DNA of 38,428 bases from Syntrophorhabdaceae bacterium (GTDB lineage Bacteria > Desulfobacterota > Syntrophorhabdia > Syntrophorhabdales > Syntrophorhabdaceae). The position numbers and the translations under genes are program-made. The stretch spans positions 1 through 38,428 of the forward strand of contig JAOAFK010000098.1 in NCBI GenBank assembly GCA_026416315.1. The letters are read 5' to 3'. Positions 1-38,428 of this stretch are shown here, in pieces; the first letter of the stretch is position 1; each line of letters starts with the position of its first letter. The notes below the pieces were generated by a model. The model had not been told where the DNA came from, did no database searches, and was given only the letters and a program-made list of their open reading frames with translations.

Positions 1-1
1 A

Positions 2-349
2 ACCCTTTTTCTTCCTGAGGGAAAAATTACAAGAAATAAATGGTGGACAGCCTTTGCATATAGAATAAGAGGGAGTATTGATATAGATGAAGGAGCAGTC
101 CAGGCTATATTAAATAGAGGTAAAAGCCTTCTTCCATCAGGTATAGTGAATGTCACAGGAGATTTCTCAAGAGGTGATTGCGTAAACTTAAGAAGTGTAA
201 CAGGAAAGGTTATTGCAAGGGGTATTACAAACTACTCTTCTTCTGACATAGGAAAAATTAAAGGAATAAAAACTATTGATATAGAGAGAAAACTCGGCTA
301 TAAATACACGGATGAAATAATACACAGGGATAATATGGTGATATTATGA
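2..349 (+). CDS. proB: glutamate 5-kinase, C-terminal fragment (PUA domain); the 5' end lies outside the window
   Basis: Frame 2 is open from nt 2 to the TGA at 347-349; track ORF 146..349 is only the part after an internal Met. The translation ...[34 protein letters not shown]...[15 protein letters not shown] looks like a ProB PUA-domain tail. There is an ATGA overlap with proA. Confidence 0.85.
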
Positions 350-1590
350 AACCACAAGAATTAGCAAAGGAGACAAAAGTAGCATCATCCGTTTATGCCC
401 ATTTGAGCACAGAAAAAAAGAATAGCGTTTTATTGAGACTTGAAGCCCTTCTTTCTGAAAAGAGAGACCTTATCATTGAAGAAAATAAAAAGGACATAGA
501 GCTTGCAAAGGCAAATGGATTGCAAAGTAGTATTATTGAAAGGTTAAGAGTAGATGATAAGGTGATAAAAGAGATGCAGGCGAGTATAAGGGATGTGGTG
601 AACCTGCCAGATCCTGTTGGAGAGATAACAAGGACATGGAGAAGGCCTAATGGATTGCTTGTGGGAAGAATGAGAATTCCCATTGGTGTTATTTTCGTTA
701 TATACGAATCAAGGCCAAATGTAACTATTGAGGCATTTTCTTTATGCCTTAAAAGTGGAAATGCAGTGATATTGAAAGGAGGCTCTGAAGCAATACATTC
801 AAATATTGCCTTGTACAATATTATAAAAGAAGCACTTGAAAAAGAACAGATCACAGAAAAGGGTGTAAGATTGATAGAAACAGGGGACAGGGAGTATATT
901 TATGCCCTTCTTGAGCAAGATGAGTATATTGACCTTGTTATACCAAGAGGTGGAGAATCTTTAATTAGAAATGTGGTTCAGCATGCACGCATTCCTGTAC
1001 TTAAACACTACAAAGGTGTCTGTCATATATTTGTGGATGAATCTGCAGATTTTGATATGGCTTATAAGGTGTGTATAAATGCCAAAGTTCAAAAACCTGC
1101 TACATGCAATGCCATGGAAACCCTTCTTGTTCATAAAAATATTGCAGAAGCATTTTTACCTGAAATGGTAAGGCTTTTTAAGGAACATAAGGTTATTGTG
1201 AAAGGGTGTGAAAACACTATAAAAATTGTAGGGGGCATAGAAAAGGCGCAGGAGCATGACTGGTATGAAGAATACCTTGACTATATTATCTCTATAAAGA
1301 TTGTTGAAGACATTGATGCTGCCATAAGCCATATAAGACAATACGGTTCTGAACATACTGATGCAATTATTACAAGGGATTATAATAATGCATGGAGGTT
1401 TGTAAAAGAGGTAAACTCATCCCTTGTTCTTGTTAATGCCTCCACAAGGTTAAATGACGGGTTTCAATTAGGACTTGGTGCTGAAATGGGGATAAGTACA
1501 ACGAAACTTCATGCATTTGGTCCCATGGGGCTTGAAGAACTTACTGTAACAAAATTTATAGCATTTGGTGATGGACAGTTGAGGCAGTAA
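346..1590 (+). CDS. proA: gamma-glutamyl phosphate reductase
   Basis: The 414-aa protein has aldehyde-dehydrogenase-like ProA motifs ([40 protein letters not shown]). It sits in proB-proA synteny with a 4-nt overlap. Confidence 0.95.
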
Positions 1591-2225
1591 TGAAGATAGG
1601 TTTATTTGGCGGCACATTTGACCCGATTCATCTGGGGCATTTAAGGGCGACAGAGGAAATCAGAGAAATGTTTTCTCTTGATACTGTGTATTTCATACCT
1701 GTGTATATACCTCCTCATAAGAGAGATAAAAAGATTGCCAACTATGAAGATAGAATAAACATGATAAGGCTTTCCATAAGAGGAAACAGATTCATGAAGC
1801 TATCTGATATTGAGATAAAAAGGGGCGGCATTTCCTATTCCTATGACACGATTTGTTATTTTGAAAATAAATTTAAAGATATATATTTCATTATTGGCAT
1901 TGATGCTTTTTCTGAGATAAATACCTGGCATAGATATGAAGAACTTTTTTATCATACGAATTTTATAGTCATGGTGAGACCCAGTGCCTTAAAGCACTCT
2001 TACCTTGAAATATTTCCTAAAGAAATAAAAGGCCACTTAGAAGATGAAGGGGACGGTATATTTAAACATAGTTCAGGAAAAAAAATCTTTTTTAAGGATG
2101 TAACACAACTTGATATATCCTCTACAAGGATAAGGCGCCTTATAGAACAAAATAAATCAATAAGATATCTTGTGCCTGATAAGGTTGTTATATATATAGA
2201 AAAAAGGGGGCTATACAGGGGTTAA
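1590..2225 (+). CDS. nadD: nicotinate-nucleotide adenylyltransferase
   Basis: The 211-aa protein has the N-terminal GGTFDPIHLGH nucleotidyltransferase motif and a C-terminal ISSTRIR motif. Its start overlaps the proA stop (TAATG). Confidence 0.9.
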   Translation: MKIGLFGGTFDPIHLGHLRATEEIREMFSLDTVYFIPVYIPPHKRDKKIANYEDRINMIRLSIRGNRFMKLSDIEIKRGGISYSYDTICYFENKFKDIYFIIGIDAFSEINTWHRYEELFYHTNFIVMVRPSALKHSYLEIFPKEIKGHLEDEGDGIFKHSSGKKIFFKDVTQLDISSTRIRRLIEQNKSIRYLVPDKVVIYIEKRGLYRG

Positions 2226-2570
2226 GTGGAAGCTATAGAAAAGGCAAAGTTATGTGGTCGTTATGCAGGAGAGAAAAAGGCAAAGGATATTTTGATTTTA
2301 GAACTAAAAGGACTAACAGATATTGCAGACTATTTTTTACTGGCAAGCGGGACCAGTGAAAGGCATGTAAGAACTATAGCAGAATATATTGAAGAATCCA
2401 TGAAGGAGGCAGGCATAAAACATTTATACACTGAAGGTTATAAAGAAGGCAGGTGGGTGATAATTGATTACAATGATTTTGTGGCCCATATATTTCTTGA
2501 AGAATTAAGAGAGCTTTATGACCTCGAAAGCCTGTGGATAGAGGCGAAACAGATAAAGATTGAGCAGTAA
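2226..2570 (+). CDS. rsfS: ribosome silencing factor RsfS (iojap family)
   Basis: The 114-aa protein has a GTG start immediately after the nadD stop. Motifs are DYFLLASGTSERHVRTIA...W.IIDYNDFVAHIF...RELYDLESLW. The nadD-rsfS synteny is conserved. Confidence 0.9.
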   Translation: MEAIEKAKLCGRYAGEKKAKDILILELKGLTDIADYFLLASGTSERHVRTIAEYIEESMKEAGIKHLYTEGYKEGRWVIIDYNDFVAHIFLEELRELYDLESLWIEAKQIKIEQ

Positions 2571-2594
2571 AATATATAAAAAGAGGTGTAATTA

Positions 2595-2948
2595 ATGAAT
2601 AAGGAGAAACTCGAATTTTTTAAAAAAAGATTGCTTGAGATGAGAAAAGACATTCTGAAGAAGGCAAAAAAGCTCAAAGAGGATTCTTATTCCCTTGGAA
2701 CTGACGGTATCCAGGACATGGCTGATGCAGCAAGTAACACCTATAATGTAGATATTCTCATGAGTATTAGCGATAATGATATAAAGATGTTAAAAGAAAT
2801 TGACAGTGCCATTGATAAGATAAATAATGGTACATACGGAATCTGTGAGGAATGTGAGGAAAAAATAAATGAAAAAAGACTTGAAGCAAACCCCACAGCA
2901 AGGTATTGTATAAATTGTAAGAGGTCAATGGAACAAAAAGGTATGTAA
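2595..2948 (+). CDS. DksA/TraR-family C4 zinc-finger protein
   Basis: The 117-aa protein has a coiled-coil N-terminal part and a C-terminal CEECEEKI...ARYCINCK (CxxC-N17-CxxC) motif. A GAGGTG RBS lies 6 nt upstream. Confidence 0.75.
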   Translation: MNKEKLEFFKKRLLEMRKDILKKAKKLKEDSYSLGTDGIQDMADAASNTYNVDILMSISDNDIKMLKEIDSAIDKINNGTYGICEECEEKINEKRLEANPTARYCINCKRSMEQKGM

Positions 2949-2952
2949 TGCC

Positions 2953-4344
2953 ATGAAATATAAAATTTTTGTTATCATATTGTTTGTTTTTATACTGCTC
3001 TATATTTATCTGGATAATTTAAACCCTCAAAATGTAAAGTTGTACGTAGGATATGGTAAATTTTATGAAACAAGTGTATCAAGTTTTATTGTAATTGCTT
3101 TTATATTTGGTATCCTTGTTTCTGCAATAGCAGGTTTGATGGTAGATCTAAAAAATCTAATTGGAAACTGGAGAAAAGGAAGACATGAAAAAAAGTTACA
3201 GGAATTCAAAGAGTTATTTGATAAGGCAAGATCATATGCATTAAGGGGTGATAAAGAAAAGGCAGTGGATAGTTTAAACAAAATTATAAGAAAATATCCT
3301 GAAATGGAAAGCCCTTATATCTATCTTGCAAATCTTTATATATCAACAAAAGAATTTGAAAATGCCTTAAATATTCTTAATCAGGCCGAAATGAATATTG
3401 GTAAAAAAGAAAAAATACTTTTAAAGAAGGCAGGGGTAAACAAATCGTTGAATAACTTAAAGGATGCTGAAGATAATTTACTGGAAATTATTAAAATAAA
3501 TGAAGCAAATATTTCAGCCCTAACTCTTCTCAGAGATATCTACATAGAAAAGAGAGAGTGGGAGAATGCATATGATGTTCAAAAAAGGATTAAAAAATTT
3601 GTAAAGGATGAACAGGAGCAAAGAAGATTTATAGGACTTAAATATGAATTGATTTTTGATTCTTATAACAAAAGAAATGAAGTAAGTGAAGAAAAAGTGA
3701 TCAAAGAATTAAAAGAGATAATTGCTGAAGACAAGAGGTTTGTTCCTGCATATCTGTTTCTCGCTGATATATATAAAAAAATTGGTAAATTAAATGAAGC
3801 TGGAAGAGTATACGGAAGGGGATATACAAAAACAGGACATATCATCTTTCTTTTAAAGATGGAAGACCTCTACATTGAAAGAGGTGATCCTGGTGTAATT
3901 TTAAAGATATATAGAAGAATCATGGATATATCACCAAAAAATCGTTTGATCATATTTCTGTATGCAAGGTTATGCTTGAGACTTGAGATGATTGATGAGA
4001 CAATAGACATGCTGAATAGTTTGATTGCAGATGGGGTTGATTTCCAGGGTTTACATAGAGCCATGGCCGAGGCATATATACACAGAGGAGAAATGAAGAA
4101 GGCTGTTGATGAGTTCAGACGTGCCTTTCCTATAGAAAAAGTGTACATACCCTTTGCATGTGATATATGCAATTCAAAAAAAGAAGAATGGGAGGATTTT
4201 TGTGCAAATTGTTTTAGCTGGAACACCATAAATGTAAGAACAGATGAATTCTTAAAGAGCAATATCAAAGATACGACAGATATAAAGGCAATTTATGAGA
4301 TGAGTGAATGGGATAGAGAAGAACAAGAAGAAGAAAACAGGTGA
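2953..4344 (+). CDS. lapB: LapB/YciM-like TPR protein with an N-terminal membrane anchor and a C-terminal rubredoxin-type zinc finger
   Basis: The 463-aa protein has hydrophobic helices in the first ~65 aa and TPR-like repeats (e.g. YIYLANLYISTKEFENAL, AYLFLADIYKKIGKLNEA). The terminal CDICNSKKEEWEDFCANCFSW has CxxC-N11-CxxC. Confidence 0.55.
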   Translation: MKYKIFVIILFVFILLYIYLDNLNPQNVKLYVGYGKFYETSVSSFIVIAFIFGILVSAIAGLMVDLKNLIGNWRKGRHEKKLQEFKELFDKARSYALRGDKEKAVDSLNKIIRKYPEMESPYIYLANLYISTKEFENALNILNQAEMNIGKKEKILLKKAGVNKSLNNLKDAEDNLLEIIKINEANISALTLLRDIYIEKREWENAYDVQKRIKKFVKDEQEQRRFIGLKYELIFDSYNKRNEVSEEKVIKELKEIIAEDKRFVPAYLFLADIYKKIGKLNEAGRVYGRGYTKTGHIIFLLKMEDLYIERGDPGVILKIYRRIMDISPKNRLIIFLYARLCLRLEMIDETIDMLNSLIADGVDFQGLHRAMAEAYIHRGEMKKAVDEFRRAFPIEKVYIPFACDICNSKKEEWEDFCANCFSWNTINVRTDEFLKSNIKDTTDIKAIYEMSEWDREEQEEENR

Positions 4345-5054
4345 GACCTGTTCTGTTATTAGTAGATAATCTTATAAAAAGTATCCTCCAAACTGTATAT
4401 CATCATACATGTGCCTCATGTGGGGAAAAAGGTGATATAATCTGTAAGGCATGTAGAGATTCGTTTTTATTGATTGACCATAAAATTGTATGTCCTTTAT
4501 GTGGTAGATATGTGGGTCAAAGGCTCATTTGTGGTGAATGCATGTCATCAAAAAGATATTTTTCAGAAGGGTATTTTGGTTTTTTATATGAAAATAAATT
4601 AAGAGAGGCAATTCATACCTTTAAATTTAAAGGGAGAGCAGAGGTAGGAAGATATCTTATTTCCCTCATTAAACATATTCTATTGCTTTTTGGAGACAGG
4701 GTAGACCTCATTGTTCCCATACCTATAACAGACAAAAGGTTAAAAGAAAGAGGATTTAACCAATCTTATGTGATTTCATGGGAAATATCGAAAATAATAG
4801 GCAAACCTGTAATTGATTCAGCTCTTATTAAGGTCAGAGAGACAAATGATCAGTATTTACTTTCAAAGGAGGAAAGGAAAAGAAATATAAAAGGGGCTTT
4901 TGCATTAAAAAAGGCTGATATTATTAAAGGCAAGACGATACTCCTTGTGGATGATTTATATACAACTGGTTATACTGCTAATGAGGCTTCTTATGTATTA
5001 AGTAAGGGAAAGCCCGATGCAGTAATACTTTTTGCCCTTGCAAGAACACCGTAA
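4341..5054 (+). CDS. comF: ComF-family protein (phosphoribosyltransferase domain)
   Basis: The 237-aa protein has a GTG start overlapping the lapB-like stop. It has N-terminal Cys pairs (CASCG...CKAC, CPLCG...CGEC) and the PRTase motif ILLVDDLYTTGYT. Confidence 0.8.
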   Translation: MRPVLLLVDNLIKSILQTVYHHTCASCGEKGDIICKACRDSFLLIDHKIVCPLCGRYVGQRLICGECMSSKRYFSEGYFGFLYENKLREAIHTFKFKGRAEVGRYLISLIKHILLLFGDRVDLIVPIPITDKRLKERGFNQSYVISWEISKIIGKPVIDSALIKVRETNDQYLLSKEERKRNIKGAFALKKADIIKGKTILLVDDLYTTGYTANEASYVLSKGKPDAVILFALARTP

Positions 5055-8000
5055 TGAAAAAGATTTTATATATAATTTCAAGTATTTTGTTATTTTTTTT
5101 AATTTCTGCCGGGATATTCTATTTTTACCTTCCCAAAACTTTATCGATTATCATCGGCAGGGCAATTAAAGGAAATGCCCATATTGAACGAGTTGAGTTT
5201 AGTTATAAGGAGAGAGGGCTTAACTTCCATCTTACGGGTATAAAATTAGAAGGGGATTTGGATGGATCTGTTAAATCAGTTTATCTTTCCTTCAAACTCA
5301 ATAAAGAATTTTGTTTTAATAACATTATAATCTCTGATTTTGATATTGCCTTAAAAGATAAAAAGAAAGAAGGAAAACCAAAATTTATTTCAATTCCTTC
5401 AGAGCTTGTGGTTTTGAAAAAAGGGATAGTAAGATGTGGTAAGAACAATTTTATTATCCATGAAATAACTATTCATCACTTCAAATATAAAAGGCTATTC
5501 TACTTTTCATTGTATGTGGAGAATGATCGTTTTTTTAATAGTGTTGAGGCAAAAGGTACTGGAAGATACACGAGGAATGAATTTGAGTTAAAAGGAGATT
5601 TAGAGACAACAGGTCTCAAAGGTGAAAATATATCTGATGGCTTGAAAGGTATTATCAATTTAAAATGCAACTTTAATTATAAAAAAGGGTTGTTGAGCTT
5701 AAAAGGCCCTTTTGACATTTTTGATTTTACATTGAAGGCAGGCTTTTTTTCAAAACCCCTTTCGATAAAAAATGTTAATGGCAATATTTTGTTGAACTAT
5801 TCAAAAAAAACCTTTGATATACATATTACAGGGGTTGAATTTAAAAATATACCTTTTAATATTGCCATGAAGGTAGATTCAAAAGGCCTATATAGTCTGA
5901 CGCTTGATTCAGGGTATCTCGATATAAATGATGTAAAAGAATATATATCATTCGATTATTTTTCAAAGGATACAGATAAATATATATCGTTTATAAATAC
6001 GGGCAAGATGATGTTAAAAAAATTGATTTATAATAGAGATAAGGGTTTTTTATGTGAGATAGACCTAAAAAATACAGAATTTACATATGATGATATAGAT
6101 CTAAAAAATATAAATGCTGGATTTGTTTTAAATAATAATAAGATCAGTTTAAAAAATCTTTACGGTCAATACAAAAATAGTATAATAAAAAATGTTTCAG
6201 GTGAAATCAGTCATTCAGAAAAATTCAATATCTCTATAAAGGGCAGTTATTCGTTAAATCTAACGGATTTATCCTCAAAGTTTGAAATAGAGGATATCAA
6301 ATTCAAAAACGGTTTTTCTGAAGGTATATTCGAGCTTCATTACAGAAACAGTAAAGATTACAGTTTTTATGGTAAAGGAACATTGAAGGAAAGCGAGGTG
6401 TTATATAAAGATATTTCTTTCACGGCACATGGCGAGTATAGATTTACTAAAGATGAAATTGAATTCGATCCTTTGATACTGAAAAAGTATAATATGAATA
6501 TCAATATAAAGGGTAAATATCAGAAAGATTTTTTTGATATAAGACTATCAGGCATGATGGATGTGGCCCATATAAAGCCTTTTGTAAAATTTCCTTTTGA
6601 TATCAAAGGGTTAATAAATATTGATGGAGATATTAAAAAGAAAGATGGTAGGTGGGAATTTTTAGGACTTTTAAATCTGGATCATATAAGTTATAAAATC
6701 GAACATTATCTAAAGAAGGACTATGGCATAAAAAATAGTCTGGGTATTCATGCCATCAGGCAAAACAATGAAATGGATATTAGATATTTGAATTTTAAAT
6801 TAGAGGATTTGACTTTAAATGCCTCAGGAAGACTTACAAATAATATGGCAACAGAGGTAAAGTTGAAGCTTTTAATACCAGAAATAAAAGATAAAGTTAA
6901 TATATTCTTTTTTAACGGAGAGGACCCCAAAGGCCGAATATTAGTAGATCTTGATATAAAAGAATTGTCCTTTCCTTTAAAAAAGATTCCGTATATAACA
7001 GGTATTTTAGAAATAAAAAATGGTCATTTTAGAATACCGGATGTGCCTTCACCTGTGAGAGAAATTAATATGAAGGCATACTTTAAAGGAGATACTCTGG
7101 ACATAACAGGTAACAATATAAAGTGTGGTAACAGTCTCATTAATTCTCTTAAGTTTTATTCAAAGGGCATTGATGCGCCTCAATTTAAATTGACGGTAGA
7201 TATAGAGCAATTTGATTACAAGGATTTAGAAACCCCTAAAAAAATAATGATATACCCTATTAGACCAGACTCTGTCCTTGCCGATGCAAAAGGAGATATT
7301 ATTATTAATGCAAAAAATGTGAAATATGAAAATAAAACAGGCGAAGGTGTATCCTTAAAAATTACCTATGACGATAGAAAATTTATTATTTCAGAGTTAA
7401 AGGCAAATGCCCTTGATGGTCACATTGATGTTCACGGCACCATTGATTTATCAAAAGTTGTACCTCAGTTAAAATTTACTGGAACCATGAAGGACATATC
7501 AAGTGGAGAGTTTTTAAAGCTGTTCGGTGCAAGGTCACATATTATAGAATCAAAGGAGCTTATCTTTTTAGATATAAATTCAAAAGGCCATTCTATAGAT
7601 GATTTTATAAGGACACTCTCTGGCAAGGCAACAATATATAGTGAAGATGGGGTTATTAAAAGGATGAATTTACTTTCAAAGATATTCGGGCTTTTAAATG
7701 TATATGAACTTATAAAAGGTGATGTGGATTTACGGACAGAAGGGCTCAGGTATAAAAAAACAGGTGCCAGCTTTTCCATAGATAAAGGAATTTTTTCAAC
7801 AAATGATTATATAATAGATAGTGCTTCTATGGTTATAACAGGTCAAGGTAGTCTAAGCCTTGTAGATGAGACAATAGATGGGAGGATCACCGTTTCTCCC
7901 CTTATAACCATCGATAAAATAGTAAGTAACATACCTGTATTAAGAAACATGTTAAAAGATAAAAAGAGGGGTTTTATTTATGCAGTATATGATGTAAAAG

Positions 8001-8128
8001 GACCTATTGAAGACCCGGACATAAAATTGGGATATATCCAGACGATAGGTAGTTTGCCCTTAAATATCCTAAGGGGTATGCTTGAATTTACTAAAAATCT
8101 GTTTAATAAAATTAAAATAAATAATTGA
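5054..8128 (+). CDS. AsmA/YhdP-like large envelope protein (N-terminal anchor, long beta-rich body)
   Basis: The 1024-aa protein has a single N-terminal TM helix (ILYIISSILLFFLISAGIFYFYL). The rest is repetitive and K/N/I/F-rich, and the C-terminal segment ...GFIYAVYDVKGPIEDPDIKLG resembles the AsmA-like C-terminal region. The call rests on architecture only. Confidence 0.5.
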   Translation: MKKILYIISSILLFFLISAGIFYFYLPKTLSIIIGRAIKGNAHIERVEFSYKERGLNFHLTGIKLEGDLDGSVKSVYLSFKLNKEFCFNNIIISDFDIALKDKKKEGKPKFISIPSELVVLKKGIVRCGKNNFIIHEITIHHFKYKRLFYFSLYVENDRFFNSVEAKGTGRYTRNEFELKGDLETTGLKGENISDGLKGIINLKCNFNYKKGLLSLKGPFDIFDFTLKAGFFSKPLSIKNVNGNILLNYSKKTFDIHITGVEFKNIPFNIAMKVDSKGLYSLTLDSGYLDINDVKEYISFDYFSKDTDKYISFINTGKMMLKKLIYNRDKGFLCEIDLKNTEFTYDDIDLKNINAGFVLNNNKISLKNLYGQYKNSIIKNVSGEISHSEKFNISIKGSYSLNLTDLSSKFEIEDIKFKNGFSEGIFELHYRNSKDYSFYGKGTLKESEVLYKDISFTAHGEYRFTKDEIEFDPLILKKYNMNINIKGKYQKDFFDIRLSGMMDVAHIKPFVKFPFDIKGLINIDGDIKKKDGRWEFLGLLNLDHISYKIEHYLKKDYGIKNSLGIHAIRQNNEMDIRYLNFKLEDLTLNASGRLTNNMATEVKLKLLIPEIKDKVNIFFFNGEDPKGRILVDLDIKELSFPLKKIPYITGILEIKNGHFRIPDVPSPVREINMKAYFKGDTLDITGNNIKCGNSLINSLKFYSKGIDAPQFKLTVDIEQFDYKDLETPKKIMIYPIRPDSVLADAKGDIIINAKNVKYENKTGEGVSLKITYDDRKFIISELKANALDGHIDVHGTIDLSKVVPQLKFTGTMKDISSGEFLKLFGARSHIIESKELIFLDINSKGHSIDDFIRTLSGKATIYSEDGVIKRMNLLSKIFGLLNVYELIKGDVDLRTEGLRYKKTGASFSIDKGIFSTNDYIIDSASMVITGQGSLSLVDETIDGRITVSPLITIDKIVSNIPVLRNMLKDKKRGFIYAVYDVKGPIEDPDIKLGYIQTIGSLPLNILRGMLEFTKNLFNKIKINN

Positions 8129-8140
8129 ATAAGGGTTAAA

Positions 8141-9019
8141 ATGGAAAAGAAGCTGAAGATAGGTATAATCGGTGCAGGTAAGGTAGGGATATCCATGGGC
8201 TTTGTTATGATTAAAAACGGGCTTGATGTGATTGCCATATCTGATAAGGATGATATCGCTTTAAAAAATGCGCATTTTTATCTTGGTGAAAAAAAAGAGA
8301 TCCTATTTACAAAAAAAAATATTGATGTTGTAAAAAATACTGATGTAATTTTTCTTGCAGTGCAGGATAGGATTATAAAAGATGTTGTTCGTGAATTATA
8401 TGATGAGTCAGAAGTTCTTGTAAATAAGATAATTGCCCATACATGCGGTTCAAGTCCTTCGAATATATTAAAACCCCTTGATGAAAAAGGTGCAATGCTT
8501 GGTGTTTTTCATCCACTTCAGACATTCCCTGATATTGATAGTGCCATAGAGGTCATACCTGAGACATATTTTTTTATTGAGGCTGAAGGAAAAGTCGGTG
8601 ATATTTTAAAATTTATTGCGGAAAATATAGGAAAATATGCGGTCATGATAAAGGCTGAACATATGGTATTGTATCATCTTTCAGCTGTTTTTGTGTGCAA
8701 TCTTTTATGTGCTTTATTATATTCAGCTGAAAATATTATGAAAAAAATTGATATAGATTTAATACCTTTCTTTCCCATTATTAAGGCTACACTAAAAAAC
8801 ATTGAAGAAAAAGGACCCCTATTTTCCCTTACAGGTCCTGTTATAAGAGGGGATATTGAAACTGTAATATCACATCTAAAAGCCATTGAGAACGAAGAGA
8901 CTTTAAAGTCTATTTACAAAGTTCTTTCTCTGGTGGCCACCCAAATGGCAAAAGAAAGGGGAAGTCTTAATAAAGACATGTATGAAAAATTAGAAAAAAT
9001 ACTTACAGGAAAGGACTAA
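8141..9019 (+). CDS. Rossmann-fold NAD(P)-binding protein, DUF2520-like
   Basis: The 292-aa protein has an N-terminal KIGIIGAGKVG dinucleotide-binding motif and a C-terminal LTGPVIRGD motif, which I recall as typical of the DUF2520 domain. Confidence 0.5.
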   Translation: MEKKLKIGIIGAGKVGISMGFVMIKNGLDVIAISDKDDIALKNAHFYLGEKKEILFTKKNIDVVKNTDVIFLAVQDRIIKDVVRELYDESEVLVNKIIAHTCGSSPSNILKPLDEKGAMLGVFHPLQTFPDIDSAIEVIPETYFFIEAEGKVGDILKFIAENIGKYAVMIKAEHMVLYHLSAVFVCNLLCALLYSAENIMKKIDIDLIPFFPIIKATLKNIEEKGPLFSLTGPVIRGDIETVISHLKAIENEETLKSIYKVLSLVATQMAKERGSLNKDMYEKLEKILTGKD

Positions 9020-9022
9020 ATC

Positions 9023-9748
9023 ATGTTGGAAAAGGCTATTGAAAGATTAAAAAAAACAGAGTCATTACTCGTTATAACAGGTGCTGGTATTTCAGCTGAA
9101 AGTGGAATCCCCACATTTAGAGGTGCTGATGGTCTGTGGCAGAATTATAAGGCAGAAGAGCTTGCTACCCCATGGGCCTTTGAGAAAGACCCCGTTACTG
9201 TGTGGAAATGGTATGACTGGCGAAGGGGTATTATCTCAAAGGCAGAGCCGAATAAAGGTCATATTGCCATAAAACGCCTTGAGGAAAAATTCAATAACTT
9301 TTTTCTCATAACACAGAATGTAGACGGTCTACATGCAAGAACAGGAATAAAGCACATGGTGGAGATACATGGAAACCTATGGAGGGTGAGATGTACTAAA
9401 GATGGTAAGACTTTTATGCTATGGGACTATCCTTTGAAGGAGATACCACCAAGATGTGAGTGTGGAGGCATTTTAAGACCTGATGTGGTGTGGTTTGGAG
9501 AATCTATTCCATATGCATATCTTGAAAAATCTTATTCAGCTATAAATAGCTGTGATACCCTCATTGTGGTAGGGACATCAGGTGTTGTTTATCCTGTTGC
9601 ATCTTTTCCCCAGATGGTAAAAGAAAACGGGGGATTTGTCATAGAGGTAAATATAGAGGCTACACCAATAAGTCAAATAGCGGATATTTCTCTGTTTGGT
9701 CTTTCAGGTGAAATTTTGCCTTCCCTTTTGACAGGCCTTGAGAGTTAA
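9023..9748 (+). CDS. cobB: NAD-dependent protein deacylase (Sir2 family)
   Basis: The 241-aa protein has GAGISAESGIPTFRG and QNVDGLH motifs, a Zn ribbon (C..C...C.C: RCTKDG...CECGG) and VVGTSG. Confidence 0.9.
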   Translation: MLEKAIERLKKTESLLVITGAGISAESGIPTFRGADGLWQNYKAEELATPWAFEKDPVTVWKWYDWRRGIISKAEPNKGHIAIKRLEEKFNNFFLITQNVDGLHARTGIKHMVEIHGNLWRVRCTKDGKTFMLWDYPLKEIPPRCECGGILRPDVVWFGESIPYAYLEKSYSAINSCDTLIVVGTSGVVYPVASFPQMVKENGGFVIEVNIEATPISQIADISLFGLSGEILPSLLTGLES

Positions 9749-9753
9749 TTCTC

Positions 9754-9783
9754 TTGATTATTTGTTATAAAAATCTATAGAAT
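9754..9783 (+). promoter_or_regulatory. candidate sigma70-type promoter of xerC (-35 TTGATT, 18-nt spacer, -10 TAGAAT)
   Basis: TTGATT lies at 9754-9759 and TAGAAT at 9778-9783, in the only gap above 40 nt in the + strand gene run. The -10 ends 6 nt before the ATG at 9790, and no SD is visible. Confidence 0.35.
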
Positions 9784-9789
9784 AATAAC

Positions 9790-10677
9790 ATGAACATGAA
9801 ACAACTCAAGGCAATAACAGAAGAATTTATCAGATATCTTCAGGTAGAAAAGGGTGTGATGGCAAACACAAAAAGGGCATATAAGTCTGATATAAAAGGA
9901 TTTATAGAGTTTATTGAAAAAAGCGGATATAGTGAAATAGATCACCATGCCATCAGGTCATATATTGTAAATATTTATAAACAAATTAAAAAATCATCAC
10001 TTTCAAGAAAGATTTCCGCTATAAAAGTGTTTTTTAAGTTTCTTAAAAAGAAAGGCTATCTTGTTGAAAATACAGCATTAATTATAAAGAATCCTAAAAC
10101 AGAAAAGCATTTGCCAAAATTTTATACAATTGATGAGATGTTTCACTTTCTTGATTATTTGCCTTCAGAAAAATGGAACCATTTAAGGAACAAGGCCATA
10201 TTCGAGCTTATGTATTCAACAGGAATAAGGTCTCAAGAGGCCCTTGATATAAACATAGAAGATATCCATATTCAAGGTATGTGGGTGAGGGTGAAAGGGA
10301 AGGGCGGTAAAGAGAGGATCTTGCCTTTTGGAGAAAAGGCAAAAAAGGCGTTAGAGTCATATATAGAATGGCTTAAGGCAAATAAATTGTATAGCCCTGA
10401 AAGACCGCTATTCGTTAATTTTAGAGGAGATAGGTTATCTTACAGAAGCCTCCTTCGTATTATGAAAAAACATCAGTTGAAGGCAGGTCTTTTTAAAAAT
10501 CTTACACTTCACGGTATAAGGCATTCCTTTGCAACTCACATGCTTGACAGTGGTGCAGATTTAAGAAGTATTCAGGAATTATTAGGTCATTCAAGGCTTT
10601 CTACAACACAGAAATATACCCATATCTCCATGGACAAGCTAATGGAGATATACGATAAATCACATCCAAGAAGGTAA
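9790..10677 (+). CDS. xerC: tyrosine site-specific recombinase XerC/XerD family
   Basis: The 295-aa protein has an N-terminal SAM-like domain and the catalytic signature ...RNKAIFELMYSTGIRSQEAL..., HGIRHSFATHML, LGHSRLSTTQKYTH. It lies directly upstream of hslVU, which is the classic xerC/codV-hslV-hslU order. Confidence 0.85.
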   Translation: MNMKQLKAITEEFIRYLQVEKGVMANTKRAYKSDIKGFIEFIEKSGYSEIDHHAIRSYIVNIYKQIKKSSLSRKISAIKVFFKFLKKKGYLVENTALIIKNPKTEKHLPKFYTIDEMFHFLDYLPSEKWNHLRNKAIFELMYSTGIRSQEALDINIEDIHIQGMWVRVKGKGGKERILPFGEKAKKALESYIEWLKANKLYSPERPLFVNFRGDRLSYRSLLRIMKKHQLKAGLFKNLTLHGIRHSFATHMLDSGADLRSIQELLGHSRLSTTQKYTHISMDKLMEIYDKSHPRR

Positions 10678-10680
10678 AAT

Positions 10681-11205
10681 ATGAAATCTACAACAGTGAT
10701 ATGTGTAAGACACAGGGGTAATGTTGCTATTGGAGGCGACGGTCAGGTAACATTAAATACCACAGTTGTTAAACATACGGCAAAAAAGATAAGAAAAATA
10801 TATAAGGATAAATGTCTTGCTGGATTTGCCGGTGCTACAGCAGATGCATTTACCTTATTTGAAAGATTTGAAAAAAAACTCGAAGAGTATAATGGTAATA
10901 TTATAAGGGCCTCTGTTGAACTTGCAAAGGACTGGAGAACAGATAGACTTTTAAGGAGGCTTGAGGCACTGTTGATAGTTGCTGATAAAGAACATACCCT
11001 GATACTTTCAGGAAACGGTGATGTAATAGAGCCCGATGATGGCATTGCAGCTATAGGTTCAGGTGGCCCTTATGCACAGGCAGCAGCAAAGGCCCTTATA
11101 AAATATACAGATCTCACAGCTACTGAAATTGTGAAAGAATCCATGCGCATTGCCTCGGAGATATGTATTTATACTAATGATAGAATTGAGATAGAGGAAC
11201 TATAA
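10681..11205 (+). CDS. hslV: ATP-dependent protease subunit HslV
   Basis: The 174-aa protein has an N-terminal [10 protein letters not shown] with the Thr nucleophile and a GGDGQVT motif, followed by hslU. Confidence 0.95.
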
Positions 11206-12536
11206 TGGATATGTTAAAGCCACGGGAGATAACAGAAGAATTAAATAGATATATAATTGGGCAGAATAAGGCAAAAAGGGCTGTTTCCATTGCGTTGAGA
11301 AATAGGTGGCGTAGGCAGATGATTCCTAAGGAGTTAAGAGATGAGATTGCTCCAAAAAACATCATTATGATAGGTCCCACAGGGGTGGGTAAAACAGAGA
11401 TTGCAAGAAGGCTTGCAAAGCTTGCAAATGCACCTTTTTTAAAAATAGAGGCAACAAAGTTTACAGAAGTAGGGTATGTGGGTAGAGATGTGGAATCCAT
11501 GATAAGGGATTTAACAGAACTTGCTGTGAACATGGTGAAAAAGGAAGAGCAGGAGGCCGTTAAGGAAAAGGCAAAGGTCCTTGCTGAGGAGAGACTCCTT
11601 GATATCCTTTTACCTGTCCAGAAGAAAAAAACCTTAGAAAACGGCATTGAACAAGAAGATTCTTCAAGGGAAAAATTAAGAATTCTTTTTAAAGCTGGAA
11701 AATTAGATGAAAAAATGGTGGAAATAGAGATGCCCGATAGGGTATTGCCTATAATTGAGATATTTTCTGCATCAGGCATGGAAGAGATGGATATGCAGAT
11801 AAGGGATATATTCGGCAATATTTTGCCGAAAAAGACAAAAAAAAGAAGACTTAAAGTAAAAGAGGCCTATGAATATCTTATTCAGGAAGAATCAAAAAAA
11901 CTCATCGATATGGATAAGGTTATAAAGGATGCAATTGAAAGGGTTGAGCAGTCAGGGATCATTTTTCTTGACGAAATAGATAAAATTGCAAGTAGAGACA
12001 GAACCCATGGGCCTGATGTATCCAGAGAAGGGGTGCAAAGAGATATTCTGCCCATTGTAGAAGGTACAACGGTCACAACAAAATACGGTATGGTGAAAAC
12101 AGACCATATACTGTTTATAGCGGCAGGGGCATTCCATATGTCAAAGCCATCTGACTTAATTCCTGAGTTGCAGGGGAGATTTCCTATAAGGGGAGAGCTT
12201 GACCCATTAACAAAGGAAGATTTTTATAGAATACTTACAGAGCCAGATAATGCCCTTATAAAGCAGTATAAGGCCCTTCTGGCCACTGAAAATATTGAAC
12301 TTGATTTTGAAAAAGAGGCCATAGAGGAGATTGCAGAAATTGCACAGAAAATTAACGAAATGACAGAAAATATAGGTGCAAGAAGGTTATATACAGTGAT
12401 GGAGAAATTGCTCGATGAGATATCCTATTCAGCTCCGGACATGAATGAAAAGAAGATTATCATAACAAGAGATTATGTAAGAGAAAAATTAGGAGAGTTT
12501 CTCGAAAGAGAAGATTTAAGTAGATATATTTTGTAA
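11205..12536 (+). CDS. hslU: ATP-dependent protease ATPase subunit HslU
   Basis: The 443-aa protein has PREI..ELN.YIIGQ..AKRAV, Walker [26 protein letters not shown] and an I-domain insertion. There is a 1-nt overlap with hslV. Confidence 0.95.
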
Positions 12537-12554
12537 AAAAATTTTGGAGCGTAT

Positions 12555-13400
12555 ATGGGCGAGAAAATTAAAACACTCCTTGAGGCACTGCCTTATATAA
12601 AGAAATTTTTCGGCTCTACATTTGTGATAAAATATGGTGGTGCTGCAATGGAGGAAGAATCATTGAAAAAAGAGTTTGCAAGAGATGTGGTTCTCCTAAA
12701 ATATGTAGGGATAAACCCTGTGATAGTGCATGGTGGTGGACCCATGATAGGTCGATTATTGAAAGACCTCCAGATACCCACTAAATTTGTGGATGGGTTA
12801 AGGGTAACAGATGAAAAAACTCTTGAAGTGGTTGAGATGGTATTATCAGGCCTTATAAACAAAGAGATTGTAAAAAATATAAATGACATGGGAGGAAGGG
12901 CCATAGGTCTATCCGGAAAGGATGGAAGGCTTCTTGTTGCAAAAAGGGTTGAAGATAAAGACATAGGCCTTGTGGGTGATATCGTAAATGTAAATGTGGA
13001 TATCATAAAGGATATCAATAAACACGGATATATCCCTGTGATTGCACCCCTTGCTGATGGTCTGGATGGAAATTCATACAATGTGAACGCAGATACAGCT
13101 GCAGGAAGGATCGCAGAAGCCCTCCTTGCAGATAAACTTATTCTACTTACAGATGTGGACGGTGTACTGGGAAATGATGGTAGTCTCATCTCAACCCTTA
13201 CGAAGGAAGAGGTGGATATCCTTATGAATAAAAAGACCATATCTGGTGGGATGATACCAAAGGTATCATGCTGCATTGATGCCTTAAATGCAGGAGTCAA
13301 GGAAACCCATATAATTAATGGAAAGATTCCTCATGCAATACTCCTTGAAGTTTTTACAGATTCAGGTATAGGCACAAAAATCTCAGGGGGAATGTCATAA
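12555..13400 (+). CDS. argB: acetylglutamate kinase
   Basis: The 281-aa protein has VIKYGGAAM, VIVHGGGP and YNVNADTAAG motifs. Confidence 0.95.
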   Translation: MGEKIKTLLEALPYIKKFFGSTFVIKYGGAAMEEESLKKEFARDVVLLKYVGINPVIVHGGGPMIGRLLKDLQIPTKFVDGLRVTDEKTLEVVEMVLSGLINKEIVKNINDMGGRAIGLSGKDGRLLVAKRVEDKDIGLVGDIVNVNVDIIKDINKHGYIPVIAPLADGLDGNSYNVNADTAAGRIAEALLADKLILLTDVDGVLGNDGSLISTLTKEEVDILMNKKTISGGMIPKVSCCIDALNAGVKETHIINGKIPHAILLEVFTDSGIGTKISGGMS

Positions 13401-14599
13401 TGCAGGAAGAATTTATAAAAAAAGGGTTGCAGTATCTTGCAAATACATACAATAGATTTCCCATTGTTGTTACAAAGGGCGAGGGGTGCTGGGTATGGGA
13501 TTTAAACGGCAGGAGATACCTTGATTTTTTATCTGGTATTGCAGTTTGCAATCTCGGGCACGCACATAAAAATGTTGTGGAAGGTGTAGTCCAGCAGGCA
13601 CATAAGCTTTTTCATATCTCAAATCTTTTCTACATTGAACCTCAGATAAAAGCAGCAGAACTTTTATGCAAGCATTCTTTCGGGGATAAGGTGTTTTTCT
13701 GTAACAGTGGAGCTGAAGCAAATGAGGCAGCCATAAAACTTGCAAGACGTTATTCGTGGATTAAATACGGCGAAGATAGATATGAGATAATAGTGATGGA
13801 GAATTCTTTTCATGGAAGAACCATAGCGACCCTTACCGCAACGGGTCAAAAAAAATTCCATGAAGGATTTCAGCCACTCCTTGAAGGCTTCAGATACTGT
13901 GAATTCAACGATATAGATGCCCTAAAAGGGTGTATAAACAGTAAGACCTGTGCAATCATGTTGGAACTCGTACAATCAGAGGGTGGTATATATGTAGCAG
14001 ATAAAGAGTACATAAAGGAATTAAGAAAAATTGCAGATGAAAATGATATCCTTTTAATTTTTGATGAGATACAGACAGGAATGGGTAGAACAGGAAGATT
14101 TTTTGGATATGAACATTTCCATATCGAACCTGATATAATGACCCTTGCAAAGGCTTTAGGCAATGGTTTTCCAGTGGGATCAATGATTGCCAAAGAACAT
14201 GTAATGGATGCCTTTGTCCCTGGGACCCATGCCTCTACCTTTGGTGGAAACCCCCTTGCTATGAGTGCAGTTTTAGCAACCATAAATACATTAATAGATG
14301 ATGGTGTGATAAAAAACTGCGAAAAAATGGGAATGTATCTAAGAGAAGGGCTTAAAAGATTAAAGGAAAAGTTTTCCATTATAACGGATATAAGGGGATT
14401 AGGACTTATAATTGGTATGGAGCTTTCCATAAATGGGGATGAAATTTTAAAGGAATTTATGAAAGAGGGCATTATAATAAATTGCACAAAGGGCAATATC
14501 TTAAGGCTCCTGCCCCCTCTAATCATAACAGAGGAGGAAATAGACCTCTTTCTTGAAATAGCAGAAAGGGTTTTTGAAAGATTTGAAAGGAGAGTATAG
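13400..14599 (+). CDS. argD: acetylornithine aminotransferase (class III PLP aminotransferase)
   Basis: The 399-aa protein has FCNSGAEANEAAIKLAR, LIFDEIQTGMGRTG and MTLAKALGNGFP (PLP lysine) motifs. It sits between argB and argF. Confidence 0.9.
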   Translation: MQEEFIKKGLQYLANTYNRFPIVVTKGEGCWVWDLNGRRYLDFLSGIAVCNLGHAHKNVVEGVVQQAHKLFHISNLFYIEPQIKAAELLCKHSFGDKVFFCNSGAEANEAAIKLARRYSWIKYGEDRYEIIVMENSFHGRTIATLTATGQKKFHEGFQPLLEGFRYCEFNDIDALKGCINSKTCAIMLELVQSEGGIYVADKEYIKELRKIADENDILLIFDEIQTGMGRTGRFFGYEHFHIEPDIMTLAKALGNGFPVGSMIAKEHVMDAFVPGTHASTFGGNPLAMSAVLATINTLIDDGVIKNCEKMGMYLREGLKRLKEKFSIITDIRGLGLIIGMELSINGDEILKEFMKEGIIINCTKGNILRLLPPLIITEEEIDLFLEIAERVFERFERRV

Positions 14600-14604
14600 G
14601 TAAT

Positions 14605-15534
14605 TTGGGGAACAAGGTGAAAAGAGACTTTACGAAATTACTGGATATCAATAAAAAAGAATGCCTTCGATTGATTGAAAGGGCTCAAAAATTAAAAGAG
14701 TTAAAAAAACAAGGTATAGAATATAGACCCCTTAAAGGTAAATATCTTGCCATGATATTCGAAAAGGCCTCTACGAGGACAAGGATCTCCTTTGAAATAG
14801 GTATAAAGGATTTAGGTGGTTCAGCCGTTGTTCTAAATAAAGGGGATACACAATTAGGAAGGGGAGAACCTATTGAAGATACTGCAAGGGTAGTAAGCAG
14901 GTATGTGGATGCTATCATGATAAGAACCTTTGGCCAACAAATCGTGGAAAGGCTTGCCGCATGGTCAACTGTGCCTGTTATAAATGGCTTAACAGATGAA
15001 TTTCATCCATGCCAGATTTTATCTGACCTTTTTACTATAAAGGAAATAAAAAAAGACTTTAAAGATTTGAAGATTGCCTATATTGGTGATGGAAACAATG
15101 TGGCAAATTCCTGGATTGAGGCATCTATTCTTTTTGGTTTAAATCTAAGTATTGCCACACCTGAAGGATACGAACCCCTTGCTAATCTTGTCGAAATGGC
15201 AAAAGAAAATAAAAATTTTCAACTTCTGAAAGACCCTTTTGAAGCAGCAAAAGATGCAGATGTGATAAACACGGATGTATGGGTGAGTATGGGACAGGAA
15301 GAAGAACAGAAAGAGAGAAGAGAAGCATTTAAATCATACAGGATTGATGATGAGCTTTTAGCAGTAGCAAAAAAAGATGCAATTGTTCTACATTGCCTTC
15401 CAGCCCATAGAGGTGAAGAGATAACAGAAGGTGTCTTTGAAAGGTTTTCTTCCATCATCTTCACCCAGGCGGAGAACAGATTGCATGTACAGAAGGCACT
15501 TCTCGAATGGTTAATCCTTGGATGGAATGAATAA
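14605..15534 (+). CDS. argF: ornithine carbamoyltransferase
   Basis: The 309-aa protein has [17 protein letters not shown] and [10 protein letters not shown] motifs. The track start at 14605 is TTG; the GTG at 14617 is an alternative start. Confidence 0.9.
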
Positions 15535-15572
15535 AACCATTTGAGACCCTAAAAAAAGAATGGAGGATCAAA

Positions 15573-16772
15573 ATGTCTGATATTAAAAAGGTAGTCCTTG
15601 CATATTCAGGTGGACTTGATACTTCTGTGATATTAAAGTGGTTAAAGGAGAAGTATGGCTGCGATGTAATAGCCTATGCCGCTGATATAGGTCAGGAGGA
15701 AGAACTCAAGGGTCTAAAACAGAAGGCACTCAATACAGGGGCTTCAAAGGTCTATATTGAGGATTTGAAAGAAGAATTCGCAAGGGATTTCATTTTTTTT
15801 GCCATAAAGGCTAATGCAATTTATGAAGGTGGTTATTTAATGGGTACTTCCATTGCAAGACCCCTCATTGCAAAAAGACAGATCGAGATTGCAAGGATGG
15901 AAAAGGCTGATGCCGTATCTCACGGTGCAACAGGAAAGGGTAATGACCAGGTAAGGTTTGAACTCACATACTATGCCCTTGAACCCAATATAAAAGTTAT
16001 AGCACCTTGGAGGGAGTGGGAATTTACTTCAAGGGAAGAACTTATTGATTATGCTAAAAAACACAAAATCCCTGTCCCAGTAACAAAGAAAAAACCATAT
16101 AGTATGGATAGAAACTTGATGCATATAAGCTATGAAGGTGGAATCCTTGAAGACCCATGGAGAGAGCCGGACGAAAAGATGTTTTTGACAACCGTATCCC
16201 CTGAGAAGGCTCCTGATAAACCAAGATATATTGAAATTGAGTTTTTAGATGGCATTCCAATAAAGATTGATGGAAAAAAGATGACACCTTACAAAATAGT
16301 TGCCCATTTGAACAAAATTGGCGGTGAAAATGGTATAGGAAGGGTAGACATAGTAGAAAACAGATTTGTAGGAATGAAGTCAAGAGGCGTCTATGAAACT
16401 CCAGGTTGTACAATCCTCCAAACAGCCCACAGGGCCATGGAATCCATAACCATGGATAGGGAGGTCATGCATCTAAGGGACAGTCTAATTCCAAAGATTT
16501 CAGAATTGATATACTATGGCTTCTGGTATTCTCCAGAGATGGAGGTGATAAAGGCATTTGTTAACGAATCACAAAAGGGAGTGACAGGAACAGTGAGATT
16601 GAAACTCTATAAAGGTAATTGCATTGTTGTGGGAAGAAAGTCGGATAAATCCCTCTACTCAAAAGACTTTGCTACATTTGATAGGGATTCTGTTTATAGA
16701 CAGGCAGATGCTGGCGGTTTTATAAGGCTTAATGCCTTAAGGCTCAGAATAAGGGCCATGTTGAATAAATAA
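15573..16772 (+). CDS. argG: argininosuccinate synthase
   Basis: The 399-aa protein has AYSGGLDTS and [15 protein letters not shown] motifs. A GGAGG RBS lies upstream. Confidence 0.95.
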
Positions 16773-16787
16773 TTTCGGAGTGTCAAC

Positions 16788-19265
16788 ATGAAGCAGTATG
16801 AACCCCAAGTTATAGAAGAAAAAAGACAGGCTATATGGGAAAGGGAAGGTCTTTTTAGAGTAACGGAGACAGACAAGAAGGAAAAATATTATCTTCTTGA
16901 GATGTTTCCATATCCCTCTGGAAAGATACACATGGGTCATGTAAGAAATTATTCCATTGGAGATGTAATAGCAAGGTACAAAAAGATGAGGGGTTATAAT
17001 GTGTTGCATCCCATGGGCTGGGATGCCTTCGGTATGCCTGCAGAAAATGCTGCCATGGAGAGGGGGGTGCATCCTGCAAAATGGACATACGATAATATAG
17101 ATTACATGAAAAAACAATTGAAAAGACTGGGTTTCAGTTATGACTGGACAAGGGAGATTGCTACCTGTGATGTTGAATACTATAAATGGGAACAATGGTT
17201 TTTTCTTAAGATGTTTGAAAGAGGGCTTGTTTATAGAAAAAGTGCGCCAGTAAATTACTGTGTCCATTGTCAGACTGTGCTGGCAAATGAACAGGTTGTG
17301 GATGGTATGTGTTGGAGATGCAATCAGGCGGTGATACAGAAAGAACTCACCCAGTGGTTTTTTGCCATAACAAAATATGCAGATGAGCTGTATGAGTATT
17401 GCGATAGACTGCCTGGATGGCCTGAACGGGTGTTAAATATGCAGAAAAACTGGATAGGCAAGAGCTATGGTGTGGAGGTGGATTTCAGACTCGAAAACAA
17501 CGAGCCTTTAACGATCTTTACCACAAGACCGGATACACTCTATGGTGTTACATTTATGGCATTGGCCCCCGAACATCCCCTTGCAACTACCCTTGCAGAA
17601 GGCACAAGATATGAAGAAGAAGTGAAATCTTTTGTTGAAAAGGCAAAGATGCAGGATAGGAGTTTCAGGGCAGAGCTAAAGGGAAATAAAGAAGGTGTTT
17701 TTACAGGAAAATATGCGATAAACCCGTTAAATGGTGCAAAAATACCCATCTATATTGGCAATTTTGTCCTCATGGAATATGGAACAGGCGCCATCATGTC
17801 TGTTCCTGCCCATGACCAGAGGGATTTTGAATTTGCAAAGGTATATGGTCTTCCCATAATAATTACAATTATGCCGGAAGGCAGGACATTAAATCCGGAT
17901 ACAATGGAAGAGGCATATGAGGGTGATGGATATCTTGTTAATTCCGGTGAGTTTAATGGTTTAAATAATAGAGATGCAATAGAGAAAATAATAGATTATC
18001 TTGAGGCAAAAGGTCTGGGAAGGAGGAAAGTGAACTTTAGGTTGAGGGATTGGGGTATATCGAGGCAGAGATACTGGGGTGCCCCAATACCCATAATATA
18101 CTGTGAAGAATGTGGTATAGTGCCGGTTCCTTATGAAGATCTACCTGTTGTGTTACCCCTTGACCTTGAGGTAAAAGTGGTGGGCAAATCTCCTCTTGTA
18201 GACTGTGAAGAATTTGTAAATGTTAAGTGCCCCAAATGCAATAAACCTGCAAGAAGAGAGACGGATACCATGGACACATTCGTTGAATCTTCATGGTATT
18301 TCTTAAAATACGCATGTCCCGACTATAAAGAAGGTCCTCTTGATAAAGATAAGGTAAATTACTGGATGCCAGTAGATCAATACATTGGTGGGGTTGAGCA
18401 TGCAGTGCTACATCTTCTCTATTCAAGGTTTTTTAACAGGGTTTTAAATGAATTAGGTTTTGTTGATGTAAGAGAACCATTTAAAAATCTATTAACCCAG
18501 GGCATGGTTATAAAAGATGGCGCAAAGATGAGTAAATCAAAAGGAAATGTCGTTGACCCCGATTATCTGATAGAAAAATACGGTGCAGATACGACAAGAC
18601 TATGCTGTCTCTTTGCATCACCACCTGAAAAGGACTTAGACTGGAGTGACAAAGGTGTGGAAGGTTGTTATAGGTTTCTCCACAGGGTATGGAGGCTAAC
18701 CATAGAAAGGATAGATGATATAAAAGGCCTCTCATCCACATATACACCTATCGATAATGAAGGTGATATACGTCTTTTGACTATAAAGGTTCATCAAACC
18801 ATAAAAAAGGTAACAGAGGACATTGAGAGGTTCCACTTGAATACAGCCATAGCAAGCATTATGGAGCTTTTAAATGCTGTATATAAATTTCTCGAAAAAC
18901 CGAGAAATAATCCGAATGAATTAAGCTTCTTAAAAGGCTCCATTGAGGTTATATTAAAACTTCTTTTTCCTTTTGTCCCTCATATTTCAGAAGAATTATG
19001 GGAGATGTTAGGGAATGATATGTCACTTTTAAGAGACAGTTGGGTAGACTATAAAGAAGAATATACAATAGAAGATAAGGTAACTATTGCGGTACAGGTA
19101 AACGGGAAACTCCGTGATACCTTTGAGATTGAAAGGGATGCATCCGAAGAGATGGTAAAAGATGCAGCATTAAGCCTTGATAAGATAAAAAAACACACAG
19201 TGGATAAATCCATAAAAAAGGTTATTGTTATCCCAAACAAACTTGTAAACATAGTATGTGGGTAA
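16788..19265 (+). CDS. leuS: leucine--tRNA ligase
   Basis: The 825-aa protein has the HIGH-type motif [23 protein letters not shown] and a CP1 editing domain. Confidence 0.97.
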
Positions 19266-19276
19266 ATAGATTGGAG

Positions 19277-19777
19277 ATGAAAAAACACATTATTTTTCTT
19301 TTTTGCCTCTCTTTTTTTTTGCCATCCTGTGGCTATGAAATGGTAAGGGAAAAAGGTATATACGGTGGTGAAATAAAATCTGTGTATGTACCTGTCTTCA
19401 AAAATCTCACATATGAGCCTCATGTTTCTCAATACTTAACAGAATCATTTACCAGACAGCTTCTATCAATAGGTATTCTCAAGGTAAACATGAAGGATTC
19501 AGAAACATATATAGAAGGTGTTTTAAAAAACATCAGGATTATACCCCTTTCATTAGATAAAAATGGAATTGTTATAGAAAAATCAGTCATAATGGAAATT
19601 GAGGTATCTTTATTTAAAAAAGATGGCAATCTCATTAAAAAATGGGCATTCTCAGATACCCAGTCTTACCGTACCGATGACCTCTCCCTCGCAGAATACA
19701 ATAAAAAAGAGGCCATATCTATTATCTCCGATAGAATTGCAAGGCGTTTTAGTGCATCAATACTAACAGAGTATTAA
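19277..19777 (+). CDS. lptE: LptE-like outer-membrane lipoprotein
   Basis: It lies directly downstream of leuS, as lptE does in Proteobacteria. From the ATG at 19277 the protein starts MKKHIIFLFCLSFFLPSCGY, which is a signal peptide plus a lipobox Cys. Track ORF 19256..19777 adds 7 codons that overlap leuS. Size is about 166 aa. The call rests on synteny and lipobox, not strong sequence recognition. Confidence 0.5.
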   Translation: MKKHIIFLFCLSFFLPSCGYEMVREKGIYGGEIKSVYVPVFKNLTYEPHVSQYLTESFTRQLLSIGILKVNMKDSETYIEGVLKNIRIIPLSLDKNGIVIEKSVIMEIEVSLFKKDGNLIKKWAFSDTQSYRTDDLSLAEYNKKEAISIISDRIARRFSASILTEY

Positions 19778-19793
19778 TTACACTTAAAAAACC

Positions 19794-20072
19794 TTAAGCA
19801 GTTTTTGTTAGAAGAACCTTGTTGGCCTTTTTTGTAAGTCTTGAAATCTTCCTTGAGGCTGTATTTTTATGTATCACGCCTTTTGAGGCTGTTTTATTTA
19901 TATATGAAATGGCTATCCTCAAACTTGCATCTATTGTTGACAAGTTTTTATTTTCTATGGCCATTAATGCCTTTTTTATATAAGTCTTCATGGTGGATTT
20001 AATGTGTGCGTTTCTTAAGCGTCTTTTTTCTGATTGTTTTGCCCTTTTTATTGCAGATTTATTCATCTTCAA
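19794..20072 (-). CDS. rpsT: 30S ribosomal protein S20
   Basis: The basic protein reads ..MNKSAIKRAKQSEKRRLRNAHIKSTMKTYIKK.. The track start at 20072 is TTG, 7 nt after a GGAGG. The ATG at 20066 is an alternative, 13 nt from that SD. Confidence 0.9.
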   Translation of the reverse strand: MKMNKSAIKRAKQSEKRRLRNAHIKSTMKTYIKKALMAIENKNLSTIDASLRIAISYINKTASKGVIHKNTASRKISRLTKKANKVLLTKTA

Positions 20073-20099
20073 TCACAAACCTCCTGAAAAATTTTAATA

Positions 20100-20128
20100 A
20101 TTTAAACACTTGACGTTTACAAAGTCAA
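20100..20128 (-). promoter_or_regulatory. candidate rpsT promoter (-35 TTGACT, 17-nt spacer, -10 TTAAAT)
   Basis: On the - strand, TTGACT lies at 20128-20123 and TTAAAT at 20105-20100, upstream of the GGAGG/start of rpsT. The -10 is weak. Confidence 0.3.
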
Positions 20129-20158
20129 ATACAATTTAAATTTAATGGCTATTTTTGT

Positions 20159-22576
20159 TTAACCAGTAAATGTATGTAAATAAGATTGGAGATTTACCTT
20201 TTTTTTCACCAAATTTAGTTTTTTTCTGATACTATAACGATGTATTTCAACTGTTCTTGTAGACAAACCGAGCATATTAGATATCTCTTTTGTGGTTTTA
20301 CCCTTTTTTATTAAATCAGCTATTCTTATTTCAGTCGGTGTGAAATTTAAGTACCTTGAGGTCAAGCTTTTAATAAAAGGAGACACAATCTCATTTAAAT
20401 TATTTTCGATGATGTTTATGAGTGCTTCATTCGTGTAATGTTTATAGACCTTGAGTTTTTCTATGTAAGGAAAGACAAGTTCTTTTACATTGCTTACGAT
20501 CTTTTCTTCAAGTTCAAGAATATCCTGTTCACGATGTTTTAATAATATGTTTAAGGCTGCATTTGCCTCTTCAAGACTTTTCGATTTCATGGCTAATTCT
20601 TCCATCATGGTCTTTCTCTCTGTTATATCCACCATTGTTCCTTCATAATATTTAAGGTTTTTTGAACGATCATGAACAACCCTCAAATTTGTGCTAACCC
20701 ATATAATCTTTCCATCTTTTCTTTTACATTGAACCTCGAAGTTATTAACAAAACCATTAGATTCAAGCAATTTTTTCATTTCAATCCTTCTTATAGGATT
20801 TACATAGAGGTCTTTAGCAACATCCTTTACAGAAGATATTATTTCTTCTGGTGTATCAAAACCAAAGAGATGAGCAAATGATTTATTAGCGTTTAAAATC
20901 CTCCCATCTGGTGTGGTTTGAAATATACCTTCCATGGCATTCTCGAATATCATTCTATAGTTTTCTTCTGCCCTTTTTATTGCTTCTTCTGCCTTTTTTC
21001 GTTCTGTTATATCTCTCCATACAGTGAATAACACGGGTTCATTTGCAAGGTTTATAAATGAAAATGAGCCTTCAACTAATATCTGCTCACCATCAGTTCT
21101 TTTTAAGACCCATTCAAAATGTGTAGTTTCACCCCTTAAAGCCTTATGTATGATCTTCCTTGTCTTTTCTGATGATTTCTCGCCATCAGGTTGGATTTCT
21201 GGAGAGAGGTCTATGGGTGTTAGTCCAACAATTTGGTCCTTTCCTTTAAAATTCAGTAATTTTATAGCCGCTTCATTACAGTCTATGATTCGCCTCTTCT
21301 TATTTATCAGCAAAATTGGGTCAGCGGATTTTTCAAATAATAGTCTGAATTTTTCTTCACTAATCTTAAGAGCCTTTTCAGCCTTCTTTCTTGCAGTAAT
21401 ATCAACAAGGATAGTTATGATGTAATTCTTTAAAATTATTGACCTAAATTCTATGTCTTTTTTTTCACCGTTTTTACACTGGATTGTAAATTCCTCTTCC
21501 ACCCACTCCCTTTTTTTGGAAAGTACTTTATCCATCCAAAAGGCAACAACTTTATTCCTGTAATTCTTGTCTGGATATGCCTTTTTAAACCATTCCCGTC
21601 CTGTCGGTACATCAAAATGGGTGTAACCTGTTATTTTTGTGAATTCTAAATTAACAAATAAGAAAACACCATTAATATCTGTAATGATTACACCCATGGG
21701 GAGATTATTTAATATAGCGTTTAAATCCTCCCTTTCTCTTAATAAGGCAAACTCTACTTCTTTTCGTTTTGTAACATCCTCTAAAAATCCCTCATAGTAT
21801 AAAACTTTTCCAGAAACATCTTTAACAGCCCTTGCACTGATGGACACCCACAGAGTACTTTTATCTTTTCTGAATAGTTCAGTTTCGAAGCCTTCAATAG
21901 AACCATTCTCCGTGATAATTTTTTTTATGTATTCTCTGTCTTCTAATCTCACATAATAATTGTCTATACATGCAATGGGTGATATGATTTCTTCTGGAGA
22001 ATTATAGCCAAGCATCTTTGCAAATGCTTTGTTTACCCTTATGAATGAACCTTCTGGCGTAACTTGAAAAATACCGCTCACTGCATTTTCAAATATACTT
22101 TTATAATGTGCCTCCTTTTCTTTTAATTGATTTTCTATTTCTTTCTTTTTAGTTATATCATGCCAGATCACATAATTTAAAATTTTTCCTCTAATTGGTA
22201 AGGGGTTTATAAATATCTCGGCGTATATCTTTTCTTTGTCAGAAGTTTGAAATACCCACTCAAAATTTATGTTTCCCCTTTCATAAACATTTTCATAGAA
22301 ATCTTTTTCTCTAATTAATGAAGACACGCCATCTAATTGAATATCTGGTGAGATATCACAGGGGGTCTTACCAATTAAATCTTCCTTATTTTTATATTTA
22401 AGGCAAAGGACCGCTGAGGGGTTACATTCCACTATGGTATTTTTTTCCATTAAAAAGATAGGGTTGGGTGAACAATTAAAAAGATAAAAAAACCTTCTCT
22501 CGCTCTCAACGAGCAGTTCTTTTACCTCATCTATTAATTTCTGGAGATTTAACGCTTTCTCAATCGAGTCGACCAT
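20159..22576 (-). CDS. one-component regulator: five PAS domains, a helical linker and a C-terminal LuxR-type HTH
   Basis: The 805-aa protein has five PAS-like blocks of about 120 aa (about aa 27-145, 155-272, 280-397, 407-527, 537-655), each ending in a D(I/V)T(K/E/A)RK motif. A coiled linker follows (ILLKHREQDILELEEKIVSNVKELVFPYIEKLK). The HTH is TPTEIRIADLIKKGKTTKEISNMLGLSTRTVEIHRYSIRKKL. There is no receiver or kinase domain. Confidence 0.85.
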   Translation of the reverse strand: MVDSIEKALNLQKLIDEVKELLVESERRFFYLFNCSPNPIFLMEKNTIVECNPSAVLCLKYKNKEDLIGKTPCDISPDIQLDGVSSLIREKDFYENVYERGNINFEWVFQTSDKEKIYAEIFINPLPIRGKILNYVIWHDITKKKEIENQLKEKEAHYKSIFENAVSGIFQVTPEGSFIRVNKAFAKMLGYNSPEEIISPIACIDNYYVRLEDREYIKKIITENGSIEGFETELFRKDKSTLWVSISARAVKDVSGKVLYYEGFLEDVTKRKEVEFALLREREDLNAILNNLPMGVIITDINGVFLFVNLEFTKITGYTHFDVPTGREWFKKAYPDKNYRNKVVAFWMDKVLSKKREWVEEEFTIQCKNGEKKDIEFRSIILKNYIITILVDITARKKAEKALKISEEKFRLLFEKSADPILLINKKRRIIDCNEAAIKLLNFKGKDQIVGLTPIDLSPEIQPDGEKSSEKTRKIIHKALRGETTHFEWVLKRTDGEQILVEGSFSFINLANEPVLFTVWRDITERKKAEEAIKRAEENYRMIFENAMEGIFQTTPDGRILNANKSFAHLFGFDTPEEIISSVKDVAKDLYVNPIRRIEMKKLLESNGFVNNFEVQCKRKDGKIIWVSTNLRVVHDRSKNLKYYEGTMVDITERKTMMEELAMKSKSLEEANAALNILLKHREQDILELEEKIVSNVKELVFPYIEKLKVYKHYTNEALINIIENNLNEIVSPFIKSLTSRYLNFTPTEIRIADLIKKGKTTKEISNMLGLSTRTVEIHRYSIRKKLNLVKKKVNLQSYLHTFTG

Positions 22577-22638
22577 CTACATCTTATTGATTATACAACC
22601 TCCATAAAAAATTATACAATATAAAAATTTAAATTAAT

Positions 22639-23904
22639 TTATAAAAATTTTTTATCATGTTCCACAATTTTAAGTATATCCATACATTTTTGTTCAGCCA
22701 ATCTTATTGACTCTTCCGCCAGCTTTGAATTGGTTACATCTTCAAGTATTTCAACTGCCCCTGTTATATTTCCTTTAGCATCTTTTACAGGTATCGCTGA
22801 AAAATACATCCATTTACCATTGGGATAAAAGGTTTTGAAAAAATCTAAAGCTTTATATTGGCCAACAGAATTGATTATTGATATTTTGTTAGGATACCAC
22901 TTATTTACAACATCGATATCCACACCATCAACCACCAAATCTGCCAGACATGGTCTTTCATAATCATAAAAGGCCTTCCAGTGTTTTTTTGTTCCCACCA
23001 TTTCTTTTGCGGTTATTCCTCTTAAATTTTCTAAGGCTTTGTTCCAGTAAACTACCTTATGGTCTTTGTTAATCATGAACTGGGGTATAGGTGATTCACA
23101 TATTATACTCTCTAAATGAGCCCTTTGGTCATGAATCTCATTTTCCATCAATTTATATCTTGTTATATCCTCAATGACCCCGATTATTTCATTTACAACC
23201 CCTTTTTGAAATATTGGAACAAAATCCGTCTTTATCCATTTTTTTTGACCAGATGTATCTATGTAGCTTAATTCAAATTCATCTACATGGCTTCCTTTTA
23301 AACACGATTTTACGCAATAAGAAATTTTATTTCTTTCTTCAGGGGTTATCAAATCAAAAATGGATTTATTCAATAACCATTCTCTTTCAAACCCAGTAGT
23401 TTCAACAAAGGCTTTATTCACATAAACGAATTTACCATCACTATTACAGATAAAAACACCTAAAGATTTTTTCTGAAATCTTTTCAAAAGGTTAGGGTGA
23501 GATTTACTAAAAATTTCCTCTTCAATCTTTTCTTCAGTAATATCATATATGGCTGATATTACATGGGTAACCTTACCATTTTCGTTATTATAAGGAATAT
23601 AATAGATTTTATAGTATTTCTGACCTAACTTTGGAACGTCGAACCAGTCATCATAAACAACAGGAACACCGCTAAAACATTTGTCCAAACACTCTTTTAT
23701 GGAGTTGTTGAAATTTTCTTCTCCCCACACATCTGACACAGTACTTTTCAAAATCTCATCCCTGTTTTTTCCTAAAATACTACAATAAGAAGAATCAACA
23801 AATTCATAAGTATAATCTTTGTTTATAAGTGTCATAAATTTGTCTATAGCTGGCATTATATTACTAAAGTACCAACCTTTGTATTTTTTTGATGTAAGCT
23901 TCAT
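22639..23904 (-). CDS. PAS-domain-only sensor protein (about three PAS blocks, no output domain)
   Basis: The 421-aa protein has PAS-like blocks ending ...VISAIYDITEEK, ...IIGVIEDITRYK and ...TGAVEILEDVTNSK. There is no TM segment, HTH, kinase or GGDEF/EAL motif. Confidence 0.75.
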   Translation of the reverse strand: MKLTSKKYKGWYFSNIMPAIDKFMTLINKDYTYEFVDSSYCSILGKNRDEILKSTVSDVWGEENFNNSIKECLDKCFSGVPVVYDDWFDVPKLGQKYYKIYYIPYNNENGKVTHVISAIYDITEEKIEEEIFSKSHPNLLKRFQKKSLGVFICNSDGKFVYVNKAFVETTGFEREWLLNKSIFDLITPEERNKISYCVKSCLKGSHVDEFELSYIDTSGQKKWIKTDFVPIFQKGVVNEIIGVIEDITRYKLMENEIHDQRAHLESIICESPIPQFMINKDHKVVYWNKALENLRGITAKEMVGTKKHWKAFYDYERPCLADLVVDGVDIDVVNKWYPNKISIINSVGQYKALDFFKTFYPNGKWMYFSAIPVKDAKGNITGAVEILEDVTNSKLAEESIRLAEQKCMDILKIVEHDKKFL

Positions 23905-23916
23905 GACCCCTCCCTC

Positions 23917-24456
23917 TTATTTAAGATTTATTTTTTCTGCCAAATATTTTCTCGATTTGTTGTATATCGACACTATCTGGTGAATGAGATTGTCGTGTTC
24001 TCCCTGTCTAACTTCCCTTACCACTCTACCTGGTATACCCATGACAAGAGAATTGGGTGGGATATGGGCACCTGCCGAAACAAAACTGCCTGCCCCTATT
24101 ATGCTGCCCGATGAAATCACAGCACCATCCATGATAATCGCACCTATTCCTATGAGACATCGAGATTCAATGGTCGCACCATGAATGATTGCCCCGTGAC
24201 TAATCAGAGTTTCTTCGCCTATTTTAACAGGAAGACCTTCTGGAGATTCAACAAAGGCAAAATCTAAAATTGCTGCGTATCTCTCTACATGAATAGGTGC
24301 CCCATCTGCCCTAAGGACTGCCATGGGCCAAACACTTGAACCTTCTTCTAATATAACATTTCCAATAATTCTTGCTGAGATATCTACGTATACACCCCCT
24401 TTAAACTCTGGTCTTATACCTTCAAAACCACTTATAAAGCCATTTGTGTTATCCAT
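23917..24456 (-). CDS. gamma-carbonic-anhydrase-like / left-handed beta-helix (hexapeptide repeat) protein
   Basis: The 179-aa protein has hexapeptide repeats (IGNVILEEGSSVWP, IGEETLISHGAIIHGATIESRCLIGIGAIIMDGAVISSGSIIGAGSFV) and the YrdA/CaiE/PaaY-type tail ...LVMGIPGRVVREV. Its start overlaps the upstream gene's stop by 8 nt. Confidence 0.8.
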   Translation of the reverse strand: MDNTNGFISGFEGIRPEFKGGVYVDISARIIGNVILEEGSSVWPMAVLRADGAPIHVERYAAILDFAFVESPEGLPVKIGEETLISHGAIIHGATIESRCLIGIGAIIMDGAVISSGSIIGAGSFVSAGAHIPPNSLVMGIPGRVVREVRQGEHDNLIHQIVSIYNKSRKYLAEKINLK

Positions 24457-26512
24457 TTGCTACTCTCCTTTTCTCTTCTATAATTTTTTCTTTTTCAGTA
24501 TCTTTAACGATTTTTAAACCCTCAACAATTAGCTCACATATGTCTAAAACTTGTATGTTTTCATTTACGTTTAACTCTTTTAGACCATCTTCAAACATGG
24601 TAACACAGTAAGGACAACTCGTAGCTATTATGTTTGGCTTTTTCAATAGAGCCTCTTTTGTCCTTTCCCTATTAATCCTTGTTGCTGCATCATCTTCAAG
24701 CCACATCCGTCCGCCACCAGCACCACAACAAAAGGTATCTTTTTTTGAATTACCCATCTCTAATGGCAATTTTCCAGTGAACGATTTCAAGACATATCTC
24801 GGTTCTTCAATAATACTGTTATATCTTGCTAAGTAACATGAGTCGTGATAAACTATAGACTTCTCACCAAAGGCAAAATCCCTTTTGAGAACCTGATTTT
24901 TGTATAGCATGTTTAATAGCTCTGTGTGGTGAAAAACATTGAATTCTGCACCGTAAGCTCTATAGTCGTTTTTCAATGTGTTATAACAATGTGGACAAAT
25001 GGTTATTACATTCTTTACATTTAATTTCTTAAACAAATTTACATTCTTAATAGCAATACTGTCGAAAACATATTCATTGCCAAGCCTTCTTAAGGCATCA
25101 CCACAACACATCTCATCGGATCCAAGGATACCATAACTGACAGATGCCGTATTAAGCACAGTAACCAAAGAGTTTATAATCTTCTTCGTTCTCGCATCAA
25201 AAGATCCCATACATCCTACATACAAGAGATATTCATGATTTTCATTCTTTGAAAAGATTGGAATATCAAGATGTTGAGCCCATTTTCCCCTTTCTGAAGG
25301 TGCAATACCCCAGGGATTTGACCTCGCTTCAATATTTTCAAAGAAGGTAATGAGTTCTTCTGGAAATCTTACCTCTTCCATAACGAGGTTTCTTCTTATA
25401 TTTAGTATCTTTGGAAAGTGTTCTATAAAAACAGGACATACCTCAACACACGCACCACAAGTGGTGCAGTCCCAAATACTCTCCTCGTTTATGCTTCCTT
25501 CTCCATTACCAATAAGAGGAACTGGATAATTTAAAACAGGCATAGGTTTTCCAATTGTGTCAAATGGTCTATTGGAGATTATATATAAACCATTTTCCAT
25601 TAGATTTTTTTTCAACGTATGGATGAATTCTTTTGGGTTAAGTGTCTTTCCTGAGATATTAGCAGGACAAGAGGCCTTGCACCTTCCACATTCAGTGCAT
25701 GAAAGGGCATCAAGGAGGTCTTTCCAAGAAAAATCAGTGATTTTAGATATTCCAAAAGACATGTTTTTACTGAATTGCATCTTTGATGGAGATGTGGGAA
25801 AAGAAAAGTTCCTAAAGAAACAATTAGGAAGAGATGTAATTATATGAAGATGTTTACTGTATGGGATAAAGATGAGAAAGAACAAAAACAGTGATGCATG
25901 GACCCACCAAAAGATTCTATTGAGTATATAAAGTTCTGAGTCTTTCATTCCACTTATAATCATAGTTCTTAGAAACTCTGAAACAGGAAGAATTAAATCT
26001 TTTTCCTTAGGGTCTATAGCTGTTATATTCATTCCAAAATAGGCAGCCATAAGAAATCCAACAGTTGACAGTATAATATAGGCCTCTTTTGTGGATTCCA
26101 AGTAGGATGGTTTAATAACAACCCTCCTTAAAACTGCAAAAATCACGGCTATCATCACAACAGCAGACATTATATCAGCAAGCATATTAAGGAGCTTGTA
26201 AGGGAATTCTCCTATAAAAGAAAGTGAAAATTTAGGAAAAAAACCAGATAAAACAAACTCTAAATTTATAGGGAGAAGTACCATAAAACCCCAAAAAAGC
26301 ATGAAGTGGTTAAAACCAAATGTCTTTTTTAAAACCTTTTTCTGGAGAAAACCATAAAAGACCATATTTTTAAATCGTTCCCATAGTCTATCGAACCTGT
26401 ATTCCCAATTTCCAAGGGAAATAAGATTTATAAGTGTATAAATTCTTCTGATAAACACTACCATAGCAACTAAAAAGATAATTGCAAAGATTAAAGATTC
26501 TACTGGTTTCAT
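24449..26512 (-). CDS. membrane-bound FeS oxidoreductase (N-terminal polytopic domain, 2x[4Fe-4S] motifs, two CCG domains); candidate ETF:(mena)quinone oxidoreductase
   Basis: The 687-aa protein has about five hydrophobic helices in the first ~230 aa, including ...WWVHASLFLFFLIFIPYSKHLHII. Motifs are CTECGRCKASCP and CTTCGACVEVCP, plus two Cys-rich CCG-type blocks (YVGCMGSF...MCCGDA...ICPHCYNT and YHDSCYLARY...FCCGAGGG...SCPYCVTM). It lies 13 nt downstream of etfA. Confidence 0.8.
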   Translation of the reverse strand: MKPVESLIFAIIFLVAMVVFIRRIYTLINLISLGNWEYRFDRLWERFKNMVFYGFLQKKVLKKTFGFNHFMLFWGFMVLLPINLEFVLSGFFPKFSLSFIGEFPYKLLNMLADIMSAVVMIAVIFAVLRRVVIKPSYLESTKEAYIILSTVGFLMAAYFGMNITAIDPKEKDLILPVSEFLRTMIISGMKDSELYILNRIFWWVHASLFLFFLIFIPYSKHLHIITSLPNCFFRNFSFPTSPSKMQFSKNMSFGISKITDFSWKDLLDALSCTECGRCKASCPANISGKTLNPKEFIHTLKKNLMENGLYIISNRPFDTIGKPMPVLNYPVPLIGNGEGSINEESIWDCTTCGACVEVCPVFIEHFPKILNIRRNLVMEEVRFPEELITFFENIEARSNPWGIAPSERGKWAQHLDIPIFSKNENHEYLLYVGCMGSFDARTKKIINSLVTVLNTASVSYGILGSDEMCCGDALRRLGNEYVFDSIAIKNVNLFKKLNVKNVITICPHCYNTLKNDYRAYGAEFNVFHHTELLNMLYKNQVLKRDFAFGEKSIVYHDSCYLARYNSIIEEPRYVLKSFTGKLPLEMGNSKKDTFCCGAGGGRMWLEDDAATRINRERTKEALLKKPNIIATSCPYCVTMFEDGLKELNVNENIQVLDICELIVEGLKIVKDTEKEKIIEEKRRVANG

Positions 26513-26525
26513 ATTAACTCCTCTT

Positions 26526-27983
26526 TCAATTTTGGCTCATATTTGCCTTTTCTTTAAGGGAAGTAATTAGTGTCGGTAATATTTCAAACACGTCGCCTAC
26601 TATCCCAACATGAGCGATTTCAAAAATAGGTGCGTTTTTATCTTTATTGATGGCTATTATATGTTCCGCATTTTGCATCCCTACTATATGCTGGATTGCA
26701 CCAGAGATCCCACAGGCCAAATAAAGCTTGGGTCTTATGGTTTTTCCTGTTTGTCCTATCTGTCTGTCATGGGTTATCCAACCTGCATCCACTGCACATC
26801 TGGAACCGCCAACAACACCTCCAAGGAGAGAGGCAAGTTCTTCAAGGAGTGAAAAATTCTTCTTTTCAAGCATACCCTTTCCACCACTTACAACAATATT
26901 GGCAGTTCTGATATCGTTCTCATCACCCTTGGAAACCGGTATTATCTCGAGGATCTTTGTTGCTATATCCTCTTCTTTCAATTCGATGGTTTCTCTAATG
27001 AGTTCACCATATCTTTCCTTAAAAGGAGGCATAGGTAGAACCATAGGTCTCACCGATGCCATTTGTGGTCTTGCATGTTCTGTTAAGATGGTGGCCATAA
27101 CATTACCACCAAATGCAGGTCTTGTCTGTTCAAGGAGTCTTTTTTCCTTGTCTATGCTCAATTTTGTACAATCTGCAGTAAGACCTGTTTTAAGAGCAGT
27201 TGCAACGGCACTTGCCAAATCCCTTCCCAATCCTGTCGCACCCATGAGTAGTATCTCTGGATGATACTTGTTCACGAGATATACAATACAATCAAGGTAA
27301 GGACGTGTGCGGTAGTATTTTAATGTGGGATGGTCGATGAGATATACCTTATCAGCCCCATATCCAAAGGCCTCTAATACAAGATGTTCCACATTGTGCC
27401 CAAGTAGTATAGCCGAAAGATCAGTACTTAATTCTGAAGCAAGTTGGCTTCCTATGCCTAATAACTCCCATGATACTTGATTTGCCTTACCATCAAAATG
27501 TTCTATAAAAACCCACACACTTTCCCATTTTATTTTTTCTGTAGTTGATATCTTTTCTGTTGATGTTGAATCATCAATATCCCTATTTGTGAGTTCTTTG
27601 AAATCTTCCAGAGCCCCAATTTTGCATACATCGATACATTTTTTACATCTGTTGCATTTACCCAGATTGATTATTGGTATCCCTTTTGTATCGAGGGTAT
27701 CGTATTCTATGGCATTTACTTGGCACACCTTAATGCATTCACCACATCCATTGCATTTTTCATCTTTTAGGATATAAACCAGTTCAAATGCACCCACAGG
27801 GCATGCCCTTAAACACTTTTTACATCCTATACACTTTGTGTAATTTACAATAGGCGTACCTTTTGTATCATGGGTATCATATTCCAAGGCATTAACTGTA
27901 CAAGAAGGTTCGCATCTTCCGCAGGCTATGCATTTCTCGGTAATTAAACGGACCTTAGGTCTTGTTTTTTTCTGCTTAGACAT
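26526..27983 (-). CDS. etfA: electron transfer flavoprotein alpha subunit fused to two tandem N-terminal 2x[4Fe-4S] ferredoxin-like domains
   Basis: The 485-aa protein has 16 Cys in four CxxCxxCxxxC motifs across aa 18-126. The C-terminal part is typical EtfA/FixB (VVSGGKGM, GGSRCAVDAGW, GQTGKTIRPKLYLACGISGAIQHIVGM). There is an 8-nt overlap with etfB. Confidence 0.9.
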   Translation of the reverse strand: MSKQKKTRPKVRLITEKCIACGRCEPSCTVNALEYDTHDTKGTPIVNYTKCIGCKKCLRACPVGAFELVYILKDEKCNGCGECIKVCQVNAIEYDTLDTKGIPIINLGKCNRCKKCIDVCKIGALEDFKELTNRDIDDSTSTEKISTTEKIKWESVWVFIEHFDGKANQVSWELLGIGSQLASELSTDLSAILLGHNVEHLVLEAFGYGADKVYLIDHPTLKYYRTRPYLDCIVYLVNKYHPEILLMGATGLGRDLASAVATALKTGLTADCTKLSIDKEKRLLEQTRPAFGGNVMATILTEHARPQMASVRPMVLPMPPFKERYGELIRETIELKEEDIATKILEIIPVSKGDENDIRTANIVVSGGKGMLEKKNFSLLEELASLLGGVVGGSRCAVDAGWITHDRQIGQTGKTIRPKLYLACGISGAIQHIVGMQNAEHIIAINKDKNAPIFEIAHVGIVGDVFEILPTLITSLKEKANMSQN

Positions 27984-28806
27984 TTTGTGTACTCCTTATA
28001 ATCTTCCAATTTTCTAAGTTTTTTAAAATCATCTCCACAGCAAAGCAAGTTCCATTTCCATCTCCGTTTCCTTCAAAGATTTCACCTTTCTGTTTTTCAG
28101 GAGCGAATATCCTTTTAACTGTTGTAGGTGAGCCTGTTAGACCTATAGTATTTGGATCCAACTTTAAAAAATAGTTATTCCAGATAGGTATTGATAGACC
28201 TTCTGCATATATTCTCCGGGGCACAGAAGGATAGCGAGGCCTATTTGCATCTTTTTCTATGGTTAAAAGAGAAGGCAGGCTCGTTTCTATTATCTCAAAC
28301 CAATCTTCTAATTTCCTTCTAACTACGATCCTTTTTTTAGTAAGATCAAGAGATACTATCTTGTCAACTAAGGTTGCCTGATTAAAACCTAAACGGGTTG
28401 CAATACCTGGTCCTACTTGGGCAGTATCACCATCTATGGTTTGTTTACCGCATATAATGATATCTACTGGTTCCTTTTTAGAGATCTCCAATATGGCATT
28501 AGCTAAAACATTACTGGTGGCAAGTGTGTCGGCACCACCAAACACCCTGTCACTCAAAAGTATCCCATCATCAGCACCCATTGCAATTGCCTTTCTAATG
28601 ACTGCATCAGCCATAGGAGGTCCCATTGATAGAACAGTTACCTTACCCCCGTATATGTCTTTAATCCTCAATGCCTCTTCAACAGCAGGGGCATCAAATG
28701 GATTCATGATAAATGGAACCCCCTCTCTAACGAGGGTATTTGTAACAGGATCTATTTTTACCTGGGTTGTATCAGGTACCATCTTAACACAAACAATTAC
28801 ATGCAT
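27976..28806 (-). CDS. etfB: electron transfer flavoprotein beta subunit (FixA/bifurcating-type sequence features)
   Basis: The 276-aa protein has the N-terminal IVCVKMVPDT, FGGADTLATS, GKQTIDGDTAQVGP and GLTGSPTTV motifs. A GGGAGG RBS lies 7 nt upstream. Confidence 0.9.
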   Translation of the reverse strand: MHVIVCVKMVPDTTQVKIDPVTNTLVREGVPFIMNPFDAPAVEEALRIKDIYGGKVTVLSMGPPMADAVIRKAIAMGADDGILLSDRVFGGADTLATSNVLANAILEISKKEPVDIIICGKQTIDGDTAQVGPGIATRLGFNQATLVDKIVSLDLTKKRIVVRRKLEDWFEIIETSLPSLLTIEKDANRPRYPSVPRRIYAEGLSIPIWNNYFLKLDPNTIGLTGSPTTVKRIFAPEKQKGEIFEGNGDGNGTCFAVEMILKNLENWKIIRSTQNV

Positions 28807-28844
28807 GGATTTGCCTCCCTTTTTATCGTTTTATTTTTTTTCGA

Positions 28845-28873
28845 TTTTTATCATTGAAAGGAATACTTGACAA
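28845..28873 (-). promoter_or_regulatory. candidate promoter of the etfB operon (-35 TTGTCA, 17-nt spacer, -10 TAAAAA)
   Basis: On the - strand, TTGTCA lies at 28873-28868 and TAAAAA at 28850-28845, within the 181-nt gap upstream of etfB. The -10 is imperfect and the background is AT-rich, so chance matches are likely. Confidence 0.3.
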
Positions 28874-28892
28874 TATCAAAAGATTTCATAGA

Positions 28893-28917
28893 AAATACTT
28901 ATATAAAATAAGTATTT
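28893..28917. promoter_or_regulatory. perfect 10-bp inverted repeat AAATACTTAT-N5-ATAAGTATTT (candidate operator/activator site, or a weak ctpA terminator)
   Basis: Read directly: 28893-28902 is the reverse complement of 28908-28917. It lies just upstream of the putative -35 of the etf operon and about 70 nt after the ctpA stop. Confidence 0.35.
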
Positions 28918-28987
28918 CTATAATTTTACTGAACTTTTTTATTTGATGTAAAAATGGAAGTTTATATGTTGAAGTATTATTTTTATT

Positions 28988-30274
28988 CTATTTACCCCTT
29001 AAGGCCTCCCAGCTTTTTAAGATCTGCAGGGCCATAGAAAGCTGAAAGTCATTATCATCTATCTTTGTTTTATCCTTTTCCTCTATCTTTTGATTTTTAT
29101 CAACTTCAAGGTGTCGCTCTAAATCTTTTTCCTTTAATGGGATGCCTTTTTCCTTAACCCTTACGAGATTGCTATCTACTATTATATCAGGTGTTATACC
29201 TTCTGCCTGTATGGAACGACCCTTTGGAGTATAATATTTTGCGGTTGTAAGCTTCACAGCAGAACCATCACCAAGAGGCAAAATTGTCTGTACAGAACCT
29301 TTTCCGAATGTTTTTTGTCCCACAATTATTGCCCTTTTATGATCCTGCAGGGCACCTGCCACAATTTCAGAGGCACTTGCACTGCCTTCGTTTACAAGGA
29401 CAACAAGAGGTCCTTCATAATCGCCCTTTTTCTTTTCTGCATGGAAAGTCATCCTGTCTTCCTTTTTTCTGCCCTCAATATAGACAATCATACCTTCTTT
29501 TAAAAATTTATCAGAGACCTCAACTGCCTGCTCTAAAAGTCCACCAGGATCATTTCTTAAATCAAGGACAATTCCTTTTAATGATTTATCTTTATTTGCC
29601 TTTACCAGTTCTATTATTGCATTATCGAGATCCTTTGATGTCTTTTCTTGAAACTGGGTAATTCTTATATACCCAAAACCATCTTCAAGTAGCCTAAATT
29701 TTACACTTTTTGTCACAATGATATCCCTTACAATAGTAAAATCCTTAGGAGCTGTAAACCCTTCTCTCATAATCGTGAGGGTAACGGGTTTTCCTTTCTG
29801 GCCCCTTATCATCTTAACTACATCTACAAGACTCATATTCTTTGTGATTTTACCATCAATCTTTATGATATTATCCCCTGATTTCAACCCTGCCTTGTAT
29901 GCAGGTGTATCTTCAATGGGTGTTATTACTGTTGGAAAACCATCCTTTATAGTAATTTCAATACCAATACCACCAAATTCACCCTTTGTCTCTGTTTGCA
30001 TGTCTTTATACATATCAGGGGTAAGAAAGGATGAATGGGGATCAAGGGATTCTAACATGCCTTTTATGGCAGCATATATAATGTCCTTATCTTTTACATC
30101 TTCTACGTAATTCCTTTTTATAAGGTCTATAACATCAGAGAAGGTTTTTAAGTATTCATATATCTCTCCTGAGTCAGCGGGTACTGATTTCTTACCGTAA
30201 GCACCTATCATAAAACCAAGGAGAAAAATAAAGATTAAGGCAATGCTTACTATGATTTTATATCTAATTTTCAT
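28988..30274 (-). CDS. ctpA: S41-family carboxyl-terminal processing protease (PDZ domain)
   Basis: The 428-aa protein has an N-terminal TM anchor, a PDZ block (GIGIEI...PAYKAGLKSGDNIIKIDG), LRNDPGGLL, the Ser motif NEGSASASEIVAGALQD and the Lys motif TFGKGSVQ. Confidence 0.9.
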   Translation of the reverse strand: MKIRYKIIVSIALIFIFLLGFMIGAYGKKSVPADSGEIYEYLKTFSDVIDLIKRNYVEDVKDKDIIYAAIKGMLESLDPHSSFLTPDMYKDMQTETKGEFGGIGIEITIKDGFPTVITPIEDTPAYKAGLKSGDNIIKIDGKITKNMSLVDVVKMIRGQKGKPVTLTIMREGFTAPKDFTIVRDIIVTKSVKFRLLEDGFGYIRITQFQEKTSKDLDNAIIELVKANKDKSLKGIVLDLRNDPGGLLEQAVEVSDKFLKEGMIVYIEGRKKEDRMTFHAEKKKGDYEGPLVVLVNEGSASASEIVAGALQDHKRAIIVGQKTFGKGSVQTILPLGDGSAVKLTTAKYYTPKGRSIQAEGITPDIIVDSNLVRVKEKGIPLKEKDLERHLEVDKNQKIEEKDKTKIDDNDFQLSMALQILKSWEALRGK

Positions 30275-30294
30275 TTATGTTTCCTCCTGACTTG

Positions 30295-30323
30295 ATAATA
30301 CACCAATATAATTAAACTTTCAA
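30295..30323 (-). promoter_or_regulatory. candidate ctpA promoter (-35 TTGAAA, 17-nt spacer, -10 TATTAT)
   Basis: On the - strand, TTGAAA lies at 30323-30318 and TATTAT at 30300-30295. GGAGGAA and the ATG at 30274 follow within about 20 nt. Confidence 0.35.
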
Positions 30324-30331
30324 TTAAAAAC

Positions 30332-30361
30332 TTGACAACACAAGGTCAATGAATATATGGT
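30332..30361 (+). promoter_or_regulatory. candidate promoter of the GYD gene (-35 TTGACA, 18-nt spacer, -10 TATGGT), back to back with the ctpA promoter
   Basis: TTGACA lies at 30332-30337 and TATGGT at 30356-30361. The RBS AAGGGGGAG comes before the ATG at 30385. Confidence 0.3.
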
Positions 30362-30384
30362 TTAAAAAATAAAAAGGGGGAGAT

Positions 30385-30669
30385 ATGCCAGTATATATTA
30401 TGTTCAGCAGGTTAACAAATGAGGGTAGGGCAACAATAAAAAGACACCCTGAAAGGATAAAGGAGGTCAATGATGAAATAGAAACAATGGGTGCAAAGGT
30501 AATTGCCCAATATGCTACCCTCGGAATATATGATTTCGTTAATATTTTAGAAGCACCTGACAATGAAACTATTGCAAAGATATCCATTGAGATAGGTTCA
30601 CGGGGAAGTGTACAGCTAATAACATTCCCCGCAATCCCTATCTTTGAATTTATAGAAAAGATGGGCTAA
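30385..30669 (+). CDS. GYD-domain protein (function unknown)
   Basis: The 94-aa protein MPVYIMFSRLT.EG...IK......E..GAKVIAQYATLGIYDFVNILEAPDNET has the eponymous G(I)YD motif and the size of the GYD family. Confidence 0.8.
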   Translation: MPVYIMFSRLTNEGRATIKRHPERIKEVNDEIETMGAKVIAQYATLGIYDFVNILEAPDNETIAKISIEIGSRGSVQLITFPAIPIFEFIEKMG

Positions 30670-30696
30670 CTCTATCTTAACCCATCTTCTTTTTTT
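30658..30696. terminator. Rho-independent, probably bidirectional terminator between the convergent GYD gene and the Mo-hydroxylase operon
   Basis: The stem pairs 30658-30669 (AAGATGGGCTAA) with 30677-30688 (TTAACCCATCTT): 11 bp with one C/A mismatch and a 7-nt loop. It is followed by C+T7 (30689-30696) on the + strand and by a U-rich run on the - strand. It overlaps the 3' ends of both CDSs. Confidence 0.55.
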
Positions 30697-31247
30697 GCCT
30701 CTTCCTTTTTAAGACCACCGACCCTTGCATGAGGTCTTCCCCCATCAGTTACAGCAATTGCAACAAGGATTTCATCTGACTTTGGTGCATCATTAACGGA
30801 CACGGTCATTCCGTCAAAATGAGAGCGAACAAAGGCTGCATCTTTATAATGTAACGGTATGTCTAATACATCACCCATTCTGCCAATTTTTTTAACAGAT
30901 GGAATGATTGCCTTTCCACCGCCAACTGCATTTCTTAAGGGTGTGCCAAGCTTTGGATGAAGGATCGCTGCTGCGTGTTCAAGTTCGCCCTTTTCCCCCA
31001 CTATCGCAGCCTTACCGTAGCTTTCTGCCTCCCTTTCTTTACCCAATGCTTCTACAGCCCTTTCTCCGAGTAATCTGCCGAGTTCTTCACCTATATCAAT
31101 GAGTATGTCAAGATTTTCTTCATATTTACCTGCAAAAGGATTCTTTATAACTGCCACAGCAGCAACCTTTCTAATGGGCTTTTCTGCCTTTTTTTCTCCA
31201 TCGGAATAGATGTCTTCAATTATTGTAACAATCTTTCTGATCTCCAT
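30672..31247 (-). CDS. 'amino acid synthesis' (AA_synth) family protein, function unknown
   Basis: The 191-aa protein reads MEIRKIVTIIEDI...KVAAVAVIKNPFAGKY...ESYGKAAIVGEKGELEHAAAILHPKLG...GGGKAIIPS...DIPL...AFVRSHFDGMTV...DEILVAIAVTDGGRPHARVGG, which matches my recollection of this family. A GGAGGTG RBS lies 5 nt upstream of the ATG, inside the preceding gene. Confidence 0.7.
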   Translation of the reverse strand: MEIRKIVTIIEDIYSDGEKKAEKPIRKVAAVAVIKNPFAGKYEENLDILIDIGEELGRLLGERAVEALGKEREAESYGKAAIVGEKGELEHAAAILHPKLGTPLRNAVGGGKAIIPSVKKIGRMGDVLDIPLHYKDAAFVRSHFDGMTVSVNDAPKSDEILVAIAVTDGGRPHARVGGLKKEEAKKEDGLR

Positions 31248-32067
31248 ATAACACCTCCAGTTTTATATTTTTTACTCCATTTATGGTTGTTACCATGTTG
31301 CCTTTTAAATATATTAATGCATCAAAAATCACCTTTTTTTCTTTTAAATTATAGGCAATATTTAATCCATTTTGTAAGGCAATGCTTGCTTCTTCTTGAT
31401 TTAACTTGTCAATATTTAATGTTACATATTCTTCAGGAATATCTGTTGTGGGATCTATCAGATAGGCCTTTTTTCTCAATACATGTTCAGTATCTACGTT
31501 TGTTTTATTGCAGATATATGTTACCGCAGCATCGGCAATGGCACCACTTTTTGCTATAACGGTTCCTATTTCTGCTAACCCGAGGGTAAAACTCCTTCCT
31601 CCTAATCCACTTGTAGCTATACCATATTCTTTAAAGCCCTTAATATTTAATATATACGGTGTATGGGTATTTTTATTTATATGCCCTATAGAAACTCTTA
31701 TAGTCCTTTCGAGGTTTTCATTAAAAAGGGATATATCGCCTCCATTGTTTACAGAAATAAAGTCAAAACCATCCTGCTTTAAAAAATTTTTTATCTCATC
31801 AGAAACTGCACCAGCAACAGATGCCATGGGGGTTAAGGTCTCTTCATCAATAGCCTTCACACCCTCTATCATATATTTTACAACATCTGGCATATTATGG
31901 AATCTCTTTATTTTATATGCCTTTAGCCTTAAGACAGGAAGATATTCCCTGATAGATTCGAGTATATTTTTTATGTAAACCTCTAATCTTGCCCTGTCAG
32001 GTTCACAGTTCGTACCACCTTTTTCTGTTTTTACTACAAGACTTGCTGGTCCTATTTCAATATACAT
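31216..32067 (-). CDS. UPF0280-family protein (ApbE-like fold motifs)
   Basis: The 283-aa protein has TPMASVAGAVSDEI, VNNGGDI, GIATSGLGGRSF and GAIADAAVTYI. The last three resemble the ApbE motifs (GGD, ATSG, AD..T). Family assignment is from memory. Confidence 0.65.
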   Translation of the reverse strand: MYIEIGPASLVVKTEKGGTNCEPDRARLEVYIKNILESIREYLPVLRLKAYKIKRFHNMPDVVKYMIEGVKAIDEETLTPMASVAGAVSDEIKNFLKQDGFDFISVNNGGDISLFNENLERTIRVSIGHINKNTHTPYILNIKGFKEYGIATSGLGGRSFTLGLAEIGTVIAKSGAIADAAVTYICNKTNVDTEHVLRKKAYLIDPTTDIPEEYVTLNIDKLNQEEASIALQNGLNIAYNLKEKKVIFDALIYLKGNMVTTINGVKNIKLEVLYGDQKDCYNN

Positions 32068-32077
32068 GACAGATTTT

Positions 32078-33577
32078 CTATTTTAGGACATCTTCAACAG
32101 GTATTATAGCCTCTATATGACCTCCTATCTCTTTAAATGTTTCCAGAGTCATGGTATATTCCACAGGCAAAATGAAAGATGGTGTTGGTGAAAGATAGAT
32201 GCTACCGTACTTTATCTTTCCATAATCCACAATAAAATTTATTCCACCACCTGGAAATATAAAAGGTTTCGCACCGCCTATGGTGATCTTTACCTTTCCT
32301 TCATGGACGGCCCTTGTAAGCTTTATGGGGTTTTTTGTCACCCCTGCCCGGGCTGAACCACCCACACCTGCTGCAAACACAACACTTATCTTTGAAGGTT
32401 CACAGGAATCTCTTAATATCTCTAAAAATTTCATAGCTTCTTCTGTGGGTTTTTCTTCTATAAATGCCCTATTTTTAACTTTAAAAAATGCGTATTTTTT
32501 TCCTGTGGTTTCTGTAATAAGGAGTGTCATCCCTTCAGGGCATCTATCCCAGTCCACCTCTTTTATGACATCCAGGGGATTTTCAATATCTGTTCCGCCC
32601 CAGCCACTACCTTTATTGAGAAAATACCGACCTTCTGTGCTCTTTTGACCTTTTATATAAATACCTGAGCGTTTTTTGTTTAGATATCTACCAGAGGGAT
32701 GCTCACTGAAGAGTCCAGTGATGTGTCCGTCGAGGATAATGACTTCATCGGCTGCATTAAAGATATAAGGTGCAAACAGACCTGTTGTTGCACTTCCACA
32801 ACCAACGCGCATCCTCTCTTCACTTTTGCCGTTTACAACAGGCGGAGCCCCTATAGATACCTCTACCTTTGCACCATCTTCTATTTCAAGGGTAACCTTT
32901 TTACCCTGCAAAATCTCGAAGATTGTCTTTGCAGCAAAAAGGGCATCTTTTGATGTCAGGATATTCACACCGCCTAAAGATAACATCTTTGAACCGTATT
33001 CTTCTGTGCATAGATGACCTATATGTCTTTTACCTTTTCTTCGTACATATATCTTTTTTCCTTCTTCTCCCATATAGAGGTCAGTATCTACTTTTAATTT
33101 TATACCGCTGTAGCTTAAAGGTGCCTCTGTTACCACCGTAACAATATCAATTCCATCTCTGATACCCTTTACAATAAAAGGAGATGGTCTGAAATCAGGA
33201 TAAGTGGTGCCAGAACCTATGCCAGTGATTAGTGGTTTATCGATAATCCCACCTTCTTCATGACCTAATATATCTTCAAGCTCTTCATAGGTATGAACCC
33301 TTGCCTTTCTTTTGATCATTCCATTTTCGTTAAAATATCTTTTGCATGCACCGTAAGCACCTTCAGGAATTCTACACATCACAGGGCACGCATCGCATTT
33401 GGGAAAATGTGATTCATATGGGCTGAAGACTCCTTGAGGACAGACCTTCATACATGTGGTACATTCCACACAGCCTTCATTGATTTTCACCTTCTTTTCT
33501 ACAATGTCAATCACTTCAAGGGGACACACTTCTTCACAGAGACCACAACCAATACATTTATCTATGTCTATTTTCAT
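32078..33577 (-). CDS. 6-hydroxynicotinate-reductase-like iron-sulfur protein
   Basis: The 499-aa protein has an N-terminal 2x[4Fe-4S] ferredoxin domain (CIGCGLCEEVCP, CVECTTCMKVCP) and a third Cys cluster, CDACPVMC-N9-C. The remainder is a Gly-rich body of about 400 aa. Size and cofactor motifs fit what is reported for Eubacterium barkeri Hnr, and it lies adjacent to an enamidase-like gene. Confidence 0.65.
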   Translation of the reverse strand: MKIDIDKCIGCGLCEEVCPLEVIDIVEKKVKINEGCVECTTCMKVCPQGVFSPYESHFPKCDACPVMCRIPEGAYGACKRYFNENGMIKRKARVHTYEELEDILGHEEGGIIDKPLITGIGSGTTYPDFRPSPFIVKGIRDGIDIVTVVTEAPLSYSGIKLKVDTDLYMGEEGKKIYVRRKGKRHIGHLCTEEYGSKMLSLGGVNILTSKDALFAAKTIFEILQGKKVTLEIEDGAKVEVSIGAPPVVNGKSEERMRVGCGSATTGLFAPYIFNAADEVIILDGHITGLFSEHPSGRYLNKKRSGIYIKGQKSTEGRYFLNKGSGWGGTDIENPLDVIKEVDWDRCPEGMTLLITETTGKKYAFFKVKNRAFIEEKPTEEAMKFLEILRDSCEPSKISVVFAAGVGGSARAGVTKNPIKLTRAVHEGKVKITIGGAKPFIFPGGGINFIVDYGKIKYGSIYLSPTPSFILPVEYTMTLETFKEIGGHIEAIIPVEDVLK

Positions 33578-33605
33578 GACTCACCTCAATCAAGTTCTAA
33601 TTGAT

Positions 33606-34754
33606 TTATAATATTTTTCTTACAGGCGGCGGTGTGTTTCTGCTGACTTGAGTTCTAATAATACCATCCACTATGACCATGGCGATACCTGGTATGTCTC
33701 CTAATTCAATGGCTGCCTTAGCATCTTTACCCTCAGAACCCATAGGTGCATCTATAATTTGAATATCTGCCTCTTCACCTTCCTTTATCATGCCATGTTT
33801 TAAACCAAAGACCTTCTTTGTATTTCCTGTGGCACAGCATATGGCAATCTCGGCTGATATCCCTGAAAGACTCGATATGAAATTCACCATTCTCCATATA
33901 CCAAGGGGGATTACGCCTGTTCCTGATGGTGCATCATTTCCAATGATGAGTCTTTCGAGTATGCTTTTATTTTTCATATATCTTGCTATTTCAAATGCAG
34001 ATAGGGGGTTTCCGCAGTGCACTATCTCTATGGCTGAGTCTGTTTCATCAATAATTCTTTTTGCCTCATTTACAGGGATACTTGTTGGCCCTCCATTTAA
34101 ATGACATGCCACAGTCGGTCTTGCCGTTAAAACATCATTACATGTAACCGTTGAGCTTCCTGGGACAGAAGTGCCACCTACATGCATGAGCACCTTCATG
34201 CCGTATTTTTTTGCCCATTCAACCATAATTTTTGCTTCATTTGCAGCCTTTATACTGCCTAATCCTATCTCACCTACAAGCCACACACCATCTTCAGAAA
34301 GTTCTTTAAAATCTTCCTCAACAAGGCCTTTTTCAAGGATTAAGGCACCACCATATACCTTTACCCCTGAAGGTCTCAATCTTGCAAATGATTTATGGGC
34401 CAGAACGGCAAGGGCCTTTGTCCCTTTTGGGTCTGTGGGTCTGCCTGGTAAATGCACTTCGCCAGCTGAAATCATAGAGGTAACACCTCCGTGGAGACTG
34501 CTATCTATAAAACCAATTTGATTCTGTCTCGGCGTGAAGTCACCAAAAACTGGATGTGTATGGGAATCGATAAAACCAGGACAGACTGTCATACCGTTTG
34601 CATCTATAACTTTTTCAGCGTTATGGGAAATATCACTGCCTATGGATTTTATCTTTCCTTCTTCAATCAATATGGAAACAGGACCTTCAATAATAGGATT
34701 TTTTATATCGCCCGTGAAGATTGTTCCTATATTTTTTATAATCGTACCGCCCAT
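33606..34754 (-). CDS. amidohydrolase-superfamily enzyme, enamidase-like
   Basis: The 382-aa protein has an N-terminal IIKNIGTIFTGDIKNP, the metal motif GFIDSHTHP, GGVTSMISAG, GGPTSI and GNDAPSGTG. Its length and N-terminus resemble enamidase (1,4,5,6-tetrahydro-6-oxonicotinate amidohydrolase). Confidence 0.7.
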   Translation of the reverse strand: MGGTIIKNIGTIFTGDIKNPIIEGPVSILIEEGKIKSIGSDISHNAEKVIDANGMTVCPGFIDSHTHPVFGDFTPRQNQIGFIDSSLHGGVTSMISAGEVHLPGRPTDPKGTKALAVLAHKSFARLRPSGVKVYGGALILEKGLVEEDFKELSEDGVWLVGEIGLGSIKAANEAKIMVEWAKKYGMKVLMHVGGTSVPGSSTVTCNDVLTARPTVACHLNGGPTSIPVNEAKRIIDETDSAIEIVHCGNPLSAFEIARYMKNKSILERLIIGNDAPSGTGVIPLGIWRMVNFISSLSGISAEIAICCATGNTKKVFGLKHGMIKEGEEADIQIIDAPMGSEGKDAKAAIELGDIPGIAMVIVDGIIRTQVSRNTPPPVRKIL

Positions 34755-34779
34755 GGCTAAACCTCCTTTAAAATAAGAC

Positions 34780-36909
34780 TTATAGTCTTCCTTTCAATCT
34801 TTCAATATCACAGGGCAATTCATACACCCTTACTCCTGTTGCATCGGCTATAGCATTTATAATACTTGCAGCCTGGGGGATGAGGGCAGGCTCGCCCACA
34901 CCTTTTGCTCCAAATGGCCCCGTTGGCTCCTCATCTTCTAATATGAAAGTTTCTATTTCAGGCATATCCATGGACGTAGGTATATAGTAGTTATCGAAGG
35001 ATAGGGTTTTACCAGGTATAAATTCTTCCATAAGGGCAAACCCTATGCCCATGGCTATACCGCCATAGATTTGACCTTTAATATTATTAACATTTATTGC
35101 CTTTCCCACATCGTGGGCTGCATGGACTTTAATCACATTTGTATAACCTGTTATTGTGTCAACTTCTACCTCAGTCATATGGGTGGCATAGGCATATGTT
35201 GCATAAGGAACTCCTTTTGAAGTGTTAGGGTCAAGGGGGGTTGTAGGTGGGTCAAAAAAACCTTCGAACACAGGAAATCCTTTGTCTCTATACTTTTTTA
35301 CTATGGACTTGAGATCTCTGTTTTTATAAAAACCTTCATTTTCAAGAAATTTTCTCATCTCCACTGCTGCGTTATATACAGCCCTTCCAGATATATATGT
35401 CTGTCTGCTTGCAGATGTGGAACCTGCATCCTTTGTGAAATCCGTATCGGCCCTTATTAAAAGGATATCATTTCTGTCTATTTCGAGGGTTTCGCACAGA
35501 ATCTGCACAAAGACCGTGTCAGAACCCTGTCCTATTTCGCATGCCCCTGTATATAGCAATATTTTTCCATCCTCACTTATGGATAATATTCCATATGATG
35601 GGTTTGATATACCGGTATTTCCCATACCGTAGAACATGGAGCCTAAGCCAAAACCCCTTCCATCTTTTTTAATCCTGCCTATCCAGTAGGGTTCAATTGC
35701 CTTTAGGGTATCAAGATAGCCTACACTTGCTTCAAGAAGCTGTGATGTGGCCGTTAAAGAGCCTCTTCTTAAACCGTTTAAAAATCTTATTTGAAGGGGG
35801 TCTATTTTAATTTCATTAGCCATTAGATCCATCTGTGATTCATGGGCAAAGGCAATCTGGGGCACACCAAAACCCCTCATGGCACCACTTATTGGATTAT
35901 TTGTATAAAACATCCTGCTGTCTACATGGACATTTGGAATTTCATAAGGACCTGTTGCATGAATCGCTGCCCTTAAGCATACAGTTTCTCCATATGATAT
36001 ATAAGGACCTGTGTCACCTATGATATCAACCTTTATGGCCTTTATCTTTCCGTCCTTTGTAGCACCTGTCTTGTAATTGATGTATAGGGGATGCCTCTTT
36101 GTATTAGATAGAAAGCTTTCTTCCCTTGTATATCTCATAAGAACTGGTCTTTTTGTATGATATACTGCAAGGCCGATATACCCTTCCACAGTAAGGTCGA
36201 GTTTACCACCAAAACCACCACCTGTTGTGGCCTGAATGATTCTTACTTTTTCTTCTGGAATATTTAGTATTCTCGATATCTCTTTTCTTTTGTAATGCAC
36301 ATTCTGTGTGGAAGATACTACAACTATTCTTCCTTTATCATCAGGATATCCAAAACCAGCCTCTGTTTCAAGATATGCATGATCAAGCCATGTGGTTTTA
36401 TATTGTCTTTCAATCACCACATCCGATTCTTTAAAACCTTTTTCTACATCACCTTTTATGACCTTCCTATGGGATAGGAGATTACCTTTTTCATGGATGA
36501 GTGTTGACGATCCCATGGATTTATATGGATCTGTAATAATCTCCATATCTTCATATTCAATGTCTATAAGCTTTGCTGCTTCTCTTGCCTTTTTTTCACT
36601 TTCTGCGATGACTATAAGTATCGGCTCGCCTATGTATCTCACAATGTCTTTTGCGAGGAGAGGTTGGTCTTTTTTTATTACACCAAAAAAAGGGTTTCCG
36701 GGTATATCTCCATGGCTTAATATCTTTATAACTCCATGGAGTTCAAGGGCTTTATCAATTCTTATGGACTTTATCTTTGCATGAGGTCTTTGGCTTCTAA
36801 CCAGAACAGCAAAGACCATACCGTCCATGGAATAATCACCTGCATAGAGTGCCTTACCTTTTACCTTTTCAATGGCATCTATTCTGTCAATACTGGTATA
36901 TATGGGCAT
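34780..36909 (-). CDS. xanthine dehydrogenase-family molybdopterin-binding (large) subunit
   Basis: The 709-aa protein has an a/b-hammerhead N-terminus (GKALYAGD), QATTGGGFGGK, SGAMRGFGVPQ, EIGQGS and the catalytic-Glu motif AKGVGEPALIP. Confidence 0.9.
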   Translation of the reverse strand: MPIYTSIDRIDAIEKVKGKALYAGDYSMDGMVFAVLVRSQRPHAKIKSIRIDKALELHGVIKILSHGDIPGNPFFGVIKKDQPLLAKDIVRYIGEPILIVIAESEKKAREAAKLIDIEYEDMEIITDPYKSMGSSTLIHEKGNLLSHRKVIKGDVEKGFKESDVVIERQYKTTWLDHAYLETEAGFGYPDDKGRIVVVSSTQNVHYKRKEISRILNIPEEKVRIIQATTGGGFGGKLDLTVEGYIGLAVYHTKRPVLMRYTREESFLSNTKRHPLYINYKTGATKDGKIKAIKVDIIGDTGPYISYGETVCLRAAIHATGPYEIPNVHVDSRMFYTNNPISGAMRGFGVPQIAFAHESQMDLMANEIKIDPLQIRFLNGLRRGSLTATSQLLEASVGYLDTLKAIEPYWIGRIKKDGRGFGLGSMFYGMGNTGISNPSYGILSISEDGKILLYTGACEIGQGSDTVFVQILCETLEIDRNDILLIRADTDFTKDAGSTSASRQTYISGRAVYNAAVEMRKFLENEGFYKNRDLKSIVKKYRDKGFPVFEGFFDPPTTPLDPNTSKGVPYATYAYATHMTEVEVDTITGYTNVIKVHAAHDVGKAINVNNIKGQIYGGIAMGIGFALMEEFIPGKTLSFDNYYIPTSMDMPEIETFILEDEEPTGPFGAKGVGEPALIPQAASIINAIADATGVRVYELPCDIERLKGRL

Positions 36910-36913
36910 GTTT

Positions 36914-38221
36914 TTAACCTCTTAAAATTTTTATAAGGAGGCCTTCAAGGACAGGAAGTTTGTATTTATATGATGGTCTCATCCCGCTTTTTTCTACAAT
37001 TCCTTTTAAAACCATCGAAACAGCTTCTTTTATCAAAGCCTCTTGTCTTTTTTTACCCTTCAGAAAATTTTCCACATCTTTTGGTCTAAAAGGCATGGGT
37101 GTGCAAGAACCTATAGAAATCCTAATATCTTGGAAGACATCTTTATCTTCTTTAATTGCATATGCAATAGACAGGCGGGCTATGGCAAGGGAAGCCCTTT
37201 TTGCAACCTTTTCGTATCCTTCTCTGTAGCCTTCAAGAGATGTGATCTTTATATATGTGAGGAGTTCATCTTCATTTATGGATGTTTTATATGGTGCAAC
37301 AACAAAATCTTCAAGGGCCACCTCTCTCTTTGTATTTTTTGATTCAATAACACATAAGGCATCGTGAATTAAAAGGGGAGGGATGGAATCAGCCGCAGGT
37401 GAGGCATTGATTATATTTCCACCTATTGTTCCCATATTTCTGATCTGGGGGCTACCAATCATGCCACATGCTAAAGCAAGGCTTTTTGCCTTTTTATTTA
37501 TGGTTTCATTTCTGTTTAGTTCAGCATGGGTAATGGTAGAACCCACTATAATTTTTCCATTTTCTTCTTTTACAACATTAAGTTCATCCAAACCCCATAA
37601 TTCTATAAAATCATGAGTTTTTTCTTCTTTTCTTTCTTTAACAAGGAGGTCTGTACCACCAGCAATAATTTTTAAACCCTTTTTTTCAGAGAGTTTTTTC
37701 AGTATCTCCTCTTTACTACTATGCGGTTGTATCTTCTTTTCTACAGATGGTATATTATCCAATATGCCGTATATCTCAACTTTTTGGATGGCCTCAACAA
37801 TCTGCTTGTATCCTGTACATCTGCAAAGATTTCCGCTGATTGCCTCTTTTATTTTTGTAATATAGGGTTTCTTTTCTTTTAGAAGAAGACTATAGGCGGA
37901 AAGGAGCATGCCTGGTGTACAGTATCCGCACTGAACGGCCCCTTCCTTTATAAATGCTTCCTGCAAGGGATGTAGTTCACCATTAGCATTTAAAAACTCC
38001 ACTGTTTTTACATCACAACCATTTACCTTTGAAGAAAGGGTAAGACATGAATAGTGTGGTTCATTGTCAATAAGAACTGTACATGTTCCACATTCACCGA
38101 TTCCACAACCTTCCTTTACGCTTTTTATTGAGAATCTTTCCCTTAATGTATAGATGAGTCTTTCGTTTTTATCAACCTCACATTCCACATTATTTCCATT
38201 TAAAATGAAAGATATTATCAT
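36914..38221 (-). CDS. fused [2Fe-2S] (small) and FAD-binding (medium) subunit of the Mo-hydroxylase
   Basis: In the 435-aa protein, aa 1-146 carry CGIGECGTC...C and QCGYCTPG...CRCTGY. Aa ~165-435 carry IIAGGTDLL, IRNMGTIGGNI and a CO-dehydrogenase-flavoprotein-like C-terminus. The gap to the Mo subunit is 4 nt. Confidence 0.9.
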   Translation of the reverse strand: MIISFILNGNNVECEVDKNERLIYTLRERFSIKSVKEGCGIGECGTCTVLIDNEPHYSCLTLSSKVNGCDVKTVEFLNANGELHPLQEAFIKEGAVQCGYCTPGMLLSAYSLLLKEKKPYITKIKEAISGNLCRCTGYKQIVEAIQKVEIYGILDNIPSVEKKIQPHSSKEEILKKLSEKKGLKIIAGGTDLLVKERKEEKTHDFIELWGLDELNVVKEENGKIIVGSTITHAELNRNETINKKAKSLALACGMIGSPQIRNMGTIGGNIINASPAADSIPPLLIHDALCVIESKNTKREVALEDFVVAPYKTSINEDELLTYIKITSLEGYREGYEKVAKRASLAIARLSIAYAIKEDKDVFQDIRISIGSCTPMPFRPKDVENFLKGKKRQEALIKEAVSMVLKGIVEKSGMRPSYKYKLPVLEGLLIKILRG

Positions 38222-38224
38222 ACC

Positions 38225-38428
38225 TTATCTCCCCATGAGGCTTGGTAAAAACAAAGCTATTTTGGGAAAAATTGTAAGGATTATAGCAACTGCTATAATT
38301 GCGAGAAGAAAAGGTGTTGATCCTTTAAAGATTTCAGTCATGGGTACATCCTTTGCAATTCCAGCAAGGGTATAGACATTTAAACCAACAGGTGGTGTGA
38401 TAAGACCTGCCTCCATCATAAGAACCGC
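38225..38428 (-). CDS. TRAP transporter large permease (DctM-like), C-terminal fragment; the 5' end lies outside the window
   Basis: The frame is open to the window edge. The tail ...MMEAGLITPPVGLNVYTLAGIAKDVPMTEIFKGSTPFLLAIIAVAIILTIFPKIALFLPSLM is typical of a DctM C-terminus. The stop lies 3 nt before the FeS/FAD gene start. Confidence 0.8.
   Translation of the reverse strand, partial: AVLMMEAGLITPPVGLNVYTLAGIAKDVPMTEIFKGSTPFLLAIIAVAIILTIFPKIALFLPSLMGR

Follow-up and report, generated by a model that had tools for sequence, protein, structure and literature searches.

A ferredoxin-fused, bifurcating-type electron transfer flavoprotein encoded with an EMO/EtfD-family membrane oxidoreductase in a Syntrophorhabdaceae bacterium

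Gene content of the etf locus

The window analyzed here is a stretch of 38,428 nt from a Syntrophorhabdaceae bacterium. Four minus-strand open reading frames fill positions 23917-28806, namely etfB, etfA, a gene of the EMO/EtfD family and a gene for a gamma-carbonic-anhydrase-like (LbH) protein (Table 1). An initial annotation of the DNA had placed a module of etfB, etfA and a membrane protein gene in this region, and we confirmed its position and the presence of the motifs quoted for it. The four genes are tightly packed, with two overlaps of 8 nt and one gap of 13 nt at their junctions, and a PAS gene follows 12 nt further on. Scans for promoters and terminators gave no more sites than were found in shuffled sequence. 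The PAS protein and the PAS-LuxR protein encoded downstream are probably regulators of the etf operon. On the other side, about 1.9 kb holding a gene for an S41 peptidase and an 87-aa open reading frame separate etfB from the nearest gene of a nicotinate operon. The window contains no acyl-CoA dehydrogenase gene, in agreement with the initial annotation.

Table 1. Features of the etf locus, with positions in the window.
Feature	Position	Strand	Evidence or remark
etfB (276 aa)	27976..28806	-	bifurcating-type small subunit; Pfam ETF
etfA (485 aa)	26526..27983	-	two tandem ferredoxin domains, then ETF core; Pfam and NCBIfam
EtfA ferredoxin domain 1 (residues 13-67; 8 Cys)	27783..27947	-	aligns to N-terminal ferredoxin domain of CarE
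EtfA ferredoxin domain 2 (residues 72-126; 8 Cys)	27606..27770	-	tandem duplicate of domain 1
EMO/EtfD-family membrane oxidoreductase (687 aa)	24449..26512	-	Pfam, PDB homology, invariant columns, hydropathy
gamma-carbonic-anhydrase-like LbH protein (179 aa)	23917..24456	-	start overlaps EMO stop by 8 nt
PAS-only protein (421 aa)	22639..23904	-	Pfam; 12 nt downstream of LbH gene
multi-PAS LuxR-type regulator (805 aa)	20159..22576	-	Pfam; last gene of conserved six-gene block

EtfB and EtfA resemble bifurcating electron transfer flavoproteins

Pfam searches assigned EtfB to the ETF family and EtfA to ETF and ETF_alpha, with four additional Fer4 stretches on EtfA. In comparisons with solved structures, EtfB scored 226-191 bits to five bifurcating ETFs and 92-36 bits to non-bifurcating ETFs (92-84 bits for those of human, Paracoccus and Methylophilus). 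EtfA scored 367-268 bits to bifurcating and 143-108 bits to non-bifurcating ETFs, the best scores being 367 bits for CarE and 143 bits for human ETF-alpha. For both subunits, the scores to the five solved bifurcating ETFs are thus about twice those to non-bifurcating ones. A control EtfB that adjoins a canonical EMO (locus L110) showed the opposite ranking, with non-bifurcating ETFs scoring higher.

The initial annotation had described FixA/bifurcating-type features in EtfB, and these are borne out both by the structure scores and by the sequence motifs. FGGADTLATS occupies residues 89-98 and GKQTIDGDTAQVGP residues 120-133 (positions 28449-28408). The latter is an IDGDTAQVGP-type motif at a site where AMP-binding ETF-beta carries an IDDD-type motif, and where the EtfBs beside canonical EMOs read GKQA(I/V)DDD(A)AQV. 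The Bf-FAD region reads SDRVFGGADTLATS, contains D93 and matches CarD and the EtfBs of T. maritima and C. difficile in a motif alignment. This aspartate (D93' of A. fermentans) is 100% conserved in group II Bf-ETFs (PMC10279923). In EtfA, the ETF core spans approximately residues 155-485, and R288, I299, R395, T412, Y421 and H432 map to A. fermentans R146, I157, R253, S270, Y279 and H290, respectively. R288 and I299 align to the bifurcating-site residues R146 and I157 of 4kpu_A, of which R146 is 99% conserved (PMC10279923), and R395, T412, Y421 and H432 are the residues of the ET site. The residues expected around a second, bifurcating FAD (D93, R288 and I299), which the initial annotation had proposed to check, are therefore all present. 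A non-bifurcating, AMP-binding ETF group was considered for EtfAB and ruled out by the ranking of solved structures and by the residues and motifs. We classify EtfAB as a bifurcating-type (group 2, NADH-type) ETF by likeness to solved structures and by signature residues.

EtfA contains four CxxCxxCxxxC motifs with 16 cysteines, which form two tandem 2x[4Fe-4S] ferredoxin domains that are identical to each other at 32 of 55 positions. Among the clade members examined (see below), the second domain occurs only in the window copy and its three closest homologues, all from Syntrophorhabdaceae, and the others have a single one. The initial annotation had correctly recognized ferredoxin domains on EtfA but had given them the role of FixX; by alignment they are of the CarE/LctC type and not of the FixX type. 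In the CarCDE structure, the CarE/LctC-type domain adjoins the bifurcating FAD and is part of the low-potential branch. In the T. maritima EtfABCX structure, FixX/EtfX lies on the high-potential path to the quinone, a path that would here be taken by EMO.

The best-scoring solved relatives of EtfAB are CarCDE and LctBCD of Acetobacterium woodii (PDB 6FAH, 7QH2), which likewise carry an N-terminal ferredoxin domain on EtfA. Their high-potential partners are the co-encoded soluble dehydrogenases CarC and LctD, whereas in the window the ferredoxin domain is duplicated, no dehydrogenase partner is encoded alongside and the partner is the membrane protein EMO.

The membrane partner belongs to the EMO/EtfD family

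The third gene had been described as encoding a CCG-type membrane oxidoreductase in place of FixC/ETF-QO, and our searches support this architecture. The 687-aa protein has two CCG stretches (Pfam, 107 bits) as well as a 4Fe-4S dicluster (Fer4 dicluster families), and matches M. smegmatis EtfD (9ojn_A) over its full length (E = 3.8e-113). Ligands were identified by reference to two solved enzymes, MsEtfD and the EMO of S. aciditrophicus, SaEMO (PMC13083937; bioRxiv 10.64898/2026.08.18.745454). Residues 1-226 contain five hydrophobic segments by hydropathy, representing a cytochrome-b-like, NarI-like five-TM domain, and hold H69, H205 and H223. The ligands of the proximal haem b, H69/H223, correspond to H78/H241 of MsEtfD and H87/H251 of SaEMO, and the distal H205 to H223 and H233, respectively. 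All of these positions are invariant, and the spacing of 18 residues between H205 and H223 is the same in SaEMO and MsEtfD. Also invariant are F76 and F212 of the quinone pocket, the propionate arginines and all cluster cysteines. The latter comprise C272/275/278/282 and C349/352/355/359 in the domain with two cubane clusters, C434, C469, C470, C506 and C509 (together with H508) in the first CCG (non-cubane cluster) domain, and C559, C595, C596, C633 and C636 in the second. The two CCG domains and the transmembrane histidines sought by the initial annotation were thus found, and the quinone and haem sites are conserved. Judged by these alignments, the protein is an EMO/EtfD homologue in which the haem, quinone-pocket and Fe-S ligands known from both solved enzymes are conserved, and the conserved F76/F212 pocket makes it a candidate for (methyl)menaquinone reduction.

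Homology to S. aciditrophicus EMO (SYN_02638) and M. smegmatis EtfD (PDB 9OJN) covers the full length, and all three appear to combine five TM helices, haem b, two cubane clusters and two CCG domains in one polypeptide. The window EMO nevertheless falls into a separate clade with 34-40% identity to canonical EMO/EtfD and in each of its two CCG domains the Hdr-like cysteine set is complete. It is partnered with a ferredoxin-fused ETF of the bifurcating type, in contrast to the AMP-type ETFs, fed by acyl-CoA dehydrogenases, of the canonical enzymes. Because of this partner and the lack of an adjacent acyl-CoA dehydrogenase, we place the window EMO within the protein family but outside the characterized beta-oxidation system.

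The gene trio is conserved and widespread

The window protein was placed in a tree of 94 EMO homologues, where it belongs to a clade of 46 members (SH-aLRT 100) that includes Geobacter. All 42 clade members that could be assessed have etfB and a ferredoxin-fused etfA directly upstream, which is true for none of 47 others. The combination of etfB, ferredoxin-fused etfA and EMO is therefore a conserved, widespread module. A Fix-like role in NADH, ferredoxin and quinone metabolism, as suggested by the initial annotation, is the best reading of this non-canonical set, which is however no one-off, being shared by all 42 loci. The bifurcation-site residues are kept across this deep clade.

A probable member of this group is already known from the literature. 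Chan et al. (2017; PMC5585712) found GSU2795-2797 to be essential in G. sulfurreducens and proposed a bifurcation/confurcation complex. These genes encode the same trio (etfB, ferredoxin-fused etfA and a membrane cytochrome b/Fe-S protein). Four Geobacteraceae genomes (L044, L051, L055 and L058) have the trio in the same gene order and with an EMO of the same clade, and it is from these genomes and the description in the paper that GSU2795-2797 are assigned to the clade. The window EMO is 44-46% identical to its Geobacteraceae counterparts, but the window EtfA has a duplicated ferredoxin domain with four clusters instead of two, and the window adds a gamma-CA-like gene in translational coupling, followed by the genes for the PAS and PAS-LuxR proteins. 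The third Geobacter protein has been named by annotators 'electron transfer flavoprotein-associated cytochrome b and CCG domain pair iron-sulfur oxidoreductase'.

An acyl-CoA dehydrogenase gene lies beside the trio in only one of the 42 loci (L042), where it accompanies a second, short etfAB pair; the other 41 lack one, as does the window. The clusters of relatives are thus not regularly found beside acyl-CoA dehydrogenases, and an ordinary beta-oxidation ETF was rejected on this adjacency test. In an ordinary route of beta-oxidation or degradation of aromatics, acyl-CoA dehydrogenases encoded elsewhere (e.g. for glutaryl-CoA) could still reduce the ETF, with EMO passing electrons to (methyl)menaquinone as in Syntrophus and the NADH/ferredoxin side being a confurcating outlet only, or vestigial. 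The genome does have four acyl-CoA dehydrogenase genes (contigs C98, C17, C101 and C173), the family comprises syntrophic aromatic degraders, and the EMO homologues of S. aciditrophicus and of mycobacteria act as ETF:(M)MK oxidoreductases. Moreover, bifurcating ETFs also take dehydrogenase partners through the same recognition loop. However, characterized EMO partners are AMP-type, non-bifurcating ETFs, and the genome has a separate canonical-type EMO paralogue on contig C35 that groups with Syntrophaceae EMO, as well as a complete acd-etfBA-fixCX set on C173 in which FixC and FixX stand with a different EtfAB. Considering also the lack of dehydrogenase neighbors in the clade and its essentiality in acetate-grown Geobacter, we regard this route as rather unlikely, though it deserves serious consideration.

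In three close relatives, one from the same genus (G001) and two from the same family (G015 and L029), the six-gene etf block is kept, with the PAS-only gene and the multi-PAS LuxR-type regulator (71-74% identical) in synteny. In none of them were nicotinate genes or the S41 peptidase found within 6-13 kb upstream of the block. The initial annotation had speculated that the module might supply or remove low-potential electrons for the nearby nicotinate operon with its 6-hydroxynicotinate reductase-like enzyme. Proximity in the window is all that favors such a dedicated supply or sink; as the adjacency is absent in these close relatives the link is unsupported, and it was rejected on synteny. 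With clade loci being widespread among unrelated flanks, we give it hardly any credence.

Other electron carriers in the genome

Rnf was not found in the six family genomes searched, nor was NuoH in this genome. Searches for MqnA/D, MqnC and MenB came up empty both in this genome (90% complete) and in two others of the same genus (95-97% complete). Within the family, MqnA/D was detected only in G015, and UbiA prenyltransferase in G001, G002 and G015. With canonical menaquinone biosynthesis genes not found, the lipid acceptor in the genus is putative.

The lack of detected Rnf or complex I NuoH to oxidize ferredoxin or NADH would also suit a simpler, non-bifurcating enzyme, in which clusters and flavins form a linear wire from one soluble donor, ferredoxin or NADH, to the quinone pool (menaquinone). 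The four extra clusters would make a long wire of this kind. Against this, all bifurcation-site residues are retained across the deep clade, which argues for selection on two-FAD chemistry, and we consider a linear wire improbable.

Predicted docking of EtfB on EMO

A complex model of EtfB and EMO reached a score of 0.63, with 0.00 for the best control. Of 80 solved complexes 58 scored at this level, as did 2 of 110 mismatched pairs; these counts hold only roughly here as our own alignments were used. The model runs share at least 81% of contacts, and partner pLDDT is at least 73. In the model, EtfB residues 189-198 (the recognition loop, RPRYPSVPRR) lie on the conserved EMO residues 378-396. 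Solved ETF-partner complexes use the same recognition loop, and the good score may partly reflect likeness to them; the model supports, but does not prove, that EtfB docks on EMO. The predicted interface fits SaETF, which was reported to bind SaEMO via EtfB only.

The docking model also bears on a possible role of the CCG domains as an HdrD-like disulfide reductase, which would draw electrons from Etf or the quinone pool to reduce a thiol/disulfide substrate. The window EMO has the full HdrB/HdrD cysteine set, with all ten CCG cysteines including both CC pairs, whereas MsEtfD has Thr for one of them and SaEMO is one ligand short. However, no gene for a candidate disulfide carrier is adjacent. 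The EMO genes of this clade are strictly paired with etf genes, and this, like the predicted docking of EtfB, fits electron transfer as in the solved EMOs. We therefore hold a disulfide reductase to be very improbable.

Proposed function

On balance, we consider it somewhat more likely than not that the operon encodes a membrane-docked bifurcating-type ETF complex with Fix-like coupling of NADH, ferredoxin and menaquinone, EMO replacing FixCX. In such a complex, NADH would reduce the bifurcating FAD in EtfB. One electron would go downhill via the FAD of EtfA, which would swing onto EMO with the complex held in place by the EtfB recognition loop, and would then pass the two non-cubane clusters, the two cubane clusters and haem b to reach (methyl)menaquinone. 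The other would go uphill, reaching soluble ferredoxin via the fused ferredoxin domains. Overall, the reaction would be that of FixABCX/EtfABCX, 2 NADH + MQ + 2 Fd-ox -> 2 NAD+ + MQH2 + 2 Fd-red. This reaction may also run in reverse, and through the transmembrane haems it may be coupled to the proton-motive force. The complex would require no dedicated substrate dehydrogenase, and in an apparently Rnf-less family it could be one of the main connections among the pools of NADH, ferredoxin and quinone. Bifurcation signatures correlate with activity but do not prove it, and we infer the direction, stoichiometry and two-FAD content of the clade.

With FixABCX/EtfABCX (T. maritima, PDB 7KOE; A. 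vinelandii), the window module shares an EtfAB of the bifurcating type, whose subunits score 222 and 329 bits to those of T. maritima, a membrane-associated, putatively quinone-reducing partner and the same proposed overall reaction. It differs in that the operon has neither the flavoprotein FixC/EtfC nor FixX/EtfX, that the predicted quinone reductase is an unrelated, membrane-spanning haem/Fe-S protein, and that the ferredoxin domains are fused to EtfA. The module would thus work like Fix without being a member of FixABCX.

The idea as such has already been published and the genes occur widely, so that this copy represents one more variant, distinguished by its duplicated ferredoxin domains, its gamma-CA-like gene and its PAS regulators. 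Our searches of the literature for a 'bifurcating Etf plus EMO' enzyme gave no biochemistry, only a Tn-Seq remark on Geobacter. If our reading is right, Rnf-less anaerobes would make or consume low-potential ferredoxin via NADH and the quinone pool, a step that determines how much energy is available to syntrophic degraders and to Geobacter. The HdrDE-like EMO scaffold would then serve bifurcating as well as ordinary ETFs.

More tentatively, and with the odds in our view against it, the clade might constitute a third, structurally distinct membrane-bound bifurcating ETF:quinone oxidoreductase, in which transmembrane haems tie bifurcation to the proton-motive force and which stands in for Rnf and complex I in Rnf-less anaerobes. 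In the window copy and its three closest homologues, such an enzyme would have acquired a wire of four clusters as well as a gamma-CA-like accessory subunit. The latter is reminiscent of the gamma-CA module in the complex I of plants and protists. The LbH gene follows EMO in G001, G015 and L029 (77-79% identity over the aligned part) and is absent from the wider EMO clade; in its product, the first of the three metal-binding histidines is replaced by glutamate.

Gene content of the etf locus

In the source genome, a 1.78-Mb MAG of 90% completeness in which the window is contig C175, the etf genes form a closely packed run on the minus strand (see table), and the nearest protein relatives carry the label Syntrophorhabdaceae. 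Pfam and NCBIfam searches bore out the domain content that the initial annotation had read from these genes, and the EtfB motifs it quoted were found in place. The gene following the ETF:(methyl)menaquinone oxidoreductase (EMO, or EtfD) homologue encodes a left-handed beta-helix (LbH) protein resembling gamma-carbonic anhydrases (gamma-CA). Compared with the P. horikoshii homologue 1v3w, the first of its three metal-binding histidines is replaced by glutamate and the two remaining ones are retained; its PDB relatives include complex I subunits of the gamma-CA type from plants and protists.

Coordinates of the genes at the etf locus and of the related gene sets discussed in the text
Feature	Contig or locus	Position	Strand	Length (aa)	Spacing
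etfB	window	27976-28806	-	276	
etfA	window	26526-27983	-	485	8-nt overlap with etfB
EMO/EtfD homologue	window	24449-26512	-	687	13-nt gap after etfA
LbH gamma-CA-like protein	window	23917-24456	-	179	8-nt overlap with EMO gene
PAS-only protein	window	22639-23904	-		12-nt gap after LbH gene
Multi-PAS LuxR regulator	window	20159-22576	-		
Second full-length EMO paralogue	C35 (L023)	6565-8562	-	665	
Acyl-CoA dehydrogenase-etfB-etfA-fixC-fixX	C173 (L025)	1790-5552	-		
HdrD-like/EtfBA operon	C143 (L024)	~10700-17900	-		
Second etfBA pair and dehydrogenase fragment	L042	1-3500			

A conserved combination of genes

Loci encoding an EMO, about 100 in all, were collected from relatives and from public genomes; we scored their flanks and computed a maximum-likelihood tree of 94 EMOs. 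The window EMO fell within a clade of 46 (SH-aLRT 100). For 42 of these, the genes directly upstream are etfB and an etfA of 400 aa or more bearing a ferredoxin domain at its N terminus; the remaining four loci are truncated by contig ends. Outside the clade a ferredoxin-fused EtfA was found with none of 47 EMOs; eight of these occur with short EtfAs, an acyl-CoA dehydrogenase is encoded close to 11, and the others stand alone. The ferredoxin-EtfAB-EMO combination is a conserved module. A single 2x[4Fe-4S] domain on EtfA is the rule in the clade, and among the members examined a tandem duplicate of the ferredoxin domain (32/55 residues identical) is confined to the window copy and its three closest homologues. 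In L042, from a Deltaproteobacteria MAG, the trio is directly preceded by an additional etfBA pair, of the short kind, and by a fragment of an acyl-CoA dehydrogenase gene, and this is the sole locus among the 42 with a dehydrogenase close by.

The clade comprises Syntrophorhabdaceae, other Desulfobacterota, Geobacter, Geotalea, Citrifermentans, Geomobilimonas, Dehalococcoidales and Deferribacterales. Two archaeal bins are also represented, of which one is Methanoperedenaceae. The EMOs of these bins (L050 in the Methanoperedenaceae MAG, L039 in an uncultured archaeon) are nested among Dehalococcoidales sequences; L050 carries a complete bacterial-type trio with a ferredoxin-fused EtfA, and L039 ends at the start of the EMO gene. 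The archaeal copies could result from lateral transfer or mis-binning.

Type of the EtfAB pair

The window ETF is predicted to be of the bifurcating type, as the initial annotation had proposed, and this is supported by bit-score ranking, diagnostic residues and motif alignment. In a comparison with PDB sequences EtfB scored 226, 222, 216, 206 and 191 bits against the small subunits of five solved bifurcating ETFs (CarD, T. maritima EtfB, C. difficile, A. fermentans and LctB, respectively). With human, Paracoccus and Methylophilus ETF-beta it reached just 92-84 bits, and with the non-bifurcating G. metallireducens protein 36 bits. For EtfA the values were 367-268 bits against bifurcating and 143-108 bits against non-bifurcating ETFs. 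The control EtfB of L110, which lies beside a canonical Syntrophaceae EMO, showed the reverse ranking with the human protein on top (174 bits), and bifurcating ETFs were not top-ranked for either of two other EtfBs in the source genome. All residues that PMC10279923 highlights for bifurcating ETFs are present, namely D93 of EtfB and, in EtfA, R288 and I299 (A. fermentans R146 and I157) and the ET-site residues R395, T412, Y421 and H432. In the alignment, the window EtfB and its clade share SDRxFGGADTLATS and IDGDTAQVGP, whereas EtfBs adjoining canonical EMOs have IDDD-type motifs instead.

The membrane protein and its predicted docking

The 687-aa protein matched the cryo-EM structure of M. 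smegmatis EtfD (MsEtfD; 9ojn_A) over its full length (E = 3.8e-113) and can be assigned as an EMO/EtfD homologue by sequence comparison. Five hydrophobic segments lie within residues 1-226. Using the ligands published for MsEtfD (PMC13083937) and for SaEMO of S. aciditrophicus (preprint, bioRxiv 10.64898/2026.08.18.745454), we mapped the proximal haem ligands to H69 and H223 (Ms H78/H241, Sa H87/H251) and the distal-haem histidine to H205 (Ms H223, Sa H233), with an identical 18-residue spacing. F76 and F212 are equivalent to F85 and F230 of the MsEtfD menaquinone pocket. These positions, the propionate arginines R129, R130 and R277, and eight cubane-cluster cysteines do not vary in the clade alignments. 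Both CCG domains retain the full Hdr-like cysteine set, whereas one CCG cysteine is replaced by threonine in MsEtfD and one CCG ligand is missing in SaEMO.

EtfB modelled in complex with EMO residues 255-687 gave a score of 0.63 (best control 0.00). Among solved complexes 58 of 80 scored this high, as did 2 of 110 mismatched pairs; these counts are only rough because custom alignments were used. Contact agreement between runs was at least 81% and partner pLDDT at least 73. The modelled interface places the EtfB recognition loop 189-198 (RPRYPSVPRR; R191, Y192 and P193 invariant) against EMO 378-396 (F383, P384, E386, L387, F391 and N393 invariant). This predicted interface is in line with SaETF reportedly binding SaEMO via EtfB alone, and the docking result may partly reflect resemblance to solved ETF-partner complexes.

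Predicted role and genomic context

The best reading is that the trio would perform a Fix-like reaction with EMO in place of FixCX. Going by the CarCDE and T. maritima EtfABCX structures, we take the ferredoxin domains fused to EtfA to be the CarE/LctC domain of the low-potential branch. FixX lies on the route to quinone and is not their counterpart, although the initial annotation had given them its role. Characterised EMOs are paired with AMP-type ETFs, and the window EMO is encoded with an ETF of predicted bifurcating type; it is therefore a member of the same family in a different system. The idea of a bifurcating Etf with a membrane protein is not new: for GSU2795-2797 of Geobacter sulfurreducens, Chan et al. 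(PMC5585712) reported essentiality and suggested bifurcation or confurcation. The window locus is a member of this already known kind with local embellishments. Our literature search found no biochemistry for any clade member.

Searches of six Syntrophorhabdaceae genomes (G000, the source genome, G001, G002, G008, G015 and G017) gave no hit for Rnf (PF02508), and NuoH was not found in G000; an NADH/ferredoxin/quinone coupler would therefore be valuable to the cell. Quinone as acceptor is putative here, since MqnA/D, MqnC and true MenB were not found in the genus of the window; MqnA/D was found only in G015, and MenB passed the cut-off in none of five genomes (G000, G001, G002, G015 and G017).

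The six-gene block from etfB to the LuxR regulator is kept in G001 (same genus), G015 (same family) and locus L029. Synteny of the two PAS genes with the etf block holds in L111, L113/L114 and L029, where the regulator is 71-74% identical and about as conserved as EMO. Downstream genes differ in L026, where a PAS protein is encoded with a sigma-54 activator. Neither the S41 peptidase nor the nicotinate operon of the window adjoins the block in G001, G015 and L029, and the proposed link of the Etf module to that operon therefore fails; the observation behind the initial annotation is confirmed and its interpretation partly supported.

Related gene sets elsewhere in the genome

Three more related gene sets occur in the source genome. 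The EMO on C35, with a Pfam NarI-like match, is of canonical type, clusters with Syntrophaceae EMO in the tree and has no adjoining etf gene; a GAPDH-like gene lies on one side and class-V aminotransferase and serA-like genes on the other. The set on C173 is complete, so that a FixCX-type partner is also present in the genome, and bifurcating ETFs did not rank first for its EtfB. In the C143 operon the genes for short EtfB and EtfA lie between that for a soluble HdrD-like CCG protein and those for a 908-aa NfnB/GltD-like flavoprotein and an HdrA-like protein, with a sigma-54 response regulator gene in divergent orientation.

Follow-up and report, generated by a model that had tools for sequence, protein, structure and literature searches.

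The window, meaning the whole 38,428-nucleotide stretch of Syntrophorhabdaceae DNA analyzed here, ends in seven co-directional minus-strand genes at 30672–38428 (ORF calling), with junctions of 3, 4, 25, 28, and 10 nt and one 32-nt overlap. From the upstream end, these are the last 67 codons of dctM, the 3' end of a gene for a TRAP transporter large permease that is cut by the window edge (38225–38428), genes for a fused [2Fe-2S] and FAD subunit of a molybdenum hydroxylase (36914–38221) and for its molybdopterin subunit, probably a nicotinate dehydrogenase (34780–36909), followed by genes for an enamidase (Ena; 33606–34754), a 6-hydroxynicotinate reductase (Hnr) homologue (32078–33577), a UPF0280/ApbE-like protein (31216–32067), and an AA_synth/DUF1185 protein (30672–31247). 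An earlier sequence-only reading had described the same seven-gene operon, junctions, and domains, and the ORF coordinates and profile searches agree with it. A GYD-domain gene on the plus strand (30385–30669, an ORF) converges with the operon, and a hairpin at 30658–30696, a possible bidirectional terminator, spans the stop codons of this gene and of AA_synth. The hairpin called a terminator in that reading is real (14-bp stem, dG −19.4 kcal/mol, z −4.3; 0 of 200 shuffled sequences reach the same stability), but its U-tract is weak and a consensus terminator scan does not call it, so that a single transcription unit over 30672–38428 is no more than plausible. Sequence comparison makes it likely, with a probability of roughly 0.75, that this region comes from a Syntrophorhabdaceae-like member of the Desulfobacterota and makes up the downstream two-thirds of an operon for nicotinate catabolism.

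The dctM fragment matches TIGR00786 (dctM; E = 6e-12, profile positions 346–405 of 405) and is 91% identical to the DctM C-terminus of the relative L001; its TAA stop is followed after 3 nt by the ATG of the FeS/FAD subunit gene. This C-terminus is the only TRAP portion within the window, and DctQ and DctP are present in relatives. The 435-aa FeS/FAD subunit, a counterpart of NdhS plus NdhF, carries the Pfam domains Fer2, Fer2_2, FAD_binding_5, and CO_deh_flav_C and shares 44% identity with NdhS and 30% with NdhF of the Eubacterium barkeri-type cluster on contig L086; the Ena of that cluster and the 2VUN enamidase sequence share 97% identity. The 709-aa molybdopterin subunit (Pfam Ald_Xan_dh_C, MoCoBD_1, and MoCoBD_2), which appears to hold NdhL and NdhM in one chain, has as its best PDB match the nicotinate dehydrogenase subunit NdhL (3HRD_A, 393 bits over 400 residues) and also matches NdhM (3HRD_B, 212 bits), with the next family, 4-hydroxybenzoyl-CoA reductase, at 298 bits; its identities to NdhL and NdhM of L086 are 47% and 42%. 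With NdhL/NdhM (3HRD) as its closest solved relative, the hydroxylase retains the nicotinate step first ascribed to it. Its scores stay under all NCBIfam equivalog cut-offs, including that of its best-scoring family, selenium-dependent XDH.

The 499-aa Hnr homologue aligns over 495 of its 499 residues with the L086 hnr product (45% identity, E = 9e-126), and its homologues are named 6-hydroxynicotinate reductase in several sources. It consists of an N-terminal 2x[4Fe-4S] domain, an extra four-cysteine motif, and a catalytic part of ~380 aa; the cysteines form two CxxCxxCxxxCP motifs and C61-x2-C64-x3-C68-x9-C78, and all 12 are invariant in 73 homologues. Its AlphaFold model (pLDDT 86) has no fold neighbour in the PDB beyond the ferredoxin domain. 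Similarly, the 382-aa protein aligns with the E. barkeri enamidase 2VUN over residues 1–379 (E = 1.7e-132, 56% identity), and at least 97% of 83 sequences keep the residues at positions H64 and H66 (HxH), H190, H217, and D273. The Hnr-like and enamidase-like labels that both proteins had been given, as well as the two [4Fe-4S] sites and the additional cysteine motif noted in the former, are thus upheld by these comparisons. The alignment supports assigning the 382-aa protein as an enamidase orthologue with the amidohydrolase metal-ligand positions, which would convert 1,4,5,6-tetrahydro-6-oxonicotinate (THON) to 2-formylglutarate and NH3. The chemistry of THON and enamidase has been described (PMC9304392).

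In the route predicted from these orthologies, nicotinate would be imported by the TRAP transporter, converted to 6-hydroxynicotinate by a two-chain Mo/FeS/FAD hydroxylase orthologous to NdhFSLM, reduced to THON by Hnr, and then hydrolyzed by the enamidase. By sequence, four of the operon products match E. barkeri nicotinate enzymes, and the orthology of the Mo subunit, Hnr, and Ena bears out their earlier placement at the first three steps of nicotinate breakdown. The operon is probably of the ordinary bacterial nicotinate ring-opening type, a kind described since 2006, and its presumed substrate rests on 45–56% identity to E. barkeri proteins. That it instead degrades another carboxylated N-heterocycle, a pyridine or pyrimidine carboxylate, through paralogues of the nicotinate enzymes is improbable: although the Mo subunit falls under every NCBIfam equivalog cut-off with selenium-dependent XDH as its top family, the subunit fusions (FeS with FAD, NdhL with NdhM) differ from E. 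barkeri, E. barkeri proteins are matched at just 30–59% identity, and L072-type variants have Ena and lack Hnr or Ndh, among solved structures NdhL and NdhM together give the Mo subunit ~605 bits, compared with 298 for the next family, Ena and Hnr keep 43–62% identity across all phyla, clusters that encode the whole nicotinate fermentation contain these genes as well, and RefSeq gives the name 6-hydroxynicotinate reductase to proteobacterial homologues that lie beside NicAB-type nicotinate dehydrogenases.

The two remaining genes were considered across 83 non-redundant loci anchored on Ena, a sample drawn through that gene and about half from one order, so that the counts are not phylogenetically independent. 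Hnr is present in 76 and AA_synth in 74 of these loci, Hnr together with UPF0280 in 70, UPF0280 in the absence of Hnr in none, and all four genes in 66, a count that substantiates the adjacency of Hnr-like, UPF0280, AA_synth, and amidohydrolase genes put forward in the earlier reading. The order Ena-Hnr-UPF0280-AA_synth is found in 53 of the 83, and hnr and UPF0280 are no more than 300 nt apart in 64 of 70; three loci with ample flanks (L035, L040, and L055) have Hnr and no UPF0280 within 10 kb. The loci come from Desulfobacterota, Bacillota, Actinomycetota, a Treponema, and a Planctomycetaceae MAG. Given this distribution, it is very improbable that UPF0280 and AA_synth are unrelated passengers that do nothing for the pathway. 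As far as the chemistry is known, nicotinate can be taken to 2-formylglutarate without any additional enzyme, and Hnr and Ena, when purified in the 2006 work, were reportedly active by themselves; yet the four genes keep together in several phyla and also on proteobacterial plasmids, in varied gene orders, UPF0280 never occurs without Hnr, and AA_synth is as conserved as Ena (52–91% identity).

The later E. barkeri enzymes gave no tblastn match in the window at E ≤ 1e-3, as the sequence-only reading had held, and that reading had entertained UPF0280 and AA_synth in their place. Both genes, however, also occur in clusters with Hgd, Hmd, Mgm, Mii, MgmL, Dml, and DmdAB: in L086, hnr is immediately followed by UPF0280 and ena by AA_synth, and the complete lower pathway accompanies the pair there, in L087, and in about a dozen other loci, with L058–L060, L064, L066, L069, L075, and L083 among the complete-pathway loci. 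Since both are present beside a complete lower pathway, they are, judged from gene content, regular accessory genes of the nicotinate module and not lower-pathway replacements. New chemistry in which the two proteins carry out undescribed downstream steps is accordingly hard to credit and has a low probability; it draws on the lack of any lower-pathway gene in the window, on the position of the two genes at the close of the operon, and on the conservation and invariant polar residues of AA_synth, as expected of an enzyme, but both genes adjoin hnr and ena in complete clusters, the ApbE-like fold of UPF0280 is protein-modifying and not one of small-molecule catabolism, and an aldehyde dehydrogenase (ALDH) in the operons of relatives would account for the next step.

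Among the alternatives raised earlier, a maturation role is favoured for UPF0280. The 283-aa protein scores 22.6 bits against Pfam ApbE (PF02424), below the 25.6 cut-off, and matches the NCBIfam "hypothetical protein" PRK04334 below cut-off, and its relatives carry PF27030 (AbpE_bact). A profile of 15 UPF0280 homologues matches 2O34 (E = 4.5e-20) and, weakly (E = 1e-3), the Vibrio cholerae FAD:protein FMN transferase 6NXI/6NXJ, with which its NNGGD, ATSG, and ADAxxT motifs align; N108-G109-G110-D111, S153-G154, D179, and T183 are invariant in the 15 diverse homologues. The GGD, ATSG, and ADxxxT motifs are the FAD- and metal-binding (Asp/Thr) motifs of ApbE. In contrast to ApbE/Ftp proteins, UPF0280 is shorter (283 vs ~330 aa), has no signal peptide or lipobox, and is paired with a presumed client that departs from the usual acceptor site: the ApbE acceptor motif in client proteins is [ST]GA[ST], and no conserved canonical copy was found in Hnr (73 sequences), in whose GCGSAT motif T264 is replaced by Val in 9 of the 73. 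A covalent flavin is reportedly present in Hnr. It is tentatively proposed, at about even odds or slightly less, that UPF0280 acts in the cytoplasm as an ApbE-type flavin transferase that serves Hnr alone and installs this flavin; if so, the covalent flavin of Hnr would be explained, and a new flavin acceptor site would be expected in a flavoenzyme for whose catalytic fold no related structure has been solved.

The 191-aa AA_synth protein matches PF06684 over profile positions 1–175 of 175 (251.8 bits against a gathering score of 27), is 59% identical to the product of the gene that immediately follows ena in L086, and belongs to a highly conserved family with many invariant polar residues. 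Its PDB matches, 2QTP (E = 1.6e-69) and 3BYQ (E = 1.2e-40), are both "uncharacterized", and Foldseek returned no characterized neighbour. AA_synth is tied to the THON node: in L053, L072, L074, L078, and L084 it accompanies Ena where Hnr is missing, as Ena-AA_synth(-Hgd), and in L088–L090 it accompanies Hnr and a hydantoinase/oxoprolinase A/B pair, in the arrangement Hnr-UPF0280-AA_synth x2 and with no Ena inside 9–10 kb. It probably acts at the ring-opening step. A role in deaminating or tautomerizing the labile product of THON ring opening, 2-(aminomethylene)glutarate/2-formylglutarate, is possible but doubtful; it would make DUF1185/AA_synth a previously unrecognized enamine deaminase or tautomerase of lactam ring-opening chemistry. 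Because enamidase alone is said to convert THON to 2-formylglutarate in vitro, AA_synth would not be strictly required. The DUF1185 structures of BB2672 (3BYQ) and SPO0826 (2QTP), solved by the JCSG, form hexamers with a variant of the Bacillus chorismate mutase-like fold and a conserved His/Glu/Arg cavity (PMC2954203, 2010); the window protein belongs to the same family, which the present analysis differs in tying to Hnr and Ena.

What sets the two types of cluster apart is a gene for, by sequence, an ALDH resembling methylmalonate-semialdehyde dehydrogenase (MMSDH), just past the window end in collinear relatives; the case for novelty built on UPF0280 and AA_synth is not supported. L001 and L007 (~80% DNA identity) run collinear with the window as far as base 38428, beyond which genes for DctQ, DctP, the ALDH, and a regulator follow; by synteny, the first genes of the window operon, beyond its edge, would likewise encode a PuuR-like regulator, the aldehyde dehydrogenase, DctP, and DctQ. 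Of the genes to be looked for beyond 38428, the remaining transporter genes and a regulator are thus found in relatives, but the E. barkeri lower pathway is not: Hgd, Hmd, 2-methyleneglutarate mutase, Mii, DmdAB, and Dml are absent from the operons of L001, L005, and L007. The relatives' ALDH aligns over its full length with MMSDH and, like the CoA-acylating MMSDH (TIGR01722; 5TJR, 1T90), has the catalytic Cys (SGQRC) and no general-base Glu, with NGNGKN at the ELGGK site of hydrolytic aldehyde dehydrogenases aligned to GGAKN of MMSDH. It scores 338 bits on 5TJR and 382 on TIGR01722, below the 448.5 cut-off, and differs further in that its gene lies outside the window and its substrate and glutaryl-CoA product are inferred. 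2-Formylglutarate is a 2-substituted malonate semialdehyde. The balance tips slightly toward this enzyme turning 2-formylglutarate, CoA, and NAD+ into glutaryl-CoA and CO2. This would correspond to the glutarate route of nicotinate breakdown in Azorhizobium caulinodans (PMC3511419), and not to the fermentation of E. barkeri, which depends on B12; the Azorhizobium-type branch is marked by loss of the C7 carboxyl and oxidation of 2-formylglutarate to glutarate or glutaryl-CoA. A 2-formylglutarate dehydrogenase of the MMSDH type would complete an anaerobic route from nicotinate to glutaryl-CoA.

The window shares orthologues of Ndh, Hnr, and Ena with the E. barkeri cluster (Alhapel et al., 2006; 3HRD, 2VUN), as well as counterparts of UPF0280 and AA_synth with the related contig L086. 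It differs in lacking Hgd, Hmd, the B12 mutase, Mii, Dml, and DmdAB, in building its Mo enzyme from two genes (FeS plus FAD; L and M fused) instead of four, and in having a TRAP transporter where E. barkeri has a PTS_EIIC_2-type permease; its relatives, in addition, carry the MMSDH-like ALDH and a PuuR-like regulator in contrast to LysR. Proteobacterial nicotinate clusters, as in A. caulinodans and the Bradyrhizobiaceae (Kitts, 1992), have two conserved unknown proteins (PMC3511419), and on plasmids hnr adjoins genes for UPF0280 and amino acid synthesis family proteins. Unlike the window, which comes from an anaerobic Desulfobacterota-type lineage, these clusters encode an Hnr without the N-terminal 2x[4Fe-4S] domain, with matches starting at residue 60, that is accompanied by a ferredoxin-NADP reductase; their AA_synth is duplicated in tandem, their transporter is ABC-type, and some use hydantoinase/oxoprolinase A/B in place of Ena.

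The operon on the minus strand at 30672-38428 falls within a known class of nicotinate cluster, one that encodes the initial three steps in the Eubacterium barkeri pathway without its B12-dependent lower pathway. Such clusters were reportedly described in nine Proteobacteria by Alhapel in 2006, and to a pathway on record since that year the operon contributes no more than a new lineage and a gene architecture that differs slightly. It differs from the known nicotinate clusters in its Syntrophorhabdaceae-like Desulfobacterota lineage, its two-gene Mo enzyme, its TRAP transporter and, by synteny, a dehydrogenase resembling methylmalonate-semialdehyde dehydrogenase (MMSDH). The main gain lies in sharper hypotheses for UPF0280 (an ApbE-like protein) and AA_synth (DUF1185, PF06684), two widespread families still annotated 'hypothetical', and for this aldehyde dehydrogenase.

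Seven co-directional minus-strand reading frames were confirmed in this interval by ORF calls, and the domain calls of the sequence-only reading were all upheld by Pfam and NCBIfam. The operon runs from the last 67 codons of DctM (38225-38428, the gene being cut by the window edge) through the fused [2Fe-2S]/FAD subunit (36914-38221, 435 aa) and the molybdopterin subunit (34780-36909, 709 aa) of the Mo hydroxylase, the amidohydrolase Ena (enamidase; 33606-34754, 382 aa), the Fe-S protein Hnr (6-hydroxynicotinate reductase; 32078-33577, 499 aa) and the UPF0280-type protein (31216-32067, 283 aa) to AA_synth (30672-31247, 191 aa), and the junctions of 3, 4, 25, 28 and 10 nt with a final 32-nt overlap had been read correctly. 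The terminator proposed at 30658-30696 is a real hairpin on direct folding (14-bp stem, dG -19.4 kcal/mol, z -4.3), but its U-tract is weak and a consensus terminator scan made no call there; a single transcription unit is a reasonable inference. The hairpin covers the stop codons of both AA_synth and a convergent GYD-domain gene (30385-30669, plus strand, 94 aa) separated from it by a 2-nt gap, an arrangement retained in the Syntrophorhabdaceae relatives L001, L005, L007, L009, and L010. The UPF0280 frame of the window carries seven extra 3' codons compared with its relatives (283 vs 276 aa), so that its overlap with AA_synth is 32 nt rather than the 11 nt found in L001 and L005.

The assignment of the Mo hydroxylase, Hnr, and Ena to nicotinate degradation is supported, at the level of sequence, by orthology to the E. 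barkeri enzymes. Residues 1-379 of Ena align with E. barkeri enamidase (PDB 2VUN) at 56% identity (E 1.7e-132), and the HxH, His, His, and Asp positions of the amidohydrolase metal-site type are kept in at least 97% of 83 homologues. With 2VUN as query, a 97%-identical protein was retrieved on the 20-kb contig L086, which serves as the E. barkeri-type reference cluster and carries in order LysR, a 499-aa Fe-S protein, an ApbE-like protein, Hgd, NdhF, NdhS, NdhL, NdhM (Ndh being nicotinate dehydrogenase), a permease, Ena, and AA_synth, followed by the B12 mutase, Mii, MgmL, Dml, Hmd, DmdA, and DmdB, the complete set for nicotinate fermentation; the set in Acetobacterium bakii (L087) is identical in content. 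The window Hnr aligns with its L086 counterpart over its full length (45% identity, E 9e-126), and identities to L086 are 59% for AA_synth, 34% for UPF0280, 47% (NdhL) and 42% (NdhM) for the Mo subunit, and 44% and 30% for the FeS and FAD parts. Among solved structures, nicotinate dehydrogenase is clearly nearest to the Mo subunit by sequence score (3HRD_A, 393 bits over 400 residues; 3HRD_B, 212 bits; next family, 298 bits). The exact window Hnr sequence had no database match, and relatives at 90% and 82% identity were used instead.

Conservation of the gene neighborhood was assessed by an Ena-alignment scan of one genome per species, which gave 79 loci and, with loci encoding related proteins, 83 non-redundant loci whose gene content was scored by tblastn with the window proteins. 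Hnr is present in 76 and AA_synth in 74 of the 83, all four genes (Ena, Hnr, UPF0280, and AA_synth) in 66, and the order Ena-Hnr-UPF0280-AA_synth in 53, counts that are not independent, given that sampling went through Ena and a single order contributes about half of the loci; most absences fall at contig ends. Among the taxa represented are Desulfobacterota, Bacillota, Actinomycetota, and one MAG each of Treponema and Planctomycetaceae, with Syntrophorhabdaceae MAGs as the closest relatives of the window (Ena identity 70-92%), and contexts such as UPF0280 in archaea and DUF1185 in Bordetella lie outside the sample. Two types of lower pathway stand beside the four genes, namely an aldehyde dehydrogenase in 38 loci, mostly accompanied by a TRAP transporter, and the Hgd/Hmd/Mgm/Mii/Dml/Dmd set, with Hgd in 24 loci and Mgm in 14. 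The suggestion that UPF0280 and AA_synth replace the lower pathway fails, since both are also present where the E. barkeri lower pathway is complete; the ApbE-like gene lies directly 3' of hnr, and AA_synth directly 3' of ena, in both L086 and L087. The side-by-side annotation of these genes in other genomes, mentioned in the sequence-only reading, is borne out: consecutive genes in RefSeq plasmid records are labelled '6-hydroxynicotinate reductase', 'UPF0280 family protein', and 'amino acid synthesis family protein'. The two 'uncharacterised components' are thus part of the canonical nicotinate cluster. In a Tepidanaerobacter MAG (L050, 596-2600 and 10001-13700), two enamidase copies lie within a 21-kb stretch; the partner of one is AA_synth, and those of the other are Hnr and UPF0280.

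UPF0280 follows Hnr strictly. The two genes occur together in 70 of the 83 loci and lie no more than 300 nt apart in 64 of these 70, UPF0280 is found without Hnr in none, and it is absent wherever Ena and AA_synth occur without Hnr. Hnr reportedly holds a covalently bound flavin, as described by Alhapel in 2006, and the simplest reading is a putative role for UPF0280 in installing it. A profile of 15 diverse homologues matches the structural-genomics protein 2O34 (E 4.5e-20) and the Vibrio cholerae FAD:protein FMN transferase 6NXI/6NXJ (E 1e-3), with the NNGGD, ATSG, and ADAxxT motifs aligned and with G109, G110, D111, S153, G154, D179, and T183 invariant among the 15. No signal peptide was found in UPF0280, which is consistent with a cytoplasmic client. 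Against a flavin transferase stand the weak similarity to true ApbE (22.6 bits on Pfam ApbE, under the 25.6 threshold, with relatives carrying the newer family PF27030 'AbpE_bact'), three amply flanked loci that have Hnr and no UPF0280 within 10 kb, and the lack of a conserved canonical acceptor motif in Hnr. GCGSAT is similar to that motif, but there is no conserved [ST]GA[ST], and within the otherwise invariant MRVGCGSA stretch the next Thr (T264) is Val in 9 of 73 sequences. A literature search found no paper joining 'ApbE' with 'hydroxynicotinate' and none naming 'UPF0280'. The strict tracking of Hnr, together with the ApbE cofactor-binding motifs, makes the origin of the covalent flavin directly testable.

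The AlphaFold model of Hnr is confident (pLDDT 86, pTM 0.81), and a Foldseek search against the PDB, in which no Hnr structure is deposited, found nothing significant beyond the 53-residue N-terminal ferredoxin domain. The catalytic part (residues about 120-499) is confidently modeled and has no significant PDB neighbor; judged from the model, the fold of this widespread flavo-Fe-S reductase appears undescribed, and a mechanism based on fold is unavailable for want of such a neighbor. Proteobacterial Hnr homologues start at residue 60, without the 2x[4Fe-4S] domain and with the 4-Cys motif kept, and a ferredoxin-NADP reductase gene adjoins their genes. Proteobacterial plasmid clusters with such Hnr proteins (L088:9022-12497, L089:9959-13548, L090:10112-13725, L091, and L092) carry a pair of tandem AA_synth paralogues, with the ferredoxin-NADP reductase gene close by.

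AA_synth is unusually conserved (52-91% identity across phyla); many of its charged and His residues are invariant, as is a C-terminal EDGLR, and its family comprises 1844 clusters at 50% identity (E <= 1e-3). The family is represented by two structural-genomics structures (2QTP and 3BYQ), described as hexamers that have a variant Bacillus chorismate mutase fold and a conserved His/Glu/Arg cavity (PMC2954203). The transporter genes from the DUF1185 structure context probably correspond to the 'putative nicotinate ABC transporter' in the proteobacterial clusters (PMC3511419). In a Foldseek search of the PDB with the AlphaFold model (pLDDT 80), its own family was the only informative match; the dihydrodipicolinate reductase C-domain and PurM-like N-domains were uninformative (TM <= 0.33), and a link to RidA/YjgF is based solely on the chorismate-mutase-like fold class, none being detected directly.

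AA_synth, Ena, and Hnr occur together in most loci, and AA_synth and Ena (and Hgd) occur without Hnr, UPF0280, and Ndh in several Clostridia, a Siminovitchia, and a Planctomycetaceae locus. A strict pairing of AA_synth with Ena is ruled out by three of these plasmid clusters, all alphaproteobacterial, in which two tandem AA_synth copies accompany Hnr, UPF0280, and hydantoinase/oxoprolinase A/B with no Ena within 9-10 kb, and which suggest an ATP-dependent alternative for ring opening of 1,4,5,6-tetrahydro-6-oxonicotinate (THON). Because THON and its ring opening are common to these AA_synth contexts, the protein is tentatively proposed to act on the ring-opened enamine/aldehyde, 2-(aminomethylene)glutarate or 2-formylglutarate, a role that is possible rather than probable. 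A role as 2-formylglutarate decarboxylase is unlikely, as E. barkeri-type clusters, whose pathway retains all six carbons, have the gene too. That DUF1185 tracks THON ring opening whichever enzyme acts gives the family a concrete context in place of the 'amino acid synthesis' label, which is unsupported. Ena-AA_synth(-Hgd) units without Hnr, UPF0280, or Mo hydroxylase (L072:2184-12668; also L074, L078, L053, and L084) hint at an enamidase substrate from a different source; in L072 the unit is preceded by an amide/urea-type ABC transporter, CN_hydrolase, a cytidylate-kinase-like protein, and a DASS transporter.

Upstream genes were traced in L001 and L007, which are collinear with the window from 28985 to its last base at ~80% DNA identity and continue, on one strand with gaps of 1-78 nt, into DctM, DctQ, DctP, an aldehyde dehydrogenase of 494 aa, and a PuuR-like HTH/cupin regulator of 180 aa. 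By sequence the dehydrogenase is closest to the CoA-acylating MMSDH, scoring 382 bits on TIGR01722 (below the cut-off of 448.5; next family, 295 bits) and 338 bits on PDB 5TJR. The alignment with MMSDH is full-length, with the catalytic Cys (SGQRC) kept and the general-base Glu absent. In hydrolytic aldehyde dehydrogenases the ELGGK motif bears this Glu; the relatives' enzyme has NGNGKN at this position, aligned with GGAKN/TGAKN of MMSDH. The ring-opening product of Ena (formed from THON with release of NH3), 2-formylglutarate, is malonate semialdehyde with a C2 carboxyethyl group, so an MMSDH-type reaction would yield glutaryl-CoA and CO2, and the MMSDH-like enzyme, encoded outside the window in the relatives, may catalyze this conversion. 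The C7 carboxyl is reportedly lost as CO2 in the Azorhizobium route, as Kitts et al. are said to have found in 1992. The proposed glutaryl-CoA branch matches that route, in which THON is catabolized via glutarate (PMC3511419). Such a one-step link from 2-formylglutarate to glutaryl-CoA would explain the entry of nicotinate into the central glutaryl-CoA pathway of syntrophic Desulfobacterota. Elsewhere in the window, the otherwise collinear L001 and L007 (~80% DNA identity on both sides) lack an 8.9-kb block (20099-28984), an indel situated between rpsT and the gene for the Ctp protease; the block encodes a PAS-LuxR regulator, a PAS protein, a hexapeptide transferase, a CCG/4Fe-4S oxidoreductase, a ferredoxin-EtfA fusion, and EtfB.
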